Shown: piece by piece, positions 1 through 64,000 of the stretch | Layout: every line of letters starts with the position of its first letter | How positions within the stretch are numbered: position 1 is the stretch's first letter | Source of the DNA: Candidatus Poseidoniaceae archaeon | Lineage (GTDB): Archaea > Thermoplasmatota > Poseidoniia > Poseidoniales > Poseidoniaceae | Length of the DNA: 64,000 nucleotides | Assembly: GCA_965662895.1 (NCBI GenBank) | Contig: CBFIJH010000005.1 | Location: 64,001 to 128,000, forward strand | Direction: 5' to 3' | The notes under the pieces: generated by a model | The model's database searches: none | What the model saw: only the letters and a program-made list of their open reading frames with translations | Told to the model about the DNA's origin: nothing | Made by a program: the position numbers and the translations under genes

Positions 1-173
1 AATGTCCCTTCAATGACGTAAAAGAATTCATCCGTATCCGAGTGATTGTGCCAGACAAAATCACCCTCAACCTTGGCAATCTTGATTTGATAATCGTTCA
101 ATTCGCTGATGATTTTTGGTGTCCAGAGTTCATTGAACAAAGCAAATTTTTCATCCAAATTAATCTTCTTCAT
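1..173 (-). CDS. Cupin-domain protein (partial, runs off the left edge)
   Basis: Translated by hand, not in the ORF track: MKKINLDEKFALFNELWTPKIISELNDYQIKIAKVEGDFVWHNHSDTDEFFYVIEG. Contains the cupin motif WHxH...DE.F.V.EG. Confidence 0.85.
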   Translation of the reverse strand, partial: MKKINLDEKFALFNELWTPKIISELNDYQIKIAKVEGDFVWHNHSDTDEFFYVIEGT

Positions 174-294
174 GTCATTATCTCGTACACTATACTATTG
201 AAAAACTTTCCAGACTCGATTCAGATTCGACTCTCTTACATTTCTTTTCTTTGAGCCAATATTCATCCAACGATGTGGATTAAGTTAGAATACT

Positions 295-314
295 GGGTGT
301 GAATTACCCTCTAT
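295..314. promoter_or_regulatory. Putative operator, copy 1 (GGGTGTGAATTACCCTCTAT), directly before the wHTH start codon
   Basis: 16/20 identical to the reverse complement of 659-678. Has internal GGG-N9-CCC dyad symmetry. Confidence 0.55.
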
Positions 315-659
315 ATGGAACGCAGGCGTCGAGACCTCTCCGTGACCATCTACCGTATCCTCTTGTACCTCTCCAGAATGCGAGAACGCGATGCTGAATC
401 AAAGCGCTTGATGCGTATTGAACGGGCAACAGGTATTGAACGTAAGGAGTTGAAAATCCACCTTGAGAAACTCGTTGATGCGGGCTACGTCAAACAAATT
501 GACTCAGATAAGAAAGGACGGGGAGGTCACCCTATTGTTACCTATGACATTTTAGAATCCGGCCGAAGTTTACGTAGTGACATAGGCCGATGGATCGATT
601 TAGGGATTCGAATGAAATACTATCCAGACAATTTTTTCTATCTTCCGAGTGATGCCTGA
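315..659 (+). CDS. Winged-helix DNA-binding protein / transcriptional regulator
   Basis: 114 aa. HTH-like RIERATGIERKELKIHLEKLVDAGYV followed by a wing GRGGHPIVTYDILESGR. Confidence 0.75.
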   Translation: MERRRRDLSVTIYRILLYLSRMRERDAESKRLMRIERATGIERKELKIHLEKLVDAGYVKQIDSDKKGRGGHPIVTYDILESGRSLRSDIGRWIDLGIRMKYYPDNFFYLPSDA

Positions 660-678
660 TAGCGGGTAATTTAACCCC
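659..678. promoter_or_regulatory. Putative operator, copy 2 (inverted), upstream of the TATA box of the small-protein operon
   Basis: Reverse complement is GGGGTTAAATTACCCGCTAT. TTTATAT lies at about 698-704, roughly 23 nt before ATG 727. Confidence 0.55.
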
Positions 679-726
679 CTAAGAAAACCCTCCTTTGTTT
701 ATATCCATTAGGGCTATCCCAAAATC

Positions 727-1002
727 ATGTCCGGAAAGAAAGCCGTAGACAAGGTCAGCAAAGGACTCGGTTCCTTAATCGATGAATTTGCTTCAGCCGT
801 CAAAGAGATGGTGAACGCTGGAGAAGAAACCGTTGTTCATCTAGCAGTTGGCTCAAGCCGAGTCATCAAGGCTGCCATCGATGCGACAGGTGAAGTGACT
901 AAGATCACCGTAGAAACCGCTGGCAACGTTGTCGGTTCGGTGGCACAAGGTGTGAAGAACGTCGTCGGTTCAAACGGGCAAAAAAAAGGTGAAGAAGAAT
1001 GA
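727..1002 (+). CDS. Small amphipathic-helix protein with 11-residue repeats
   Basis: 91 aa, no Pro/Trp/Cys/Tyr. Repeats: VSKGLGSLIDE / FASAVKEMVNA / GEETVVHLAVG / SSRVIKAAIDA / TGEVTKITVET / AGNVVGSVAQG / VKNVVGS. Confidence 0.8.
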   Translation: MSGKKAVDKVSKGLGSLIDEFASAVKEMVNAGEETVVHLAVGSSRVIKAAIDATGEVTKITVETAGNVVGSVAQGVKNVVGSNGQKKGEEE

Positions 1003-1178
1003 TAGGAAGATTGTTTGCAGCTACAATTGTTGCAGGAACTGTTGGACTAATGGCTGGCGTTGCATCAAGCACATTCCGCCATTATTATCGAAAGCATGCT
1101 GAGTTTGAGGACCTAAAGAACGATTCCATCCAGGAAGTCGTTGTCGTCACTGAATTCGTTGAAGGGGTGGAAGAATGA
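999..1178 (+). CDS. Small hydrophobic GxxxG membrane protein (59 aa, not in the ORF track)
   Basis: MIGRLFAATIVAGTVGLMAGVASSTFRHYYRKHAEFEDLKNDSIQEVVVVTEFVEGVEE. ATGA overlap with the upstream stop; GGTGA ribosome-binding site. Confidence 0.75.
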   Translation: MIGRLFAATIVAGTVGLMAGVASSTFRHYYRKHAEFEDLKNDSIQEVVVVTEFVEGVEE

Positions 1179-1348
1179 TTCCAGTTATTGTTGGTGGACT
1201 TGCAGTTGTCTCAGCAACGCTCAATGTTATGGCTGGAGCAGCAGCAATGGGCTCAGGATACGGAATCGGTCGCAAGTATGGTCGAAAGGTCTGTGAAGCT
1301 CTCGATGGCCTCGATTCAAACATGAAGAACATCCTCAAGAATGAATGA
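1175..1348 (+). CDS. Small glycine-zipper membrane protein (57 aa, not in the ORF track)
   Basis: MIPVIVGGLAVVSATLNVMAGAAAMGSGYGIGRKYGRKVCEALDGLDSNMKNILKNE. ATGA overlap; GGGGTGG ribosome-binding site; G28xxxG32xxxG36. Confidence 0.75.
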   Translation: MIPVIVGGLAVVSATLNVMAGAAAMGSGYGIGRKYGRKVCEALDGLDSNMKNILKNE

Positions 1349-1389
1349 GTTTAGCGATTTATTCATGAATCGTAGGGGGATGGGCAATT

Positions 1390-2202
1390 GTGTCTGACCC
1401 ACTCCAAATCCCTTCCTTTCCGCCAGAAGGACCTTGGGAAATGTACGTTCTCGTACTGATCTGGTTACCATTTCTGTTCAGAACATTGTTGCTTACCAGA
1501 CCATTGTATCGAGTCATCAAGAAATTCGCTCCTCATGGAGGGTGGGCTATTCGGCAACTACGCGAATTACCGATCAAAGGACTCTCAATTCTGGTTCTCA
1601 ATGAATCTCTAGCATTTATGCTACCACCATTGACTGTTATCCTCTTCAGATTGAGGTTTGATCCAATCGGTTGGGATACTTGGGGAGAAGCAGGTTTCCT
1701 TGGATTTCTTCTTCTCTTGATTTTCTTCTCATTGTGGATTGTTTTTGATGCATTTAGAATTTTTCGGGTTCGAAGAATGCTGATATCTGTTGATCGATAC
1801 GATGTTGACAAATTGAAGAAAATCGCAGACGTAGGGATCAAAACTCGAAGATTTTTCAGGCGATTCTCAAGGAAAGAAACTGAGGATGGAGATGAAACAA
1901 CGGCAGTTGATGCTGCCTCTCGAGTTGGTAAACGAAGCGCAAAGGTGTGGGGACTTCGTGTACTGAAGATGCGGAAATTGAGCCCTGCTGGATTGCTTAG
2001 TTCAGTAGCTGTTGGGGCAGCAATCGAGGCTGCAAGGGCAGGAGCAGGAAAAGTGTCTGATATCATCGATGAAAAAATGCAGGAAGAATTTGACAAAGTG
2101 GCAAAAACAAGCACAAAGTCACTCCTGATTCTCTTCTTGAGAGATTTAGCGATGGCAGTATCCCCTTTGTTACTGTTCGCCGTTCTACCAATCATCCTTT
2201 GA
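1390..2202 (+). CDS. Hypothetical multi-pass membrane protein
   Basis: 270 aa, GTG start. Three to four hydrophobic segments around a long basic, amphipathic loop. Confidence 0.7.
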   Translation: MSDPLQIPSFPPEGPWEMYVLVLIWLPFLFRTLLLTRPLYRVIKKFAPHGGWAIRQLRELPIKGLSILVLNESLAFMLPPLTVILFRLRFDPIGWDTWGEAGFLGFLLLLIFFSLWIVFDAFRIFRVRRMLISVDRYDVDKLKKIADVGIKTRRFFRRFSRKETEDGDETTAVDAASRVGKRSAKVWGLRVLKMRKLSPAGLLSSVAVGAAIEAARAGAGKVSDIIDEKMQEEFDKVAKTSTKSLLILFLRDLAMAVSPLLLFAVLPIIL

Positions 2203-2250
2203 CCGATGCACAATAGAAAGAACTTAGGAATCAGCGTCGCTGTATGAGTC

Positions 2251-2793
2251 ATGTCCCAACTGACAACGGGTGACCTGGCACCTACGCTTTCCTTACCAGC
2301 GATCGATGGCTCAACTTTCAACATGGCCGAAATGAAAGGAAAACGTGTTATTCTGACGTTTTTTAGGTTCTCATCGTGCCCATTGTGCAACATGCGCATT
2401 CGCCGCATTATCCAACGATGGGATGAGTTCTCTGAGGATACCGTCATGGTCGCAGTTTTTGATGCGAAGATCGGGGAACTTCAGAAACGAATGCGAAAGC
2501 ACAATGCTCCTTTTGTTGTGGTTGCTGATGAGACGTATGAGCATTTTCAAAACAACGGTGTCAAAAAGTCGTTTTTCAAATTCTTGTGGGGAGCGATGCG
2601 TTCGCCATTGACACTGCTGCAAGCTACATTGAGAGGCTATGTTCCGCTGACTCTATCCATCTCCAAGTTATCAACCATTCCTGTTGACATTCTTATCGAT
2701 GAAGAAGGCACCGTCGTTGAGGCTCATTATTGCAAGGACACTGCAGACCATCTTCCACTTGAGAAAATGATTGCTTTTTCCAACGGTGCGTAG
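2251..2793 (+). CDS. AhpC/TSA (peroxiredoxin-like) thioredoxin-fold protein
   Basis: GDLAPTLSLPAIDG N-terminus, FFRFSSCPLC (CxxC), ILIDEEG. Confidence 0.85.
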   Translation: MSQLTTGDLAPTLSLPAIDGSTFNMAEMKGKRVILTFFRFSSCPLCNMRIRRIIQRWDEFSEDTVMVAVFDAKIGELQKRMRKHNAPFVVVADETYEHFQNNGVKKSFFKFLWGAMRSPLTLLQATLRGYVPLTLSISKLSTIPVDILIDEEGTVVEAHYCKDTADHLPLEKMIAFSNGA

Positions 2794-2870
2794 AACCACA
2801 TTCTTTAGATAATTGTTCGATTTAGTCTTGAGCAGCCACACCCGTGAAGTGAAGCAATTGGAGGGATTGA

Positions 2871-3833
2871 ATGAGAAATCGAGGGAAGATTCTTTTTGTT
2901 ATTTTTTCTCTTTTTTCTGTTTCACTTTCCGGGTGCATTGAAACTTCAGGAGTCCCAAAAACGGAATCGCAAGGCGAATCATTGGCCGAAGTCGCAAATC
3001 CATGTCTGATACCGACTGAATCAAATCTCCAATCTATGATTGGAATTACCGTTGACGGAGAGGAACGACTCTTCAGATTGTCCGTCCCAAATTCAGATGC
3101 TGGGACCAAGCTCCCAATCATCATTGCATTCCATGGCGGAGATGGGGCAAACGAAGACTTCCAGCAACAAAACGAATTCGACCAATTGGGTGAACAGGAG
3201 AAGTTCATCATGGCTTATGCTATTGCAGAAAGCGACCGAACTGCAGCAGAAGGCGAATGGTTCCTCAACACGGCGGCGACGTCGAGAGAAGACAACAACT
3301 TCGCAGAGGCCATCGTTGATGAATTGTCCAATGTCTTTTGTGTTGACCAAGACCGATTGTATGCCATTGGATATTCATTGGGATCGATGTTCACGTACGA
3401 AGTTGCTTGTCAACTCAATGACCGATTTGCAGCAGTTGCGTCGTTTGCGGGTACAATGCCAGTAAGCCCAGAATCATGCAGTTTGGCAGGTTCAATGGCA
3501 GTTCTTCACATCCACGGTAAACTTGACTACATCATCGATTATGATGAGGATTGGGATTGGAAAGATGGTGAACATGAAGGGGTTGGAACCATGAGTAATG
3601 TACCCGGTATGATCGATTTCTGGGCTCAAAAGTCAAATTGTCAGGATGAGAGTACCCCTTCTCACCTCTTTGGTGGCGATGATGTCGAACACATTGTTCA
3701 CTCCGATTGTCTCGGAAACGTACGTATTGAACACTATGGAATGGAAGCGCACGAACATACATGGCCCAGTCAAGTGGATGGAACAGATACCTACCGACTG
3801 ATGTGGAATTTCTTGAGCGATTTTACGAATTGA
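2871..3833 (+). CDS. Secreted lipoprotein alpha/beta-hydrolase, PHB-depolymerase/LpqC-like esterase
   Basis: Lipobox LSGC, IAFHGG, nucleophile elbow GYSLG, HIHGKLD, catalytic His in HTWP. Confidence 0.8.
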   Translation: MRNRGKILFVIFSLFSVSLSGCIETSGVPKTESQGESLAEVANPCLIPTESNLQSMIGITVDGEERLFRLSVPNSDAGTKLPIIIAFHGGDGANEDFQQQNEFDQLGEQEKFIMAYAIAESDRTAAEGEWFLNTAATSREDNNFAEAIVDELSNVFCVDQDRLYAIGYSLGSMFTYEVACQLNDRFAAVASFAGTMPVSPESCSLAGSMAVLHIHGKLDYIIDYDEDWDWKDGEHEGVGTMSNVPGMIDFWAQKSNCQDESTPSHLFGGDDVEHIVHSDCLGNVRIEHYGMEAHEHTWPSQVDGTDTYRLMWNFLSDFTN

Positions 3834-3929
3834 TCTTGTTCTATATTCACCCAGTAGCGTCCGTATCGACCAACTAAATCCCCTTTGTATTCCCCCTCAT
3901 GACAAGGGTAGCCTCTGAAAATTCCATGA

Positions 3930-4172
3930 CTAGACTATGCTCAACCCTTCAAGGGTTAACCAAACGCCGAGAGTCAGGAAGAGAATGATCATGCTCGCGA
4001 AAAAGATTGGACCTTCGGAAGCAGAAACCCATCGGCCGCCTTTGTTTGTCCAATTTTGTTTCCAAAACCCACCTTTGACGAATAGACCGTATGCAAGATA
4101 TGCAAGAAGGACCAAACCCGAAATCAGAGGTTCTGAATGTATCTCCATGACTTCTATCCATCCCATTCCCAA
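3930..4172 (-). CDS. Small hypothetical two-TM membrane protein
   Basis: 80 aa. Two hydrophobic helices flank a KGGFWKQNWTNKGGRW loop. Confidence 0.55.
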   Translation of the reverse strand: MGMGWIEVMEIHSEPLISGLVLLAYLAYGLFVKGGFWKQNWTNKGGRWVSASEGPIFFASMIILFLTLGVWLTLEGLSIV

Positions 4173-4269
4173 AATAACTTTTGCCAGGAATTGAGCATCA
4201 ATTCTGTTTGTTATATTGCATCACTGCATTTGAACAACCCTATTTACAACAAATTGCGTTATCCATACC

Positions 4270-5133
4270 ATGCGTCGTCGGGGTATTCACGAGGTTTTTC
4301 TCGGTTCATCGACGGATGCCCTTTTGAGACGTCTAGCGGTTAATGCTGCAATTGTTGGGTTCTTGCTCCATCTCTTGTGTTGTGTACTTTACGATGTAGG
4401 CGTTCTCAAAGAATCTGGAATCGAGACGTTCGTTGACTCGTATCTTGATGCCTTGTACACACCGTTTTCAATTATTCTTGCTTACGAAGTGTACGAACTC
4501 ATTCGAGCGATTCCGGAATCGTTCTCGAACTCCATTGGTAAGCAATTTGAAGTCGTTACGCTTCTTGTTGTTCGCGACATCTTCAAGAATTTGGCGGATC
4601 TTGGCGCATCCGAAGATGTCTCCATCGACGCTGATGTTGCCTTTATTGCAATGGAAGCTGTTGCCTTCGTTGTGCTCTTCGGAACGGCGTTGTATTTCCG
4701 TTCAACAACCGCAACTTCGAAAACTCCCCGGCTTCAAGACGACTCTGTTCAAACATTTGTTCAGCAAAAGAAGCATCTCGCATGTGCACTGGTCGCTGTG
4801 TATGTCCTCGTTGCTTTGTATTCCTTTACGACATGGTTGACAGGTGTCATTGATGGTGAAGCAGGTTTGAGCAGGACGGTGTTCTTCTCGGATTTCTTCA
4901 CGTGGCTGATCGTTTCAGACATCGTAATTTTGTTGGTCTCGTATCGGCACATTACCGATTTTCCTCAACTTGCTCGCAATACTGGATTTATTCTTTCGAC
5001 CGTGATTATACGTGTTGGAATTGGAATCCCTGGCTTTACTGGAGCCATTCTGTTCATTCTTTCTGCAGCACTTGCATCTTGCGTTCTCCGATTAAGCTTC
5101 CACTCTTCTCCCTTCGTCGAGTCAGAAGAATAA
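4270..5133 (+). CDS. Hypothetical integral membrane protein (about 8 TM)
   Basis: 287 aa. Conserved-looking motifs ALYTPFSIILAYEVY, SIGKQFE, RDIFK, RNTGF. Confidence 0.75.
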   Translation: MRRRGIHEVFLGSSTDALLRRLAVNAAIVGFLLHLLCCVLYDVGVLKESGIETFVDSYLDALYTPFSIILAYEVYELIRAIPESFSNSIGKQFEVVTLLVVRDIFKNLADLGASEDVSIDADVAFIAMEAVAFVVLFGTALYFRSTTATSKTPRLQDDSVQTFVQQKKHLACALVAVYVLVALYSFTTWLTGVIDGEAGLSRTVFFSDFFTWLIVSDIVILLVSYRHITDFPQLARNTGFILSTVIIRVGIGIPGFTGAILFILSAALASCVLRLSFHSSPFVESEE

Positions 5134-5207
5134 CTGCATTCATGAGAGCAACTCAAGTTTGCACTGACTTGGCAACATATCATATGTGTGAAATTTGAGG
5201 TCCTGTT

Positions 5208-7931
5208 ATGCTGAAGCAACGGACCGTTGTGTTAACACTCTTGTTGCTTCTTACCTTCGTTCCGTCCTATGCGACTGAAGGGACTGAAGATGAAATTGTT
5301 GAAAAGTTCGGTGTTGGATTCGATGAAGTAACCATTGCAGATTCCTCGGACTATCTCAACGATCCGCGAGATTTGGAATTCCATCCAGGTCGCGCCAATG
5401 AGTTGTGGATCGCCAATCGAGCGACAGACAGCATTACCATCGTTGAAAACACGGGATTGTCGAATCAAACCTCTCAAAATCGAGCAGATTCAAACAGGAA
5501 TCATTTCTTGGAAGAAGTGAGTGCGATTTCCTTCGGCGCCTATCATCCTGAATTCGATTGGCAATGGGGTTCTGCCCAAGAAACTGGAAACACCTACTGC
5601 GGTCAAGCCCCTGCGAATTATTTCATGGGTCCGACTCTTTGGCCATCATCGTTGAATCATTTTGCTGTTGAGAACCAAAACAACGGCAATGGGCTCCTTG
5701 GTAGCCACATCGATATGAACCATGAATCGCCATTCGGTGTTGGGATTGCACACGATTATGACAACGTTTACTGGTACAACGATGGCTACTACGGCGAACT
5801 GGTTCGATACGATTTCAAAGAAGATCACGATACGGGCCAAGACGATCATTCCGATGCTGTCGTGCGTCGTTACACGGAAATTAGTCTCACACACTTCTAC
5901 GGTATTCCAGGCCACATGGTGATGGACAAATCGAATGGAATGCTTTACATCGCAGACGCTGGAGCAAACCGTGTTCTTTGGGTCAATACTGACGATACGA
6001 CAACCACATCGACCAATATCATGGACGATGCCTCGCGATTGGAACCGCTTGCAGAGTACTCAGAAATCACCGACGTTGAATGGGGGGTTCTTGCAACTGG
6101 ACTCAACCTCCCATCAGGAATAGCACTCGCAGACGGCCAGCTCTTTGTCTCAGAGAACGGGAACGGCAAGATTGTCGCTTACGAACTGGCTTCCGATGGA
6201 AAGAGCGCTGTTGAACTTGACGAAATCCAGACGACTGCTACGTCCATCATGGGATTGGAAGTTGGACCAAATGGACATCTCTACTATGTTGATAATGGTC
6301 AAGATAAGGTCGTTCGAATCGACCCTTACACCGATGAAGACGATGATGGTGTCGGCGATCAAGTCGACAATTGTCCGAGCATCGCAAATCCGTTGCAAGC
6401 CAACTTTGACAACGATTCAATGGGAGATGTTTGCGATTCCGATGACGACAATGACTCGGTGCTGGATGTTGACGACCAATGCATCCTCGGCCAACTCGAC
6501 TGGACGTCAACGATACTGAACGATCATGATGGAGACGGATGTCTCGATGCGACGGAAGACTTGGATGATGACAACGATGGTGTTGCTGATCCCTCCGACC
6601 TATGCTCCACAGGTGACTTGGGATGGACCTCATCACCCTCAACCGATTACGATGGGGATGGATGCCAGGATGCACTGGAGGATGTTGATGATGACAACGA
6701 CAGAGTTTGCGATGCAAGTGATCTGAGCAGCTCTTGGGCTTGTACACCATCGACTGCGAACGTCGATCTCTGCCCTCAAAGCTCTCTCGGTTTCTTCTCA
6801 AACAATCAAAACGACGTTGATGGTGACGGTTGTGAAGATGCCACTGAAGATACGGACGACGACAACGATGGTTTTGCTGATGACGTTGATGCTTGTCCAT
6901 TGGATGCAGGAACAAGTTCGCTTGGTTTTGTTGTTGGTTGCAGCGATTACGATTCCGATGGGTACAGTGATTCCATCGATTTGTTCCCGACAGAGTCGAC
7001 ACAGTGGTTGGATTCAGATGGTGATGGATACGGTGACAATCCAGATGGTTTCGAAGCAGACGCCTGCGCAAACGAATCAGGGCAGTCAACTGCGGATTCA
7101 TTTGGATGTCCCGATGCGGACGGTGACGGTTGGTCGAATCTCAACGATGCTTTCCCGAACGAAGTAACCCAACATTCTGATGAAGATGGTGATGGCTTTG
7201 GAGATGCCACGGACGGCTTTCAAGGGGACGACTGTCTCGGTGTTCCTGGAACATCAACAAAGGACTTCTTTGGATGCTTGGACCCGGATGGTGACGGATG
7301 GTCGGATTTGAACGATGCCTTCCCTCAAGAACCAACACAACATACTGACGCTGATGGAGATGGTTACGGTGATAATGCAGAGGGAAATCTTCCAGATAGT
7401 TGCCCAGAACTGTACGGTCTTTCTTCCATCGATCGGTATGGTTGTCCAGATAGCGATGGTGACGGGTGGGAGGATCGCTCCGATGCATACGTAAATGACG
7501 CTCGACTTTGGTCCGATAGAGATGGTGATGGCTATGCCGGCCAACAAGGAACAAATCTTTCCGATGATTGTCCTGAGACGTATGGCACATCAATTCTTGA
7601 TTTCCGAGGGTGCTTGGATTCTGATGGTGATGGCTGGTCCGATAAGACCGATGCGTATCCAAACGATGCGTCGAAGTATCTCGCTTCAGAAGAGGCACCA
7701 GAAGACAACGACTTCACGCTCCTAGGTCTTGGAATCGGAGTACTTGTTCTCGTGTTCCTCATGTTTGCTATCATGCGTAGGAAGACAACAGTAGAGCCAG
7801 AGTTTGGCTTCGCAGCCCCTCCAATTCCACAACCGCTTCCACGTGCACCGCCGCTTCCTCCAGAAGGCTTGCCAGCTGGTTGGACGATGGAGCAATGGAT
7901 GGTCTATGGCGAGGATTATCAAAAACCGTAA
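5208..7931 (+). CDS. Membrane-anchored surface protein: His-rich beta-propeller (NHL-like) head, TSP3 repeat stalk, TM helix, Pro/Trp-rich tail
   Basis: Signal peptide; blades PRDLEF / PFGVGIA / PSGIAL; many DxDxDG..D.CP repeats; TM LLGLGIGVLVLVFLMFAIM; tail PPLPPEGLPAGWTMEQW. Confidence 0.85.
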   Translation: MLKQRTVVLTLLLLLTFVPSYATEGTEDEIVEKFGVGFDEVTIADSSDYLNDPRDLEFHPGRANELWIANRATDSITIVENTGLSNQTSQNRADSNRNHFLEEVSAISFGAYHPEFDWQWGSAQETGNTYCGQAPANYFMGPTLWPSSLNHFAVENQNNGNGLLGSHIDMNHESPFGVGIAHDYDNVYWYNDGYYGELVRYDFKEDHDTGQDDHSDAVVRRYTEISLTHFYGIPGHMVMDKSNGMLYIADAGANRVLWVNTDDTTTTSTNIMDDASRLEPLAEYSEITDVEWGVLATGLNLPSGIALADGQLFVSENGNGKIVAYELASDGKSAVELDEIQTTATSIMGLEVGPNGHLYYVDNGQDKVVRIDPYTDEDDDGVGDQVDNCPSIANPLQANFDNDSMGDVCDSDDDNDSVLDVDDQCILGQLDWTSTILNDHDGDGCLDATEDLDDDNDGVADPSDLCSTGDLGWTSSPSTDYDGDGCQDALEDVDDDNDRVCDASDLSSSWACTPSTANVDLCPQSSLGFFSNNQNDVDGDGCEDATEDTDDDNDGFADDVDACPLDAGTSSLGFVVGCSDYDSDGYSDSIDLFPTESTQWLDSDGDGYGDNPDGFEADACANESGQSTADSFGCPDADGDGWSNLNDAFPNEVTQHSDEDGDGFGDATDGFQGDDCLGVPGTSTKDFFGCLDPDGDGWSDLNDAFPQEPTQHTDADGDGYGDNAEGNLPDSCPELYGLSSIDRYGCPDSDGDGWEDRSDAYVNDARLWSDRDGDGYAGQQGTNLSDDCPETYGTSILDFRGCLDSDGDGWSDKTDAYPNDASKYLASEEAPEDNDFTLLGLGIGVLVLVFLMFAIMRRKTTVEPEFGFAAPPIPQPLPRAPPLPPEGLPAGWTMEQWMVYGEDYQKP

Positions 7932-7961
7932 TTGCATCGAAACAAATCGATTATGACGATT

Positions 7962-8363
7962 CTAAACGTTCTCATTTTCCTGTGTAGGGGCTTGCACAAC
8001 GACATAGGATTTGCTCTTTTTTGCAGAAATAATGGATTTAATCCCAACAACAAAGAACGCAATTGAAGAGAGCAAATGCAACAACATAATCCAAATGAGA
8101 TCATTTCGAACGCCAATGATGTTTATTCCTACAGCGACCGTTCCTAATGCGGCAAATCCTCCAATGATGACAACAAATGGCCTAGTCACTGGGAAAATCA
8201 CCAAAACAAAACCTATGATGTACAAAGGTGCGCAAATTAACGAAAATAATGTTGCTCCAAAGACTCCACAAGAGTCCGCATCTGCGCACATTGCACTTGC
8301 AGGTTGAGCTGTAAGCGTTAGAGCGCACAGGCCACTGATAAGTAGCAAAGATAACTTCTTCAC
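7962..8363 (-). CDS. Hypothetical membrane protein
   Basis: 133 aa. Signal-like N-terminus plus three TM segments. Confidence 0.65.
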   Translation of the reverse strand: MKKLSLLLISGLCALTLTAQPASAMCADADSCGVFGATLFSLICAPLYIIGFVLVIFPVTRPFVVIIGGFAALGTVAVGINIIGVRNDLIWIMLLHLLSSIAFFVVGIKSIISAKKSKSYVVVQAPTQENENV

Positions 8364-8474
8364 GAATATTTTTTACAATCTTAGCAAATAAGTATATTCC
8401 CAAATTATTGAATTGGATGTCAAATATGGCGGAACATTACAATCGCTAAAGTACTACAAGTTCCTAGTTTAATC

Positions 8475-8873
8475 ATGAGCAAGAAATTCTTCATCAAAAT
8501 CGTAACTGACCCAGACGTTGATCTCCGCAAGTGTGTTGTTGGTGTTGCTTGCGCAGCCCAAGCCATCAACGATGGCCATGACGTTGCCGTCTTCTTTGCA
8601 GCAGACGGAGTAAAGATGATCCACACTGATTACATCAAGGGACTCAATGAACAAGGAAACTTTCCAGATGGAATGATTTACAATATGCTGAACGTTATCA
8701 CAGAAGGAGCATCCAAGATTTACTGTTCAACAGGTTCTCAAGCAGCCAATGGTGTCACAAAACAGAACGCAGATGAAATCCTCCTTGAAGGCTACTCAGA
8801 GTGGATGACGTGGAGCGGGCCTCCCGGTGTAATTGAGCTCAGTGCTGCATCCGATGTCCAACTCGTCTACTAG
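8475..8873 (+). CDS. DsrE/F-family protein
   Basis: GHDVAVFFAADGVK, GASKIYC, ELSAASDVQLVY C-terminus; 132 aa. Confidence 0.8.
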   Translation: MSKKFFIKIVTDPDVDLRKCVVGVACAAQAINDGHDVAVFFAADGVKMIHTDYIKGLNEQGNFPDGMIYNMLNVITEGASKIYCSTGSQAANGVTKQNADEILLEGYSEWMTWSGPPGVIELSAASDVQLVY

Positions 8874-9199
8874 TTTGAGTTCGACTTGATCGAGAGAATC
8901 TCCTCGGGAATTCTGTAGGTGTAAAGGAAATCTTTTCCAATGAGCGTTAGCGATTCGAGTGAATCATCGAATGCAACTTGGTGAAACGTTGAGCCAAGAT
9001 TGTGTAGTGGCATGTTTGCTGCCATCTTTCCTTGCCTTGAGAGCGAAATTCCAGTAACAACATATGGTTCAATGGAGTTGAATAGCAAGATTTCCTCTGA
9101 AGTTTCGATTCGTCCCAATCCTTGAAACATCCTGACAAAATATTCACTGATTTTGTCCCATTGTTCGATGGAGAAGTTCATGGTTAAACCATCATCCAT
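8870..9199 (-). CDS. Hypothetical protein
   Basis: ORF trimmed to ATG 9199 to avoid overlap with gpmA. Contains ANMPLH and YTYRIP motifs. Confidence 0.6.
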   Translation of the reverse strand: MDDGLTMNFSIEQWDKISEYFVRMFQGLGRIETSEEILLFNSIEPYVVTGISLSRQGKMAANMPLHNLGSTFHQVAFDDSLESLTLIGKDFLYTYRIPEEILSIKSNSN

Positions 9200-9260
9200 C
9201 AACGTAAAGAGATTCTCTCTGTGTCGTAGCCTTGATGCACCACCGACGAGTGGGATGTCC

Positions 9261-9965
9261 ATGGCCTCACTCATCTTGATGCGACACGGTCAGTCGATGT
9301 GGAATGCTGCGAACCTGTTTACGGGTTGGGTTGATGTTCCGTTGACGCAAGTTGGTATCGATGAGGCGTTGGCTGGTGGAAAGAAGTTGGCGGATGTGCA
9401 GATCGATGAGGTCCACACATCCACTTTGATTCGTGCACAAATGACGGCCATGTTGGCCTTGAGTCAACACAACAGTGGAAAGACGCCGGTTCTGCAATAC
9501 GCCGATTCGGGTGAACAGATGAGCGGAAACGAGCAAAAAATGGTTGAATGGTCGCAAATGCATGAAGATGCAGATGCTTCCAACATTCTCCCTGTCTACG
9601 TTTCATGGCAGTTGAATGAACGTATGTATGGTGACTTGCAAGGGATGAACAAACAAGCAACTCGGGACAAGTTCGGAGATGAACAAGTCAAGATTTGGCG
9701 TCGCTCGTACGACATTCCTCCTCCAAACGGGGAGAGTCTTGAATTGACCGCTGCTCGAACAATTCCATACTTGGAATCCGTTCTCCTACCTGCTTACGAG
9801 CAAGGGAAGCATCTCTTTGTTGCAGCTCATGGAAACTCTCTTCGAAGCATCATCATGCATCTTGAAGGCTTGAGCAAAGAAGAAGTTCTTGAGTTGGAAG
9901 TGCCGACTGGGGTCCCGATGATGTACGAATTGCAGAATGATGTTTGGAACCGAACGATGGGGTGA
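9261..9965 (+). CDS. gpmA: 2,3-bisphosphoglycerate-dependent phosphoglycerate mutase
   Basis: LILMRHGQS.WN..NLFTGW.D, LNERMYG.LQG.NK, WRRSYD.PPP, AAHGNSLR. Confidence 0.95.
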   Translation: MASLILMRHGQSMWNAANLFTGWVDVPLTQVGIDEALAGGKKLADVQIDEVHTSTLIRAQMTAMLALSQHNSGKTPVLQYADSGEQMSGNEQKMVEWSQMHEDADASNILPVYVSWQLNERMYGDLQGMNKQATRDKFGDEQVKIWRRSYDIPPPNGESLELTAARTIPYLESVLLPAYEQGKHLFVAAHGNSLRSIIMHLEGLSKEEVLELEVPTGVPMMYELQNDVWNRTMG

Positions 9966-9969
9966 TGCT

Positions 9970-12015
9970 ATGCTTCTCAATTGGCGCTTCGATGGTTTCC
10001 CAGGACGTGTTCTTTGGGTTGATCTGACCAAAGGAACAGTTGAAGCCAGAGAGATTCCACACGATTGGTTGATTGAATCAATGGGCGGAAAGGGGCTTGC
10101 TACTCGCTTGCTTGTTGAATGGGATACGACCGATTATGATGCAGCGATGCAACTCAACCACCACGTTCTCGATCGGGTTGACGTTGCCAGACATCCATCA
10201 AACCCACTCCTTTTCATGACGGGTCCATATCAAGCAAGCACGGTTGGTTCGTCCGGTCGTGCTGTGGTTGTGACGCGTTCTCCACTCACCGATTTGTACA
10301 TCGACACCTACATTGGTGGAAACATTGGACATGTCCTTCGTCAAGCGGGTTGGGATGGTCTCTTCATTACAGGCGCTTCAGAGCGTCTCTGTCGTCTTGA
10401 GATTGTGGATGGCCGTGCGGAATTGCACGAGGCAAAGGAGTTGCAAGGATTGACCACCTGGCAGGTTGAACAAGCGCTCGATGGAAAGGGCGAATGCCTT
10501 TCCATCGGACCAGCGGGAGAAAACGGCGTTCGTATTGCAAGTCCACTTACTGCAGGTCGAAGAGCTGCGGGTCGAGGTGGAACTGGTGCAGCATTCGGTT
10601 TCAAGAATCTCAAAGCGGTCACTGTAAAATCCACAACAAAGGAATCCATCCGATTTGCGAGTGAAGCCAGTCTCAAGTCTGCGGTGAAAGTTCAACGTCA
10701 AGAAATGGGATTGCGACGTCGCTCAGGCGATCCATTCTATTCCTTTGGAACGAGCCGTGGACCAATCTATGCCTCTGCAAACGGCCGTATGCCAACGGCC
10801 AATTACAGTTCGACCAATGCCATGATACCAGAGTTTTCGGAATTGAAAGTGGGTGGTGGAGAAGGAGGAGTTGTTCCTTCAACAGGGACTGCAGTGACCA
10901 TGACCACCAAACTCGATGCACATGAATTATCTGGCGAACATTGGCATGAATCCTTGCCTGATGCGAAGCAGTCCGCTTGTTGTGCTCCATGTCCAATTGC
11001 TTGTGAAGCAGCAGACCGGCCAACCATTGATGGAGAGAAGATCCGCAAGCGTCCAATCCACCTAAATCGTGTGGATCGTCCAGAATACGAGACGCTTGCA
11101 ATGCTTGGCTCGAATTTGGGATTGACCAGTTCTCTCGACGTTATGGATGGAAACGATGCTTGCAATCGCTTAGGAATTGATACCATCTCTGGTGGTGCAG
11201 CTCTTTCCATTGTGTGTGAATTGGTCGAGCATGGTTGGCTTCCAGAAAACTGGTCGGACCATTTCCATGCACCGTTTGATTTTGGTCGGTACAAGCAAGG
11301 CGATGTTGTTCCCTGGCAATTTGGTATACCTGAGTTACCACCTCTTGCTCTCGCAATGCTTGCGAACGCTCAACCTGAGTCGGATGAATTGTTTTCCGTT
11401 CTCGGTGCTGGAGCAGTAGCATTTTCCGAGTATGTTGAGCGAGTTACGGGGCATCCTGCCACCAAATTGACAGCACACTGCAAAGGCCTTGATCTTCCTG
11501 CATGGGATCCGCGTGGAAAACGAGGCAACGCGATGGCCTACATGACAGCGAACGTTGGCGCATCGCACATGCGGGCTGGCTACAAAGAGCCAACCGGTTT
11601 ACCGAACGCTTCTGCGGTTGACTTAATGGAAGAATTGATACAAAGTCAAAACAGCATTGTTGTTCGAGATTCAATGATTCTATGTGCATTTGCGAAAGGG
11701 GCGACACCAGATGAAGTCATGCTGGATGCATGGAATGCGATTACAGGCGATGACGCTTCTTGGGACGATTTGATGCAGAGGGCGAGCATACAATGGGACT
11801 TGGCACGTGCATGGAATGTCGAACATTGGAAACGAATTGGTGTGAAACCAATGGACGCCGACTTGCTTTCATGGCGATTGCGCAAGGAACCCATCCCTGC
11901 TGGTGTTGCGGTAGGCATGGTCTCGTTTGTTGACGATGACGATGAGAAGGCTTGCATGGAAAAATACTACGCATTAAGAGGATGGCAGAAAGATGGAACC
12001 CCACAAACGGTGTAA
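9970..12015 (+). CDS. aor: Aldehyde:ferredoxin oxidoreductase family (W-pterin) protein
   Basis: GRVLWVDL, MGGKGL, SPLT, IGPAGEN, AAGRGG.GA..G.KNLKA, CxxCxxxC, PEYET, D.CNRLGIDTIS, KGL.LPAWDPR, YY.LRGW..DG.P. GGTGA ribosome-binding site before ATG 9970. Confidence 0.9.
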   Translation: MLLNWRFDGFPGRVLWVDLTKGTVEAREIPHDWLIESMGGKGLATRLLVEWDTTDYDAAMQLNHHVLDRVDVARHPSNPLLFMTGPYQASTVGSSGRAVVVTRSPLTDLYIDTYIGGNIGHVLRQAGWDGLFITGASERLCRLEIVDGRAELHEAKELQGLTTWQVEQALDGKGECLSIGPAGENGVRIASPLTAGRRAAGRGGTGAAFGFKNLKAVTVKSTTKESIRFASEASLKSAVKVQRQEMGLRRRSGDPFYSFGTSRGPIYASANGRMPTANYSSTNAMIPEFSELKVGGGEGGVVPSTGTAVTMTTKLDAHELSGEHWHESLPDAKQSACCAPCPIACEAADRPTIDGEKIRKRPIHLNRVDRPEYETLAMLGSNLGLTSSLDVMDGNDACNRLGIDTISGGAALSIVCELVEHGWLPENWSDHFHAPFDFGRYKQGDVVPWQFGIPELPPLALAMLANAQPESDELFSVLGAGAVAFSEYVERVTGHPATKLTAHCKGLDLPAWDPRGKRGNAMAYMTANVGASHMRAGYKEPTGLPNASAVDLMEELIQSQNSIVVRDSMILCAFAKGATPDEVMLDAWNAITGDDASWDDLMQRASIQWDLARAWNVEHWKRIGVKPMDADLLSWRLRKEPIPAGVAVGMVSFVDDDDEKACMEKYYALRGWQKDGTPQTV

Positions 12016-12018
12016 TCC

Positions 12019-12495
12019 ATGCATCCAACGTTGAAGAAAGCGCTCCTGTTGGGGCTTCTCATTGCCTCTCCATGGCTTTTGGTTCAAGCATGGATCTTTG
12101 TCGCTGCTCAAGATGAATCCATCTCATCCATGGAAACCTGTCCCGAAGGAAGCGCAAATTGTGCTCATCTTGGGGGAAATGCTGATTATCGAATGGATGC
12201 CACTTCAACAATTATCGATCGATCGATGGATGACATTCGGTCCGAATTATCCGATTATATCTCTGAATACGATTGCGAAATTCTTGTTGAGGATGTCTCG
12301 GATACATCCTATTATGTTCATTTTGTTGAACGTACTCCGTTTTGGCTTTTCCCAGATGATGTTTTGGTTTCCATTGAACAAATCGATGAAGATACGGTGG
12401 AAATTGAACTTCATTCTCAATCTCGACTCGGAGTTGGAGATTTGGGTGTGAATCCAGAACGATTGGAAGACATTTACAATCAATTAACAGACTGA
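12019..12495 (+). CDS. DUF1499-family membrane-anchored protein
   Basis: CP...NC, F.FPDDV, S.SR.G..DLGVN..R. Confidence 0.85.
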   Translation: MHPTLKKALLLGLLIASPWLLVQAWIFVAAQDESISSMETCPEGSANCAHLGGNADYRMDATSTIIDRSMDDIRSELSDYISEYDCEILVEDVSDTSYYVHFVERTPFWLFPDDVLVSIEQIDEDTVEIELHSQSRLGVGDLGVNPERLEDIYNQLTD

Positions 12496-13220
12496 ATCAA
12501 ATCATCCCAGCCATATGGATAACCGCTCTCATCGATGAGCAGGACATTGACGCCCAATCCTGTTTTATGGAAGGCAATCAATTGAATGTCGTGGATGGAA
12601 TGACCGGTTGGAGCAACGCCGAGAACAGGCAATTCTTTTCGTGAGAACCAAGATCGTGTTTTTGTGGGTGCTTTTTCTGTTCCAAGGCTACGACGCGTAC
12701 CATCAACATCATCGAACCAAGGGAGTGGTCCTTCAGGTGTAAATCGCAAACCAAGAATCATGTCGACGCCTGTGGTTTCCTGTGCTGCATCTGTATCGGC
12801 TCCACTCGGGATGGCAGGCGCATTCGGGTGCGTGTGCAACCAGTGTGTAAATCGTCCTGCCCGAGAACCGCGTTGTCCTGAGAAGAGATCATCCGTCCAT
12901 TCTTCTGGAAGGTGATGGACAGAATACGAATCGCCACGATTGACCACGTGAGCTTCTTTGATGACGTATCCTTGACCTCCGAAGAGATTTGACACGTGTT
13001 CCTGCCCCTCAAACGCAGATTCGACTTCATCGATGTGTCTCCTCTTCGGGTCAACATCTAGGCCGACCAGAATTTCGTCTGGAAGCGATTGCAAAGCCCA
13101 AACGACGAGTTCGCGAAAAACTGGTCCAGGGAGGTGCAATTGTGCCGCATAGGAGTGCCGCATCGAATACGATTCAGCGTTGTACGAACGCATCGCATCA
13201 ACCAACCACGCTTCGACCAC
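12480..13220 (-). CDS. JAMM/MPN+ (Mov34) metalloprotease
   Basis: Glu in PDEILVG plus HTHPNAPAIPSGAD (HxH-x7-S-x2-D). Confidence 0.75.
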   Translation of the reverse strand: MVEAWLVDAMRSYNAESYSMRHSYAAQLHLPGPVFRELVVWALQSLPDEILVGLDVDPKRRHIDEVESAFEGQEHVSNLFGGQGYVIKEAHVVNRGDSYSVHHLPEEWTDDLFSGQRGSRAGRFTHWLHTHPNAPAIPSGADTDAAQETTGVDMILGLRFTPEGPLPWFDDVDGTRRSLGTEKAPTKTRSWFSRKELPVLGVAPTGHSIHDIQLIAFHKTGLGVNVLLIDESGYPYGWDDLIQSVN

Positions 13221-13299
13221 AGACCTTCCAGTGCATCATCCTTCATCAAGGAGCGCCTTGAGGAGAACCTTTGAAAAATCTAGAGTGCAAGCGCTTTTC

Positions 13300-14028
13300 A
13301 TGGCGAAGAAAAAACGAGGTGGCTTTGGCCGATTCCTCGGTGCCCTCACTGGGACGCCATACGAACGTCTTCTCAAGCAGGTCGAGAAACTTGCGAACGA
13401 ACATGCGGACGATGAGCGCAAACTTGGAAAGGCACTGAAAAAACTCGTCGACGTTGTAGGGACCGCCTATGAAGAAGAAGAGATTGATGAGGATGAACAT
13501 GATCTTGTTCTCGAAGCGATTGAGGAAGTTGATCCCAAAGGGCGCTCATTTCCGAAATTTGCTGAAGAAGATGCATTTTATGCAAACGATGCACCGGATG
13601 CCCCCGAACTCAATCTCGGGAAACGAAAGAACTTGGATGATTTAATGACTGCATCTGGAAAAGAATTCACTGGTAGTTTTGGCCGGGACGAATTCGATGA
13701 ATTCAAAGCGCGGATGACTGAAGAGTTCTATGCAGAATCGGATGAGGCGATTCAGGCAGGCGACCATCAAGCCACCATTCGTACAGAGAATCGAGTGTTT
13801 ACGGATGAAGAAGACGAACTTCAAAATGTAAAGGCGATGATTTCTCAAGAGTCTGGCCTTGTCGATCCAACCACGGTCGAGGAAGAAGAGGAAGATTCCT
13901 TTGAAGACGATGAAAATTATTCCATCGACGAGGATGGAACAGAGTGGTTCCAAGATGATGATGGCTATTGGTGGTACCGTCCAGAAGGTGAGCCTGACTG
14001 GCTACCATGGGAAGAGGACGAGGACTGA
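13300..14028 (+). CDS. Highly acidic hypothetical protein with a C-terminal Trp-rich module
   Basis: Likely start MAKKKRGG at 13300. Ends DEDGTEWFQDDDGYWWYRPEGEPDWLPWE. Confidence 0.75.
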   Translation: MAKKKRGGFGRFLGALTGTPYERLLKQVEKLANEHADDERKLGKALKKLVDVVGTAYEEEEIDEDEHDLVLEAIEEVDPKGRSFPKFAEEDAFYANDAPDAPELNLGKRKNLDDLMTASGKEFTGSFGRDEFDEFKARMTEEFYAESDEAIQAGDHQATIRTENRVFTDEEDELQNVKAMISQESGLVDPTTVEEEEEDSFEDDENYSIDEDGTEWFQDDDGYWWYRPEGEPDWLPWEEDED

Positions 14029-15900
14029 TTACGAAGGAATCGGTTGTTGATCCCACCAAGGTGGAGCCAAGAACCATGCCTCATGATTTGCAGGCCGGTC
14101 TATGAGTGGCAATCCAATAGTACCTCCTTCAATGGAGACGCCTCCGAGTGGATTTGTTGCACATGGACCTGGAAGATAATCCTCTCCGCTTTCTGTCAGT
14201 TCGATTCGTAACGAGTGACCTGCTGGGACAACAACATCGAGTGGATTAAATTCCATCAACATCGTATACGACGAAAACGGTGCAACAGGGTTGGCTTCGT
14301 ATCCCCCGTCTCTGTAACGGATGTCCATGGTCGCATGTCCCAGTCGAAGATTCAGTGTATCATCGTAGAGTGTCGCAAAAATCTGGCCACCGTTGCATGC
14401 CTGTGTGGAAACGTCGAGGTGAAGCGTTGGTAGCCCGGACAGATGGAGCCCATCTTCGTACACTTGGCTCGTAAGGAGAACAGTTCCTCCAGAGCCACTG
14501 ACAACCCCATCACCATTCCACTCCGTTCCGATTTCTTCCATTTGCCACGTCATGTCTTCAGGAGGCCATGTTTCTTCGACGTGCCATTGACCATCATGCG
14601 TTTGAATTTGCACCATCGGCTCGGGTTCATCACCAATGTCTTTCAGATAGTATTGGAACCAGCCATACAGTTCAACGGCCCAATCCATTCGACTCATGTT
14701 CGGATAAGCCTCTCCGCCATAGCCAGGACCCAACTCACTGTGTCGATCGGGTTGATCTGGGTAATTATGAGCCCACTGTCCTGCGATGGCTCTTGCATTA
14801 ATGCCTGCATCTCGCATCAATTGATACGTTGGGAACGCATGATACGGATCAACGTTCCAGTCCTGAAGACCCCATACAAGGTAGACGCTTCCACGGTAAT
14901 TTTCGAGAACATCTGGAAGATGTCGGCGTTCGTCCCAATAATCATTCCATTCAGCTCCTCCAAATTCAGCGAAGGCATAAGTTGACCATGGATTGAGTGG
15001 GCCAACAAGGTCATCAGAGCAGACACGCATGTCGTCGGTGGTCAAATCCGCCGTTGCAGCTTGGTAGGCAGCGTCGTAACCCATTGCACGGGCTTCAGAT
15101 GAGCCGTTTCTGTAGAACATCTCTTGCACGCCAATCGATCCTGAAATAGGGACGATGGTTTTCAGATGTTCACTTGGTTGTTGAGCGGCTTCCCAATTGG
15201 TCGTTCCAGCATAGGATTTCCCCATCAAGCCAACGTTTCCATTGGACCAATTTTGTTGTCCCAACCACTCAACAACCGCTTGGATTCCAACCTGTTCTCC
15301 AAGTCCTTTCACATCTTGACAATGGGTCGATTTCCCTGTACCAAATGTACTTGCTTGGGCAAGTGCATAACCATGCGGAACGAAGGTGTCGTAAACCCAC
15401 TGTCCAACTCCACCGTCTGGAATGGTGTTTGGATTGGAATCTTCACCAATGCCTGGCATGCCCTCTCCCCCGAAGTCATAGTACGGATGGATGGTCATGA
15501 TGACAGGTACTTTGACCCCTTCTTCAACATCTGGCAACCAAAGTGCAACATGCATTTTCGCTTCATCCGGATAACCGATATCTTGCTCGGAAGCGGGTAA
15601 GTCCACTGTGATGAAATGTTCTGAATAAGGAAGGATGTCATAGGTCCCGTTTTCCGGGAGTTGTGCTCGCATCGTGTCCATTGGTAAATCCATCATGTGA
15701 CGGTCGTGGAGTGGTGTTTCCCACCAATTCTCACTATTTTGAACATTCTTTTCATCCGAAAGAGCCTCTCCAAAAGACATTGAGAGGAAAAGGAAAGCGA
15801 TACAAAACGCAATTGTTGCAGAGAGGGAGATGTTGAGTTGCGTCTTGGCCAACGATGATGTTGACTCGATGACATCTGCATCGACAACGTCATCAGCCAT
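14029..15900 (-). CDS. CocE/NonD (peptidase S15, Xaa-Pro dipeptidyl peptidase-like) hydrolase, membrane-anchored
   Basis: PVIMTIHPY, W.NG.VG.MGKSYAG nucleophile motif, G.QDWNV, GQWAH, C-terminal G..L.G.P.L..L domain. Confidence 0.9.
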   Translation of the reverse strand: MADDVVDADVIESTSSLAKTQLNISLSATIAFCIAFLFLSMSFGEALSDEKNVQNSENWWETPLHDRHMMDLPMDTMRAQLPENGTYDILPYSEHFITVDLPASEQDIGYPDEAKMHVALWLPDVEEGVKVPVIMTIHPYYDFGGEGMPGIGEDSNPNTIPDGGVGQWVYDTFVPHGYALAQASTFGTGKSTHCQDVKGLGEQVGIQAVVEWLGQQNWSNGNVGLMGKSYAGTTNWEAAQQPSEHLKTIVPISGSIGVQEMFYRNGSSEARAMGYDAAYQAATADLTTDDMRVCSDDLVGPLNPWSTYAFAEFGGAEWNDYWDERRHLPDVLENYRGSVYLVWGLQDWNVDPYHAFPTYQLMRDAGINARAIAGQWAHNYPDQPDRHSELGPGYGGEAYPNMSRMDWAVELYGWFQYYLKDIGDEPEPMVQIQTHDGQWHVEETWPPEDMTWQMEEIGTEWNGDGVVSGSGGTVLLTSQVYEDGLHLSGLPTLHLDVSTQACNGGQIFATLYDDTLNLRLGHATMDIRYRDGGYEANPVAPFSSYTMLMEFNPLDVVVPAGHSLRIELTESGEDYLPGPCATNPLGGVSIEGGTIGLPLIDRPANHEAWFLAPPWWDQQPIPS

Positions 15901-16073
15901 ATTCGACCCAAGCCTTGGATGTTGAAGAGGGTGGCGATTCTGTGGAAGTCAAAAATTCAAAGATTCATTCGAATACCAGTGCCATCGAAATCGTACTACA
16001 ATTGATTCTCGGAATGGAAACAGCGTCGCATTGAGCCCACAACGCTCAAAGAGTTCGGAGCAAAGGCAGAGAT

Positions 16074-17309
16074 ATGAGCACCCGTCGCCTCTTCGCTGCA
16101 GTACGGGACCTTGATCCACCCGGCGGCGGCGCAGAGCGTTCCTTGGCGGCTCTGCTGAACGGAATTGCTCGGCCGGGTCCAACACTTGAAACAGCACCGA
16201 CATACGTACCACTGTCCCCTGCGAAGGATGCACCAACCCATCCAGCATGGACGGTCAGTGCCTTTGCGAGTCACGATCGAGGCGAACCAATCGGCTTGCT
16301 CGAGCCCGAAGTGAACCATGCAACCACAGATCTTCCAATTGAAGGGCTCTGGTCGAAGGTTGCTTGGGGATTGAGGGAACGAAGAGGTGAGTTGCGACGT
16401 CGTAAGTGGGCCCTCGATCGACACATCGCTCGACGTAGTGCTCAATTCGCCGGTCGTGTCGGTTCGTGGTTGGACAAACAGGAACATACAGGTGGTATTG
16501 GATTAACCCAACTTGACTGGGCCCCTGGAGCTGCAAAAGCGTTTACTGCCCGTGGGATGCCATACATCATGTTCGTTCGTGATGACACGGCATTCCGCCT
16601 TGAGGAACGCTTTCGCCCTGTACTGGAGGGCGCAGCTCTTGTTTGTGCCGCTGGAGAAGGCCTCCTCGCTGACATACGCTCTCGCTTTGCTATTCAAAAA
16701 GGTCACAGCGTTCCTCTGCCAATTGATTTTGAAGGGCGCTTTGGAAGCATGGACGATGTGAATGCTTTGCGGCTGGCTGAGCAGGCAAAGCGACCCGATA
16801 CAGCTCCGCCCACGATCGGTGTAATTGTCGTAACTCCAGAAAAGGGTTTGCGAATCTATCAACGCCTCTTACCGAGGTTGCTTGAGCGATGGCCAGAAGC
16901 AGTAGTCCACATTGCTGGTGGAAGTGCTTATCCGCAACAACTCGTACGTCACTCGAACGCACGCGTGCTGGGTCATGTCGATGCAGCGACATTCTTCGCA
17001 GGCATCGATGTTCACCTTATTCTGTTTGAAACGACCGGTTCATGGGGCCGAGTTATAGGAGAAGCAGGCTTGTTCGGTGTGCCAACTGTAACGTCCGATG
17101 TTGGCTCACAAAAGGAAGCCTTGGGTGAGGGAGGCATTCTGGTGGACGATGGTCATGATACGGATGCAGTCATCGACGCCTTGAAGGCGGTTTATGACGA
17201 TCGTGAGCGATACGGTGCATTGGCTCGAAAACACACCCAAATGGTAGATCATCGACGCTCTGTTGCGGCTTTCCGTAGCGGCCTCGAAGATTTGTTGAAC
17301 GACCGATAA
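16074..17309 (+). CDS. Glycosyltransferase family 4 (GT-B)
   Basis: GGAERS N-terminus, EKG, WGRVIGEAGLFGVPTVTSDVG. Confidence 0.8.
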   Translation: MSTRRLFAAVRDLDPPGGGAERSLAALLNGIARPGPTLETAPTYVPLSPAKDAPTHPAWTVSAFASHDRGEPIGLLEPEVNHATTDLPIEGLWSKVAWGLRERRGELRRRKWALDRHIARRSAQFAGRVGSWLDKQEHTGGIGLTQLDWAPGAAKAFTARGMPYIMFVRDDTAFRLEERFRPVLEGAALVCAAGEGLLADIRSRFAIQKGHSVPLPIDFEGRFGSMDDVNALRLAEQAKRPDTAPPTIGVIVVTPEKGLRIYQRLLPRLLERWPEAVVHIAGGSAYPQQLVRHSNARVLGHVDAATFFAGIDVHLILFETTGSWGRVIGEAGLFGVPTVTSDVGSQKEALGEGGILVDDGHDTDAVIDALKAVYDDRERYGALARKHTQMVDHRRSVAAFRSGLEDLLNDR

Positions 17310-17366
17310 CACGTCAGTTGGTGCTTGTTGTAATACCTGCGTCAGAGAACTCTACCTGACCAACCT

Positions 17367-18122
17367 TCATCTTGTGAGTTTGTCCTTCATTCCCCAATAG
17401 AGTCGTTTTGCTGACTGTTTGACTTTTCTTCTAACCGAAATGTGCTCTTTTTGGAACAGGTAGGTCGGTGTTGCGGCGTAGTTAACACGATCCGTCGTGT
17501 ACCCAAATTTGGACACAGCATCTCTGAACAATCTGAATTCATTTTTTGTAGCCAATTCAGCAAAAATCACGGGTGACTGATTCTCAAGTATGTGCTTCGC
17601 ACCTTGAATAATGGGAAGCTCGAATCCCTCAACATCTATCTTGATCAAAGCAATGTTGTCGACACCCTGCATAATGTGGTCAAGGGTGTCCACCTCTCTT
17701 TGGGAGCCTTCTACATTCACGATTTTTGTCATACCTGCATTGAGATGGTTGGTATCGGAGAGGTCAACAAACCCTTTTCTGTCCAGAATGCCAATTTCCC
17801 CAAGGATGTAGCTGTCCTCTGAGCAGTTGAGTTCCATGTTTTCCTTCAAGATTGCAAAAATCGATTCATCGATTTCAAAACTGTACACTTTTGTTGAGTT
17901 GCAAAAGCGATTGAAAAAAATAGAATGGTTGCCAATATTGGCCCCAATATCAACGTAGACACCCTCCAAACCCAATGAGCGAGCTTTTTCAAGCAACTTC
18001 TCTTCGTAGAATGTTTCCTCAGTTACGATTCGGTCAAAGATTGAATCGTCAGCGTGGTAACCTTTCATGGTGATTTGCTGATTGGAATACACAAATTCCG
18101 TCACCACCCGGTCCTGACCCAT
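17367..18122 (-). CDS. FkbM-family methyltransferase
   Basis: VDIGANIGNH, LIKIDVEGFE. Confidence 0.9.
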   Translation of the reverse strand: MGQDRVVTEFVYSNQQITMKGYHADDSIFDRIVTEETFYEEKLLEKARSLGLEGVYVDIGANIGNHSIFFNRFCNSTKVYSFEIDESIFAILKENMELNCSEDSYILGEIGILDRKGFVDLSDTNHLNAGMTKIVNVEGSQREVDTLDHIMQGVDNIALIKIDVEGFELPIIQGAKHILENQSPVIFAELATKNEFRLFRDAVSKFGYTTDRVNYAATPTYLFQKEHISVRRKVKQSAKRLYWGMKDKLTR

Positions 18123-18146
18123 GGAAGGGCTACCAACTCGGTGCCT

Positions 18147-19346
18147 TTAATTCTCTTTCAAGGGTGCGTTGGATGAGAGGACAGTCTCGTAAACCTCCAG
18201 CAATCGGTTCCGAATTGCATCTTTGCTGTACCTCGCTTCAACGCCATCTCGCATTATTTGAGTGTCCCATTCCATGTCAATCATGCTGCCCATCGCCTCT
18301 GCCAAGCCATCCACATCGTCGACGTCGACGAGCAGACCATCCTCCTTCCGGACGATGTCGTTTGGGCCGCCACAGCGGGTGGCGACGACAGGTCGACCTG
18401 TGGAAAGTGCTTCGATTAACACGATGCCAAATGTTTCGTATCGGCTTGGGTGAACAAAGGCATCGATTTCTTGAAAGAATTCACACGCTTTTTCCCTTGG
18501 TACTGTGCCAACAAACTCGACTCTGTCGTCCATTCCATATGCAGAGGCTAACGCCTGCAGCTGTTTCCGAAGTGGGCCGTCACCAGCCAGCAGAAGTTTT
18601 GCGTTTGTGACTTGTTTGAAAGCTTGCAGCAAGGTTTTGTGGCCTTTGTCATTCACTAGGTTAGCCATGTATCCAAACGTGAATGTAGCGTTTTTTGGTT
18701 GAGGTGTGTAAGGGAATTTTTCTACATCGATCATGTTCGGTATTGTGGTGAATTTTGATGCCTGGATGCCCAGAACTTGTTCCAAATCGTTGGCCAATGT
18801 ACTACTGACTGACAAGAGCCGGTTGGCTGATTTCAATGCTGACTTTGCAGTAATTTGTTCCCGCGGCCCAACAATGTTTCTTCCGAAAATGCTTGAGTGG
18901 ACGGTCACAATGTACGGGATTTTTTCTCTCTCAGCGATGGCTTTCGCTAGAATAGCTCCCCACATTGTTGCTTTGGCATGAATGATGTCCGGGGGGCCGT
19001 GCACTGCTCTGTAGGCGTCGTACATCTTCAGTGCCAACTTCTCATGAGAACGGACAAATGAACGGTATACCGAGGGAATATTGTGAAGTGGACCCGGTTG
19101 GAACAACCGTTTGCTGGCTCGTACCACGGTCAAGTTGTTTTCCACAGTCGTTGTGATTGACCGACTCGGCCCTTTGAGCCATGTTGCAGAGGGAAGGTGA
19201 TGAAATATTGCATGAAGAACCCCGACTTTGTGGCCGACTTCTGCGAACATTTCGGCCTGTTCTCTGAAAAAGGTGCCTGAAAGAGGTGCATCTGGGCTTG
19301 GGTACCAAGAGGGAATAAAGAGGATATGGTGTTTCGTCAATTGCAT
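18147..19346 (-). CDS. Glycosyltransferase family 4
   Basis: PSWYP..G.FF.EQA, KGH..LL.AF, PSRYETFGIVLIEAL..G.PVVATRCGG. GGAGTGGTG ribosome-binding site before ATG 19346. Confidence 0.9.
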   Translation of the reverse strand: MQLTKHHILFIPSWYPSPDAPLSGTFFREQAEMFAEVGHKVGVLHAIFHHLPSATWLKGPSRSITTTVENNLTVVRASKRLFQPGPLHNIPSVYRSFVRSHEKLALKMYDAYRAVHGPPDIIHAKATMWGAILAKAIAEREKIPYIVTVHSSIFGRNIVGPREQITAKSALKSANRLLSVSSTLANDLEQVLGIQASKFTTIPNMIDVEKFPYTPQPKNATFTFGYMANLVNDKGHKTLLQAFKQVTNAKLLLAGDGPLRKQLQALASAYGMDDRVEFVGTVPREKACEFFQEIDAFVHPSRYETFGIVLIEALSTGRPVVATRCGGPNDIVRKEDGLLVDVDDVDGLAEAMGSMIDMEWDTQIMRDGVEARYSKDAIRNRLLEVYETVLSSNAPLKEN

Positions 19347-19389
19347 CACCACTCCTTCGCGAACCACTGGCGGTGAGCCGGTCTGAGGA

Positions 19390-19438
19390 CACACATGCAA
19401 ACCAACAATCTTGTTGGTTATGAGTCAATTCATGTGTG
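19390..19438. repeat. Nested inverted repeats (hairpin)
   Basis: CACACATG (19390-19397) pairs with CATGTGTG (19431-19438) and encloses AACCAACAA-TC-TTGTTGGTT (19400-19419). Confidence 0.7.
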
Positions 19439-19569
19439 CTTAAACCTTTCCAAGTACTGGATTTCGTGCCGAATTCAGCCTGCTGGACACGACGTTAAAT
19501 CACTCGCTTTCAGTCCTATCAGCCGATTCATGGGATTGGTTATTTAATGATGGAGCCGGTGTTCTCACT

Positions 19570-20169
19570 ATGACAGAAAGTCCTGAAGGGGGTTCATTTT
19601 TCAAAAAGTGGGTCATGAGGCAATACTGGAGAATGCAACAATCTCAAGCTGTCGTCAGTTTGTTGTTGTGGGGGACAACCATCACCCTACTTGTTTGGCC
19701 TCTAATCAAATGGAGATTCACTGCAGAATGCGCTTCAGGTCTTTGTATTTCTGACGAGTTTTTTGGCATATCCAGTACGTATTTTGCACTTGCTGGCATC
19801 TTTTTCACAGTCATGTTCGGCGTTCTCACAATTGGATTTCTTTACGATCAAGTGTTCTCTCTTTGGACCGAGTATCGAAATGTCGATATGGAGCGCAACC
19901 CATTTGCAACCTATGCGCTTGCTCCAATTTGGGTCATGACGATTGCATTACAAGCCGAGGTTTTGAAGCGCACTTCACCCGATGATGAAGCAATGGTCAA
20001 ACAAGCTAATTGGTGCCTCAAATGGTGCGAGGCGTACACAGAAGGTGAGATGTTTGCTCGTGCTGTTCAACGCTGGGACGAAGATTTAGGAGAAACGCCA
20101 ACATTTTGGTTTACAAGCGATGAGGCGATGGAGCGAGCCCGGCAGACTTCCTTCGAAGATGAATCTTGA
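19570..20169 (+). CDS. Hypothetical archaeal membrane protein
   Basis: 199 aa, 2 TM segments, WRMQQSQ and ERNPFATYAL motifs; TTTAAT about 25 nt upstream. Confidence 0.75.
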   Translation: MTESPEGGSFFKKWVMRQYWRMQQSQAVVSLLLWGTTITLLVWPLIKWRFTAECASGLCISDEFFGISSTYFALAGIFFTVMFGVLTIGFLYDQVFSLWTEYRNVDMERNPFATYALAPIWVMTIALQAEVLKRTSPDDEAMVKQANWCLKWCEAYTEGEMFARAVQRWDEDLGETPTFWFTSDEAMERARQTSFEDES

Positions 20170-20288
20170 TTGAGTTCGCACAAGAAACATCCAACATCGG
20201 ACATGTTTGCTCCACAATTATCTTTGAATGAAAGTGGTTGTAGCTTACAATCAAATTGCTCTTTAACCGCTAGGTTGTGCCTCCAAAC

Positions 20289-21284
20289 ATGCCCAGCGTT
20301 CTTGTCACAGGCGGGTCGGGAATGCTTGGCCAACACCTCGTTCCGATGCTTATAGAGCATGGACATGATGTCCGTGCTCCAACCAGTCAAGAACTTGATC
20401 TTACGGATGCTGAAGCAACAATGGATTTTTTCAAAGACAAGCAAATCAGCATTGTAATCCATTGCGCAGCCTATGTTGCAGGTATTGCATCAAGTCAAAC
20501 CATCAAACATCATTCTCTGGATCAAAACATATCCATGGGTTTGAATCTCATACGTGCCTGTGTTCGAAATGGCATTTCAGATCTCATCAATGTCGGGAGT
20601 GCCACTGTCTACCCAAATGAAGCACCTCAACCTCTCTCCGAATCCTCAATTGGAAACGGCCCGCTCGAAGGCCCGATTGAAGGTTATGCCTTATCGAAAT
20701 ACGTCGTTTATCGAGCGTGTGCAATGGCCAATGAACAGCATGATGTTTCCTTCAAGACGATTCTACCTTGCAATCTGTTTGGTCCTTACGATAATTTTTC
20801 CTTGGAAACTGGGCACATGCTCCCAGCCATCTTGCATAGAATGCATCAGGCAAAACAGAGCAAGCAAGCATCTGTTACAATATGGGGTGATGGAACGGCC
20901 AAGCGAGAATTCCTTTACGCCCCAGATTTCGCGGATTTCCTTTGTTTTGCTCTTGACAACTTCGATGCACTACCAGATGTGATGAACGTAGGCTCGGGTC
21001 TTGAGATAAGTGTCAATGAAATGCATAAACACATGGCTGATGTCATTGAGTTCACGGGCGATTTTCTCCACGATTTCGACAAACCGGTTGGCCGTCTTCG
21101 CAGATGTTTGGACTTGAAGCATCAACGGGCCTTGGGATGGGCTCCAAAGACGCCGTTTAAACAAGCCTTGGAATCAACCTACAATTATCTCCTTGATCGC
21201 TTTCATGAAAGTCCTATCTGGAGAAAAGATGCTACATCCTATTCGCAAAGTTGTTGGAGCCGAAGTAATTCGTCAAATGATTGA
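20289..21284 (+). CDS. fcl: GDP-L-fucose synthase-like NAD(P)-dependent epimerase/reductase
   Basis: VTGGSGMLG, ELDLTD, HCAA.V.GI, YALSK, PCNL.GP.DNF, IWGDG...REF. The catalytic Cys position is divergent (see findings). Confidence 0.8.
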   Translation: MPSVLVTGGSGMLGQHLVPMLIEHGHDVRAPTSQELDLTDAEATMDFFKDKQISIVIHCAAYVAGIASSQTIKHHSLDQNISMGLNLIRACVRNGISDLINVGSATVYPNEAPQPLSESSIGNGPLEGPIEGYALSKYVVYRACAMANEQHDVSFKTILPCNLFGPYDNFSLETGHMLPAILHRMHQAKQSKQASVTIWGDGTAKREFLYAPDFADFLCFALDNFDALPDVMNVGSGLEISVNEMHKHMADVIEFTGDFLHDFDKPVGRLRRCLDLKHQRALGWAPKTPFKQALESTYNYLLDRFHESPIWRKDATSYSQSCWSRSNSSND

Positions 21285-21309
21285 TGAATGGGCGCATCGT
21301 GGTTTGTCC

Positions 21310-22278
21310 ATGGGCAAGGCATCCAGGCAAAGGATTGTTTTGTCGCTCTTGCTCGTATTTCTTCTCCTACCATTTTCTGTGACTGGGGAAGATGAATCCA
21401 CTTGGCAAAGCAATGGTATTGATCCTTCAAATTGGAGCGACGGCCCTCTCGTTGAAGACACGCCGATGCAATATTCCTATTTTGGAGACCCAGTGTTTGC
21501 CATCGATGTTACCTACATACCGGGCCACCTCCAAGACGAGGTATCCGGAACAATCATCATCGAACTGTTTCCACAATGGGCGCCAATAACGGTCGAGAAC
21601 ATGATTCAACACATCGAAGATGACCTTTACGATGGAATCTTTTTTCATCGAGTCATCAATGATTTCGTAACACAATCCGGCGATCCTGAATGCAAAACAA
21701 ATGGTGCCTACATTCCAGGCTTGCCTGCTCAATGCGGTAGTGGAGGAACTGGGGAAACCATTCCGCTTGAGCACAACGAAAATCTCAGCCATGTCGATGG
21801 CGCAATTGGGATGGCTCGTGGAAATGAGGAGGATTCGGCAGATTCGCAATGGTACATTGCTGAAACGGAAGCACACGGGCTTGATCCCGAAAACCGTGAC
21901 GATGGAGGCTATGCTACCTTTGGAATTGTCCGTGATGGAATGAGTCATGTGCGAGCGATAGCAGAAATTCCGACATCGGACGACCCATCTGGTACGGACT
22001 TGGACAATCCATTCTCTACAGCAGGAAGACCCCTCTACGAGACAAAAATCAATAGCATAGAAATGATTGGTATTGCCGACCCTGAAGGTCAACTTTCGGG
22101 GGAAATCTCGAGTGGAGAAGCCGATTCTGGCAACGGAACAACCATTCTCTTCGTCGTGCTGTTCGTCGTCCTTGCTCTCGGTATTGCTTACATTGTTGTC
22201 CAGAACAACGTGAAACAAGATGCTCCGGTTTACGATGCTGAATTGATTGACGAAAATGAAACGTCCAATACGACGTGA
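21310..22278 (+). CDS. Cyclophilin-type peptidyl-prolyl isomerase, secreted and C-terminally anchored
   Basis: Signal peptide; IELFP..AP.TV.N, YDG.FFHRVI.DFV.Q.GDP, G.IGMAR, SQWYI, Y..FG.V..GM; C-terminal TM. Confidence 0.9.
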   Translation: MGKASRQRIVLSLLLVFLLLPFSVTGEDESTWQSNGIDPSNWSDGPLVEDTPMQYSYFGDPVFAIDVTYIPGHLQDEVSGTIIIELFPQWAPITVENMIQHIEDDLYDGIFFHRVINDFVTQSGDPECKTNGAYIPGLPAQCGSGGTGETIPLEHNENLSHVDGAIGMARGNEEDSADSQWYIAETEAHGLDPENRDDGGYATFGIVRDGMSHVRAIAEIPTSDDPSGTDLDNPFSTAGRPLYETKINSIEMIGIADPEGQLSGEISSGEADSGNGTTILFVVLFVVLALGIAYIVVQNNVKQDAPVYDAELIDENETSNTT

Positions 22279-23336
22279 CGAATTCGAGGTGCGTACCACT
22301 TTACTTTCTCAATGTGGTAATCCATCACGTGCCAGTTTCTGCCAGCTTCTTTCGCATATTGCAGACATTGCTGCATCGTCGCTTCACACCATGCTTCGAT
22401 TCGCTCCTCCTCAACGTTCATGTGAATGTGAAGCGTACCACCTTCTGCTTTGAGTGCACAAACTGCAGGCTCCCAAGTTGCTTGCGAACTTGGCAAGTAA
22501 CCAAGAAGAACACGATCGGCTGAACCCTCCAATTGCCTAAGGGTAATTTGGTTGTCTTGTGGATAGATGGTAAGTTTTGATTCTACGTCATTCGCTTTTG
22601 CTGCCCATTTGAGGGCCTTGATGCTATGAGGGTTGATCTCACAAGCATGAATGTGCTTAACATTGGCATGAACGAGAAGCTGCATGGTGTAATATCCAAT
22701 TCCTGCATAGGCATCGATGATGACTTCTCCCTTTGCATCAATCGATGCCATGCGGTGACGTTCCGTCACATTGCCTGAGGAATACATCACCTTTGTAGCA
22801 TCGAAGCCATAGATTAGGCCGTTATCCTTGACTTCGACCCAAGCATCGTCGCCGTACAATAATTCGACTTGAGATGAACGCATTTGATCATCTGCAATAG
22901 GTTGTTGGCGACCGATTCTCCGGGCCTTAAGTGCATCAGCAATACGTTCAAAGAAATCCTTATTTCGGTGTATGATTCCATCCCAATTCTTTCCTTGAAA
23001 AGCATCTTTTGGGAACAAGATAAGGTCATCCAGCCGCTCCCATCTTCTGGGGATGGATTGCATCAATTCCTCGTTTGAATTCAGCATTGGAAGGATTGCA
23101 CTCAACAATCGGTTGTGTGGGTCGATTGGTGGTGGTGCTTCAACAACTTCAATTCGTTGAAATCGATGTTCAAAATCGAAGCGTGTCGATTCAACACCTT
23201 CTCGAATTGGCAACGCTAATTCTTTACCGACACGCTGAGGTGTATAGGTTCGGTCAAGAATTTCGAGGTCAATCAAGACCTGTCGAGCCACCTCTCCTTT
23301 GGCAAGCGGTACGAGAAGACACGGTTGCACTGGCAT
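22230..23336 (-). CDS. taw2: tRNA wyosine-derivative biosynthesis protein Taw2/TYW2 (Met10+/Trm5 superfamily)
   Basis: KVMYSSGNVTER, D.YAGIGYYT, ADRVLLG.LPSS, GG.LHIH.NV, VK.YAP...H.VLD. Confidence 0.75.
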   Translation of the reverse strand: MPVQPCLLVPLAKGEVARQVLIDLEILDRTYTPQRVGKELALPIREGVESTRFDFEHRFQRIEVVEAPPPIDPHNRLLSAILPMLNSNEELMQSIPRRWERLDDLILFPKDAFQGKNWDGIIHRNKDFFERIADALKARRIGRQQPIADDQMRSSQVELLYGDDAWVEVKDNGLIYGFDATKVMYSSGNVTERHRMASIDAKGEVIIDAYAGIGYYTMQLLVHANVKHIHACEINPHSIKALKWAAKANDVESKLTIYPQDNQITLRQLEGSADRVLLGYLPSSQATWEPAVCALKAEGGTLHIHMNVEEERIEAWCEATMQQCLQYAKEAGRNWHVMDYHIEKVKWYAPRIRHVVLDVSFSSINSAS

Positions 23337-23398
23337 GATGACGCCTACATGCCTCCCAAGGGGAAGTCCTTTGAAGGTCTTCGGTCTGTTGCAACATC

Positions 23399-26300
23399 AT
23401 GGAAGAACGGCCAGTATGGAAAGGGCGATTTTTGGCACTGTGTTTCACCGTGTTTTTTGCAACCCCCATACTTGCACCGTTTGCCTCTGCAGACGGTATG
23501 ACAACCTGTGATGGCGTACCCGGTTTCAGTGATTGCGATGATTATGATTCAAACGATGATGGAACACCCTTTCAACAAGATTGGATTCGTGGAACGTACG
23601 ATTTCGATTTGCAAGATACTTCAACAATCCAAATGACATTGAGTTGGGCGGTGCGTGAATTCGATCGCAGCAAAGTCGGTCTCGATGATTCGACGACGAG
23701 TACTGCTCTCGCAAATGATGGATTGGATGAGGATGATGGGATTCCAGCTGATATGATTCGAACCTACTTCGCCTACGAACCCAGCCCAGGAGCTGGTACC
23801 GTTGGTGACCAAATGTTGGACGACGTTCAAGATACAATCAGCGAACTCCTCTCGAGTGGATTCGGAACCGTTACAGCAATCAACACACAATACGATGGAA
23901 TTTATTCCGAGGGAGGAAACACCGAGATTTGTACGACCGATGCAAACGAAGACTCGGTCTACGATTCTGGCTCGGGCGTTACGGAGAACAACGTCTTCGA
24001 CCCGCCCATTTGCTTCTCGACCATTGCCGAGATTCAGTTATCAACAAGCACATTCAATTTACTTGAAAATACGGACCTTGAACTTGAACGTGCGTATCAA
24101 GGCCTGCTTATTATGGGTTCAGAATTGACAACGCAATTCAACGTCTTTGCAGAACCCGGTCACGTCTCAACCTTCTCGATTCATCCTCCGAATTATGCCA
24201 CGGTCGTCGGTGTCGATGGAAACGGTTCCATCGTTCCTAATCCTTGTACAGTGGCGACCTGCGCAGGTCAGTGGACAGTGGAAAATCTGAACGCAGGTAC
24301 AGATGCGTCTCGTGCCGAACAAACGGTCAGTTTGACCATGGGATATCGAAACACCTCGACAACGTCCATTGTCGAACTCGATCCGAACAAAGAGGCCGTA
24401 TCGCTCCATCTCAAGGTGGATTTATTTGACGAACAAGAGGTTCAAATCGACTTCGTTGCAGGTATCAACTATCTTGATACGACAACAATGGACAATTGGG
24501 GCATTTCTCTCGTAGAATTATCCGAATTAGCAACCATTCCTCAAATTACCTCCGATGGAATTCGTTTAGCGTATGAAAACGGAATCGCTCCTCTCGACGA
24601 TTTCACCGATCAATTCCCAGTTGCATCGATTGGCGATGCGTTTTCAGCATCTATCCCAGGATCGCCTGACATTCAGATGGGACAATTATCATGGGTAAGT
24701 GATTCAGTCGCTGAGGGAATTGATGGGCCGGCTGGAGGATTGAATTACAGTCATTCCGTTGGCTGTTCTGAAACTGTGACACCACCGAACACAATCTCCT
24801 ACTGTATCGAAGGACCCAGTGCTATGGGTTACGACCATCCAATCTATCTCCGTTCAACGAGCAACACGTTTGATCTTGGGTTGCTGGACCTCATTCAAGA
24901 GAATATACCGGATTCTGAATTCGAACTGGATGGTAAAACATACAACACGAAGGATTATTTTGAACTTATTACGAACGAAGACCTTCGAAGGCTGATGGAT
25001 GCTGGTTTGTCGATTGAAACGGTCCTTGATACAGATTTCCTCGAAACCATGATTCCGTCTGATCTTCCACCGTCAAAAATTACACTTGAACTGATTCTAC
25101 CGAGTTGGATTGTAACCGCCGATGGTTCTGACCGCATCATCCTTGAACACTCAGCATCAGGTGAAACCAGGAATGAAATCTCAATTGCAGGACCTTCTCC
25201 TTACACCTATAATCATCCAATCCTCAATGAAGACGGTGAAACCATTTGTTTGCAAACGCAGAAGACCTGTGTTTCAACATCCCTATCCATTGATTTCGAG
25301 ACCTTCGACATCAACGAATGGACGAAATCTGTTTCCATTGAGTTTGGCCTTGAAGCCACTGCAGTTGTTCACCGAATCGCTGTTCCACAGGGGTATTACG
25401 ACGTGAATGACACAACTGTCCGCATGGAGGTCATTCCAAGCGATTTAATCCGGTTGATTGGGGATATTATGAGTCGTGATGAGGAAAAAGCAATCTCCAT
25501 CGAACGATGCCTTGAGTCAAACATAAAAAATTCCAATGCCTGTCCTGAGGAAAGTAGGCTTCAATTCAATCTTACATCCGATGGTTTGATGCAATTTGGA
25601 ACCGATGCTGGAGAACTTCTCACACACCAGATTCACACGCAGGTTGAAAAACTAGAAACGAGTGACGAAGGGCCTGAATTCTCGGAGGTTGACATCAGTG
25701 ATTTTGTCATTGAAACGAGCCTTGCAGGACTTGGAAGTCCAGGACAAACCGTTTCTGATGAAGTGGGCCTAAGCGTGAGTCTCAAGATTCCAAAAGTTCG
25801 ATTTACACTGGCTGTATCGAGCCCATGGGGCGATTTACTGAGTGGCGATCCTGACGCAATAACGCTCTCACTTCTTACCGAGGACATCAGTGGTGCTTTC
25901 CGTTCACCACTGCTTCAACCCATGGTCATGATGGTCGATGAAATGTCGTCGATGATGACAGCAAGCCTTGTTTCATCAGAGGGAATTACATTCCCGCCGC
26001 TCGAGCAGGAAGCATTGATTGTTGAAACAGGTTCTTGGGATACGACAATTCACGAAGATACGGAATTTGATTTGACTGGACCGGTCAGTTTCACGTTACC
26101 AAAAGGCATCATCGTCAAAGAGGGAACATCTACGCAAGGAAACATGATCATCACCGAAGATGATGAAGGGCGTCAAGTCATTACGTACACAATTCCGCCG
26201 GACGGTCTCGATGATGAAGTAACACTTCGGCTTCAAGTAACGTGGATGTATCTGCTTGGTCAATTTTGGGCTTATCCGGCTGTTGTTGTTATTCTGCTCA

Positions 26301-26506
26301 TCCTTCTGATACGGCGTCGCCGCAAGAAGAAAAAGAAAAAGCGAGCTGCTAGAGAAGCAAAGAATTCACTGTACAAGGCCCAGAAGATGGGCTTATCGGA
26401 GTCCGACTTCGCTCAAATGGCTGGATCGGTTGACCGTCAAGTCGGAGGATACGATGAGGGAATCAATCCATTTGAAGCGATGCAACGTGAACCGCCTCAA
26501 CCTTAG
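23399..26506 (+). CDS. Large acidic surface protein with C-terminal TM and poly-basic stop-transfer
   Basis: 1035 aa; signal peptide; paired cysteines; TM followed by RRRRKKKKKKR. No family recognised. Confidence 0.8.
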   Translation: MEERPVWKGRFLALCFTVFFATPILAPFASADGMTTCDGVPGFSDCDDYDSNDDGTPFQQDWIRGTYDFDLQDTSTIQMTLSWAVREFDRSKVGLDDSTTSTALANDGLDEDDGIPADMIRTYFAYEPSPGAGTVGDQMLDDVQDTISELLSSGFGTVTAINTQYDGIYSEGGNTEICTTDANEDSVYDSGSGVTENNVFDPPICFSTIAEIQLSTSTFNLLENTDLELERAYQGLLIMGSELTTQFNVFAEPGHVSTFSIHPPNYATVVGVDGNGSIVPNPCTVATCAGQWTVENLNAGTDASRAEQTVSLTMGYRNTSTTSIVELDPNKEAVSLHLKVDLFDEQEVQIDFVAGINYLDTTTMDNWGISLVELSELATIPQITSDGIRLAYENGIAPLDDFTDQFPVASIGDAFSASIPGSPDIQMGQLSWVSDSVAEGIDGPAGGLNYSHSVGCSETVTPPNTISYCIEGPSAMGYDHPIYLRSTSNTFDLGLLDLIQENIPDSEFELDGKTYNTKDYFELITNEDLRRLMDAGLSIETVLDTDFLETMIPSDLPPSKITLELILPSWIVTADGSDRIILEHSASGETRNEISIAGPSPYTYNHPILNEDGETICLQTQKTCVSTSLSIDFETFDINEWTKSVSIEFGLEATAVVHRIAVPQGYYDVNDTTVRMEVIPSDLIRLIGDIMSRDEEKAISIERCLESNIKNSNACPEESRLQFNLTSDGLMQFGTDAGELLTHQIHTQVEKLETSDEGPEFSEVDISDFVIETSLAGLGSPGQTVSDEVGLSVSLKIPKVRFTLAVSSPWGDLLSGDPDAITLSLLTEDISGAFRSPLLQPMVMMVDEMSSMMTASLVSSEGITFPPLEQEALIVETGSWDTTIHEDTEFDLTGPVSFTLPKGIIVKEGTSTQGNMIITEDDEGRQVITYTIPPDGLDDEVTLRLQVTWMYLLGQFWAYPAVVVILLILLIRRRRKKKKKKRAAREAKNSLYKAQKMGLSESDFAQMAGSVDRQVGGYDEGINPFEAMQREPPQP

Positions 26507-28230
26507 CGATGCAACGATTCGTGAATTCGCTCTGCGAGGGAAGGACCAATTCCAGGTACCGTTTTCAAATCCTCAATGCTGGCATTGTTGATTCCTTGGC
26601 GACCACCGAAATGGCGCAGGAGCGACTGCAGCTTCTTCGCACCCAAACCGAGAACGTTTTCGAGAGGGTCACCTAGTCGACTCTTTTTTCGACGTTTTCG
26701 ATGGAAGGTGTTGACAAACCTGTGTGCTTCATCGCGAGCATGAACAAAGACTCGTCCACGACGGTCAAGGATAATCGGGTCTTTTTCTTCCTGATGCAGG
26801 GTTTCTTCTCGTTTTGCTAAAGCAGCCAACATAAATCGGTCTTGAACACCGTGCTCGTCCAACATCGAACGTATTGTACTCAAATGCGTTTCACCACCAT
26901 CGAGCAAGAGTAAATCCGGCCATTCCTCTTGTCGTTTGAGCCACCGTTCTACGACTTCTCGCATCATTCGCAAATCATCCATCGCATCCCCCTTGACGAT
27001 GTAGGTCCGATACTCCTTCTTTGCTGGACGGCCGTTGCGGAGAACAACGCTTGCTCCAACTCGCTCATCACCTTGCAATTGTGCCATATCGAAGCAAACG
27101 ACGTGATTCATTTGCTCAACATTGAGCAACATTGCAGCATCATCAGCAGCACGTTGTTCGAGCGATCCGCTTGATTTGTTGGCGAGTCGAGTTACCTGAA
27201 TCTTTGCGTTCTGGTCGGCAAGAGTTCGGAGCGTGACCATCTCTCCACGCATAGGTGTTCGAACTTCGACGGTTGAACCTCTTCGTTCATCCAACCACTG
27301 CTGTATTCCATCGAGAAGTGGTGTCGGTGTCAACAACAAACGTGGAGGCCTTCGGTGGATGTAGTGCTCGCTAATGAATCGGCTTACGGTTTCACCAATG
27401 TCACCACGGTGAACAAATGGCCACACTTCCTGACCTTTGACGACACCTTCATCTGCGTGCAAGACGACAAGTGCAGCCAGATCTCCCTGTTCTGCAAATC
27501 CGATGGCATCACAATCACGATACAACTTGCTTGAAACGACGTGCTGGCCTATTGTCGTTCGAATCGATCGTATGAGATCACGGAAATATGCTGCCCGTTC
27601 GAACTGCATGTTCTGGGCGCAAGCATCCATTTTTTCACCAAGTTCTTCCAAGAATTCCGTCGCCTCACCATCAAGTATTTTTTTGACGGCTCGGACTTGT
27701 TCAGCATAACCTTCACCATTGATGCATGGTCCTGTGCATAGGCCAATATGCATGGCCAAACAACCCTGTGGAAGCAGTTCCTTGCAATCCCGTATTCCGA
27801 AATGTCGACGCAACAATTGCATGACTTGTTTTGCAGCACCTGCGTTGGGGAATGGTCCCCATCGGTGTGCTTTTTTTGGCGGATGACGTGTGTACATAAT
27901 CCGGGGAAATTCTTCGTTGGTTAGGACAAGGTAGGGATAGGATTTGTCGTCCTTGAGCATTGAGTTGAACCGCGGTTTGTGTTCTCGGATGAGTTGACGT
28001 TCGAGAATGAGTGCTTCTTGCGGTGTTGTTGTAACAATGCACTCAACATCATCGGCCCGAGCAACGAGTTCTGGTATCATTTGACGGTCGGGATTTGTTG
28101 CAAAATACGACCGGATTCGTTCATTGAGCCTCGTTGCTTTACCAATGTAGAGGACACGCCCTTCCTCTGTTTTGAAAAGATACACGCCTGGAGAAGCAGG
28201 CAAATCGATGGATGAAGCATCAACCGCCAT
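26503..28230 (-). CDS. uvrC: Excinuclease ABC subunit C
   Basis: GIY-YIG (PGVY..YIGKA..L..RI.SYF), P.FN..LKDDKSYPY, UVR coil (FERAAYFRD), DGG, RDEAHRF, HhH. Start trimmed to MAVDASSIDLP. Confidence 0.95.
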   Translation of the reverse strand: MAVDASSIDLPASPGVYLFKTEEGRVLYIGKATRLNERIRSYFATNPDRQMIPELVARADDVECIVTTTPQEALILERQLIREHKPRFNSMLKDDKSYPYLVLTNEEFPRIMYTRHPPKKAHRWGPFPNAGAAKQVMQLLRRHFGIRDCKELLPQGCLAMHIGLCTGPCINGEGYAEQVRAVKKILDGEATEFLEELGEKMDACAQNMQFERAAYFRDLIRSIRTTIGQHVVSSKLYRDCDAIGFAEQGDLAALVVLHADEGVVKGQEVWPFVHRGDIGETVSRFISEHYIHRRPPRLLLTPTPLLDGIQQWLDERRGSTVEVRTPMRGEMVTLRTLADQNAKIQVTRLANKSSGSLEQRAADDAAMLLNVEQMNHVVCFDMAQLQGDERVGASVVLRNGRPAKKEYRTYIVKGDAMDDLRMMREVVERWLKRQEEWPDLLLLDGGETHLSTIRSMLDEHGVQDRFMLAALAKREETLHQEEKDPIILDRRGRVFVHARDEAHRFVNTFHRKRRKKSRLGDPLENVLGLGAKKLQSLLRHFGGRQGINNASIEDLKTVPGIGPSLAERIHESLHR

Positions 28231-28271
28231 ATCGAATCCTTGCATCCATAGGTCAAAAAAACCTGCATGAA

Positions 28272-28312
28272 TTCTGTCAATCAACAGAAGGACAACATCA
28301 AATGCGATGTTG
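28272..28312. promoter_or_regulatory. Two adjacent inverted repeats in the uvrC / STAND divergent promoter
   Basis: TTCTGT-N6-ACAGAA (28272-28289) and CAACATC-N6-GATGTTG (28293-28312). Confidence 0.4.
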
Positions 28313-28334
28313 CCAAGGTAGGGTATGAGTTCCG

Positions 28335-30518
28335 ATGCTGACACCAGCCATGTTGCGGATTTTGCGTTGGTTGGATGACCACCCAACCACGCTCGAATCG
28401 GCTTGGGACGTCCCACGAACCATCTCATTGGAAGGCATCGCCGACGGAATTGGTGTTGTTCGTTCTGCCCTTTTTCAGCCAATGAGCGTACTGGAAGATA
28501 ACGAATTCCTAAAAACCAGACAAGCCCATGTACTTGGATCAGGGCGCAGAAAACGGAAAGTTGTCCACATTACTGAAAAGGGACGCCAACAACTTCGAGA
28601 ACAGGTGGAAAACCTCCCCGAGCGACGTTCAAGAGAATCGTTGAAGTTGAAAGGACAGATTCCTGAATGTACGAATTTGCACGGGCGTCAGTCTGAACTG
28701 GAATTGATGAAAAAATCCCTGGAGCAGAAAAGACCGATTCATCTACGAGGGATGCCGGGAATTGGCAAATCGACGCTCGCTCGTACCATGGTTCAGGAAT
28801 TGGCTGAACGAGGAACAGAAATCCACTGGGCGGTTCTCGACGCCTACTGCGACGTGCATGAGGCGATGCAACGAATGGAGGTCGATTCACCAAGAATTCT
28901 TGAGGTTGAACATTATGCTAACATATTCGAAACCGAGAACGTTGTTCTGGTGTTTGATGATGTGCATACCATTTCTTCAAGACACAAATCATCCTTCCTC
29001 AGCTTCTTTCAAACACTCCTGAACAACAACATCGCCTTCATGTTGATTGGAAGAGATCGAGAAACATTCTCAATCGAAGCAACCGTTGTTGATTTGGGAC
29101 CGTTGGACCAATCCGATGCAATTGAATTACTGGACCCTGAACTCGGCGAGAACAGAGCGTCAATTGTTGAAACATTGGGTGGTCACCCGCTTGCGATTTT
29201 GCTCTACAATGTCTCGACTCCACTTCCAGAGACGGATCAAGACGTTCGAGCCTACGTTGAACAGGTTGTGCTTGAACATGCCTCAACAGAGGTCCATGAT
29301 GCAATGCAACCCTTCCTTGTCTTGCCATTTCCAATCCCTGCAATGCGGATGCCCGAACCTGACCACGTTCCATTGCTCGATGAACACACGCTGTTGCGTT
29401 GGGGCGCACAGAATTCGGCAATGGAGATGCAACATCTCATTCGCAACGTTTGTCGTTCTTCTCTTGAAGAATCTGATATTGATGCTCTCCATCAGTCTGC
29501 TATTTCACACTGGGAGAACGACGACGACGCACTTGCGAAGATTCTTGAATTGCATCATCGGATTCAGAGAGGTGAAACGAATGTTTCAGTGCATTTGTCG
29601 CAACGCGCAAATGAATTGATGAATGCCCATTCGGGTGCTTTCGCAACTCTTTTGGATGAAGCTTTGGTCAATGAAAATGTGAACCTCGAATTGATTGAAC
29701 TTGCCGCACAACATGCATTAAATCGGGCTGAACTTAACACTGCTAAAGAATACATCAAGGAGTTTGATGACCCTCGACTCGCCAACATCCGATTTCAGAT
29801 TGCCCAGTATGAGGGAAAGAACGACGTCGTTCAACACTTGGAATCTTTGACCGATGGAATCGATGATCCGAATCAAAAATTACGTGTTCAACTTTCTGTT
29901 CTCTCTCGCAGCATTGATGACCTTACACCACAGGCGACCGAGGATGACCATCGCCGCATCCATGGACTGCTCGAACGCGTCGATCTTCCTGACAAAGAAG
30001 GCGAACGCCAACGCATTTTGACCACAATTGTCGTCATGCGACATGCGCTTGCCCTTGAACAGAGAGATTTCAATGCTGCAAATTTTCTTCTCGATCAATT
30101 GAAGAATATTGCGTTAACAGACGATCCTCTTCTTCACTATCTTTCAACAAAAACGGAACTGAAAATGTTGGAAAAAGGCTCTGCAGATGCTGCATTTACC
30201 TTGAAGAATGCAGAGCGTATCGCAACACAGTTGAAACATCCGCTGTACAACGTTTCACTTTTCTTACTGCTTTGCGAACATCTTGTTGAAACGCAACCCC
30301 AGCGTGCTCAACTTCTCCATGAACAAATCGATATCCAGGCCATTGAAACAATGACCGCACCATCAGCACGTCGAATCGTTGCGAAATGGTGGGAGGTGAA
30401 GTCGATGGTTGACGAGAAAGGTCGAATTCTTGCACTGCGGGAAGCCATTCTTCGTTATCGTTCAGTAGGATGCCCAAACCGTGCTCGAAGGTTATCCAAG
30501 CGCTTGCACAGCCTGTGA
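28335..30518 (+). CDS. wHTH + STAND (NB-ARC/AP-ATPase-like) NTPase + helical-repeat protein
   Basis: N-terminal HTH (SLEGIADGIGVVRS...ITEKG), hGR.E motif, Walker A GMPGIGKS, Walker B LVFDDVH, GxP motif LGGHPLA, MQHLIR, all-helical C-terminus. Confidence 0.8.
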   Translation: MLTPAMLRILRWLDDHPTTLESAWDVPRTISLEGIADGIGVVRSALFQPMSVLEDNEFLKTRQAHVLGSGRRKRKVVHITEKGRQQLREQVENLPERRSRESLKLKGQIPECTNLHGRQSELELMKKSLEQKRPIHLRGMPGIGKSTLARTMVQELAERGTEIHWAVLDAYCDVHEAMQRMEVDSPRILEVEHYANIFETENVVLVFDDVHTISSRHKSSFLSFFQTLLNNNIAFMLIGRDRETFSIEATVVDLGPLDQSDAIELLDPELGENRASIVETLGGHPLAILLYNVSTPLPETDQDVRAYVEQVVLEHASTEVHDAMQPFLVLPFPIPAMRMPEPDHVPLLDEHTLLRWGAQNSAMEMQHLIRNVCRSSLEESDIDALHQSAISHWENDDDALAKILELHHRIQRGETNVSVHLSQRANELMNAHSGAFATLLDEALVNENVNLELIELAAQHALNRAELNTAKEYIKEFDDPRLANIRFQIAQYEGKNDVVQHLESLTDGIDDPNQKLRVQLSVLSRSIDDLTPQATEDDHRRIHGLLERVDLPDKEGERQRILTTIVVMRHALALEQRDFNAANFLLDQLKNIALTDDPLLHYLSTKTELKMLEKGSADAAFTLKNAERIATQLKHPLYNVSLFLLLCEHLVETQPQRAQLLHEQIDIQAIETMTAPSARRIVAKWWEVKSMVDEKGRILALREAILRYRSVGCPNRARRLSKRLHSL

Positions 30519-30519
30519 A

Positions 30520-30753
30520 TTACAATTCAGCACCAATCATGGTTTTGGTTTCTTGAATACCACTGATCGGACGAATTTCTTCGACAATGCAGCGTGTTAG
30601 CGTGAACTCGTCGTCGGCTTGTACTCGTGCGAGCAAATCGAATTCTCCAAACAGCATCCATTTGTCTGTGACATGCTCGATTCCATCAAGGGCATCTCGC
30701 ACGTCTTTTTCTTGTCCCGGGGAGGTGGTTATCAAAACGAATCCTATCGGCAT
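30520..30753 (-). CDS. Stand-alone Lrp/AsnC ligand-binding (RAM) domain
   Basis: 77 aa; FVLI...PG.E..V, LFGEFDLLARV, I.GI.ETKT. Confidence 0.9.
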   Translation of the reverse strand: MPIGFVLITTSPGQEKDVRDALDGIEHVTDKWMLFGEFDLLARVQADDEFTLTRCIVEEIRPISGIQETKTMIGAEL

Positions 30754-30762
30754 CTTTTCACC

Positions 30763-30996
30763 TCAGTATTCCACCGCAATTAGCGTTCGCGTGTCCCGAA
30801 TTCCTTCAATGGTTCTGAACTCTTTCATGAGCAGTGCGGTGAGATTTTTTGCTGTGTTGCTGCTCACATGAGCGAGAAGATCGTACTCTCCATACAAGGC
30901 GTGGACTTCTTTGACATCAGCATGGGAGGTTATAGCGAGATAGACATCACGCTCATGGGACGGTTCGGTCTTGACAAGGATGAATGCTTCTGGCAC
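30763..30996 (-). CDS. Stand-alone Lrp/AsnC ligand-binding (RAM) domain
   Basis: 77 aa; AFILVK, LYGEYDLLA, IEGIRDTRTLI; tandem paralog of 30520-30753. Confidence 0.9.
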   Translation of the reverse strand: MPEAFILVKTEPSHERDVYLAITSHADVKEVHALYGEYDLLAHVSSNTAKNLTALLMKEFRTIEGIRDTRTLIAVEY

Positions 30997-31021
30997 AATG
31001 TCCGCTTGAGCAGAAGGGTCT

Positions 31022-31084
31022 TATCGCTTTGGTTTCGTTTTTCGGTGAACATGCAAAGGGTGCTTTCAAATGGTATCGCTTTGG
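31022..31084 (+). repeat. 11-bp direct repeat TATCGCTTTGG x2 in a divergent promoter
   Basis: Exact copies at 31022-31032 and 31074-31084, 52 bp apart. Confidence 0.7.
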
Positions 31085-31094
31085 ATTATACAAT

Positions 31095-34000
31095 ATGGAG
31101 AGGCAAAAGCGGTTCTTTGCCCTTGGTTTGTTGCTGCTTCTCCTGATGATGTCCATGGCGCCCATGGTTCAATCCTTTCACGATTCGCAGGGGAAGCCAA
31201 CTGCGGTTTCAGGACGCGCTACGACCACATGGTCCGGTACGGTGACATTGACGAGCGATTATTTTGTGAACGTTCAAGATGAACTGCTGATTACGTCGTG
31301 CACAAGTGTTGTTCTGTCTCCAGGGATCCGAATTTACATCGATGGACGTTTGACCGTTCAGGGAACTCCTACGTGTCCGATTGTTCTGTCAAGTTCTTCG
31401 TCCACAGGCGATCATGAAGGAATACAATTCAATTCCTCGTCGTTTGGTCGTGGTAGTACAGTGAACCACCTTCACATTGAGGATGCGATTTATGGGATTA
31501 CCATGTATGGCTCAAATCCGATTTTGAACAATGTGACCATCTTCAATCCGGACCGTGTTGGCATCGATATGTTTGGAAGCTCAAGCCCAGTCATTCGAGA
31601 CTTGCATGTGGAACAGGCTGGTCGCTCCGTTGGGTTCCAGAATGATTGGCGTTACGGCATTGGATTGTCCGTTGGCGACGGATCAACACCGATTGTTCAA
31701 GGAGCATATTTCACCGACCACCAATTGCGAGGTCTCAACTTGTGGGGCGCATCTGGAGGTATTTATCGGGACATTGTCATGGACAACATATCGGGCTCCG
31801 TTCTTGGAGAGGTGGCGGGAGTATGGGTCGAAGACAGCGTTCCACTGTTCGAAAATTTAACCATCGATAAAAGCGACACGGGCATCATCGTTCGACACAT
31901 TGACGATTCGGGGTATACGCGTGGTGTTTTTAGGGACGTCGACATATCGAACAGTATGTTTCGTGGCGTTTATTTGGACAAAAACAACCACACGAATTAC
32001 ACCAATTACGAAACAGCAGATTTCACCAATCTTACGGTCAGAGGAACTGGTTCATCTGGGGCAACGTCCCCCGGAATTGCGCTTGCAGCTATCGACATTA
32101 ACGCAACAGGCGCATGGCTTGAGAATGTCCTTGTAGATGACGCATCGTCTGTCGGCATCCGAATGTTCTTTGTTGATTCAACGACCACACTCCGAAATGT
32201 GACCATACGTGACGCTGGTGAAGTTGGACAAGGTGCACATTCAGCGGGATTAAGCATCCAAACCTCTTACTTTGCTGCACATGTTGAAGATCTTGAAATC
32301 AGTGGCTCCCCCGGGCCAGGTGTTCATTCGTCCAGTGGTGGCTCTCTTCAGGGGTCCGACTGGAATCTTCACAACAACTCAGAACATGGCTTGTTCATCG
32401 ATTCTGCAACTGTTGTTGTTGACGGAATCTCGACGATGAAAAATGGATATTCGGGCGTTCATGTGTTTGACTCGCGTTATGTGAGCATTTCAAATCTAAC
32501 CTCTGTCAACGATGGTGATCTTGGTTCGGACGCTATGGAACAAGCGGGTCTTTCGTACCAAAAATCCAACGATTTAGAAACAAACTCAGGAGATGTTGTT
32601 TGTAGGAATTGTCACGTTGAATCCTCGCAAGGCCATGGTGTCTACGTTCGTGATTCCGTTGACCTTTGGCTGCACAACCTTTCGATATCGGACATCGACC
32701 CAACACTTCCAGCAATGTACGTCGATAACGGAGGCTTGACGCTTGGCACACAAGGTGGACGCATCAATCTCTTCAATTCACAGATCGAGCATGAATCAAC
32801 AACGCAACATGCCTTGTACATTCAACAAGCAGCGGGTCATATCGATGGACTATCATTGATTGGAAATCACAGTGGAATCTATTGGGATGCAAACCATAAC
32901 GGGAATTTCCCATCGACATTAAGCAATACTGAATTTGTAGGCAGTGAATGTCTCAAACTTGTGAATCATCCCGACCTTGGAGGTTATGGAAATACGATCG
33001 GTTCGGATTGTGAAGGACGGATATGGGTCGAAAATTCCGATGTGAATTTCTCCAATTTGGTTGATGTAAGTGGTACACACATTTTGGACCTTGATGCAGC
33101 ATCAACCATGCATTTGCATCAACCCAGTAACATTGATCTCACGATTGCAAACATTCCATCAGGCGCATCCATCGACGTTGCTTGGGATGTTACCGTGTGG
33201 GTTGTAAACAATCTCTCCAACGGCATTCCAAATGCCTATGCCAACGTGAGTTTCACACAATTTGAACCATCTGTGTCGGAGTTTACCAACGATATTGGTG
33301 TTGTACAATTGATCGATTTCATTGGACAACGTTGGACGAATTCTGGTGCATCGGCCATGAATGATGTTGCTGTTGAATGCGGTTATGATAGCGAGAGCAA
33401 CACTACGACGGTAAGTTTGGATGGTGACAAAGTGATGTATTGTGTTCTCGAATTGGACAACCAACCCCCATTTTTGAACTGGACTTCACCGATGGACGGG
33501 GATGTGTTCCCTTCACAGGGACAGGTTTTGTTTGATGCTCAAGAGTCCTGGGATTTGGACGACGATCCTCTCACACTCACGTGGACTTCCTCCCTTGATG
33601 GCGTCATCTCATCAACACAAAGCACGGCCCCGTTTACGGTCAACGATGGCGTATCTGGGATTACGCTTAGTGATGGTATTCATGATATAACGCTGGACGT
33701 TTGTGACAATGCTGGACATTGTGTATCAGAAACACGTACAATCGAATTAACGAATCTCGCTCCGGAACTCAACGTGTCCTTTGAACCGGGCCTGACCCAG
33801 TGGAATGAACTCATTATGCCTCAAACGGGAACGGTCACCATCAATACGACAGGGACATTTGACCCTGAAGGTGATGATTTTGCTTGTACAATTTCCTTTG
33901 GAGGGTACAACCGACAAGGTACTGGATGGGGCAATCAATATGTCTGTCCAGAGTTGTTGACGTACACCTTTGATCATTATTCGGACGACCCACCAGCATC

Positions 34001-35804
34001 GTTCTTCTTGAACGTCGTTGCATTTGATGAAGTAGGGAATTCAGATACCTACACCGTTGAAGTCAAGTTGTACAATGAGATGCCAACCGCTGCTTTCACG
34101 CTCGAACGTAATGGAACAGCGAGTGAGGATGTGATTTTCTTCAATGGAAGCAGTTCAGCAGACCCAGAAAACAATCCAATTTCGTTTGAATGGTGGTCCA
34201 ATGTGGATGGAACGCTCATGGTTGGTCAAGGTATTGAGAACATTTCTTGGTACGGACATCTCTCTCGTGGTGTTCATCAAATTGAGTTGCGAATCACCGA
34301 CGATCGTATGGATCATGGAGGTCAAATGTCGGTTGTCTCTCAATTGATTACCGTCGACAATTCTGCACCACGAGCTGTCATTGAAGAATTGGCTCTGTTC
34401 GATGACCTTGACTCGTCCGTTTTGATTCCGTTCAGTGCAAATGGTAGTGGCGATTTCGATTCAGGATGTTTTACATTCCCAAGTGAGGGGACCTGGCACT
34501 GTGCAGAGAACGAGCCTGCAGCTGGCTCCGAATTCCTGCAAATCGATTGGTCGAGCGACATCGATGGACGATTGACACCAGAAGATGAGGATTGGTTGAC
34601 CTTTGAAACGCGTCTCTCCGCAGGCACGCACCAGATTACACTCACGCTCAGCGATGGCATCAATCCCAACGTTTCCGTTTCGACAACACTTGAGGTTGCT
34701 GAATCAGCCCCTGTCTTGGTGTTGGATTCTCCGGTAAATGGTAGCCAATTCGCCTCGAGTGATTTGATTGTTATCGATGCACGAAACAGCGTTGATTACG
34801 ATGAGGATGACTTTACACTCACCTTGCGAAGTTACGAGGATTCATCTTCGACGTATCTCCCCATTCTGTCCGGTGTTTCAACATCGGTTGTTCATGAAAT
34901 TCAACTCGATGCTGGATTAAGAGATTTGCAAATCGAATTACTGGATGCGACTGGAAAATCTCGCGTTGAATCGCTCGAACTACTCATTCTCCCCAGCGAC
35001 CCAGAGGCCGTGATTGTATCGCCTGCTAATCTTGAATCGTTCGATCCAGGAGTAACCATCGTCTTCGAAGGTTCCTCCAGTGATGCTGATCAAGATCTCA
35101 TTGTTCGAGAATGGCGATTGCACCAACCAGGAGTCCAAACAAGCATTCTGAGTACCCAGTCAACATTCTCCCAGGTCTTTGTTCCCGGTTCGCATCATGT
35201 TTCGTTGTACGTTCAAGATGCCCGTGGAGCTTCCTCGGAGCAGCACATCAACTTCACAGTGCGATCAAGCCTTCCTGAATTGGTTCAGACCAGTTTGGAA
35301 CTGTCACAGACCGAGTTCATCTCAGACGAGCAAGTTACACTCGATGTAGCGGTCCAGCTGATTGATGCGGATGGAACAACCAACGATGTGCGCGCCGATA
35401 TCGTCCACAACATTCAGACGTGGACATTCAATCTCAGCGATGATGATGGCGATGGAATTTGGACTGGCTCGATTGAATTCCAGCCTTCGGGTGCAGGACA
35501 ACCAAGTTTCAAGGTCATTGCAACCGATGGAGAAGGCGATTCTGCCAGTGTTGATGTTCTTTACACGCCGCTGAAAGTTGTTGACGCCGAGGGTGAAGGA
35601 TTTATGTCAACGGGTGTCCTTCTCGGTGCAGTTTCGATTGTTGTTCTCGTGGCCCTGCTTATCACGCTCCAGCGTCGAAGGCAAGCAGCAGAGGAAATGA
35701 AAATCATTGATTCATGGGGCGTCTTTGGTGATGGAGCAGTCGAGGATGATGCATCTGAACAAGAAGTGAATGAGGACGAAAAGTTGGATTGGGAGAACGT
35801 CTGA
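31095..35804 (+). CDS. Giant surface protein: right-handed parallel beta-helix, PKD/Ig-like domains, C-terminal TM
   Basis: Signal peptide; GI/GV-repeat beta-helix turns; repeated D.S.S.D.D.D.L...W.S..DG and L..G.H.I.L...D PKD-like units. Confidence 0.85.
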   Translation: MERQKRFFALGLLLLLLMMSMAPMVQSFHDSQGKPTAVSGRATTTWSGTVTLTSDYFVNVQDELLITSCTSVVLSPGIRIYIDGRLTVQGTPTCPIVLSSSSSTGDHEGIQFNSSSFGRGSTVNHLHIEDAIYGITMYGSNPILNNVTIFNPDRVGIDMFGSSSPVIRDLHVEQAGRSVGFQNDWRYGIGLSVGDGSTPIVQGAYFTDHQLRGLNLWGASGGIYRDIVMDNISGSVLGEVAGVWVEDSVPLFENLTIDKSDTGIIVRHIDDSGYTRGVFRDVDISNSMFRGVYLDKNNHTNYTNYETADFTNLTVRGTGSSGATSPGIALAAIDINATGAWLENVLVDDASSVGIRMFFVDSTTTLRNVTIRDAGEVGQGAHSAGLSIQTSYFAAHVEDLEISGSPGPGVHSSSGGSLQGSDWNLHNNSEHGLFIDSATVVVDGISTMKNGYSGVHVFDSRYVSISNLTSVNDGDLGSDAMEQAGLSYQKSNDLETNSGDVVCRNCHVESSQGHGVYVRDSVDLWLHNLSISDIDPTLPAMYVDNGGLTLGTQGGRINLFNSQIEHESTTQHALYIQQAAGHIDGLSLIGNHSGIYWDANHNGNFPSTLSNTEFVGSECLKLVNHPDLGGYGNTIGSDCEGRIWVENSDVNFSNLVDVSGTHILDLDAASTMHLHQPSNIDLTIANIPSGASIDVAWDVTVWVVNNLSNGIPNAYANVSFTQFEPSVSEFTNDIGVVQLIDFIGQRWTNSGASAMNDVAVECGYDSESNTTTVSLDGDKVMYCVLELDNQPPFLNWTSPMDGDVFPSQGQVLFDAQESWDLDDDPLTLTWTSSLDGVISSTQSTAPFTVNDGVSGITLSDGIHDITLDVCDNAGHCVSETRTIELTNLAPELNVSFEPGLTQWNELIMPQTGTVTINTTGTFDPEGDDFACTISFGGYNRQGTGWGNQYVCPELLTYTFDHYSDDPPASFFLNVVAFDEVGNSDTYTVEVKLYNEMPTAAFTLERNGTASEDVIFFNGSSSADPENNPISFEWWSNVDGTLMVGQGIENISWYGHLSRGVHQIELRITDDRMDHGGQMSVVSQLITVDNSAPRAVIEELALFDDLDSSVLIPFSANGSGDFDSGCFTFPSEGTWHCAENEPAAGSEFLQIDWSSDIDGRLTPEDEDWLTFETRLSAGTHQITLTLSDGINPNVSVSTTLEVAESAPVLVLDSPVNGSQFASSDLIVIDARNSVDYDEDDFTLTLRSYEDSSSTYLPILSGVSTSVVHEIQLDAGLRDLQIELLDATGKSRVESLELLILPSDPEAVIVSPANLESFDPGVTIVFEGSSSDADQDLIVREWRLHQPGVQTSILSTQSTFSQVFVPGSHHVSLYVQDARGASSEQHINFTVRSSLPELVQTSLELSQTEFISDEQVTLDVAVQLIDADGTTNDVRADIVHNIQTWTFNLSDDDGDGIWTGSIEFQPSGAGQPSFKVIATDGEGDSASVDVLYTPLKVVDAEGEGFMSTGVLLGAVSIVVLVALLITLQRRRQAAEEMKIIDSWGVFGDGAVEDDASEQEVNEDEKLDWENV

Positions 35805-35860
35805 GGCCACTTTATTTTGTAGGCCATAGTATAATATATAACAGAACTCCAGTGCGACGC

Positions 35861-38122
35861 ATGAGAAAAGCACTCACGCTCATCCTCGTTGGACTAATGA
35901 TAGGAACAACCTTGCCAGCAAGCGTTGCAGCCGAAGAGACAGAACCGATTGCATTTGGTATTGAATACAACTATTCGAATCTTAACACAGATATTGCTTC
36001 GATGATTGGTGTCGATCTTCAGGAAGTCTTCCAGGAAGTGATGGCTGCTGGTGATGATGTGGGAATCGATTTGCTCATTGGTAGTGTAACATCCGGTTCG
36101 ACAACCATCGTTTTTGAACAGTATGACGGCCCGATGAAGACGCTTACAGTCGATGGAACGCAGACAGACTTTTCCACAAAAGTAACCGAACTTACCGTGC
36201 GTCACGGACTCCTTGATGACTTTGCAGTTCACTCGGAGTGGAGCGATTCCTACGGAGGAATCGACCTGACAATTGGTTATGATTCCGAGCAACTCTTCAA
36301 TGCAGATGTCGTCTACACAGAGTACTTTGATTCTGAAATGGGTCTTCATGGAATGGATATGGAGATGGACGTTGAAGCGGAAATTGAATACGCCTTTGGA
36401 ATAAACGGAGAACTCTCTGGCGATGGCGAAACCATGCCGTTCGACATCGAACTCAAACTTGGTACATCTTTTGAAATCAACAACGGTTTGCTCGAAGTCC
36501 GCATGGATGAAGCATCTCCTTTGTACACAGAGATGGTAAACCTGCAACCGGGTCAAACATTGACGTGGAATTGTGGAACAGACGAAAGATATGTTGAATC
36601 CGAATTCGACGATGTTGATGTTGGGGATTTATGCTCTGAGCGCAACATCCACTACGAGACAGAGACATCAGTTCTCCTCGAATTGACCGGAATTCCAACG
36701 GAAGAATTTGGTCTTCCGGAAGGAGATTTTGATTTTACTGTTTCAGACACTGTTACCGACATGTATGATGGTGATGTTGAACTTTTCTTCATGGGTGGAG
36801 GAATGGAATTGCTTGATGAACCTACACAAATGATTACCATTGACGATGGAAGCATGATCGAAGTTCACCAAGCCTATGCTTCACCTACTCCACTTGCGTT
36901 CCCTGCAATGTGGGCAATGATGTGGGCAAACTCTGTTGTTGGTAGCGGAGATTATCCTGGTATTGTCGATGCGTTGTTGGGCAATGAGGACATTGACGAC
37001 GCATTTGGCGGATGGTTTGATGAGATGCTTGAATCTGCAGAAGAAGATGATGATGACTACTTCGTCTGTGCGAACCTCAATGAAATTCCTCGTCAATATG
37101 TCGAAGATGGATTCGATGATTGCGGCGACAACTCAGATGAAGAATTCGTGTGCGATGATGGAGGTGTTATCCCCGGAGGCTGGGTCAATGATGGATGGGA
37201 GGATTGTTCAAATGGTGAGGATGAAACCAATGTTCAACAAGAATTTGTATATGTTAATGTTTTCATGAACGGAGCAAGCGAATCAGAAATGAACTTCGAT
37301 TACGAAGTGCAGGGCATGGAATATGATGAGAATTACGAGATTTCTTGGACAGTCACGGATGATGAAGGAACCACATCCGATGCAGGTTCCGCTGCTATTA
37401 CAGACGGTTCCTACAGTGCATACGAAAGTGCTAATGCAGAAATCAATGGGTTTGGTGAATACTGCGTTGATATTGTCGTTACTCAAATGAGCGATGATGA
37501 AATTGTTGGAACACAGCAGGAATGTGAATCGGTCTCGCAGGATATCGAGCCGAGCGATCGTTTGATGACCATTGCTGAGGCACTCGCAGAATCGACCCTA
37601 GACAACACACTCGAGTCATTCGGTCAGAATCTTGAGAACCGTTTGTCGAACTTTGAGGACGATTTCGATGTCGCTTACGAAGATGGTATGGCTTATGCGC
37701 TGTATGATGCTAACGACGATCGCTTTGTTGGTTTCCAGCTGGTCGCATCACCTGGTGGGACACAGTGGTACACGCTCATTGGACCTGAGAGTTCTGCGTA
37801 CGGTACGCCACAACGCGGCCTGAGCATCACATACTTCACTGGAGTCGATGCAACACAAGAAGCGGCCGAGATTGAGGACCAAACGGATTTGTCAGACCTT
37901 GTTGATGTGACACAGCACAACACCGATGAGGTTGAGGCAGTCAACACGGGTGTCGACCCTGCTACACTCCCTGACAACACAAACGATGACGTTGATAATA
38001 CGAGTGAAGCAACAGAAGATGATGTATCGGATCTCCTTCCGTTCCTCTCGCCGATTACAACTCTTGCAATGATTGCGCTTGCAGGAATGTTTGTATCAAT
38101 CCGTTACAAGGATGAAGAATGA
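35861..38122 (+). CDS. Acidic surface protein with LDL-receptor class A-like repeats and a C-terminal sorting-signal-like anchor
   Basis: FVCANLNEIP..YVEDGFDDCGDNSDE and FVCDDGGVIP..WVNDGWEDCSNGEDE; ends LPFLSPITTLAMIALAGMFVSIRYKDEE; AT-rich TATA (ATAATATATA) upstream. Confidence 0.8.
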   Translation: MRKALTLILVGLMIGTTLPASVAAEETEPIAFGIEYNYSNLNTDIASMIGVDLQEVFQEVMAAGDDVGIDLLIGSVTSGSTTIVFEQYDGPMKTLTVDGTQTDFSTKVTELTVRHGLLDDFAVHSEWSDSYGGIDLTIGYDSEQLFNADVVYTEYFDSEMGLHGMDMEMDVEAEIEYAFGINGELSGDGETMPFDIELKLGTSFEINNGLLEVRMDEASPLYTEMVNLQPGQTLTWNCGTDERYVESEFDDVDVGDLCSERNIHYETETSVLLELTGIPTEEFGLPEGDFDFTVSDTVTDMYDGDVELFFMGGGMELLDEPTQMITIDDGSMIEVHQAYASPTPLAFPAMWAMMWANSVVGSGDYPGIVDALLGNEDIDDAFGGWFDEMLESAEEDDDDYFVCANLNEIPRQYVEDGFDDCGDNSDEEFVCDDGGVIPGGWVNDGWEDCSNGEDETNVQQEFVYVNVFMNGASESEMNFDYEVQGMEYDENYEISWTVTDDEGTTSDAGSAAITDGSYSAYESANAEINGFGEYCVDIVVTQMSDDEIVGTQQECESVSQDIEPSDRLMTIAEALAESTLDNTLESFGQNLENRLSNFEDDFDVAYEDGMAYALYDANDDRFVGFQLVASPGGTQWYTLIGPESSAYGTPQRGLSITYFTGVDATQEAAEIEDQTDLSDLVDVTQHNTDEVEAVNTGVDPATLPDNTNDDVDNTSEATEDDVSDLLPFLSPITTLAMIALAGMFVSIRYKDEE

Positions 38123-39057
38123 GCGAAGGCGAAGGGTTTCAACCCGTTGCTAGATGGCGAATTGTCGCCAGTCTTCTTCTGATCGCTCAACTTGTGGTTT
38201 TACTCGCTTTCAAATCGGCCCTCGAGGAAGAATCCTGGTTTGTTGGAAGCGTCCAAGCAACGGTCGAAGAAGGGCCACTGCAACTTGAGGGCGTATCCGT
38301 CAACTTGTCCATCGATATGCAGAATGAGCAAGACGACCTTAGCATCGAGTTTTTTGGTCCACTTCGATTGAGTCATTGGCAAAATGAACGCGATGACCGT
38401 GCAGCACTATCCGAACAAGAAGCTGAAGCGTATGATGAAAATCTGAACGAAACGTTTGACGCTCCATCACCAGATTCAATCAAATCAACAACGTTCGCAC
38501 TCATCCATGTTGGAATCGGATTTTCGGTTTTTTTGATGATGGTTCTTTGCTTCGATTTAAGGAAACAAGCAAGTCAGTCATGGATTACATATTCTCGTCG
38601 CTTCGTTTCGTTTGTATCCTTTGTGAATACATTGGCGATTCTGCTGCTCATTCTTCTGGTTCTACCTGGCGGTTGGTTAGCATCGGTTGCAGGGAATCCT
38701 CAACAATTTAGCAACAGTGATGAAAATGATGCATTTCTTGCCCATGCTGATTTCTCGCAAGAATTCAGCATTGGGCTGGATGGTTTTTCCTTGGAATTTG
38801 AAGCGAGTGGATACGATATCGGTATGGTTCGTCCTGCAAATCGAAGTGCAGTTGAAGCCCAACCCCCACTTCCTGATACGCCTGATGCAGAATCCTTCAT
38901 CTTGATTTCAGGTGAAATGCGTGCTGATACGCCTTCTTATGTTACTGAAATGATGTATTACTGTTTCATTTTATGGGTAGTTTTACCGCTTGCTCTCCTC
39001 ATTCAACAACGAACAGCAATCGATGCACGACTTGCACCGATCAATTTGAATGGTTGA
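38119..39057 (+). CDS. Hypothetical 4-TM membrane protein
   Basis: ATGA overlap with the upstream gene; four hydrophobic segments with two acidic loops. Confidence 0.75.
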   Translation: MSEGEGFQPVARWRIVASLLLIAQLVVLLAFKSALEEESWFVGSVQATVEEGPLQLEGVSVNLSIDMQNEQDDLSIEFFGPLRLSHWQNERDDRAALSEQEAEAYDENLNETFDAPSPDSIKSTTFALIHVGIGFSVFLMMVLCFDLRKQASQSWITYSRRFVSFVSFVNTLAILLLILLVLPGGWLASVAGNPQQFSNSDENDAFLAHADFSQEFSIGLDGFSLEFEASGYDIGMVRPANRSAVEAQPPLPDTPDAESFILISGEMRADTPSYVTEMMYYCFILWVVLPLALLIQQRTAIDARLAPINLNG

Positions 39058-39828
39058 TCACTGTTCTGGTAACGTACCGTTCAAACTGTCAGGATTGTCC
39101 TCAAGTGGACCCCATTCTGTCTTGGTTCGATGGAGGCCAAATCGCTTTGCATAGAGGAATCTAAGGTTCTTCCAGCCATCACCCCACGTGTGGATTTCAG
39201 CATCTCCAACGCGTTCTCGGTATGGGACGGAAATTTCGATGGCTTTCTTACGACCAAGATGCTTGCGTGCAAGGATCTTGATCTCTTCTGAAAGTGGCAT
39301 TCCATCGTTGGTTGGGCGCATCTTTGGATTCTCAAAAATCGACTTGCGGAACACCCACATCCCCGATTGCGAATCCTTAATTCCATAACCGAAGAGGAGT
39401 CGAGCATTGAATGAGAGAGCCCAATTTCCAAATCCGTGGAGACCAGACATGGATCCGTCTTCTGCCATGCTCAGGCGATCACACGTGATGAAATCGAGGT
39501 CATCATCCAAAAGTCGCTTGACCAATTCAGGAATCAATTCTGCAGGATAGGTACAGTCTGCATCCATTGTGACAATGATGTCGTTCGATGCAACAACGAA
39601 ACCCGTACGGTATGCCCGGCCGTAACCCTTCCGTGGTTCAAGGTGAACGCGAACATCTTTTTCAAGGGCGATTTCTCGAGTACGATCGGTCGATGAACCA
39701 TCGACAATCATGATTTCGAGGGATTCGCACCATCCGCGCGGAATTGCATCAACGGTCGCACCAAGTGCTTCCTCTTCATTTCGAGTGGGAAGAAGAACCG
39801 TCACAGATACTGGTAGTACCTCGTCCAT
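39058..39828 (-). CDS. Glycosyltransferase family 2 (Dol-P-mannose synthase-like)
   Basis: LLPTRNEE, VDG.STD.T, GYG.A, MDADCTYP, D.QSGM, E.SVPY..RVG. Confidence 0.9.
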   Translation of the reverse strand: MDEVLPVSVTVLLPTRNEEEALGATVDAIPRGWCESLEIMIVDGSSTDRTREIALEKDVRVHLEPRKGYGRAYRTGFVVASNDIIVTMDADCTYPAELIPELVKRLLDDDLDFITCDRLSMAEDGSMSGLHGFGNWALSFNARLLFGYGIKDSQSGMWVFRKSIFENPKMRPTNDGMPLSEEIKILARKHLGRKKAIEISVPYRERVGDAEIHTWGDGWKNLRFLYAKRFGLHRTKTEWGPLEDNPDSLNGTLPEQ

Positions 39829-39881
39829 GTTGTGACGATAGGCAATGAGCGTTTCAATGCATTGCCTCAACGGTCAAACGA

Positions 39882-40874
39882 TTACGACCATCGAGCACGT
39901 AGGCGACGGAGTGAAAGTTTCACAGCAAGACGAATCTTTCTCCATTTTGACAAGGAAGGACGCTTGCTAAACACGTCGCCTGAGCGGCGCACGATCTCGT
40001 GGAAAATAGCATCATAGGCTTCACACATCAGTTGTGGTTGCAATTGGGATTTTGAATCAAGATATTCAAACAAATGCTGTGCTGATTCTTGGTGTCGTCG
40101 AACGATTTCGATGTATTCTTGAACAAAAGACTTCCACCGATGGTTGGTTCCAAATTCAGTATTCCCGAGCTCTGAAATATCGATATTGTATTCGCCTAAT
40201 GCATTGATTGGAAGGTAAATTCGACCGCTTCGATAATCTTCAGAAACGTCACGAAGGATGTTGATGAGTTGCAATTGGATGCCCATATCGATGGCGTGAA
40301 TTCTCCCTCCGGCATCCTCACATCCATAAATTTCGATGAGAACCAAACCTACTGCAGAAGCCACCTTGTAACAGTATGCACGGACCTCGTCCCAAGTTTT
40401 GTGACGAACTTCGAACAGATCGTCTTCCATTCCTTCGATAATGGTTTCAAAATCAGAAAGTCGAACAGGGAAATGCTTGAACACTTCGTTGATGGCGATG
40501 AAAATGGCTTCATCTTGCGTTGCTGATTCATCACCTGCGAACAATCGTGTGAGTCGCTCCTTGGCATCAACAAGGGCCATCAATCGGTATCGGTGCTCCT
40601 CAGGAGGGTTGTTCATTGCCGTTTGGTGGATGCTCTGGAGAAGTCCGTCTCGCTCATCCACGAGTTTGTTGAGGGCTTCGGATTCTCGAACAACTGGTCG
40701 AGAGTCTCCATCAGCAATATCATCGAGGTAACGGCACAGTGCGTAGACCGCATGAACTGCACGACGTTTCTTGAAGGGCAGTGCTGAGAAACTAGCAAAA
40801 AATGTGGATGACGCACGACGACAAATTTCTTCACATTCAAGAAAAGCCTCTTCAATGGAAGTTGTTTTGTTCAT
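39882..40874 (-). CDS. crtB: Phytoene/squalene synthase family protein
   Basis: YALCRYLDDIAD, GMEDDL, YCY.VAS.VG, G..LQL.NILRDV.ED...GRIYLP. Confidence 0.9.
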   Translation of the reverse strand: MNKTTSIEEAFLECEEICRRASSTFFASFSALPFKKRRAVHAVYALCRYLDDIADGDSRPVVRESEALNKLVDERDGLLQSIHQTAMNNPPEEHRYRLMALVDAKERLTRLFAGDESATQDEAIFIAINEVFKHFPVRLSDFETIIEGMEDDLFEVRHKTWDEVRAYCYKVASAVGLVLIEIYGCEDAGGRIHAIDMGIQLQLINILRDVSEDYRSGRIYLPINALGEYNIDISELGNTEFGTNHRWKSFVQEYIEIVRRHQESAQHLFEYLDSKSQLQPQLMCEAYDAIFHEIVRRSGDVFSKRPSLSKWRKIRLAVKLSLRRLRARWS

Positions 40875-40896
40875 TTTTTCACCTCAATTCTATTGT

Positions 40897-41352
40897 TTAT
40901 GAATGCGTGTTGTTTTCCTTGTTCATCTGCATTGTAATGAAATGGATGGCGAGTCCTACTGGCATGAGCATAACGCCGAACAAAATTGCCACTTGCGCAG
41001 CAGTTTTGTTGATTTCTGTTTCAACACTTCGCTTCCAAATCCATCGCGTGACGATGATGTCACCAATCACAAAGTGCGTCCATGCAAGAACAGCACCATC
41101 GTCTGTGCCAAGGACTTCAGCAAGGCCCGAAACGAAACCGCTCAGGGTACCGTCCCCGATCATATCGCTGAGAGCACCGAGATTCATTGCAAGAACGATC
41201 AGATAAGCAATCAACGGTCCAAGGACAAACCATGGTCCATCCATCCATTTTTTCGTTCGTTCAGCATATGGTTGAAGGAGCATAAGCATCCAGAACGGAC
41301 CAACCCACATCGATGCTGCGAAGAAGGCGACCAGAAGCATTGTTTCAACCAT
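40897..41352 (-). CDS. ABA4-like (DUF4281) membrane protein
   Basis: PFW.LM...P....T, LAW.HF...D....W, ..P.GL; TAATG coupling to the upstream gene. Confidence 0.8.
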   Translation of the reverse strand: MVETMLLVAFFAASMWVGPFWMLMLLQPYAERTKKWMDGPWFVLGPLIAYLIVLAMNLGALSDMIGDGTLSGFVSGLAEVLGTDDGAVLAWTHFVIGDIIVTRWIWKRSVETEINKTAAQVAILFGVMLMPVGLAIHFITMQMNKENNTHS

Positions 41353-41915
41353 TAAATCACCTTCTCATATGCTTGTTCGATTTCGTCAATCGAGTTCTCG
41401 GTCGGATAATAGGTGTCACTTTCCCACTGGATGACGCCGTTTTGGTCGATGAGGAACAACGCAGGTGTTCCAGGAAGACCATAGTATTCAAAAATGGATT
41501 GACTCAAATCGGCTTGATCTTCGATTCGTTGGATTGAATCATCGTCTGTTGGCAAAACAATCGGCCATGGAGTGTAGTGGTCGCTTTCCGTGAAACCAAA
41601 TTCTTCAGCGACGTCCTCTTTGGTTTCAAATCGGAGGTACCGTTCAACAGAAACGATTTGCAAAGGTGGCTCCTGATTCATCCAATCGTTGTGATGTTCT
41701 CGCAAATCATCGGTCCAATCTTTGCAGCCAGTACATCCTACTCCGATGAAGAGCACGAGGACGGGCCCCTCGCTCAAGTTTTCTTTCATCGAATACATTG
41801 GTCCACCGTCTTCCTCCCGGTCGAGGGTTTCGACAGTAAAGACACGTCCGTCCTCAGGGGTCGGTTCAATGCAGCCTGCCAGGAGCAAAATGAGCACAAG
41901 GGCAACGAAACGCAC
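41352..41915 (-). CDS. TlpA/thioredoxin-like lipoprotein
   Basis: Lipobox LAGC, CTGC, GTPALFLIDQNG. Confidence 0.8.
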   Translation of the reverse strand: MRFVALVLILLLAGCIEPTPEDGRVFTVETLDREEDGGPMYSMKENLSEGPVLVLFIGVGCTGCKDWTDDLREHHNDWMNQEPPLQIVSVERYLRFETKEDVAEEFGFTESDHYTPWPIVLPTDDDSIQRIEDQADLSQSIFEYYGLPGTPALFLIDQNGVIQWESDTYYPTENSIDEIEQAYEKVI

Positions 41916-41924
41916 GTTGCTCCC

Positions 41925-43532
41925 TCAAGCGTTGGTCGGCGTTCCTGCTTCTTTCGCAGTTGTCACCTTTCGTTGAGCTTTCCGTCCACGAGGCGAGCGG
42001 CGAATGCCTTCGAACCAAGTATCGACGCCGTTCCAATCCGGGTCAATTCCGAGGTCATCCAACACGAGTTTGCTGCTGATTCGAGCGCTCTCAAAGATGG
42101 TCGGTAGTCCACTGCCGGGATGTGTACCTCCACCGACAATGTAGAGGTTGTTTGCTTCTTCAAACCGGTTGTGCGGGCGTCGCCAGAGCATTTGTTTGAG
42201 GTCGTGTGTGAGGTTAAACACTGCACCGCGATAGATGTCAGATGCACCCCAGTCATCGGGTGTGATTACGGTCTCTGAAACGATGTGATCGCCAATATCA
42301 TCGTACCCAAGTTTTGCCAGTTGTTTGACAACAATTTCTCTGAAATCTGCTTTGATGTCATCCCAAACGATGCTCTCGTGCTGGTTTGGTACAGGTACGA
42401 GAACGTAAATCGTCGAGTGTCCCTCAGGAGCGAGCGAGTCATCGGTTATTGACGCATTTTGAACGTAGACGGATGGGTCGTCCCATGTCAAACGATGATT
42501 GGTGATATCTTTGAGATTCTTTTCGTACTCTGAGGATGCATAGATTTGATGATGTGGTAAATCGTATTGCTTGTCAACACCCAAGTAGAGCATAAAGGTT
42601 GAACAAGAATATCCTTTCTTTTCCAGTTTCTTATCGGACCATTTCTTGCGCTTCTCATTGGGGACGAGTGTTGTCATTGCATGAGCAAAATCTGCGTTGA
42701 CAACCACTCTGTCGGCCATTATTTCAGCGCCGTCAATCCGGACGCCTTTGACGGTTTTACCTTCATAGATGAGGGACTCAACCGGAGTGCTGAGTCGAAT
42801 ATTGACGCCCATTTCTTCCGCAATTTCAGCCATTCGAGCAGTGATGCTTCCTAGGCCTCCTTTGGCGTGGAAAATGCCGTGCTCGTACTCAAGGAAGGCG
42901 AGAATCGTAAACAGCGAAGGGGCATGGAACGGGCTCATTCCCAGGTACTTGGTTTGGAACGACATTGCGAGTCGAATGCGTTCATCATCGAAATGCTTAC
43001 TGAGATCTCCAGCAACGCTGGCCCAAGGCTTGAGGACAGAAGCCACCCGCATGGCTCGTCTCGAAAGAATGTCCAACGGACTTCGCCATGGAGTTTGCAA
43101 ACACTTCTTGCTGAGGTCAAGCTTTCTTCGGTTTTGTTTGACGTACTTTTTGAATCCTTCAGCGTTTTTGTCACCGGCAAGCTCTCGAATACGTTCTGTC
43201 ATTTCTTCGAGGTTGCTTGTCGCATCGATGTGGCCTCCAGCGCCAAAGACAAGCCTGTACATCGGGTCCAATGGCATCAAACCGAGTTCCTTGTGTGCGT
43301 CTCGACCAATTGCTTGGAAGATCTCTTCGATAACTTCTGGATAGTGGAAGAAGGTTGGTCCACGGTCGAACGTGTATCCGTCCTTTGTGTACAATCTGGT
43401 GCGTCCACCGACGGCATCGGCTTTCTCGAGTACGGTCACGTTGACACCTGAATGGGCGAGGAGAAGTGCAGAAGCAAGACCGCCCGGTCCTGACCCTACG
43501 ATGATTGCGGTTGGTTTATTCTGAGTACTCAT
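41925..43532 (-). CDS. crtI: Phytoene desaturase family (CrtI/CrtN-like)
   Basis: GSGPGG FAD motif, VGGR, FD.GPT, FQTKYLGMSP, SCSTFMLYLG, YVLVPVP, GGGTHPGSGLP. Confidence 0.9.
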   Translation of the reverse strand: MSTQNKPTAIIVGSGPGGLASALLLAHSGVNVTVLEKADAVGGRTRLYTKDGYTFDRGPTFFHYPEVIEEIFQAIGRDAHKELGLMPLDPMYRLVFGAGGHIDATSNLEEMTERIRELAGDKNAEGFKKYVKQNRRKLDLSKKCLQTPWRSPLDILSRRAMRVASVLKPWASVAGDLSKHFDDERIRLAMSFQTKYLGMSPFHAPSLFTILAFLEYEHGIFHAKGGLGSITARMAEIAEEMGVNIRLSTPVESLIYEGKTVKGVRIDGAEIMADRVVVNADFAHAMTTLVPNEKRKKWSDKKLEKKGYSCSTFMLYLGVDKQYDLPHHQIYASSEYEKNLKDITNHRLTWDDPSVYVQNASITDDSLAPEGHSTIYVLVPVPNQHESIVWDDIKADFREIVVKQLAKLGYDDIGDHIVSETVITPDDWGASDIYRGAVFNLTHDLKQMLWRRPHNRFEEANNLYIVGGGTHPGSGLPTIFESARISSKLVLDDLGIDPDWNGVDTWFEGIRRSPRGRKAQRKVTTAKEAGTPTNA

Positions 43533-43554
43533 GAATCCACCAGTGAGAAACGGC

Positions 43555-43561
43555 TTATAAA
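43555..43561 (-). promoter_or_regulatory. Internal TATA box (TTTATAA) for the crtI sub-operon
   Basis: About 23 nt upstream of ATG 43532. Confidence 0.55.
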
Positions 43562-43577
43562 TCGACGTTTTGAACCA

Positions 43578-44867
43578 CTAGTCGGCTGGCTGTATCTCGC
43601 CTTCCCAGAACGTTTTCGTGATGGTTTTTTGCGTCCTGGAATCTTTTGAATACGGTAGTTCGACGATCGAAGCAAATTCATCGAGATAAGGCCCCATTGA
43701 TGAGATAAGATCGATGTCTGGATGCCCACGAAGAACCATTCCATCCATGTACATCAACGAACGGATGATTGGGAAGGCTTCCTCACCAAAGCGACAGCCA
43801 GCCAGGACAGCGATGCGCACCGTTTTCATCATCTGCTGTGTGAGACTAACCTCGCTGACGGATTTGCCGACAAATCCATCATAGATTTCGTGCATTTCAC
43901 GCATGTATCGCGCCTTCGCCTCACCAGTTGGAGGTGTGTCTGCCATGGTCAACATTGCTTCAAACGCACCCTCAAGTTCTCCCTTCGCAAGATAGTAGAA
44001 GAAGCCGAACAGCGCTGAACGTACACTTTCTGGAGCGTGAGAAATTGCACCAGTATCAATAAAGGTGAATTGCCCGTTTTCATCGACCATCGCATTTCCT
44101 GGGTGAAGGTCGCCGTGGAATGTCCCGATACCAAACATGAAAGCACCGTGGATGCGAAACAACTGCAACAAGTCGTCCCAGGATAGATTTCCTTTCGAAA
44201 GTCTAGATTCGAGAGTAGGGGCTTTGATGTGTTCCATGACCAAAACGTGTTGATTTGAGAGTTCTGGCCAAACTTTTGGAAAGTTCAACAAGGGCATGGG
44301 GAATTGGTGTTCGACCTCTTTGGCTTTCGATTGAAGCAACTCAGCACCTTGAATTTCGTTTCGCAAGTCAAGCTCTCGAAGTGTGTAATCCTCAACGTGC
44401 TGAAGCAAACCGACTGGATTGCCCACTTTTCGAAGTCGAGGATTCAAAAACAGTCCAATTCTAAGCCATCGGCGCATTCGAGCGACATCTTTGCGGAACG
44501 ATTTCTCAAAATCCGCCTTGATGATCTTCACCACCACTTGACTTCCGTCTTTGAGGACACCACGGTGTACCTGTCCGATGCTTGCTGCTGCAAAGGGTTC
44601 TTCTTCGAAGGACTCAAAGGCATCAAGGAATCCGGCAGGAGCTCGACTTCGAATCAGCGACATCGAATCCTCCTTCGGAATCGAATTTGCTCTCTGATAC
44701 AGCGATTGAAGTTGTCTGCACTTTTCTTCAGACAGTAGATCGGGACGGAGTGCGAAGATTTGAGTGAGTTTAACAGCAAGCAACCCCATCTTCTGTATTT
44801 TATCGAGGTCGGCAGGGCCGTCCTTCGTAATCATGCGAATAAAACGAACGAATGTCAGGAGGCGCAT
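43578..44867 (-). CDS. ABC1/UbiB (AarF) atypical kinase
   Basis: K..Q....RPD, FAAASIGQVH, VVVK, ELD...E, FHGDLHPGN, IDTG. Confidence 0.9.
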   Translation of the reverse strand: MRLLTFVRFIRMITKDGPADLDKIQKMGLLAVKLTQIFALRPDLLSEEKCRQLQSLYQRANSIPKEDSMSLIRSRAPAGFLDAFESFEEEPFAAASIGQVHRGVLKDGSQVVVKIIKADFEKSFRKDVARMRRWLRIGLFLNPRLRKVGNPVGLLQHVEDYTLRELDLRNEIQGAELLQSKAKEVEHQFPMPLLNFPKVWPELSNQHVLVMEHIKAPTLESRLSKGNLSWDDLLQLFRIHGAFMFGIGTFHGDLHPGNAMVDENGQFTFIDTGAISHAPESVRSALFGFFYYLAKGELEGAFEAMLTMADTPPTGEAKARYMREMHEIYDGFVGKSVSEVSLTQQMMKTVRIAVLAGCRFGEEAFPIIRSLMYMDGMVLRGHPDIDLISSMGPYLDEFASIVELPYSKDSRTQKTITKTFWEGEIQPAD

Positions 44868-44892
44868 AGTAAAAAAATCTCCTTTTCATTTA

Positions 44893-45714
44893 TCAATCGG
44901 CGTTTTTTTTCAGGAGTGCTTTGATAGGATTTGCAAAGAGAGCAGGTGTTGTTTTCACCCATTCATCAAATCCTTCACGTTGTTGCAAATCAACTTCCGA
45001 CATCTTGACACCGCTTACATAACGAAGGAGAAGTGTGAGGATAAGGGGACCAATGAGTACTGGAAGAGCGTCAAAACCCGAAACGATGACAGCAAAACCG
45101 CCAATCGACCACCACAAGATTGCTTCTCCCAAATGGTTCGGGTGACGAGTGACTGAGAACATTCCATCCGTTTTGAGGTGACCTGGGCCGTGCATAGCAC
45201 GATATTTTTTCAACTCCATGTCTGCTTTGTGTTCCAAGGATAAGCCAAGCAGGAAACCGAAAAGACAAGCCAAGGACAATGCAGTAGAAGTCACGGTCCA
45301 CTCAATGGATTCCGATTGTTCTGGAATGAGGGCGAAAATTGGAAGCGCAACCACAAGGAGGAAAACCGCTTGAAGCATGAATACCTGAAGGAAACTGATC
45401 CACCACCAATTGTTCCCAGCAACCTCGCGCATGCGAACATAGCGTGGATCTTCCCCACGATTCTTTGTTCGATAATGCAATACAACTGCAAGACGCAGTC
45501 CCCACAGGGTGACACATGCGAGGCAGAGTAGTGCAGCAAGATTCGTGGCATCGGTGAAGAGAAATCGAGTCCAAGCGATGAGGACAAAACCCATTCCCCA
45601 TAAGACGTCCATAACCGTAACATTGCCGGTTGATAGCGTCTTAATCCATGCAATTGTGACGTATGCGAGGACAACAAGAACGGTCAGCAAATTCAATCCA
45701 ATGTCCACCATCAT
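44893..45714 (-). CDS. DUF1295 / steroid 5-alpha-reductase-like membrane protein
   Basis: D..WG, WGLRL, GEDPRY, AD.EL, RHPN..GE...W, VSGV; ATGA overlap with the upstream gene. Confidence 0.9.
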   Translation of the reverse strand: MMVDIGLNLLTVLVVLAYVTIAWIKTLSTGNVTVMDVLWGMGFVLIAWTRFLFTDATNLAALLCLACVTLWGLRLAVVLHYRTKNRGEDPRYVRMREVAGNNWWWISFLQVFMLQAVFLLVVALPIFALIPEQSESIEWTVTSTALSLACLFGFLLGLSLEHKADMELKKYRAMHGPGHLKTDGMFSVTRHPNHLGEAILWWSIGGFAVIVSGFDALPVLIGPLILTLLLRYVSGVKMSEVDLQQREGFDEWVKTTPALFANPIKALLKKNAD

Positions 45715-47108
45715 GCAGACGGTTCCGCTGGTTGTTCTTCATTGTTCATGATGATATGGTAGCGCCAGAGGTCTTCTGGCTCACCGGTTCCATCGTATCT
45801 TCGGACGTTGACGTTTCCATCTTTCGGGAATCGAGTCATCAAGGCTCCTTCGATGATACCATCATCAAGTTCCCACATGGGTAGTACGTCTGGATCTTCG
45901 CTTGGAGGATGGTCGAGTCCAACCTGCACATGGAAGACCGGATCGATACCGTATTCAAGCCGACCAAGTCCAGCAAATTCCCACCAATCCATCATTTCAT
46001 CGAGGAATTCGACGTGATTTTCGATTGAACGGAGTGAGAAAGCCAACTCGTGTCCGACACGATTTCCGACTTGACGCAACATTCGAGCCAAGTCAATACC
46101 GAGGATTTTCAAATTTGATAATCTGCCCTTCGTAAGCTCCTGCCGTGCTTGGTTGACTTCCGTTCCAGCTGCGAGGAAGGCATCTGGGTCGAATGGTGTG
46201 TCGTGTTCGGGAAGGTCGTCAACGCCGAGGGCACCGACTAGGGAATCGAGGAAGGAACCCTCGCCGATTGTCAGTCGAAGTGGGTCATGGATTCTCCCTT
46301 TCGAAAATCGGGCTTCTGCGACTTCAAACTGTACTGCGTCTTCCCAGATTGTATCGATTAGATTCTCTTGTGCTTTAGCGAAAGGTTCGCTTTCGATGAC
46401 GAGTGCAGCGTCTTCTTTTCCACGTCCAACTGGATTTTCTTCGATGTTGAGGAACTGAACAACGTGTGTACAATCCTGGAGGAATCCTTGGGAATCAAGG
46501 TCATCTGAATGTTTGATTTCAATTGAATCATGAAGTTTCTGGAAGAAACGTGTTGTTCGGCGATCAAGTTGGGCAATGACCTGGACCACAACACCCTTTT
46601 CAGCAACTGAATTGATGGTTTCTAGGGCTTCACTTCTGCAGAGGTGAAGAATACCGTACCGTCCGAGGAGTAGGACGAGCCGTTCTTCAGCATCCTCTGC
46701 CATTCGCTCAAGCCTGCGGTAAATGTGGCTTCGTTCTTTGAGAACTGCGAATCGTGGTTCATCACGCTGGCGGCGGTTCGCCTCGTAGGAAGCATTTGCT
46801 TCCGTGATGCCTTTGGAGAGCTCATTGAATCCTTCTTCGAGGTTATCCAGTTGCCTGCGGCGCATCTCAATAATGTGCTGCAACGCTTCATCAACACGCA
46901 AGCTTGAAAACAACATCGGCCGGTCAGCAGTTGCTGTAACGATACCCATTTCTTGGAGCCTTGAGAGGCTGTTGTACGCATCCAGTCGCGTTGTTTGCAA
47001 TTCCTTTGCGAGTTCGCTTGCACGCATGTTTGGATTGTTGCCAAGCACCATGATTGAGCGTACTTCTCGTTCAGTGAGACCAGCTTCGTTCAGAAGGCTG
47101 TCCCACAT
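45711..47108 (-). CDS. TrmB-family transcriptional regulator with an extra C-terminal V4R-like domain
   Basis: GLTERE...ASELAK....R.DAY..L..L...G.V HTH; central effector domain; tail L..VG..VG, WW..AGLG, GIIEG. Confidence 0.75.
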   Translation of the reverse strand: MWDSLLNEAGLTEREVRSIMVLGNNPNMRASELAKELQTTRLDAYNSLSRLQEMGIVTATADRPMLFSSLRVDEALQHIIEMRRRQLDNLEEGFNELSKGITEANASYEANRRQRDEPRFAVLKERSHIYRRLERMAEDAEERLVLLLGRYGILHLCRSEALETINSVAEKGVVVQVIAQLDRRTTRFFQKLHDSIEIKHSDDLDSQGFLQDCTHVVQFLNIEENPVGRGKEDAALVIESEPFAKAQENLIDTIWEDAVQFEVAEARFSKGRIHDPLRLTIGEGSFLDSLVGALGVDDLPEHDTPFDPDAFLAAGTEVNQARQELTKGRLSNLKILGIDLARMLRQVGNRVGHELAFSLRSIENHVEFLDEMMDWWEFAGLGRLEYGIDPVFHVQVGLDHPPSEDPDVLPMWELDDGIIEGALMTRFPKDGNVNVRRYDGTGEPEDLWRYHIIMNNEEQPAEPSA

Positions 47109-47632
47109 TAGTCGGATCCCCCAGTGACGGATGAGAGGCTCTTGAGGATTCGAGCAACGTGTCGGCGTGGACGGAACAACCAATCGTATACATGGTGGAT
47201 TCGATTGTCAGGCCCAATCAAGAAACTGGATTTGGCAGGAAACATTCCGAGATGGACTGGAACCAGGAATTTGTCTGCGACTTCCCTTTCCGGATCGGCA
47301 AGAAGTGGAAACGGAAGTCCACCAATTTCTTTCTTGAACTTGGCATGCGATTCGCTTGTTCCTTCCCCAATTCCAACGACTTTGCATCCTGCTGAGACGA
47401 ACAAATCGTGTTGTTCCTTGAAGGTGAGACAGCCTCGCTTGCACGTCGGTGACCCATCCTTCGCATAGAAGAACAAAATTCGCCATGAATCATTCAGCGA
47501 TTTGCTGTCAAAAACGTTGCCTACGTCATCAGTAAGCGTGAATTCAGGTGCGAGTTCTCCAATCAAATCTTTGCTCACTCGCTTCGCCTCATTGTGGGTG
47601 AGGCGCTCTGCTGTCAATATGACTTCCCCCAT
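47108..47632 (-). CDS. Atypical BCP/PrxQ-like peroxiredoxin
   Basis: G.LAPEF.L, FFYAKDGSPTCKRGC, SH.KF, LPFPLLADP, SFLIGPD; TAATG overlap with the regulator. Confidence 0.8.
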   Translation of the reverse strand: MGEVILTAERLTHNEAKRVSKDLIGELAPEFTLTDDVGNVFDSKSLNDSWRILFFYAKDGSPTCKRGCLTFKEQHDLFVSAGCKVVGIGEGTSESHAKFKKEIGGLPFPLLADPEREVADKFLVPVHLGMFPAKSSFLIGPDNRIHHVYDWLFRPRRHVARILKSLSSVTGGSD

Positions 47633-47643
47633 GTGCATCACCC

Positions 47644-48255
47644 TCAGATTGGCAGAATGTGACGCATTCGCAACGCTTTTGTTCGCAGATAATTTTTGTT
47701 TTCTGAGCAAAATCCTGCTTTGTGAGATACACGGTCGACAACCGATATGCCGTGCTGTTCGAGTTGCTCGACCTTGTCCGGGTTGTTGGTCATGAGACGA
47801 ACGCTGTCATATCCTATATCAGTGAGGATGTGGGCTGCGATTGTGTAGTCACGGCCATCGGCGGGTAAATTGAGCGCAAGATTAGCATCGAGTGTGTCAA
47901 GCCCACGGTCTTGTAGGTTGTAGGCCTGCATCTTTGCAAATAGTCCAATGCCGCGACCTTCCTGGCGGAGGTAAAGAACGATGCCACGTCCTTCTTTTTG
48001 GATGGTCTTTAATGCACGTTGCAACTGTGGTCCACAATCGCATCGAAGACTTCCAAGAGCGTCTCCAGTTAGGCATTCTGAGTGGATGCGGACAAGAGGG
48101 GGGGTTTGATCGTTCATGTCGCCGTGATAGATGGCTGCGTGTTCGGAGCCATCTTTCGGGTCGATGTATGATCGTATGCGGAACTCACCATACTTCGTGG
48201 GGAGTTTTGCGTCAGCAGGAACTGCCGTAAACTTCTGGTTAGGATTTACCTTCAT
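47644..48255 (-). CDS. ribA: GTP cyclohydrolase II
   Basis: LPT.YG.F, RIHSECLTGD.LGS.RCDCG.QL, YLRQEGRGIGL, LMTNNP.K, N..YL.TK...M.H. Confidence 0.95.
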   Translation of the reverse strand: MKVNPNQKFTAVPADAKLPTKYGEFRIRSYIDPKDGSEHAAIYHGDMNDQTPPLVRIHSECLTGDALGSLRCDCGPQLQRALKTIQKEGRGIVLYLRQEGRGIGLFAKMQAYNLQDRGLDTLDANLALNLPADGRDYTIAAHILTDIGYDSVRLMTNNPDKVEQLEQHGISVVDRVSHKAGFCSENKNYLRTKALRMRHILPI

Positions 48256-48264
48256 GTTTTACTT

Positions 48265-48285
48265 CAACGACGTTGTAGGTATAAA
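48265..48285 (-). promoter_or_regulatory. TATA box (TTTATA, 48285-48280) and downstream palindrome CAACG-A-CGTTG (48265-48275) of the ribA-led operon
   Basis: TATA is 25 nt before ATG 48255; the palindrome sits between TATA and the start. Confidence 0.5.
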
Positions 48286-48362
48286 GGACTGTTTCTGAAC
48301 AAGCCTGTTTGTGCTAATTTGTTAAACGGTCCTTCAAATACCTGTTGTGGATTATTCGGATT

Positions 48363-48860
48363 ATGACTGGCGACTTCGATGTAGGCGTGGCTGCTGCGGT
48401 CACCAACGATTCCGGCATCCTACTGGTCAAAGAATCCAAGGGCCCCTACGCCGGGTTCTGGGGCTTGCCAAAAGGATACGTCGAGCCGAACGAATCGATC
48501 GAATCAGCCGTACTACGGGAACTCAAAGAGGAAACGCACCTCGACGGGAAAATCTCAGGATTCCTTGGCTTAAGAACGACCAAGACAAACAAAGGCGTTG
48601 GTTTGTTTCTCTGCTACAAAATCGAACCAACGAGCACGGAAATCCGACCACAACAGGATGAGATATCCGATGTGAAGTTTTTCAATCTTGAATCCTTTGA
48701 CCAACTCGAATGGGTTTCTGCAGCAATGCGAGGGTTTGCTGAAGTAGCACTCAAAGACACATCGCTCCCCCTTGTCGACCTGAGCCATGAATCAAAGCGC
48801 CCGTATCATCTCGTATTCAGCGATGGGCGTGCAACACTTTTGGATGAGGTGATTCAATGA
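48363..48860 (+). CDS. NUDIX hydrolase
   Basis: Nudix box G.VEPNES...AVLRELKEET. Confidence 0.9.
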   Translation: MTGDFDVGVAAAVTNDSGILLVKESKGPYAGFWGLPKGYVEPNESIESAVLRELKEETHLDGKISGFLGLRTTKTNKGVGLFLCYKIEPTSTEIRPQQDEISDVKFFNLESFDQLEWVSAAMRGFAEVALKDTSLPLVDLSHESKRPYHLVFSDGRATLLDEVIQ

Positions 48861-50347
48861 TTGACGTTCGTCGGATTGATGCCAATGATAAGCCTCTCAA
48901 TCCCGAAGGGACCCATATTGTCTATTGGATGACCAGTGCACGACGGGCACGATGGAATCATGCCCTCGATCACGCCATCGAACTTGCCAATGAACACAAT
49001 GTTCCACTCCTAGTCGTCGAATGTCTGGCGCTTGGGCACCGATGGGCAAACGATCGCATACACACCTTCGTTTTGCAGGGAATGATTGACAACAGAAAGC
49101 TGTTCGAATCGAGTGCTGTAACGTATGTCCCTTACGTCGAGACCAAGAAAGCCCAAGCCGGAGGTCTACTGCAATCCTTCTCCGAAGATGCAGTCGCCGT
49201 CGTCATCGACTATTTCCCGACCTACATGCCCCGCGATGTTGCCCAGCGAGCCAAGGATTTAGCCAAATGCTCGGTCCAATGCATCGACAGCAACGGAATC
49301 GTTCCTCTGGCGGCTCCTCAACGCTCTTTCTCAACGGCACATTCCTTCCGCCGATACATCCACAAGAATGTCCTCAACTACATCGCAAGTCCGCCACACT
49401 CCGAACCTCTCAAGCACCTGAAGGATGTACCTAACGGTACGAACATCGTTAAGGAATGCTTTGAGCGCGTCGATGTTCCCTTAACACCGCTCGAGTTTAT
49501 TTGGAGAGTTTCAGAAGCCTCACGAGAAGGACGAGAAGCCCTCGCTGTATTGGACATCGATCACGAAGTTCCACCAGTCGACGAACGACGTGGAGGCTCG
49601 GTTACAGCTCGTACAGAACTCAAGAAATTCATCGAGCAGAAACTTGAATCGTATCACGTTGATCGTAATCACCCGGAGCGTTCTGGAGGAAGTGGCTTGT
49701 CTCCATGGCTCCACTATGGTCACATTTCGACGTTCGAAATCATCCATGAAGTGCTCGATTCACAGGGTTGGAATCCAATGAAAATCACACCACCGCACAA
49801 CGGTCGTCGGGCCGGTTGGTGGGGTATGAGCGAAGGTGCTGAAGCCTTTTTGGACCAGGTCATCACATGGAGAGAACTTGGATTTGTTTACTGTCATGAA
49901 CATCCGGATCACACCGCTTACGGCACGCTTCCAGAATGGGCCAAAGCCACGCTTGAGGAACACGAGAATGACGAACGGCCCTACATCTACACCTTCGAGC
50001 AGTTGGAACGTGGTGAAACGCATGACCCGTTGTGGAATGCAGCACAAATTCAACTTCGCAAAGATGGAATCATTCACAACTACCTCCGAATGCTATGGGG
50101 TAAGAAGGTGTTGGAATGGTGTCCCGATCCGGAAACTGCATGCAAGTGGTTGATTCGTCTCAATGATCGCTGGGCCCTCGACGGACGAGATCCGAACTCC
50201 TACACTGGCATCTTCTGGATTTTCGGTCGCTTCGACCGAGGATGGTTCGAACGCTCCGTCTTTGGAAAGGTACGGTACATGACATCCGCATCAACCCAAC
50301 GTAAGTTCAAAACTGAGGATTATATACGAAAATACGCGGATTCTTAA
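48857..50347 (+). CDS. phr: Class II-type deoxyribodipyrimidine (CPD) photolyase
   Basis: VYWM..ARR..WN.AL, SGLSPWLHYGHIS, WREL, THD.LWNAAQ, HNYLRMLWGKKVLEW, LND...LDGRDPNSY, R.VFGKVRYM. Confidence 0.9.
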   Translation: MIDVRRIDANDKPLNPEGTHIVYWMTSARRARWNHALDHAIELANEHNVPLLVVECLALGHRWANDRIHTFVLQGMIDNRKLFESSAVTYVPYVETKKAQAGGLLQSFSEDAVAVVIDYFPTYMPRDVAQRAKDLAKCSVQCIDSNGIVPLAAPQRSFSTAHSFRRYIHKNVLNYIASPPHSEPLKHLKDVPNGTNIVKECFERVDVPLTPLEFIWRVSEASREGREALAVLDIDHEVPPVDERRGGSVTARTELKKFIEQKLESYHVDRNHPERSGGSGLSPWLHYGHISTFEIIHEVLDSQGWNPMKITPPHNGRRAGWWGMSEGAEAFLDQVITWRELGFVYCHEHPDHTAYGTLPEWAKATLEEHENDERPYIYTFEQLERGETHDPLWNAAQIQLRKDGIIHNYLRMLWGKKVLEWCPDPETACKWLIRLNDRWALDGRDPNSYTGIFWIFGRFDRGWFERSVFGKVRYMTSASTQRKFKTEDYIRKYADS

Positions 50348-50356
50348 CATTAGGAG

Positions 50357-51754
50357 ATGCGTATGCCGATTTTTGAACACACCGCAACCTTTCCATTTTC
50401 TCGTCAAACCGTCTGGGATTGGCATGCTCGACCCGGAGCTGTTCGCCGCATCATGCCGGATTGGGAAGGAATCCGTCCTGTTGAAGTCGGTGGAATTACC
50501 GATGGAGCCATCACCGAATTTCGAATGAAAATTGGTATTGTGCCACAACGATGGGTGGCAAAACATCACGGTTACATGGAAGGCGAACAATTCTGTGATG
50601 ATATGGTGAAGGGTCCTTTCGGGCGCTGGAATCATGTCCACAAATTCGTTGAGAACAACGAAAATGAAATGCAAATTCACGACCGTATCGATTGGAAATT
50701 ACCGTTTCATTTCTTTACCCGAATTGGTGCTCCAATCATGGTCATGCCCCGTGTCAATCAAATGTTCAAGCATCGTTCGCGACGCATTCTTGCGGATTTA
50801 AATCGCCAACAGATGTTCAAAGATGCACCACGAAAAAGAATTCTCATTACTGGCTCGACAGGTCTCATTGGAACACAACTAGGGGCATTTCTTGAGACCG
50901 ACGGTCATGATGTCCATCGACTCTTGCGGCCGAGTACACGACTCCACGCCGATCAGGATTCAACAAAGGTTGTCAAATGGAACGATCGAACCGGAGAAGT
51001 TACGCAAGGTTCGCTTGAAGACTTCGACGTCGTGATTCACCTTGCCGGTGCTGGAATTGGGGAGAAACGCTGGAGTAAGAAACGAAAGAAACTCATTTCT
51101 GAAAGTCGCGAAATCCCAACACGTCATCTTTCCAATGCTTTGGCGGAACTAAAATCACCTCCATCGCTGTTCATTTGTGCTTCCGCAGTTGGGTTTTACG
51201 ACAATCGAGGCGATGAAGACCTTGACGAAAACAGTAGCATCGGCGAAGGCTTCCTCGCTCGGATTTGTAAGAAGTGGGAAGATGCCACTGAACCTGCTGT
51301 GAATGCTGGCATCCGGACAATTTTGATGCGAACTGGGATCGTTACCACGGCGGCAGGTGGTATGCTTCAACAGATTCTCTTGCCTGCAAAATTCGGCGCT
51401 TTGGGTCCCATAGGTGGCGGTCGCCAATGGCAATCATGGATTTCTTTGGACGACCAAATCTATGCAATTCATTTCCTTATGAACCATGAAACTGCAAGTG
51501 GAGTTATCAATCTCACTGCTCCAAACCCGGTCACACAGAAACAATTTGCAAAGACACTTGGGAAGGTTTTACGACGTCCAGCATTTGCTCCAGCACCTGG
51601 ATTTGTCATGAAAATTCTCTTTGGTGAGATGGGGAAATCGCTTATTCTGGATGGGCAAAAAGTCCATCCGAAGCGACTGTTGAATTTGGGATACAAATTT
51701 GAACATGAAACGCTCGAACCAGCGCTTCGTGATGCTTTAGGACGGTTCAATTAA
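50357..51754 (+). CDS. SRPBCC domain fused to a TIGR01777-family NAD-dependent oxidoreductase
   Basis: N-terminal WH.RPGA, F.D.M..GPF..W.H.H; then ITGSTGLIG, HLAGA.I, ASAVGFY, FLA..C..WE, G.G.QW.SWI, GQKV.P..L...GY.F. Confidence 0.9.
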   Translation: MRMPIFEHTATFPFSRQTVWDWHARPGAVRRIMPDWEGIRPVEVGGITDGAITEFRMKIGIVPQRWVAKHHGYMEGEQFCDDMVKGPFGRWNHVHKFVENNENEMQIHDRIDWKLPFHFFTRIGAPIMVMPRVNQMFKHRSRRILADLNRQQMFKDAPRKRILITGSTGLIGTQLGAFLETDGHDVHRLLRPSTRLHADQDSTKVVKWNDRTGEVTQGSLEDFDVVIHLAGAGIGEKRWSKKRKKLISESREIPTRHLSNALAELKSPPSLFICASAVGFYDNRGDEDLDENSSIGEGFLARICKKWEDATEPAVNAGIRTILMRTGIVTTAAGGMLQQILLPAKFGALGPIGGGRQWQSWISLDDQIYAIHFLMNHETASGVINLTAPNPVTQKQFAKTLGKVLRRPAFAPAPGFVMKILFGEMGKSLILDGQKVHPKRLLNLGYKFEHETLEPALRDALGRFN

Positions 51755-51779
51755 TCGTCGCTTTGTTCATAACCGGTAC

Positions 51780-54326
51780 ATGTCATGGGCGAACATGCTC
51801 GGGCGCAGCATTGCGATTGGCATTTTTGCCTTGCTCCTGCTCTCGATTGTACCATCCGTCCAAGCAGATGACAGTCAGGCATCATCAAATTTGCTCACTG
51901 ACGGCGTGTCATCAAACGGTTACGTTTGCGATCCAGACGGTTGTTCCCCGAACGATGGGACCGACTGGTGGCGGATTGATGCGTACAAGGGCGATATTGT
52001 GAGCATCACATTTTCTGGCTCGATGAGCAATGCTGCATGGTGGTGTCCTGGCGACGGTTGGGAAGGTGATTTTTCGATGCACGATGAGAGTGGCAGTCAA
52101 ATTGCTTCCATGGGTCGCAGCGATGACAATCCTTCCGGAACGCTTTCGAAAACCATGTCACAACCTGGCTCAGTTTACGTGAAAATCAAAGCGAAGAACT
52201 CATGGTGCAATGATGGATTTGATTACACGTTGCTCGCCTCCATCGATAAGACCGATCGAGACACAGATGAGGATGGCTTTGTTGACGCTGATGATGATTG
52301 CGATATCATCGTCGGGACATCCACCAACGATCGAAAAGGCTGCATTGATTCTGATTCTGATGGATGGTCCGACACAGATTCGGGATGGGATGTTCAAAAC
52401 GGTGCGGATGCGTTTGAATCCGATCCGACACAATGGAGAGACCGTGATTTTGATGGGTATGGTGACAACATACTCGGAAATCAACCCGATCACTGTCCCG
52501 ATAGCCGTGGTTACTCAACATCCGATCGGTACGGCTGCATTGATTCAGATGGTGACTCATACTCGGATGCGGACCCGGGAGGGTTGGACGGTTTGGAACC
52601 TTGGTTTGCCCATCCCGATGGCTTTGCTGATGCGTTCCCGTTCGAATCGACGCAATGGCACGATACAGACGGTGATGGCTACGGCGACAATTGGGAGGAT
52701 CCCATGTGGAATGAATCCCACACGGATTGGGGGATAGGCCAGTGGCTTGAAATTGCCAATCAACCGGATGCCTGTCCATTCATTACGGGTACTTCCTTCG
52801 CAGATCGATACGGTTGTCCCGATGCGGATGGTGACGCTTGGTCAGATCCAGGTGAAAATTGGACCTCCGTTGAAGGCGCAGATGCGTTCCCGCTCGAACC
52901 AACGCAATGGCGTGACAGAGATTTTGACGGGTATGGTGACAATCAGTCCGAAGGTGCACGACTCATCGATGATTTCCCAGACAACCCAACCCAATTCAGA
53001 GATTCGGATTTTGACGGATGGGGTGACAATCAAACGTATGGAGCTACCCAAATCGATGACTTCCCTATGGTTCCGAGTCAGTATCGTGATTCGGATGGTG
53101 ATGGCTACGGTGACAACATCAGCGGTTTCGAGGGTGACGTCTGCGTGAACTCAAATGCTGAAGAAGTCGAGAGTGGATGGATTTCAAGGTTTGACCGTTT
53201 GGGCTGTCGTGACGTTGACAGCGATGGTTATTCTGATCCAAGCGATGATTGGATTTCTCACCCACAAGGATTTGCCGACGCTTTCCCAAATGACGCTTCT
53301 CAGTGGTTCGACACCGACAATGATGGGTTTGGTGATAATACGGAGTATTTCGATGGACTTGCTTGGCGCCTCGCTTACAGAGGAGATGGCTGTCGAACAA
53401 CCTACGGGCTCTCAACTTTCGACCGATGGGGTTGTCCTGATTCGGATGAGGATGGGTGGTCCGATCCAACTCCGTACTGGCTTGCGAGTCCGGGTGGTAT
53501 GGGTGATGCGTGGCCTGAAGATTCTACGCAATGGCACGATCGAGATGGAGACGGTCGAGGAGACAATCCTTCCGGAACGAAAGCGGATGTGTGTCCTTCT
53601 GAGCCAGGAACCTCGGTCGGACCGAGTTCCGGTGGTGATAGATGGGGATGTCCGGACACCGATGGTGATGGATGGTCGAATCTTGGAGATGCTTTCATCC
53701 ATGAGCCAACGCAATGGCGGGATACGGATGGAGACGGATACGGGGATGAAGTTGATGGCAATGAACCAGATGCTTGCCCCACGATACGCGGGACCTCGAT
53801 TCTCGACCGGTTTGGTTGTCGTGACACCGACGGAGATGGTTGGTCTGACCCAACCGATGATTGGGATGCACACCCCTACGGCCGAGCGGATGCTTTTCCA
53901 ACCGAAGCGTTGCAATGGAAAGACACGGATGCAGATGGATTCGGTGATGTTCCACTTGGTGCTCTTCGGGATGACTGTCCAGAAGACTTCGGTACCTCTG
54001 TGCGCGATCTGCAAGGATGCGAAGACAACAACGGTGATGGTTGGTCGAACGAATACGGTGAGTGGAATGCTGCACTTGCCATCATGGGTGAAGATCCGGC
54101 TGCATCTTGGCTGACGTATCTCATCGTTGGAATTTCCTTCATTCTTGGCGCATCGGCGGCTCTTGTTGTTCGAACCATGCGTACAGAAGATGAGAAGATG
54201 CTGACGGAAGACTTGCTGGACATAGGGGGAATCGTGCAACAGTCATCTCCTGAACCAAATCCAACGCAACTTCCAGATTTGGCCATACCTCTACCACCGC
54301 CTCCGGGAGGTGACCATGATGCGTAA
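51780..54326 (+). CDS. Surface protein: PPC-like head, TSP3 repeat stalk, TM, Pro-rich tail
   Basis: Signal peptide; D.W.I....GD...I head; many D.D.DG.GDN / DAFP.E.TQW units; tail IPLPPPPGG. Confidence 0.85.
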   Translation: MSWANMLGRSIAIGIFALLLLSIVPSVQADDSQASSNLLTDGVSSNGYVCDPDGCSPNDGTDWWRIDAYKGDIVSITFSGSMSNAAWWCPGDGWEGDFSMHDESGSQIASMGRSDDNPSGTLSKTMSQPGSVYVKIKAKNSWCNDGFDYTLLASIDKTDRDTDEDGFVDADDDCDIIVGTSTNDRKGCIDSDSDGWSDTDSGWDVQNGADAFESDPTQWRDRDFDGYGDNILGNQPDHCPDSRGYSTSDRYGCIDSDGDSYSDADPGGLDGLEPWFAHPDGFADAFPFESTQWHDTDGDGYGDNWEDPMWNESHTDWGIGQWLEIANQPDACPFITGTSFADRYGCPDADGDAWSDPGENWTSVEGADAFPLEPTQWRDRDFDGYGDNQSEGARLIDDFPDNPTQFRDSDFDGWGDNQTYGATQIDDFPMVPSQYRDSDGDGYGDNISGFEGDVCVNSNAEEVESGWISRFDRLGCRDVDSDGYSDPSDDWISHPQGFADAFPNDASQWFDTDNDGFGDNTEYFDGLAWRLAYRGDGCRTTYGLSTFDRWGCPDSDEDGWSDPTPYWLASPGGMGDAWPEDSTQWHDRDGDGRGDNPSGTKADVCPSEPGTSVGPSSGGDRWGCPDTDGDGWSNLGDAFIHEPTQWRDTDGDGYGDEVDGNEPDACPTIRGTSILDRFGCRDTDGDGWSDPTDDWDAHPYGRADAFPTEALQWKDTDADGFGDVPLGALRDDCPEDFGTSVRDLQGCEDNNGDGWSNEYGEWNAALAIMGEDPAASWLTYLIVGISFILGASAALVVRTMRTEDEKMLTEDLLDIGGIVQQSSPEPNPTQLPDLAIPLPPPPGGDHDA

Positions 54327-55605
54327 GATTCCGTTCTTCCTCGTGTTGCTGTTCCTTTTCCCTGCCGCAAGTACAATGAATGTCAGCGCTGAGGCTGACG
54401 CTGGTCTCGAAGAGTTGGGCATTGCAATGGTTGCCCTCCGAAACGACACGCTCGACTTGAATCAAGATGGTGATGTTGATGCAGTTCGTGTGGTTGTTAT
54501 CCTCAATTCCACAATGGAGTCGATTTACATCGATGTCCGATTGATTGCAACGCACAACGATCGAGAAGTTATCGAGTCATCAACCATTGAAGTGATCGGT
54601 CAGACCAATGCAAGTCTGACGTACGATGCATGGTCGCGAGGTGAACATGAGCTCTTGTTGGGTTTCTATGATATGAACGGGGCAGAAATTTCGATGATTG
54701 AACTACCGACCTATGAAATGGTTCCAGCATTGCAGACGCCGATGCTCTCTCTCCAATTGAATGGGAACATGAATTTGCAAACAGGTTCAAGTTGCGAGAT
54801 TACTCGAATGTTTGCAGATGAAACCGGCCCACGATATGGTGCCATTGGAACATTGACCTTCACTGGTGCCCCCTTCATCGTTCTCGATAATGCTACCAAC
54901 ATCGATTGCTCAAGTTGGCCCGCTGGCGAATATTTGCTCCGTGAAACTTATCGAAACGAACTTGGTCAAACTGCTGAAACATCGCTCAATCTGACCATCG
55001 AAAATCGACCCGCACCCGCCTTCGATTTGGTCGTTACGGGCGATGGATTGACAACCGACAGGTCGTGTTTGGTCGCACTGCAACCCGTCGATTCGAATGA
55101 AGATTTTGAACAGTACACCAAGGAATGGGATGTCTCAACCACGTCGATGACTGGTGATGGAGCCGTCTACGACTGTTCGAGTCTACCTGCTGGTGTTCAT
55201 CTCATTGTTCTCAAAGTCACCAACCTAGAAAACATCGCAAGTACGCAAGCTGTCAACATCGTCCGATTGCCCGCTGATGAACTGACTGCTGAAGAACAGG
55301 AAACACTCCCCAGTCAATCGTTTGGTGAGGATACGGCAACCGAACAAGTTGGTTGGTACACCATTGGCGTACTCGGATTACTTGTTGCGATCGCCGTTTT
55401 TGTACTTCTGGTTCGAATTCGTGAGGATGATGACCTTCTCTCTTTGCCTGAGCTTGGACCGGCTCCGCAGATTCTGAACGATGGATCACCCGACCCTGAA
55501 GGATTGCCTACGGTCGTTGATGATGATGGGCAATTATGGCGAAAGCATCCAGACGGTTCACTTGATTGGTGGGATACAACCTACAACATTTGGCAGAAGT
55601 GGTGA
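54316..55605 (+). CDS. Surface protein with TM anchor and Trp-rich cytoplasmic module
   Basis: GGAGGTG ribosome-binding site; signal peptide; DLNQDGD Ca motif; Ig-like segments; tail DDDGQLWRKHPDGSLDWWD...WQKW. Confidence 0.8.
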   Translation: MMRKIPFFLVLLFLFPAASTMNVSAEADAGLEELGIAMVALRNDTLDLNQDGDVDAVRVVVILNSTMESIYIDVRLIATHNDREVIESSTIEVIGQTNASLTYDAWSRGEHELLLGFYDMNGAEISMIELPTYEMVPALQTPMLSLQLNGNMNLQTGSSCEITRMFADETGPRYGAIGTLTFTGAPFIVLDNATNIDCSSWPAGEYLLRETYRNELGQTAETSLNLTIENRPAPAFDLVVTGDGLTTDRSCLVALQPVDSNEDFEQYTKEWDVSTTSMTGDGAVYDCSSLPAGVHLIVLKVTNLENIASTQAVNIVRLPADELTAEEQETLPSQSFGEDTATEQVGWYTIGVLGLLVAIAVFVLLVRIREDDDLLSLPELGPAPQILNDGSPDPEGLPTVVDDDGQLWRKHPDGSLDWWDTTYNIWQKW

Positions 55606-56483
55606 TTGAATTGGCAACGTGGTTGACGTATGTTCTTCTCTCCTTTGTTGTTCTTCTCGTTCTGCTTGTCTTGAATGGTGTTTGGATTTGGTGGACTCGA
55701 ATCCGACCACGACAGCCAAAATTGAATGCAAACTGGGCTTCGGATTGTGAACTCACAACAAGTGCAGTGTTCCATGAATCGCAAATCACGTTCCGCAATG
55801 TCCGAGATTTTCACTGGAGGACAACAAAAGATCGTGATGAGAAATGGGCCGATGAGGTCACAGTCGATTCAACAAAGGTGAAACACATCTGGTTTGTGGT
55901 CGACCAATTCCACTCGTTTCGTGGTTTATCGCACACATATCTAACGTTCGAATTTTTGGACGGGACGTGTCTTTCATTCTCCTTTGAAACTCGCCGTGAG
56001 CGCGGGAAGCGTTACCATCCTTGGACAGGGCTTTGGCGTTCCTATGAGTTGTACTTACTCGTTGGTTTTGAGCGAGATGTGACCCAGTTGCGCACGCACG
56101 GGCGTGACAACATCGTATCGATGTATCGTGTGATTACGCCGCCTGACAAAGATCGACAAATGATTGTTCAAATGGCTCATAGATTGAATCAACTTGCTGA
56201 ACGCGCAGAATTTTATCATACGCTTTTCAAAACCTGCAATACTTCAATTGTGAGGGCAGTGAACACGGTCACGCCTGGTCGAATTCCGTTTTTATGGCGT
56301 AATTTCCTTCCGGGGTATACGCCAAAAGCTGCTCTCAAACTCAATTTGGTTGAAGACTGGGGTGGGCTTGAAGCCACGATGGAACGTTCTCGAATCGATC
56401 AACATGCCAAAGATTGGGACGGTGTGAGCGATTACAGTGCGTTCATTCGCTCCGCACTACCTCCATCACCTTTGGACGAGTAA
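55602..56483 (+). CDS. DUF4105-family protein
   Basis: GTGA overlap; N-terminal TM; NVRDF.W, HT.L.F.F, S.E.R.E, ERD...LRT, EFY.TL..TC. Confidence 0.8.
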   Translation: MIELATWLTYVLLSFVVLLVLLVLNGVWIWWTRIRPRQPKLNANWASDCELTTSAVFHESQITFRNVRDFHWRTTKDRDEKWADEVTVDSTKVKHIWFVVDQFHSFRGLSHTYLTFEFLDGTCLSFSFETRRERGKRYHPWTGLWRSYELYLLVGFERDVTQLRTHGRDNIVSMYRVITPPDKDRQMIVQMAHRLNQLAERAEFYHTLFKTCNTSIVRAVNTVTPGRIPFLWRNFLPGYTPKAALKLNLVEDWGGLEATMERSRIDQHAKDWDGVSDYSAFIRSALPPSPLDE

Positions 56484-57089
56484 CAACAAGTCACCGTCTT
56501 TTGCTGATACGGTGATACTTGACTCAATTGCCGTATTCGAAACACCTCGAGTTCCAGTGACGAGGGTCGCATCCTCAAGCGAATATTGACAACCAATCAG
56601 ACACACACCCGTTACTTTTCCAAATGGAATCAAACTCACAAGACAGCCTGGTTGAACGGCTATTTGTTCTGGATGAGCGGAAACTCGTCGTGCCACCCAT
56701 CCGTTGAGGAGGATGGTAGCAGAACTTTTGTGCTCAAACAATGAGGAATAAGCTGCAAGGTGGTGATCGTATCGTCCGATCTCAACACCCACAATGCTTA
56801 CTTCCGCTGTCGAGTCATGCTGTTCAATCCAACGCAAGCCCTTTGAGATGTCGCTGCGTTCTTGATTGGAATCGTGAATGATTTGTGCACCTTTGTTCCG
56901 GCAATGCGCCAAGGTTTCTGGTGCAATGCTGTCCATGTCGCCAACAACGACATCCGGCACTATACCACGTTCGAGGAGGCGGTTTGAGGCTCCATCAAGT
57001 GCGATAAGAGTGGAATAATTGGGAAGCTCTCTCTCAAGATTGAATGATTCGGGCCACGCACCGTTGGCGATGATGAGTACCCGTGCCAT
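56466..57089 (-). CDS. thiN: Thiamine pyrophosphokinase
   Basis: IANG, A.DGA, PD.VVGD.DS, Q..SD..K, GR.DH, SLIP, G..Y.L, GVSN. Confidence 0.9.
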   Translation of the reverse strand: MARVLIIANGAWPESFNLERELPNYSTLIALDGASNRLLERGIVPDVVVGDMDSIAPETLAHCRNKGAQIIHDSNQERSDISKGLRWIEQHDSTAEVSIVGVEIGRYDHHLAAYSSLFEHKSSATILLNGWVARRVSAHPEQIAVQPGCLVSLIPFGKVTGVCLIGCQYSLEDATLVTGTRGVSNTAIESSITVSAKDGDLLLLVQR

Positions 57090-57169
57090 GTTCCGTCCAT
57101 TGAAGACTGATTCTTGACATCATGGGTCATATTGAATCAACAAATTGCAACGCAAAGTCTGACAATGGT

Positions 57170-57190
57170 TTAGAACGTTGAGTGTTCTAA
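57170..57190. promoter_or_regulatory. Perfect inverted repeat TTAGAAC-N7-GTTCTAA overlapping the probable TATA of the giant adhesin
   Basis: 7-bp arms; ends 7 nt before ATG 57198. Confidence 0.5.
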
Positions 57191-57197
57191 GGATTTC

Positions 57198-60100
57198 ATG
57201 CGCGAGGAGCGGACGCTTTTCAAATCGGTTTTGTCAACCGGACTTGTTCTGCTCATGCTGGTGCAATTGATGGGGCCAATTGCATCGCAATCGTTGTCAA
57301 GCGGACCTGTTTTGCTTGAAGAATTAGAAGCGAATTACACGCTCCCCAACGATCTTCAACATGGCCACGACTTTGCTGGTAGGACCATTGATGCCGAAGG
57401 AATATCCGACTTGCTCGTTCGCCAAGATTCCTCAATCGACATGTGGATGAGCGAAGTACTCGTTACTGGCAATTCCGGCGAGCGAAGTACGCCAAGTGTC
57501 TACTTGGCAGAGAACGGATCAAAGTACATTTGTTGGATGAACGCACAAGGTGAGGTGCACATGGGCGTCTACACATCAAGTGGCGTATTTTCAGATTCAA
57601 TCATCGATAACGTTCCTACCACACATGGAATTATCGGTTGTTCAGTGGTTGTCGATGAAGCGTATCGCCCACTCGCCATCTATGCAGATGGAGCCAATTT
57701 GTCCATGGCAAGACTTGCTTTTGAAGGACAAATTTACAGTTCAGACACGTGGCTCAAACGCACCATTATTGAAAACCTCCACCCTCAATCAATGACGGTT
57801 CGAGTCACCGATCAAGGTACTGAATTTGCAGTCGTCAGAACGACATCCGGTGAGTTGTGGCAGGTGAACAACAGCGGCCTACGCTGGTATCATTCTCTCC
57901 TTGATGCAGGTCCAGTCGGTGAGGAATTCGAATTGAAGATGGATGCGAACGGCGTCGCAAACATCGCTTACACTCGTGCTGGAGAAGCAGTTCGTTTGCA
58001 AGTTGATGGTGATGTCGTGACTGAACAAATTCTTGTTCGAGACGATTCAACGCACAGCGCTATCGGCCTTGACTTGGACTTAAACGGACTTGCACAGATT
58101 GCGACCACTTCGATCGATGCTGGACAAACACAGCTTTCAATTTACAAGAGTTTGGAAGACAAAACTACGGGTCGACTTTCCAGCGCTGCAATGCATTCGC
58201 ATGAACTCTTCCCGGATGTCGTCGAAGGTTCGGCTGCATATGGCGATTTGAATGGAGACGGATTCGACGATGTGGTCTTCACTCAACCAGCTGCATCGGA
58301 CAGTGGATTGAACAACAATGGCCGGGTTGTCATCCTCTTTGGAGGGAACGAAAGTTTCGACTCCTCAGCACCAACTGTCTTGCGAGGCACACAGACCTCA
58401 CAAGGGTTTGGAAGTGGGATAGCGATTGGTGAGTTCCTAGCCAACGGAAATCTACAGATGCTCATTTCCTCACCTGGCTGGGACAATACGAGCAGGAATG
58501 ATGGGCTCAATCATGGATTGCTTTCAATGTACGAATGGAACCAATCGCAATTTGACTTGATTTGGAGTTTCTCAGGAAATACTGAACAGATGCTTGGGGA
58601 AGATGTATCGGTTGTTGACGATATGAACGGCGATGGCCATGACGATGTTGTTGCTTTGCAAGGCAATTGGACGGATGGAACCACGAATGGACGACTTTCT
58701 GTTTTCGAAGGTAGTCGTGATGGTTTTGTATGGTCGCACAACATTACTGCGAGCACCACTGGGCCATTTTATGGACGTTCGATGTCAAACGGAGGAGATC
58801 TCAATGGTGATGGGTACGGTGACTTTGTCGTCTCAAATTCAGGTGATGAGAATTCTCCGACTGGTCGATCTGCGCTCGAGGTATTCTACGGTTCGTCGAA
58901 TGGTTTGTCTCTTTCATCGGACAAGAGCATTCAACGTATTCAAGCAGGTACGTTGCTTGGGACTGTGGTCGAAATTGTGGATGACATTAATGGTGACGGA
59001 ATGGATGAGCTCCTCGTTCAAGAATTTTCACCAACAGGTTCACCACTCTACAGTGGAACAGTCCATCTTTTCATGGGAAATACTTCCGAGAATTTCACTG
59101 AAGCTCCGGATTGGACAAGTCAGGGTGCAAACAATCAACGCCTCGGTTGGACGATTGCATCGGCTGGAGACGTCAATGACGATGGCTACTCCGACACGTT
59201 CATTGGCTCAAGTATGACCTATTCCCCATCCGGTCAAATCGACCTCTATTTCGGTTCTGAAAACGGTCTGGTTGCAACGCCAGAAACGATACGTACTGGC
59301 AGCCCAAACGAGCATCTTGGGTTTGTAACGCTTGGCGGTTTTGACTCAAATGCTGATGGAGCAATTGAATTTGTATATTCCACTCGCAATGCGACCAGAG
59401 GTACGACGTTTGGTGTTGATATGGTGACAGTCAGCAAACAAGATTTTGATACAAGTCAATTCACATTCGACGGAGATATTCGCGGATTGGAACTTGCCAC
59501 ATCGAATCGTGGCGAAACGGTAATGATGTTTTCATTGAACAATTCATCTGAGCATTCTCTTCTACATTTGGAACATGTTGATGACGGTTCTCCAGGTGGT
59601 TCCTGGGTGACGGAAACGCTCGGGAAGTCATCCTCGTCATACCAATTCCAATTTGATGTCACACCTTCTGGTCAACCTGTTTTGGTCATGTTGGATGATA
59701 CAGATGGACTGGTCCATTCTTCGACGATGTCTTGGACGGCCCTTCACAAAGACATCCGTACCTTCCAAGATTTTGGAACCTATCCTGCATCAACCATTGA
59801 TGCAAATGGTGACTTGCACATTGTCTATTCGCACAACTCCATCGAGAAACTGTACTATTCGACCGAAGATCCGTCCAGTTCAGATGGATGGGATACGAGT
59901 GAAATCTTATCAAATTCCAATCTCACAGCACAGCCAACAATTTGGTTTGAAGGTACTGATTTGCACGTGTTGTATCGGGACGCGAATCTTGACAAAATCG
60001 AGCACATGACCCACACAGGCGGCGCTTGGACGAGTGAAACTGAATTGGATTCTGGTTATGCAGTCGGAATTGAACACAGTGCTGTTCAACTTTCAAATGG

Positions 60101-63100
60101 GACAACATTGGTGGCCACAACTGTCAATAATTCAGGTACTCATGAACTGCAAGTTCTCGACATCGACAACGATGCTTCCACAACGTTGAGAACGCTCAGT
60201 GATGAAACAGCTGAAATTTCCATGTGCATGGATACCAGCAATACAATTGTCCTTCTTTCCATGGATTCGAATGGAATCCTTGTCACGCATGAACGGGATG
60301 CTTCCACTGAATCATGGTCCAATGTTTCGATGCAACAACTCGGACATCTTAACGGCCAAACCGATGGATACGACCTCGCATGCACACAATATGGCTCTTC
60401 ACTCATCTTCGCTGTTCAAGCATCTGTGGATGCTCTGCATGAGCGAACCAACACGGGCGTATGGTCTTCGTTCGGTGGGCATCCAATTTCCTCGGAGGGC
60501 GGTGCATGGGAGATTGTTTCGAATGGAGATGGTGTATCACTGTTGACCACAACTCCCGGAAGCGATTCGCTCCGTATCAACATGATGCATCTTAATGGAC
60601 GCATCGAAGACCGTTCAATTTGGTCGTCCCATGAGATGAAGAATGTCTACACCAATGCCAATTTCTCTGCGAATGTCGATTCAAATGGTACAATTGTGTT
60701 CGGATATCTGGATTCACAAGATTTGGATGTTGAGATGCTTCGATTGTACACGGATTCCGATAGAGATCTCATTTTCGATCGAATCGATGGTATGCCAACC
60801 GTCGGCGAGCAGTGGTACGATCAAGACGACGATGGCTTTGGAGATAATCCAACTGGGCCACTCTCAGATGATTGCCCTTCTGATTCAGGAGCGTCCTATT
60901 ATCTGATTCAAGGCTGTGAGGATTTTGAACTGGACGGATTTGCTGACGACATCGATGCTTGCGATACAAACAAAGGCCGTTCAATCTTTGACCGATATGG
61001 TTGCCCAGATTTCGATGAGGATGGATGGTCGAACAATGACGGTAACTGGATTTTCGGCGATCGCTTCCAGCAGAATTGGAAGCAGTCGAAAGACAGTGAT
61101 GGTGATGGAATTGGTGACAATTACGGTGTTGATTGCTGCGATGCAATTTTTGGTTTGTCCGGAATTATCGAATACAGTCCGGGTGACAAATTCCCCTACA
61201 ATCCTCGTCAATACAAAGACTATGACAATGACGGATTCGGCGATAACGACTCGGATACATTGACTGGAGATTTCTGTCCATGGGATTATGGAACATCCTA
61301 TCGCGACCGAAACGGTTGTTTGGATTCTGATGGAGATGGTGCGAGTGATGCATCGAACATTGGAGGTTACAATTGGGGTATTGAACAGGGCGCAGACATG
61401 TGGCCAACTGACCCAACTCAATGGGCTGATTCGGATGGAGACGGATACGGTGACAATGGATCAATCGATGCGACCAATCCTGATTCGTTCCCGAACAACT
61501 ACGCTGCTGCCGTAGACAACGACTCCGATGGCCACCCGGACCGATGGACAGACCTATGGGATGATGTAAACAGGACCGGAGATGATGATGGTGATGGCAT
61601 CATCAACACAGAGGATTATTGTGGAGATAGCAATCTCTCGGACTCGATTGATATGTTTGGTTGCAATACGAATGTTTCGCTACGAAACCAGTCGAGTGAT
61701 AACCCTGTAGCCTACAACGGGGGCTTGGTTTTGGATGGCTGTCCCTTTGTGTTTGGAACCTCGACCAATCCTGTTCCGGGATGTCCGGACAGCGATGAGG
61801 ACGGGTGGGCAAACACCGCTGACGATTTCCCACTCGATCCGACCCAACATCTCGATACCGACGAAGACGGCTTTGGCGATAACCCGTCTGGAACGAATCC
61901 TGATGCCTGTCCTTTCCAGTATGGTATCGAGGGTGGAACTGGTGGTGACGGCTGTCCATTGGTAAGCGAGGATGATGCAGACGGTGATGGCGTGTATGAC
62001 GATCTTGATCTCTGTCCAGACACTCCTGTTCTTGAAACAGCGGATGCAAATGGATGTGCAGACAGCCAACTTGATGATGATGAAGATGGAGTTTCGAACT
62101 TGGATGACATTTGCCCTGCGACAGTTACGGATGCAGACGTGAATTCAGATGGTTGCAGCGATGAGCAACTTACGAAGGACAGCGATAATGACGGCATTGT
62201 TGATATCAACGACCAATGTCCTGATTCAGTTCCAAATCCCTCCGCTGTCGATTCAAATGGTTGCGATGAAAATCAGCGTGATTCAGATGGTGACGGCGTT
62301 GTTGACGGTGCTCCCGACCAATGTCCAGATACCTTGCCTGGCTTACCAGTCGATGCAACGGGATGTGTTGACGAGGATGCTCTCGATCAAGACCTTGATG
62401 GTGATGGCTACTCAGGAGAATACGCATTCGAAATTGATGAAGAAACAGGCCTGAGAATCAACCAAGTTGGAGATGCTTTCCCTCTCGATGGTTCGCAATG
62501 GTGGGATCAAGATGGGGATGGATTTGGTGACAACGACCAGGGTGATGTTGCCGACTTCTGTCCAACAGAAGAAGGTACTTCCAACAAAGGCACAATCTAT
62601 CTCGGTTGTCCCGATCTCGACGAAGATGGCTGGGCTGACAACATCATTGACGTCTTTCCCGATGATTCAACGCAATGGTTTGATTCTGATGGAGACAGTT
62701 ACGGTGACAACTGGGGCAATCCTGAATGGAACCAAAGCCGTGAAGCGGATTGGCCAGGTGAATACATCGAAGGTGCGAATCGAGGTGACAAATGTCCAGA
62801 CTCACCATCGACGAATGTCAACGAGGATGGTTGTTCCAAGAGTGAGCGAGACACCGACCAAGACGGCGTGAATGATTTACTCGACAATTGTCCGGAGCAA
62901 CCGAAAGGTGCTGATGGATACGATGACGGTTGCCCGCTACCAAAGTCGGAGAGTGAGAATGGAGAAACAACGATTCTGGGTATGACAACGCCGGTTTTTG
63001 GTGGTGTACTCGCAGCAACTGTAGTTGCGCTTCTTGTGTTCACAATCATCATCTCCAGACTTCGTAACAGAGGGTATGATTTTGATGATGATGACGATGA

Positions 63101-63629
63101 TGAAGATTTCTTCGATGACGATGAAGAGGATGACGACGATGATTTCTTTTCCTCTATGCAAACACGTGCCATGCCTGCACGATCCACTCCAAAACCATCA
63201 GCAGGGCCATCAGGCCGACCACCGAACCGTGCAGCACCAGTTCGAGATTCTTCACCTCGTAAGACTGGTCCGACTGGTGGACCAAGCTCAGGCCCACCAG
63301 GCCGGGTAACGCCTCGTCGCGAACCTCCAGGGGGGGCGAAACCAGCGCAAACTCCTCCTGTGGCAAAGAGAACACCGGTTCAACAATCGGATGAAAATGA
63401 TGGGGCCTCGAAAACTCCACAAAAGAAAGTCCGTAAAGCAAGGATAGAGGTTGACATGTCCTTGTTTGAAGACTGGCAAGTCGACGACCGGGATGCTGCT
63501 GTCGCTTGGGTCCTTGACGAACTTTCTGAGGGTGAACAAGAACGAACATTGCTCATGCAGCTGCAAGGAACAGGTTGGTCTGCTCAACAATCGCGAGCAA
63601 TTTATGATTTGGCTCGTAACCAACAATAA
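57198..63629 (+). CDS. Giant (2143 aa) surface protein: beta-propellers including FG-GAP (integrin-alpha-like) repeats, TSP3 stalk, TM, acidic/Pro-rich tail
   Basis: GDLNGDG.DD repeats with G.V....G, about 25 or more DxDxDG repeats, TM, poly-Asp tract, Pro/Gly/Arg linker, terminal helical LQGTGW module. Confidence 0.9.
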   Translation: MREERTLFKSVLSTGLVLLMLVQLMGPIASQSLSSGPVLLEELEANYTLPNDLQHGHDFAGRTIDAEGISDLLVRQDSSIDMWMSEVLVTGNSGERSTPSVYLAENGSKYICWMNAQGEVHMGVYTSSGVFSDSIIDNVPTTHGIIGCSVVVDEAYRPLAIYADGANLSMARLAFEGQIYSSDTWLKRTIIENLHPQSMTVRVTDQGTEFAVVRTTSGELWQVNNSGLRWYHSLLDAGPVGEEFELKMDANGVANIAYTRAGEAVRLQVDGDVVTEQILVRDDSTHSAIGLDLDLNGLAQIATTSIDAGQTQLSIYKSLEDKTTGRLSSAAMHSHELFPDVVEGSAAYGDLNGDGFDDVVFTQPAASDSGLNNNGRVVILFGGNESFDSSAPTVLRGTQTSQGFGSGIAIGEFLANGNLQMLISSPGWDNTSRNDGLNHGLLSMYEWNQSQFDLIWSFSGNTEQMLGEDVSVVDDMNGDGHDDVVALQGNWTDGTTNGRLSVFEGSRDGFVWSHNITASTTGPFYGRSMSNGGDLNGDGYGDFVVSNSGDENSPTGRSALEVFYGSSNGLSLSSDKSIQRIQAGTLLGTVVEIVDDINGDGMDELLVQEFSPTGSPLYSGTVHLFMGNTSENFTEAPDWTSQGANNQRLGWTIASAGDVNDDGYSDTFIGSSMTYSPSGQIDLYFGSENGLVATPETIRTGSPNEHLGFVTLGGFDSNADGAIEFVYSTRNATRGTTFGVDMVTVSKQDFDTSQFTFDGDIRGLELATSNRGETVMMFSLNNSSEHSLLHLEHVDDGSPGGSWVTETLGKSSSSYQFQFDVTPSGQPVLVMLDDTDGLVHSSTMSWTALHKDIRTFQDFGTYPASTIDANGDLHIVYSHNSIEKLYYSTEDPSSSDGWDTSEILSNSNLTAQPTIWFEGTDLHVLYRDANLDKIEHMTHTGGAWTSETELDSGYAVGIEHSAVQLSNGTTLVATTVNNSGTHELQVLDIDNDASTTLRTLSDETAEISMCMDTSNTIVLLSMDSNGILVTHERDASTESWSNVSMQQLGHLNGQTDGYDLACTQYGSSLIFAVQASVDALHERTNTGVWSSFGGHPISSEGGAWEIVSNGDGVSLLTTTPGSDSLRINMMHLNGRIEDRSIWSSHEMKNVYTNANFSANVDSNGTIVFGYLDSQDLDVEMLRLYTDSDRDLIFDRIDGMPTVGEQWYDQDDDGFGDNPTGPLSDDCPSDSGASYYLIQGCEDFELDGFADDIDACDTNKGRSIFDRYGCPDFDEDGWSNNDGNWIFGDRFQQNWKQSKDSDGDGIGDNYGVDCCDAIFGLSGIIEYSPGDKFPYNPRQYKDYDNDGFGDNDSDTLTGDFCPWDYGTSYRDRNGCLDSDGDGASDASNIGGYNWGIEQGADMWPTDPTQWADSDGDGYGDNGSIDATNPDSFPNNYAAAVDNDSDGHPDRWTDLWDDVNRTGDDDGDGIINTEDYCGDSNLSDSIDMFGCNTNVSLRNQSSDNPVAYNGGLVLDGCPFVFGTSTNPVPGCPDSDEDGWANTADDFPLDPTQHLDTDEDGFGDNPSGTNPDACPFQYGIEGGTGGDGCPLVSEDDADGDGVYDDLDLCPDTPVLETADANGCADSQLDDDEDGVSNLDDICPATVTDADVNSDGCSDEQLTKDSDNDGIVDINDQCPDSVPNPSAVDSNGCDENQRDSDGDGVVDGAPDQCPDTLPGLPVDATGCVDEDALDQDLDGDGYSGEYAFEIDEETGLRINQVGDAFPLDGSQWWDQDGDGFGDNDQGDVADFCPTEEGTSNKGTIYLGCPDLDEDGWADNIIDVFPDDSTQWFDSDGDSYGDNWGNPEWNQSREADWPGEYIEGANRGDKCPDSPSTNVNEDGCSKSERDTDQDGVNDLLDNCPEQPKGADGYDDGCPLPKSESENGETTILGMTTPVFGGVLAATVVALLVFTIIISRLRNRGYDFDDDDDDEDFFDDDEEDDDDDFFSSMQTRAMPARSTPKPSAGPSGRPPNRAAPVRDSSPRKTGPTGGPSSGPPGRVTPRREPPGGAKPAQTPPVAKRTPVQQSDENDGASKTPQKKVRKARIEVDMSLFEDWQVDDRDAAVAWVLDELSEGEQERTLLMQLQGTGWSAQQSRAIYDLARNQQ

Positions 63630-63688
63630 AGAACGTAAGCAGCAACCTCAAAAATACGACACAATTGGCGAAGTTAGGAGGAGATAAT

Positions 63689-64000
63689 GTGGCAGATGAT
63701 GTACTTGAAGGAGCAACGCTTCCTGAGGGTATAGAGGTCGACGATGCTGCTGCCTATTTTGGTGTCACCGATTCGTCCGATGTTCTCCAACAAATGATGT
63801 CGATGGATTCCAAACAAGCCTTGTCGAAGGCCCTCGAACATCTCGCAGACATCATCCTACGCCCAGGTGAATTCGATTTTGAGGCTGCTAGCGAGCGTTT
63901 GCAATGTGAAGGTGGAGAAATTTACTTTCTCATTTTTGGGCATCTCAATCTCATGGCCCTTCCCGATCCTTTGCTGCAATTTGCTGGTCAACCAGATTCA
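63689..64000 (+). CDS. Hypothetical protein (partial, runs off the right edge)
   Basis: GGAGG ribosome-binding site, GTG start, open to the end of the window: MADDVLEGATLPEGIEVDDAAAYFG... Confidence 0.7.
   Translation, partial: MADDVLEGATLPEGIEVDDAAAYFGVTDSSDVLQQMMSMDSKQALSKALEHLADIILRPGEFDFEAASERLQCEGGEIYFLIFGHLNLMALPDPLLQFAGQPDS

Follow-up and report, generated by a model that had tools for sequence, protein, structure and literature searches.

A Poseidoniales cassette encoding a wHTH regulator, an 11/3 amphipathic protein and two small hydrophobic peptides

A small and beta-branched apolar face with a lysine flank and acidic residues on top is the layout of the 11-mer helices of alpha-synuclein, perilipins, exchangeable apolipoproteins and group 3 LEA proteins, in which the repeats are usually degenerate; the same distribution of charges is found in class A lipid-surface helices. 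Hendecads with a wide apolar face also form soluble right-handed coiled coils and helical bundles. Poseidoniales (Marine Group II), in which the locus described here was found, are proteorhodopsin photoheterotrophs that rank with the most numerous archaea in surface seawater; to our knowledge, they have no cultured member and their cell biology is almost wholly unstudied. In Staphylococcus aureus, the soluble, self-associating protein Asp23 is held under the cytoplasmic membrane by AmaP, a small membrane protein whose gene shares the operon of Asp23, and serves envelope homeostasis (PMC6954212). The logic we propose for protein A with peptides B and C of the Poseidoniales locus would be the same. 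The two systems share no sequence relation (Asp23/DUF322 was absent from all family scans), and the Poseidoniales cassette differs in having two anchor peptides and an archaeal host; the binding of A by these peptides is a proposal.

The cassette consists of four genes on the plus strand of the window (the whole stretch of DNA analysed, 64,000 nucleotides): a wHTH regulator gene (315..659, 114 aa), first in order; gene A (727..1002), for a 91-aa amphipathic hendecad-repeat (11/3) protein without signal peptide or TM segment; gene B (999..1178), for a 59-aa peptide with an N-terminal hydrophobic Gly/Ala-rich segment, the basic patch RHYYRK and an acidic tail; and gene C (1175..1348), for a 57-aa peptide with an N-terminal hydrophobic segment that closes with GAAAxGxGYGxG, the basic patch RKYGRK, an invariant cysteine and an amphipathic tail. 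The initial annotation had described A, B and C as three tiny ORFs chained by ATGA overlaps, with a ribosome-binding site ahead of both downstream starts. Its coordinates are exact, both junctions are ATGA overlaps, and SD-like sites can be read off the plus strand at 987..992 (AGGTGA, 6 nt 5' of the B ATG) and 1164..1170 (GGGGTGG, 4 nt 5' of the C ATG). In an alignment of 15 related loci, GGAGGA/AGGTGA-like sites 5' of B are retained, GAGGTG-like sites 5' of C are retained in nearly all, and the 4-nt overlap between B and C is preserved in 14. The A|B junction is an overlap of 4 nt in seven of the 15, a gap of 2-4 nt in another seven and a gap of 19 nt in one; starts in the related loci were picked as ATG only, and a GTG start was probably overlooked in the last case. 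A programmed frameshift fusing A to B at the A8 run (980-987) was excluded because the B frame contains a TGA at 990-992.

A, B and C are real genes under purifying selection, with median dN/dS values of 0.071 for A (74 pairs), 0.186 for B (59 pairs) and 0.238 for C (63 pairs), at a dS of about 1.6-2.0, where synonymous sites are saturated. The two small ORFs, on whose conservation the earlier proposal had been made to depend, are preserved in relatives together with their coupling. Saturated synonymous sites and a divergence of B and C similar to that of the neighbouring gene c1 indicate that the genes are old, were inherited for the most part vertically and have been under strong constraint, A most of all.

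The wHTH gene, A, B and C together make up a four-gene cassette of about 1.1 kb that is accessory, self-contained and specific to Poseidoniales. Gene A was found in 30/166 genomes, patchily within every genus that has the cassette, and gene C in 26, all of them among the 30 holders of A (0/136 genomes lacking A); four genomes have A but not C, and in at least two of these, G024 and G095, the contig breaks off at the cassette. The cassette always lies between a cupin gene and c1 (1390..2202, plus strand), the constant downstream neighbour outside the variable cassette, which encodes a 270-aa helical membrane protein; in other species it is cleanly absent from the same site. Where the site lies well inside a contig, A is present in 7 of 22 genomes, so that the cassette is missing in about two thirds of Poseidoniaceae species and its function must be dispensable. 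The flanks are syntenic in 11 long loci, at a single fixed chromosomal site; the neighbours are cellular genes with no other phage gene nearby, and scans of the region gave no tRNA, no Rfam match and no flanking repeat signature. The context is chromosomal and vertical, not mobile; a provirus or other mobile element was ruled out by synteny, the single fixed site and the lack of viral matches (49 pattern matches in IMG/VR viral contigs, none confirmed).

Clustering at 90% identity sorts the relatives of A into 312 clusters, with identities of 77-99% among the 120 listed, and the A profile retrieved only 31 representatives among 1.84 billion proteins, with no homologue outside Poseidoniales. 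Contigs from RNA libraries of four studies cover A relatives at 88-97% identity, with spans corresponding to 612-1176 (A and B), 982-1299 (B and C) and 1123-1557; as such libraries can contain DNA, these contigs do not prove transcription. A lineage-specific cassette that is present in about one in three species, is very strongly constrained where present and recurs in RNA libraries from four studies could be a marker of an ecological or physiological division of Poseidoniales, and it illustrates that small proteins under the usual ORF cut-offs can form conserved modules.

All loci with enough upstream sequence have the wHTH gene ahead of A, and cassette-less genomes lack it along with A, B and C; the synteny with this gene that had been suggested as a check therefore holds. 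Its product has weak matches to MarR_2 (E = 4.9e-4; 20.7 bits against a cut-off of 27), HTH_34 and several other wHTH models over residues 7-85, all under curated cut-offs; these are consistent with a wHTH fold and assign no family. The 67-nt spacer between the wHTH gene and A holds a near-palindromic motif, GCGGGTAATTTAACCC (662..677, plus strand), which overlaps a TATA-like element and is a candidate operator. It is conserved 5' of A in the 15-locus alignment and is the sole match in the 1.86-Mb genome at up to one mismatch (reversed control, none); we infer that the wHTH protein binds it. A sigma-70-type promoter and terminator scan, the model of which does not cover archaeal promoters, gave nothing above shuffled sequences.

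Protein A is built on a strict 11/3 periodicity. The power of its hydrophobicity profile at this period is 160.8, against 9.4 +/- 9.1 in shuffled sequences (0/2000 reach 160.8), there is no signal at period 2, and self-similarity at lag 11 has z = 4.6. The register is uninterrupted over residues 1-88, with hydrophobic residues at positions 2, 3, 6, 7 and 10 of each hendecad, and from residue 1 to 80 the hydrophobic moment drifts in phase by no more than about +/-65 degrees. The initial annotation had counted about 6.5 consecutive 11-mers with small or hydrophobic residues at positions 4/5/8/9; the periodicity is borne out and the stripe is the same under other numbering, whereas the number of repeats is about eight. 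Its remark that the 91-aa protein has no proline is true for the window, and relatives have proline only at residue 6 or in a variable tail. The apolar stripe comprises five small or beta-branched hydrophobic positions per hendecad, with lysine concentrated along one flank and acidic residues at the top: in successive repeats, position 4 is K, G, K, V, K, K, G, G and position 8 is D, D, N, V, D, E, Q, Q. The net charge is -1 (11 K+R, 12 D+E), which sets A apart from strongly cationic lipid binders. Over some 80 residues this stripe resembles the alpha-synuclein, perilipin, apolipoprotein and LEA helices, a likeness of mechanism only; A differs from these families in being nearly invariant on all faces and in being encoded with two TM peptides and a regulator. 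Mean conservation is 0.68-0.88 at polar-face positions, nearly level with the 0.79-0.95 at apolar ones; a polar face that hardly varies speaks for contacts with specific proteins, not generic lipid coating. An AF2 model of A is of low confidence (pLDDT 56.7) and shows helices at residues 5-30, 44-54 and 71-88, not a single long helix; complex predictions of A with B and C from alignments gave ipSAE values of 0.00 and 0.00, which weigh neither way.

Peptides B and C each have an apolar N-terminal stretch of 22-32 residues followed by three to four basic residues. The GxxxG segments, basic patches and charged tails reported initially are present and conserved in relatives, with G20, H28, E46 and V47 invariant in B (16 aligned sequences) and P3, G26, Y29, G32, G36, C40 and D44 invariant in the alignment of C. 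The suggestion that the two are paralogous is not borne out: BLASTP aligns them at E = 3e-4 (12/45 identities), whereas hhalign gives a probability of 0.3% (E = 0.2) and each profile, searched against the genome at E <= 1, returns its own gene only, each peptide being single copy. Short length and Gly/Ala-rich hydrophobic segments are shared with the glycine-zipper small membrane proteins; C differs from these families in that its Gly run ends the hydrophobic stretch, next to the basic patch, and neither B nor C matched the YMGG, Rick_17kDa or transglycosylase-associated Pfam families. Gene C products fall into 154 clusters, none with a functional name.

Scans of A, B and C against Pfam, NCBIfam, PHROGs and PADLOC, and of the A profile against PDB, returned no family, fold, phage or defence model above threshold; a strong match to a known unrelated family, against which the initial annotation had guarded, is therefore lacking in these family and structure scans. 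A limited literature search likewise returned no paper on them; A/B/C probably constitute a previously undescribed family. The best named matches of A are chlorosome proteins, which it resembles in composition and in the feel of its repeats: Chlorosome_CsmC (PF11098) scores 12.4 bits (E = 0.17; gathering cut-off 26.3 bits) and appears at E <= 1 in 6 of 23 family members (best E = 0.087), while in the Atlas CsmC scores 0.86, a lead only, and CsmB 0.81, with 149 shared features against the 170 typical of true family matches. Protein A thus scores far under threshold, and its host is an archaeon not known to have chlorosomes (its named relatives are Poseidoniales archaea). Phasin_2 (PF09361) was matched by one of the 23 members (E = 0.045) and not by the window's A, and the Senescence domain by two, below threshold; these CsmC, phasin and Senescence resemblances fit shared composition. 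The Synuclein, perilipin, apolipoprotein and LEA_4 Pfam models gave no match at E <= 1 with the window's A or the 23 members.

An 11/3 amphipathic A beside two hydrophobic, Gly-rich, basic-patched peptides makes a role at a membrane or lipid surface the natural physical reading; as the scans gave none of the three a homologue in a membrane-associated family, the mechanism below is drawn from the physics of the sequences. We tentatively favour, at somewhat less than an even chance, a self-regulated, stoichiometric membrane-surface complex in which amphipathic A is held by two single-pass peptides. This small complex would sit at the inner face of the cytoplasmic membrane. By the positive-inside rule, the basic flank of a membrane segment lies on the cytoplasmic side; B and C, with an apolar N-terminus followed by basic residues, would accordingly span the membrane once, the short N-termini outside and the basic patches and charged tails in the cytoplasm, on the same side as A. 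Cytoplasmic A would rest against the membrane surface, anchored by the B and C tails, and probably also self-associates; the conservation of its polar face fits specific protein partners. Control of the operon would fall to the wHTH protein, acting at the conserved near-palindrome immediately 5' of A. The likely role would be membrane protection or organisation under a condition not met by all species, by analogy with Asp23 and AmaP or with LEA- or synuclein-type surface helices.

The data do not require A to touch the membrane, since wide-face hendecads also make soluble bundles. It is nevertheless unlikely that A is a soluble hendecad bundle or coiled coil that works in the cytoplasm (for example as a stress protectant or as a ribosome or nucleoid binder) and is only co-expressed with B and C. 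Hendecads with a-d-e-h-type cores give right-handed coiled coils, and the slight acidity of A, the conservation of its whole surface and its division into three helices by AF2 would suit such a protein; that A, B and C strictly co-occur and keep their 4-nt overlaps argues, however, for one assembly, and neither the 1.84 billion representatives nor PDB yielded a relative of known soluble function. The initial annotation had taken the operon to encode a lipid- or storage-inclusion coat or a membrane-remodelling module, of which the conserved, coupled operon and the amphipathic physics stand, while the link to inclusions gained no specific support. A coat or scaffold of a lipid, storage or other monolayer-bounded inclusion, with A on the neutral-lipid or pigment surface and B and C embedded, would make use of the broad apolar side of A, with its small and beta-branched residues in 11/3 register, and the sole named look-alikes of A (CsmC, CsmB, Senescence, Phasin_2) are inclusion-surface proteins. 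All these matches are sub-threshold, however, and a limited literature search gave no report of inclusions in Poseidoniales. No class III PHA synthase (TIGR01836) was detected at E <= 0.001 in the 92%-complete genome G000 (control positive in 1 of 14 genomes); WS/DGAT gave no match there either, with a silent control that makes this search uninformative. Lipid-droplet helices are loosely conserved, unlike the invariant polar face of A, and we regard the inclusion coat as decidedly unlikely. An equally slim chance is given to a new archaeal membrane- or lipid-surface coat, in which near-invariant A would assemble into polymers on a membrane domain or on an inclusion of lipid or pigment, tethered by B and C and switched on by the wHTH protein. 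Should A turn out to coat membrane surfaces or inclusions, it would add a new archaeal case to the 11-mer design of eukaryotic lipid-binding proteins, and the cassette would encode an optional, hitherto unseen subcellular structure in the ocean's most abundant planktonic Euryarchaeota.

Small hydrophobic peptides with charged tails beside a dedicated wHTH gene, in an accessory unit of patchy occurrence, could also be a membrane-active toxin, holin-like, bacteriocin or toxin-antitoxin module, in which B and C would be the damaging pair, the wHTH protein the repressor or antitoxin and A an inhibitor or chaperone; the position of G101 (genus g16) within a clade of cassette-bearing g20 loci in the c1 tree (support 100/99) hints at exchange of the locus. 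This reading, raised earlier as a two-peptide toxin, received no positive support. PHROGs and viral contigs were negative for it, as was PADLOC, which gave no match to A, B, C or c1 and only Csa3/CARF wHTH noise for the wHTH protein (E = 0.0085 and 0.038). The cassette is single-copy at one chromosomal site with syntenic flanks and no tRNA or flanking repeats; toxin modules evolve fast, as opposed to the old, mostly vertical descent under strong constraint found here, and a toxin module is very unlikely. Hardly more can be said for A, B and C as optional accessory subunits of c1, which is highly improbable. Gene c1 lies directly downstream in every locus extending that far, and its product has basic amphipathic helices on the cytoplasmic side as well as a helix rich in Ala/Gly; yet c1 occurs in 118/166 genomes (22/24 genera) against 30/166 for A, stands without the cassette in six genomes read directly (G075, G081, G085, G077, G002 and G065), and in the cassette-bearing G064 groups with its counterpart from cassette-less G065 (support 92/98). 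Nor was similarity seen between A and c1 (hhalign probability 0.8%).

The c1 protein matched nothing in Pfam, NCBIfam, PHROGs or PADLOC, and in the Atlas only its own Thermoplasmatota clusters. Its AF2 model (pLDDT 68.8) has eight helices; Foldseek found none at E <= 0.001 in PDB (best E = 0.34, BAR domains), and the best VIA-align Z of 7.2, to generic helical proteins, is within the tool's stated background for helical models.

Two candidate relatives of A were rejected. The NHL-repeat proteins P0267 and P0269 (E = 4e-7 and 1e-5) carry many 'AVKE..AGG.TTV' repeats; kinship was dismissed because the periodicity of A is helical, with no signal at period 2, and because each repeat is matched over about 40 residues. 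The best PDB match of the A-family profile is the tape measure protein 80alpha gp57 (PDB 6v8i; E = 0.0023, chain residues 975-1039). It is confined to a single stretch of 65 residues with a per-domain E of 0.048, and A, with 91 aa, no PHROG, no viral contig and cellular neighbours, is not taken for a phage tape measure protein; the match to gp57 repeats probably explains the automatic name 'phage-related protein' used by one source.

Three small genes chained on the plus strand, A (91 aa; 727–1002), B (59 aa; 999–1178) and C (57 aa; 1175–1348), stand behind a wHTH gene (114 aa; 315–659, plus strand) and a 67-nt spacer; the four are called the cassette here. A 270-aa membrane-protein ORF, c1 (1390–2202, plus strand), begins 41 nt after C and is followed by an AhpC/TSA-type redoxin gene (2251–2793, plus strand). 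As read from the window DNA, ATGA overlaps are present at the A–B and B–C junctions, and AGGTGA (987–992, before B) and GGGGTGG (1164–1170, before C) are placed at Shine-Dalgarno distance from the starts; the initial annotation had thus located and described the three chained ORFs, with their overlaps and SD-like sites, correctly. The C-terminal tail of gene A, which is variable and differs in length among relatives, contains an A8 run (980–987). The nearest subfamily of the redoxin gene is 'SelL-related redox protein' (53.8 bits vs a cut-off of 120), and a gene end resembling an AhpC/TSA-type gene lies upstream of c1 in another genome (G167, locus L043). A 304-aa minus-strand ORF (1533–2447), antisense to c1 and to the start of the redoxin gene, has no family match and no conservation signal of its own, and is probably spurious.

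Other genomes of this taxonomic order carry relatives of A, accompanied by B- and C-like ORFs that keep the gene order and frame relations. In codon alignments of up to 16 loci, restricted to pairs with dS > 0.1, median dN/dS was 0.071 for A (74 pairs), 0.186 for B (59 pairs) and 0.238 for C (63 pairs). Median dS of the three genes was 1.6–2.0, so that synonymous sites are saturated while the proteins are kept; selection therefore acts on the proteins, and recent transfer or chance ORFs are ruled out. The 4-nt overlap of the B–C junction persists in 14 of the 15 loci, preceded by a GAGGTG-like site; the A–B junction has a 4-nt overlap in 7 of 15, a gap of 2–4 nt in 7 and, in one, a gap of 19 nt with a probable alternative GTG start that overlaps the stop. 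The small ORFs were already predicted by public gene callers, and all 154 clusters matched by the C profile are unnamed or labeled 'hypothetical protein'.

The hydrophobicity of A peaks sharply at a period of 3.67 (11/3), with a power of 160.8 vs 9.4 ± 9.1 in shuffled sequences (reached by 0 of 2000 shuffles) and no signal at period 2 or 3.5. Self-similarity is maximal at lag 11 (z = 4.6; lag 33, z = 3.1; lag 22, z = 2.0), and residues 1–88 keep a single register when set in rows of 11, which bears out the 11-mer amphipathic repeat proposed initially. Hendecad positions 2, 3, 6, 7, and 10 are occupied by V, I, L, A, T, F or M; the residues at position 4 run K,G,K,V,K,K,G,G and those at position 8 D,D,N,V,D,E,Q,Q. 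Because the register is constant and the hydrophobic moment changes direction by no more than about ±65 degrees across the first 80 residues, A forms one straight amphipathic stripe. Its wide apolar face consists of small and beta-branched residues, Lys lines one flank and acidic residues the top, as in class A lipid-surface helices. A has a net charge of −1 and contains no signal peptide, TM segment or Pro. Its conservation is exceptional: among the best 120 of 312 clusters it is 77–99% identical, with residues 1–68 nearly unchanged even in a different family of the order. Polar-face positions are conserved about as much as apolar ones, which points to specific protein contacts or self-assembly and not just to lipid affinity. 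The AlphaFold2 model, built on a shallow alignment, is poor (pLDDT 56.7), with helices at 5–30, 44–54, and 71–88.

B opens with a hydrophobic, Gly/Ala-rich stretch some 22 residues long. A conserved S-T-F-R-H-Y-Y-R-K-H-A-x-F-E-D-L comes next, and Q-E-V precedes an acidic tail. C begins with M-I-P and has a stretch of apolar or small residues, about 32 long, that closes with G-A-A-A-x-G-x-G-Y-G-x-G; R-K-x-G-R-K comes after it, before an invariant Cys and Asp, and the tail is amphipathic. A residue in the middle of its hydrophobic stretch is Glu in most orthologues and Asn in the window's copy. By the positive-inside rule, both tails are predicted to be cytoplasmic. The two peptides share a common architecture and had looked paralogous. 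BLASTP aligns them at E = 3e-4 (12/45 identities), but hhalign of the family alignments gives a probability of 0.3% (E = 0.2), and each profile, searched against the genome at E ≤ 1, matches its own gene only; paralogy of B and C is thus not supported.

A, B, C, and c1 have no match among curated families. An exhaustive search of 1.84 billion representatives with the A profile returned 31 proteins at E ≤ 0.001, of which 29 are short; the five of these examined are A-family members or fragments. One of these five (P0247, 207 aa) carries ankyrin repeats behind roughly the first 68 residues of an A-like sequence, either as a genuine fusion or through chimeric assembly. The two other matches, NHL-repeat proteins, were rejected as relatives, since A has helical periodicity and no signal at period 2, and the matches extend over some 40 residues in each repeat. 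The best sequence match of A in the PDB is a 65-residue stretch of the phage 80alpha tape measure protein (E 0.0023 whole, 0.048 domain), which is probably behind the automatic label 'phage-related protein' in one source; beyond this match, viral contigs and PHROG gave no phage evidence. Look-alikes in Pfam and the Atlas (CsmC, CsmB, Senescence domain, Phasin_2, TatA), all sub-threshold, are all amphipathic surface proteins, and so are read as an echo of physics, not of descent. As far as the literature searched shows, the family is undescribed.

A membrane or lipid-surface role of the cassette products is the most natural reading of these features, and to this extent the initial interpretation stands; composition is all that speaks for its specific lipid-body idea. 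A search of the window's genome for a class III PHA synthase gave no match. The best explanation, to which we would give somewhat less than an even chance, is that the cassette encodes a self-regulated, stoichiometric complex: A, an amphipathic and probably self-associating protein, would be tethered at the inner membrane face by two single-pass peptides, B and C, and the complex would have an optional role in protecting or organising the membrane. This design is a variant of known amphipathic-repeat and small-anchor systems. The closest functional analogue named is Asp23 of Staphylococcus aureus, which the small protein AmaP, encoded in its operon, anchors beneath the membrane and which forms polymers when this anchor is missing (PMC6954212). 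Known here from sequence, the cassette is a clearly delimited puzzle, open to experiment, in a major marine lineage that is still uncultured.

The spacer before A contains a conserved near-palindrome, GCGGGTAATTTAACCC (662–677), which includes a TATA-like core and occurs once in the genome at ≤ 1 mismatch; it is a candidate operator at which the wHTH protein would bind. Some 30 nt ahead of the ATG of A there is a second, TTTATAT-like element. RNA-library contigs from four different studies cover A relatives at 88–97% identity; one contig each corresponds to 612–1176 (spacer, A, B), 982–1299 (B, C, with a diverged gap) and 1123–1557 (B, C, and the beginning of c1, also with a diverged gap), and one covers the wHTH gene. 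These contigs are consistent with transcription, being neither proof nor a measure of expression level. A relative's RNA-library contig carries a 9-nt insertion just 5' of the position matching the A8 run.

Distribution was scored in 166 genomes of the order, each at least 85% complete and 67 of them high-quality; close relatives are named Candidatus Poseidonia, Poseidoniaceae, Poseidoniales or 'Euryarchaeota archaeon' by their sources. A is present in 30 genomes (11 high-quality; 7 of 24 genera), by family in 26/101 of its own (without the window's genome), 3/63 of the second and 0/1 of the third; C in 26 (9 high-quality), all among the 30 A-holders; c1 in 118 (51 high-quality; 22 of 24 genera). 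The four A-holders without C are G024, G082, G086, and G095, and the contigs of at least G024 and G095 stop at the cassette. Several MAG contigs end within gene A or no more than about 250 nt past it (L004, L007, L019, and L027, from G024, G035, G096, and G095; G034:C270:1–48; G082:C55). Assemblies may break at A where a near-identical gene in co-occurring populations is followed by variable sequence; if so, 30/166 is probably an underestimate. In 22 own-family genomes c1 is on the plus strand and over 3 kb away from the start of its contig; 7 of these have A. One genome labeled second family (G163, genus g23) holds a c1 copy scoring like the first family (C9:11125–11943; E = 6.8e-134) beside its own weaker copy (E = 7.6e-37); the former could be a contaminating contig or a transfer.

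In six genomes whose DNA was read (G075, G081, G085, G077, G002, G065), c1 occurs without the four cassette genes, and in the first three directly after a cupin gene; the cupin-to-c1 distance between aligned blocks is 124 nt in cassette-less G075 vs 1201 nt in cassette-bearing G101. Flanks are syntenic in 11 long loci, in the order ABC ATPase, FtsX-type permease, ABC ATPase, DUF3817, cupin (minus strand), cassette, c1, histidine phosphatase, then aldehyde:ferredoxin oxidoreductase and more genes. What varies is thus wHTH-A-B-C, a unit of about 1.1 kb that occupies one fixed chromosomal site; scans for tRNAs, Rfam families, viral contigs, PHROGs and PADLOC models gave no match there. Divergence between genera is similar for the two peptides and c1 (44–51% identity for B and C, 50–60% for c1), which fits old, mostly vertical descent with repeated loss. 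In the c1 tree, G101 (genus g16) falls within a clade of g20 cassette-bearing loci (support 100/99), a hint of exchange of the locus; by contrast, G064, which has the cassette, groups with its congener G065, which lacks it (92/98).

Cassettes of genus g12, in the second family, have a fourth Gly-rich peptide (55–58 aa) between C and c1, and two c1 paralogues follow. A second, divergent copy after c1 is seen in g17 and g12 loci (L026, G113; L029, G056; L030, G058), and second copies form a separate clade (100/100). Between the conserved cupin and wHTH genes, the window's genome has additional ORFs of 225 aa (minus strand), 357 aa and 171 aa (plus strand) (window 1–320; L032, G000:C5:56000–73000); as these are missing at that site in most relatives, the site upstream of the cassette is also variable.

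Follow-up and report, generated by a model that had tools for sequence, protein, structure and literature searches.

A conserved divergent gene island of Poseidoniales (Marine Group II) with a probable role in photo-oxidative stress and a candidate regulator of its own

A 64,000-nucleotide stretch of DNA (hereafter the window) from a Poseidoniaceae (Marine Group II) genome, which is 1.86 Mb in size and 92% complete, carries 12 genes in two back-to-back arms. We interpret these genes as a conserved photo-oxidative-stress island of Poseidoniales that is probably self-regulating, a reading to which we assign a probability of roughly 0.6. The likely switch of the island is a TrmB-V4R protein encoded within it. 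The gene order is far from chance, since 80 of 80 other Poseidoniaceae loci show the identical order as far as their contigs reach, and its core is retained in 26 of 26 loci sampled across the order. The observation behind the original prediction is confirmed, and its interpretation as a light or singlet-oxygen regulon under an archaeal-type regulator is partly supported. Such a regulator exists and was not missing from the list of genes: it is the third gene of the left arm, originally named only as trmB.

Gene content of the two arms

Scanning the 12 ORFs against Pfam and NCBIfam reproduced the order first proposed, ribA-prx-trmB-DUF1295-ABC1-crtI-tlpA-ABA4-crtB on the minus strand and NUDIX-photolyase-SRPBCC/TIGR01777 on the plus strand. 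Neighbouring genes overlap by 1-4 nt or are separated by gaps of 5, 9, 9, 22, 25 or 45 bp. The arms lie 107 bp apart if the NUDIX gene starts at the ATG at 48363, and 89 bp apart if it starts at the TTG at 48345; the promoter geometry supports the ATG. A GT2 glycosyltransferase gene lies 11 bp past crtB, and the left arm may therefore comprise 10 genes.

39058..39870, minus strand: GT2 glycosyltransferase, possible tenth left-arm gene (PF00535, 88.5 bits)
39882..40874, minus strand: crtB, phytoene/squalene-synthase family (SQS_PSY), probably phytoene synthase (PF00494, 192.6 bits)
40897..41352, minus strand: ABA4-like small membrane protein (PF14108, 75.7 bits)
41352..41915, minus strand: thioredoxin-fold lipoprotein, TlpA/ResA-like (LAGC lipobox, CTGC motif)
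41925..43532, minus strand: crtI, phytoene desaturase family (TIGR02734, 485.6 bits; cut-off 238)
43578..44867, minus strand: ABC1/UbiB atypical kinase (PF03109, 149.4 bits)
44893..45714, minus strand: DUF1295 membrane protein (PF06966, 170.5 bits)
45711..47108, minus strand: candidate island regulator, 465 aa, TrmB HTH (PF01978, 34 bits)
47108..47638, minus strand: BCP/PrxQ-type peroxiredoxin (AhpC-TSA, 93.2 bits; PTCKRGC motif)
47644..48255, minus strand: ribA, GTP cyclohydrolase II (PF00925, 228 bits; TIGR00505, 257 bits, above cut-off)
48363..48860, plus strand: NUDIX hydrolase (PF00293, 75.9 bits)
48857..50347, plus strand: class II CPD photolyase (TIGR00591, E 1.5e-110, full length, below the curated cut-off)
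50357..51754, plus strand: SRPBCC-like N-terminal domain followed by a TIGR01777/DUF1731 SDR of the YfcH/SDR39U1 family (TIGR01777, 314 bits, above cut-off)

The best PDB matches of the photolyase are full-length deoxyribodipyrimidine photolyases (8oet and 2xry, E about 1e-71). In the SRPBCC/TIGR01777 protein, DUF1731 scores 68 bits and the N-terminal Polyketide_cyc match reaches only E 0.024; PDB entry 3oh8 aligns with residues 12-462, spanning both domains. Every NCBIfam equivalog scores below cut-off for crtB, which makes this a family-level call; contig C8 of the same genome carries two further SQS_PSY genes. All Pfam matches of the TlpA-like protein (AhpC-TSA/Thioredoxin_2) are likewise below cut-off, and the name appears reasonable but weak. 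The GT2 gene directly follows crtB in the window's genus and is found farther downstream in other Poseidoniaceae.

The island ribA had been taken as the start of flavin synthesis. It does encode GTP cyclohydrolase II, but a paralogue with 58.5% identity is present elsewhere in the genome (G000:C13:13422-14006), so that the island gene is a second copy and would provide extra flavin rather than the sole entry to the pathway. As photolyase and CrtI are both FAD enzymes, we read this second copy as a flavin supply for the two of them. In Chlamydomonas, a DUF1295 gene is among those that singlet oxygen induces (PMC4067076, Table 5), and rhodopsin genes are recurrently adjoined by AhpC/TSA, photolyase and DUF1295 genes (bioRxiv 10.1101/2021.02.16.431466). 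As originally stated, a scan of 43 ORFs of the window gave no match to a rhodopsin, lycopene cyclase, Blh, MerR/CarH or ECF sigma/ChrR protein.

Conservation and co-distribution with rhodopsin

The genes are not scattered in relatives. Across 26 loci from 14 genera and two families of the order, ribA, the peroxiredoxin gene and the regulator gene are contiguous in every locus, with the peroxiredoxin gene always between the other two. Photolyase is divergent from ribA in 25 of these loci, the SRPBCC/TIGR01777 gene comes next after photolyase in 24 of 25, and a NUDIX gene sits between ribA and photolyase in 14 of 26. The genes usually found downstream of the regulator are ABC1 (21/26) and crtI (left arm of 14/26), with crtB in 9/26. 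DUF1295 occupies its island position in the window's genus only, and the TlpA-like and ABA4 genes do so mainly in that genus. The invariant core is thus ribA-prx-regulator facing (NUDIX)-photolyase-SRPBCC/TIGR01777; the full 12-gene form, as first described, is specific to the window's genus. The regulator gene is never parted from the shared promoter, in 26/26 and 80/80 loci.

The proposed tie to a sunlit lifestyle is borne out by genome content. Amongst the Poseidoniales genomes sampled, a regulator orthologue is present in 75 of 76 that bear rhodopsin vs. 8 of 45 that lack it, counts in which related genomes are not independent and the metagenome-assembled genomes (MAGs) are incomplete. The two genes co-vary within at least six genera. 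An ABA4-like gene occurs in 67 of the 76 rhodopsin-bearing genomes and 12 of the 45 others, and is absent from genus g15, including all three rhodopsin-bearing g15 genomes sampled. In one genome (L046), a rhodopsin gene immediately precedes ribA in the same orientation.

In published dark-incubation metatranscriptomes of a Thalassarchaeaceae MAG (PMC9723583), the island's genes show no significant response within supplement file 4 and parts 1 and 3 of the 14 of file 7. The significantly dark-depleted "crtD" of that dataset (gene 41) is not the island-type crtI, which is gene 661, but a distinct FAD oxidoreductase with another crtB next to it. Genes 652 and 656, numbered near 661, were not significant in the same parts.

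The shared control region and the candidate regulator

The region between the arms contains two outward-facing TATA boxes with an inverted repeat between them:

48256..48362, no strand: shared control region
48280-48285, minus strand: TATA box of the left promoter
48289-48294: half-site CTGTTT, followed by a conserved TTGTG block
48324-48329: half-site AAACGG
48333-48340: TATA-like TTCAAATA of the right promoter

Each TATA box lies about 27 nt from its ATG, from which leaderless transcripts are predicted for both arms. The half-sites start 3-5 nt upstream of each TATA box, at or next to the BRE position, and lie 32-36 nt from the left ATG in 12 of 14 loci and 32-34 nt from the right ATG in 9 of 14. 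The inverted repeat CTGTTT-N16-31-AAAC(A/G)G is conserved across genera, and in the window genome its full form is present only here; its spacer is 16-18 nt in most of them vs. 29-31 nt, about one helical turn longer, in the window's genus. Measured between their centres, the half-sites are 23-37 bp apart, a long distance for a simple dimer. Within the window's genus, 28 distinct sequences share conserved arms and TATA boxes and differ in their spacers. Both hexamers are matched at 11 or more of 12 positions in 17 of 35 loci, compared with an average of 0.31 and at most 2 in shuffles. The composite pattern occurs at the spacer between ribA and the right arm in 13 of 26 loci, with four matches elsewhere in about 530 kb; in four more loci the strict pattern is found outside the spacer only or, in L035, nowhere near it, and in 9/26 it has no match. 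Genera g13, g14 and g15 have a weak or different repeat, with CTCGTC or CGTCGTT as its left arm.

Judged by its sequence and predicted fold, the regulator joins a TrmB/TrmBL2-like protein to an MsvR-type V4R domain devoid of the sensor cysteines, and comprises a TrmB winged HTH, a coiled coil, a PLD-like domain, a linker and the V4R domain. Foldseek matched it to TrmBL2 (5bpd, E 4e-13) and TrmB (3qph, E 3e-9). The MsvR model NF053755 matches residues 358-462 (E 3e-6). The C-domain was not recognised as V4R in the Pfam scan, and its fold weakly resembles PoxR, the V4R protein MJ1460, Bet3 and H-NOX (E 4e-3 to 5e-2, TM about 0.5). Searched against 1.84 billion proteins, the C-domain profile retrieved 91 representatives only, MsvR proteins among them: six of six tested hits of about 245-270 aa matched the MsvR model at full length (five above the curated cut-off, one 0.6 bit below), and four of four tested hits of about 440-470 aa had an MsvR-like C-domain, three of them also matching TrmB-family models. 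The regulator gene has an internal stop in five genomes (G035, G088, G114, G123 and G130).

MsvR is a redox regulator of methanogens. Its sensor is homologous to the V4R domain of the island regulator but carries sensor cysteines, which are substituted in the latter; no cysteine is invariant along the whole island protein. MsvR binds inverted-repeat boxes beside the BRE/TATA of its own leaderless promoter (PMC3729527).

Alternative explanations and proposed mechanism

It is possible, though unlikely, that the island serves chiefly to supply chromophore for proteorhodopsin and that photoprotection is secondary, an explanation that overlaps with ours. CrtB and CrtI would make lycopene, and some of the ABA4-like, DUF1295, ABC1, SRPBCC/TIGR01777 and TlpA-like proteins would replace the cyclase and cleavage steps to retinal. 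The window genome has rhodopsin, crtB and crtI without matches to Blh (PF15461, TIGR03753), CrtYcd (PF18916) or RPE65, and CrtY candidates were set aside as weak, Rossmann-level matches only; Marine Group II is listed with rhodopsin-bearing organisms that lack blh (PMC7734400). The tracking of rhodopsin by the regulator and the L046 arrangement fit as well. However, the genome is 92% complete, the PF15461 control likewise matched nothing anywhere, and the cells could obtain their retinal from seawater. The invariant core holds no carotenoid gene, crtI and crtB are in the arm of just 14 and 9 of 26 loci, and no accessory gene is universal in rhodopsin bearers, the ABA4-like gene being absent from 9 of 76 and DUF1295 being placed here in one genus.

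A general peroxide or redox regulon that is not specific to light, with a regulator sensing oxidants like MsvR or OxsR and a rhodopsin link that reflects oxygenated surface water, seems improbable to us. The peroxiredoxin gene beside the regulator in every locus would suit it, as would the fact that no characterised protein is closer to the sensor domain than MsvR, and the thiol-based control of oxidative-stress genes by OxsR of the TrmB family (PMC9426492). Yet the island regulator has lost the conserved V4R cysteines, presence tracks rhodopsin within genera, and the constant partner operon includes the gene for photolyase, whose catalysis requires light. The existence of a cysteine-bearing paralogue in the same order speaks for this reading, but that gene is found at another place, with Fe-S assembly, YgfZ-like and molybdopterin-enzyme genes as neighbours, and looks like the better redox-sensor candidate. 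We regard as very improbable a conserved cluster that is not controlled by the TrmB-V4R protein, which would act elsewhere, the repeat being a basal BRE/TATA signal or the site of another factor. Conservation of half-sites that abut the TATA boxes could partly be basal promoter signal, and the motif is degenerate in several genera; with no second clear site found in the 1.86-Mb genome, a regulon is not demonstrable. Against this, BRE is a purine-rich element and does not need mutually inverted arms, the symmetry of which reaches 15-16 nt in some genera (ACGGTGTTTGGAAAT ... ATTTCCAGAACAGCCGT in L020); groups differ in spacing by about one helical turn, and the regulator gene stays with the promoter in every locus.

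In the photo-oxidative-stress reading that we favour, two operons would fire outwards from the 107-bp region as leaderless transcripts. The right operon would provide UV-damage repair by the class II photolyase, plus the NUDIX hydrolase and the SRPBCC/TIGR01777 oxidoreductase. The left would add flavin for photolyase and CrtI, the BCP peroxiredoxin, the regulator, CrtI and CrtB for carotenoid, and the membrane and prenyl-lipid proteins (DUF1295, ABC1, TlpA-like and ABA4-like). An oligomer of the regulator may bind both inverted half-sites (CTGTTT ... AAACAG) and, given their location at the BRE position of both TATA boxes, would thereby control the two promoters together. Repression lifted by a light-derived signal would be the most likely mode, with a small hydrophobic molecule in the V4R pocket as the probable signal rather than a thiol switch. 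An abundant archaeon of the sunlit ocean has its genes for DNA repair, antioxidant defence, vitamin B2 and pigment in what appear to be two back-to-back operons around one small common control region, with an uncharacterised regulator gene of the island itself as the likely switch.

Gene content and conserved order of the island

The 12-gene order that had been predicted from the sequence was borne out by an ORF listing combined with Pfam and NCBIfam scans of the window (G000:C5:64001-128000), which belongs to a 1.86-Mb genome (G000) of 26 contigs and 92% completeness. The genome is from Marine Group II (MGII), family Poseidoniaceae, and close homologues of its regulator are listed under Poseidonia sp., Poseidoniales or Poseidoniaceae. 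The genes are as tightly packed as predicted, neighbours either overlapping by 1–4 nt or standing 5 to 45 bp apart, and the two arms are separated by about 107 bp, given a NUDIX start at the ATG at 48363. A GT2 glycosyltransferase gene lies 11 bp downstream of crtB.

Genes of the island (window positions, strand, identity)
39882-40874, minus, crtB, an SQS_PSY enzyme (PF00494, 192.6 bits)
40897-41352, minus, ABA4-like protein
41352-41915, minus, thioredoxin-fold lipoprotein ("tlpA")
41925-43532, minus, crtI (TIGR02734, 485.6 against a cut-off of 238.1)
43578-44867, minus, ABC1/UbiB
44893-45714, minus, DUF1295
45711-47108, minus, TrmB-HTH protein (the regulator)
47108-47638, minus, BCP/PrxQ-type peroxiredoxin (prx)
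47644-48255, minus, ribA, first gene of the left arm, which is read leftwards from 48255
48363-48860, plus, NUDIX
48857-50347, plus, class II photolyase (TIGR00591 over residues 5-493)
50357-51754, plus, SRPBCC-like/TIGR01777 fusion

While the order stands, the names "tlpA," SRPBCC, "crtB" and photolyase rest on weaker matches than these labels imply. The "tlpA" product falls below all Pfam cut-offs, yet it carries a lipobox (LAGC) and the motif CTGC. The SRPBCC part was matched at an E-value of 0.024 only; PDB entry 3oh8 nevertheless spans both domains of the fusion in alignment. CrtI scores well above the cut-off of the phytoene desaturase family. For "crtB," every NCBIfam equivalog remained below cut-off (HpnD 191.9 against 278.6 and CrtB 151.6 against 550), and the enzyme is called a phytoene synthase because its gene is adjacent to crtI. 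The photolyase matched TIGR00591 at an E-value of 1.5e-110, but with 370.6 bits against a curated 550. It aligns over its full length with the deoxyribodipyrimidine photolyases 8oet, 2xry and 3umv of the PDB (E 7e-72 to 2e-59), which we take to be class II enzymes.

A second ribA elsewhere in the genome (G000:C13:13422-14006) shares 58.5% identity with that of the island, which is therefore an extra copy. Also outside the island are a distant photolyase-like gene (30% identity; G000:C1:211102-212412) and two more SQS_PSY genes in tandem (G000:C8:72630-74952). Within the window, uvrC is found 20 kb upstream of the island (26503-28482), and a second AhpC/TSA peroxiredoxin gene near the window start (2251-2793). 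A link to FO synthase was dropped, as two CofH-like radical-SAM genes both scored below cut-off and 8-HDF synthesis was thus not established. An 848-aa ORF without a Pfam match (51780-54326) begins 25 bp past the right arm. Its sequence is internally repetitive and has numerous paralogues genome-wide, resembling the surface proteins of the lineage, and the ORF is also found downstream of the right arm in four charted Poseidoniaceae loci (L026, L027, L032 and L033).

With the regulator as probe, 20-kb stretches were retrieved from relatives and the genes of the window were charted on them by tblastn. This gave 26 loci with enough flanking sequence, representing 14 genera and both large families of the order.

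Conservation of the island arrangement in relatives
ribA-prx-regulator contiguous on the same strand: 26/26 loci
Photolyase divergent from ribA: 25/26 loci (exception L046)
SRPBCC/TIGR01777 directly after photolyase: 24/25 loci (a contig end truncates the remaining one)
NUDIX between ribA and photolyase: 14/26 loci
ABC1 after the regulator: 21/26 loci
crtI in the arm: 14/26 loci
crtB in the arm: 9/26 loci (7 others have it outside the arm but within the locus)
ABA4-like in the arm: 4/26 loci
DUF1295 at its island place: the window's genus only

The conserved core comprises five genes, with ABC1 and crtI frequently present. A scan of species genomes yielded 343 relatives, among which the best 80 were all Poseidoniaceae, showed three architectures and never had the order broken where the contig reaches. 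The conserved order of the predicted island is upheld, whereas its full 12-gene form is genus-specific.

Several individual loci depart from the common arrangement. In the exceptional locus L046 (L046:11202-12863; G096:C20, Thalassarchaeaceae), the photolyase arm is replaced by a rhodopsin gene, which immediately precedes ribA in the same orientation and whose product is 71% identical to the rhodopsin of the window's genome. Genus g6 has a separate crtB-crtI-thioredoxin-like-ABA4 cluster on the opposite strand, 6–9 kb from the regulator (L020:16994-19998 and L048:16781-19896), which shows that the carotenoid genes can move as a block. Contigs with the regulator (74–99% identity) and with island genes in unchanged order were also found in three MAG records titled as bacterial, namely a Rhodobiaceae, a Salipiger and a Salinimicrobium (L063, L086 and L095). 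These are probably mis-binned contigs.

A candidate TrmB-type regulator with a putative V4R-like sensor domain

The likeliest start of the regulator, labelled trmB in the original prediction, yields a protein of 465 aa. Its TrmB-type winged HTH (PF01978) scores 34 bits against a cut-off of 25.6 over residues 32-93 of the long ORF, and "TrmB / predicted hydrocarbon binding protein" is the name that JGI gives to its homologues. In an AlphaFold model based on 27 sequences (pLDDT 76.5), a winged helix (1-70) is followed by a long helix (72-114) and then by an alpha/beta domain (119-270), from which a disordered linker leads to a C-terminal domain (340-455). Foldseek matched the first ~270 residues to TrmBL2 (5bpd, E 4e-13) and TrmB (3qph, E 3e-9), and residues ~119-270 to nucleases and other proteins of the PLD fold. 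The model thus shows the features of the TrmB and TrmBL2 structures, namely the winged HTH, the long helix for dimerisation and an alpha/beta domain of PLD type. The regulator falls far below the sugar-sensing equivalog of TrmB and TrmBL1 (NF047392, 22.6 bits against 500).

Modelled alone, the C-terminal domain reached a pLDDT of 87.6 and gave weak fold matches (E 4e-3 to 5e-2, TM ~0.5) to BcsD, the phenol-sensing domain of PoxR, the V4R protein MJ1460, Bet3/TRAPP and H-NOX. It is predicted to adopt a V4R/Bet3 small-molecule-binding fold, and for this assignment the apparent sequence homology counts more than the fold scores. Residues 358-462 align with the V4R half of MsvR, the V4R redox regulator of methanogens (NF053755, E 3e-6); over the whole protein the MsvR score is 27 bits against 220, and the N-terminus is of the TrmB type rather than an ArsR-type HTH. 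Pfam V4R had no match in the island protein, though a paralogue scores 47 bits. When a profile of the C-terminal domain was compared with 1.84 billion representative proteins, only 91 were matched at E-values up to 0.001. All six proteins tested among the matches of ~245-270 aa fit the MsvR model over their full length, five above its curated cut-off and one short of it by 0.6 bit, while all four tested among those of ~440-470 aa have an MsvR-like C-terminal domain and three of these are also matched by TrmB-family models. Compared as a profile with the PDB, the full-length regulator gave insignificant matches only (E 0.015 or worse), and an ESM Atlas search with its C-terminal domain gave no usable match.

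Alignment A3 has four cysteine columns common to four MsvR sequences and three paralogues from Poseidoniales. In its five island orthologues these columns are non-cysteine, except in L017, which has a cysteine at the fourth. The larger alignment A1, with 24 island orthologues, adds two more proteins with a cysteine at the fourth column (L040 and L044), and no cysteine is invariant across the 24. The redox-sensing cysteines of V4R are accordingly not conserved across the island orthologues of either alignment. Tryptophan occupies two of the MsvR cysteine positions in the window's protein, and the corresponding columns of A1, read by eye, hold tryptophan in ~18 and ~13 of the 24 orthologues; the idea of a tryptophan sensor was dropped as a main reading. 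A single in-frame stop interrupts 5 of 83 regulator orthologues (TAG in G035, G088, G114 and G130, and TGA in G123), which could reflect pseudogenes, assembly errors or another cause.

The paralogue occurs elsewhere in the order, at L021:9337-10707 (G028), L022:9315-10685 (G026), L025:9329-10720 (G033) and L024:9477-10781 (G027), and is absent from the window's own genome. It shares 32–38% identity with the regulator, and it is its C-terminal domain that matches Pfam V4R. Its neighbours include genes for IscA-like Fe-S assembly, GCV_T/YgfZ-like and FdhD proteins and a molybdopterin oxidoreductase. The paralogue is likely a thiol or Fe-S redox regulator of Poseidoniales. Since the cysteine columns are kept in the paralogue and largely lost in the island orthologues, the family comprises a thiol-type member and a cysteine-less member, and it is the cysteine-less one that accompanies the photolyase genes.

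Control region and relation to known regulators

The spacers between the arms in 35 loci, 10 of which are near-identical members of one genus, follow a common plan: the TATA element of the left arm, 3–5 nt, CTGTTT, a spacer, AAACAG, 3–5 nt, and the TATA element of the right arm. The right half-site reads AAACAG, AAACGG or AAACAC across loci. Both hexamers were matched at 11 or more of 12 positions in 17/35 loci; shuffled sequences averaged 0.31 and never exceeded 2. The strict composite pattern was found at the island spacer in 13/26 loci, with four matches elsewhere in ~530 kb. The half-sites are 16–18 nt apart in most genera and 29–31 nt apart, about one helical turn more, in the window's genus, where 28 distinct spacers have conserved blocks (GGTATAAAGGACTGTTTC, TTGTG and TAAACGGTTCTTCAAATAC) with variable intervening sequence. 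In genera g13–g15, the left arm of the repeat has CTCGTC or CGTCGTT instead and the simple pattern fails. The first in-frame ATG lies 32–36 nt from the left half-site in 12/14 loci and 32–34 nt from the right half-site in 9/14. The TATA centres in the window are 27.5 and 26.5 nt from the respective ATGs, a geometry that predicts a leaderless transcript on either side and makes the ATG at 48363 the likely NUDIX start.

The full inverted repeat occurs once in the genome. A genome search for a second operator gave weak candidates only, and "regulon" accordingly refers here to the island locus. One such candidate, CTGTTT-N26-AAACGG with a single TATA-like flank (G000:C8:9795-9846), could be a chance match; it is upstream of a polytopic membrane protein gene (9965-11335) and a second membrane-protein ORF (11412-12176). 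Within the loci examined, the composite motif was absent from the separate crt clusters of other genera. A Sigma-70 promoter scan returned 12 sites against 12.4 expected, its bacterial model being uninformative for an archaeon. Terminator-like sites numbered 20 against 14.1 expected, one of them a hairpin (51741-51759) where the right arm ends.

In the most likely mode of action, the TrmB-V4R protein would bind the two half-sites as an oligomer; their spacing is long for a dimer. Because the half-sites sit where the BRE lies, binding would block TFB/TBP at both promoters, a model that has been proposed for MsvR (PMC3729527). A signal in the V4R pocket would then release the protein, and both arms, including the regulator's own gene, would rise together. 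The sign could alternatively be that of activation, as reported for OxsR (PMC9426492).

Among described systems, MsvR of M. thermautotrophicus and M. acetivorans has a sensor domain apparently homologous to the C-terminal domain of the island regulator. In both, the regulator's gene stands at its presumed target locus with stress genes attached, and inverted-repeat boxes adjoin the BRE/TATA, with the TATA ~27 nt from a leaderless start (PMC3729527). The island regulator differs in its length (465 aa against ~250 aa), in a TrmB/TrmBL2-like N-terminus with wHTH, coiled coil and PLD-like domain where that of MsvR is ArsR-like, and in its replaced V4R cysteines, one position now holding W, R, S, K or H and a second W, C, S or other residues, with the remaining cysteines lost. 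Its host is an aerobic photoheterotroph rather than a methanogen, and its presumed targets are photolyase, flavin and carotenoid genes rather than the F420H2 oxidase. The TrmB family (TrmB, TrmBL1 and TrmBL2) is alike in the HTH and the first ~270 residues, but the island regulator carries an additional V4R-type domain, and its predicted site (CTGTTT-N16-31-AAACAG) and gene set are unconnected with sugar metabolism. OxsR of Haloferax volcanii also has a TrmB-family winged helix and regulates stress genes via a motif that precedes the BRE/TATA; it is a single wHTH domain dependent on Cys24 (PMC9426492), whereas the island regulator is a four-part protein without an invariant cysteine. A literature search with subscription journals and bioRxiv supplements outside its scope found no description of the island or of a TrmB-V4R regulator.

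Possible light response, rhodopsin and the source of retinal

Photolyase and CrtI require FAD, and GTP cyclohydrolase II catalyzes the opening step of flavin synthesis. Hydroperoxides are reduced by BCP-type peroxiredoxins, and singlet oxygen is quenched by carotenoids. The enzymes of the island are compatible with a light response. The same gene-set logic, in which a single self-governing stress switch commands photolyase together with genes for antioxidants, carotenoids and membrane lipids, is seen in the bacterial sigmaE-ChrR (Rhodobacter and Vibrio) and CarH/LitR systems (PMC5241685). The noted lack of such regulators in the window held, with ECF sigma, ChrR and MerR/B12 proteins absent from the 43 of its ORFs that were scanned with Pfam. 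Unlike in these bacterial regulons, the regulator of the island is unrelated, the promoters are of the archaeal TATA/BRE type, and ribA and SRPBCC/TIGR01777 are core members. Thermoprofundales, which also belong to Thermoplasmatota, have clusters that join carotenoid genes with phrB in a proposed light-stress response, centred on heliorhodopsin with CrtZ, CrtD, CruA, CrtU and UvsE; a core of TrmB-V4R regulator, ribA and peroxiredoxin is not described there (PMC9585477). The island is set apart from both the bacterial and the Thermoprofundales systems by its type of regulator, by the core of ribA, prx and regulator, and by its double promoter with predicted leaderless transcripts. In other studies, a DUF1295 gene is singlet-oxygen-induced in Chlamydomonas (PMC4067076), and AhpC/TSA, photolyase and DUF1295 genes recur beside rhodopsin genes (bioRxiv 10.1101/2021.02.16.431466).

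A dark-incubation study reported a depleted "crtD" in a Thalassarchaeaceae MAG, but this is not the island gene: the supplement gives it as gene 41, whereas the island-type crtI is gene 661 (PMC9723583). Those gene numbers neighbouring 661 that appear in parts 1 and 3 of supplement file 7 were not significant, and in these parts the island-type genes of that MAG have no significant light/dark signal (PMC9723583). A search for sequencing runs containing the DNA of the window listed four from a single study, of unrecorded type, and none of RNA.

The distribution of the regulator was compared with that of rhodopsin in 121 genomes of the order, each at least 85% complete. Regulator orthologues were found in 83 (one of them split by a stop codon) and rhodopsin in 76; counted over related, non-independent genomes and incomplete MAGs, 75 have both, 8 the regulator only, 1 rhodopsin only (a genome with the paralogue) and 37 neither. 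The two co-vary within genera g5, g7, g8, g10, g14 and g20. All proteorhodopsin-bearing genera also encode photolyase, according to Rinke et al. (PMC6461757). The ABA4-like protein was considered as a universal partner of rhodopsin and rejected, being present in 67/76 genomes with rhodopsin against 12/45 without, and in none of genus g15.

The window's genome has its rhodopsin on contig C2 (G000:C2:111328-112380). Blh was not found in this genome (92% complete), although the PF15461 control matched nothing anywhere; neither were CrtYcd and an RPE65 oxygenase, and CrtY models gave Rossmann-level matches only. MGII is among the listed rhodopsin bearers without blh in a published study (PMC7734400). 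We propose, at a probability of only about 0.15, that the cysteine-less V4R domain is a receptor for a lipophilic light product and that the island also holds a Blh-independent chromophore route for MGII proteorhodopsin. The ligand may be an apocarotenoid, retinal, an oxidised prenyl lipid or a flavin photoproduct, and for the chromophore route at least one of the ABA4-like, DUF1295, ABC1 and SRPBCC/TIGR01777 proteins may act on lycopene.

If this unlikely reading is true, the TrmB-V4R protein would represent a new class of archaeal transcription factor responsive to light or singlet oxygen.

Apart from that reading, the regulator, with its MsvR-type domain on a TrmB scaffold minus the cysteines, illustrates the remodelling of stress sensors in archaea towards other signals. 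The island offers a putative control circuit of one regulator gene, one 107-bp target with defined half-sites and two operons, amenable to study in vitro or in Haloferax without cultivation of the organism, and thereby makes light sensing in an uncultured and very abundant archaeon directly testable. The gene set of the island follows proteorhodopsin almost perfectly and is therefore a natural place to seek the missing retinal pathway of rhodopsin bearers without blh, for which it would mark candidate genes for retinal supply in MGII.
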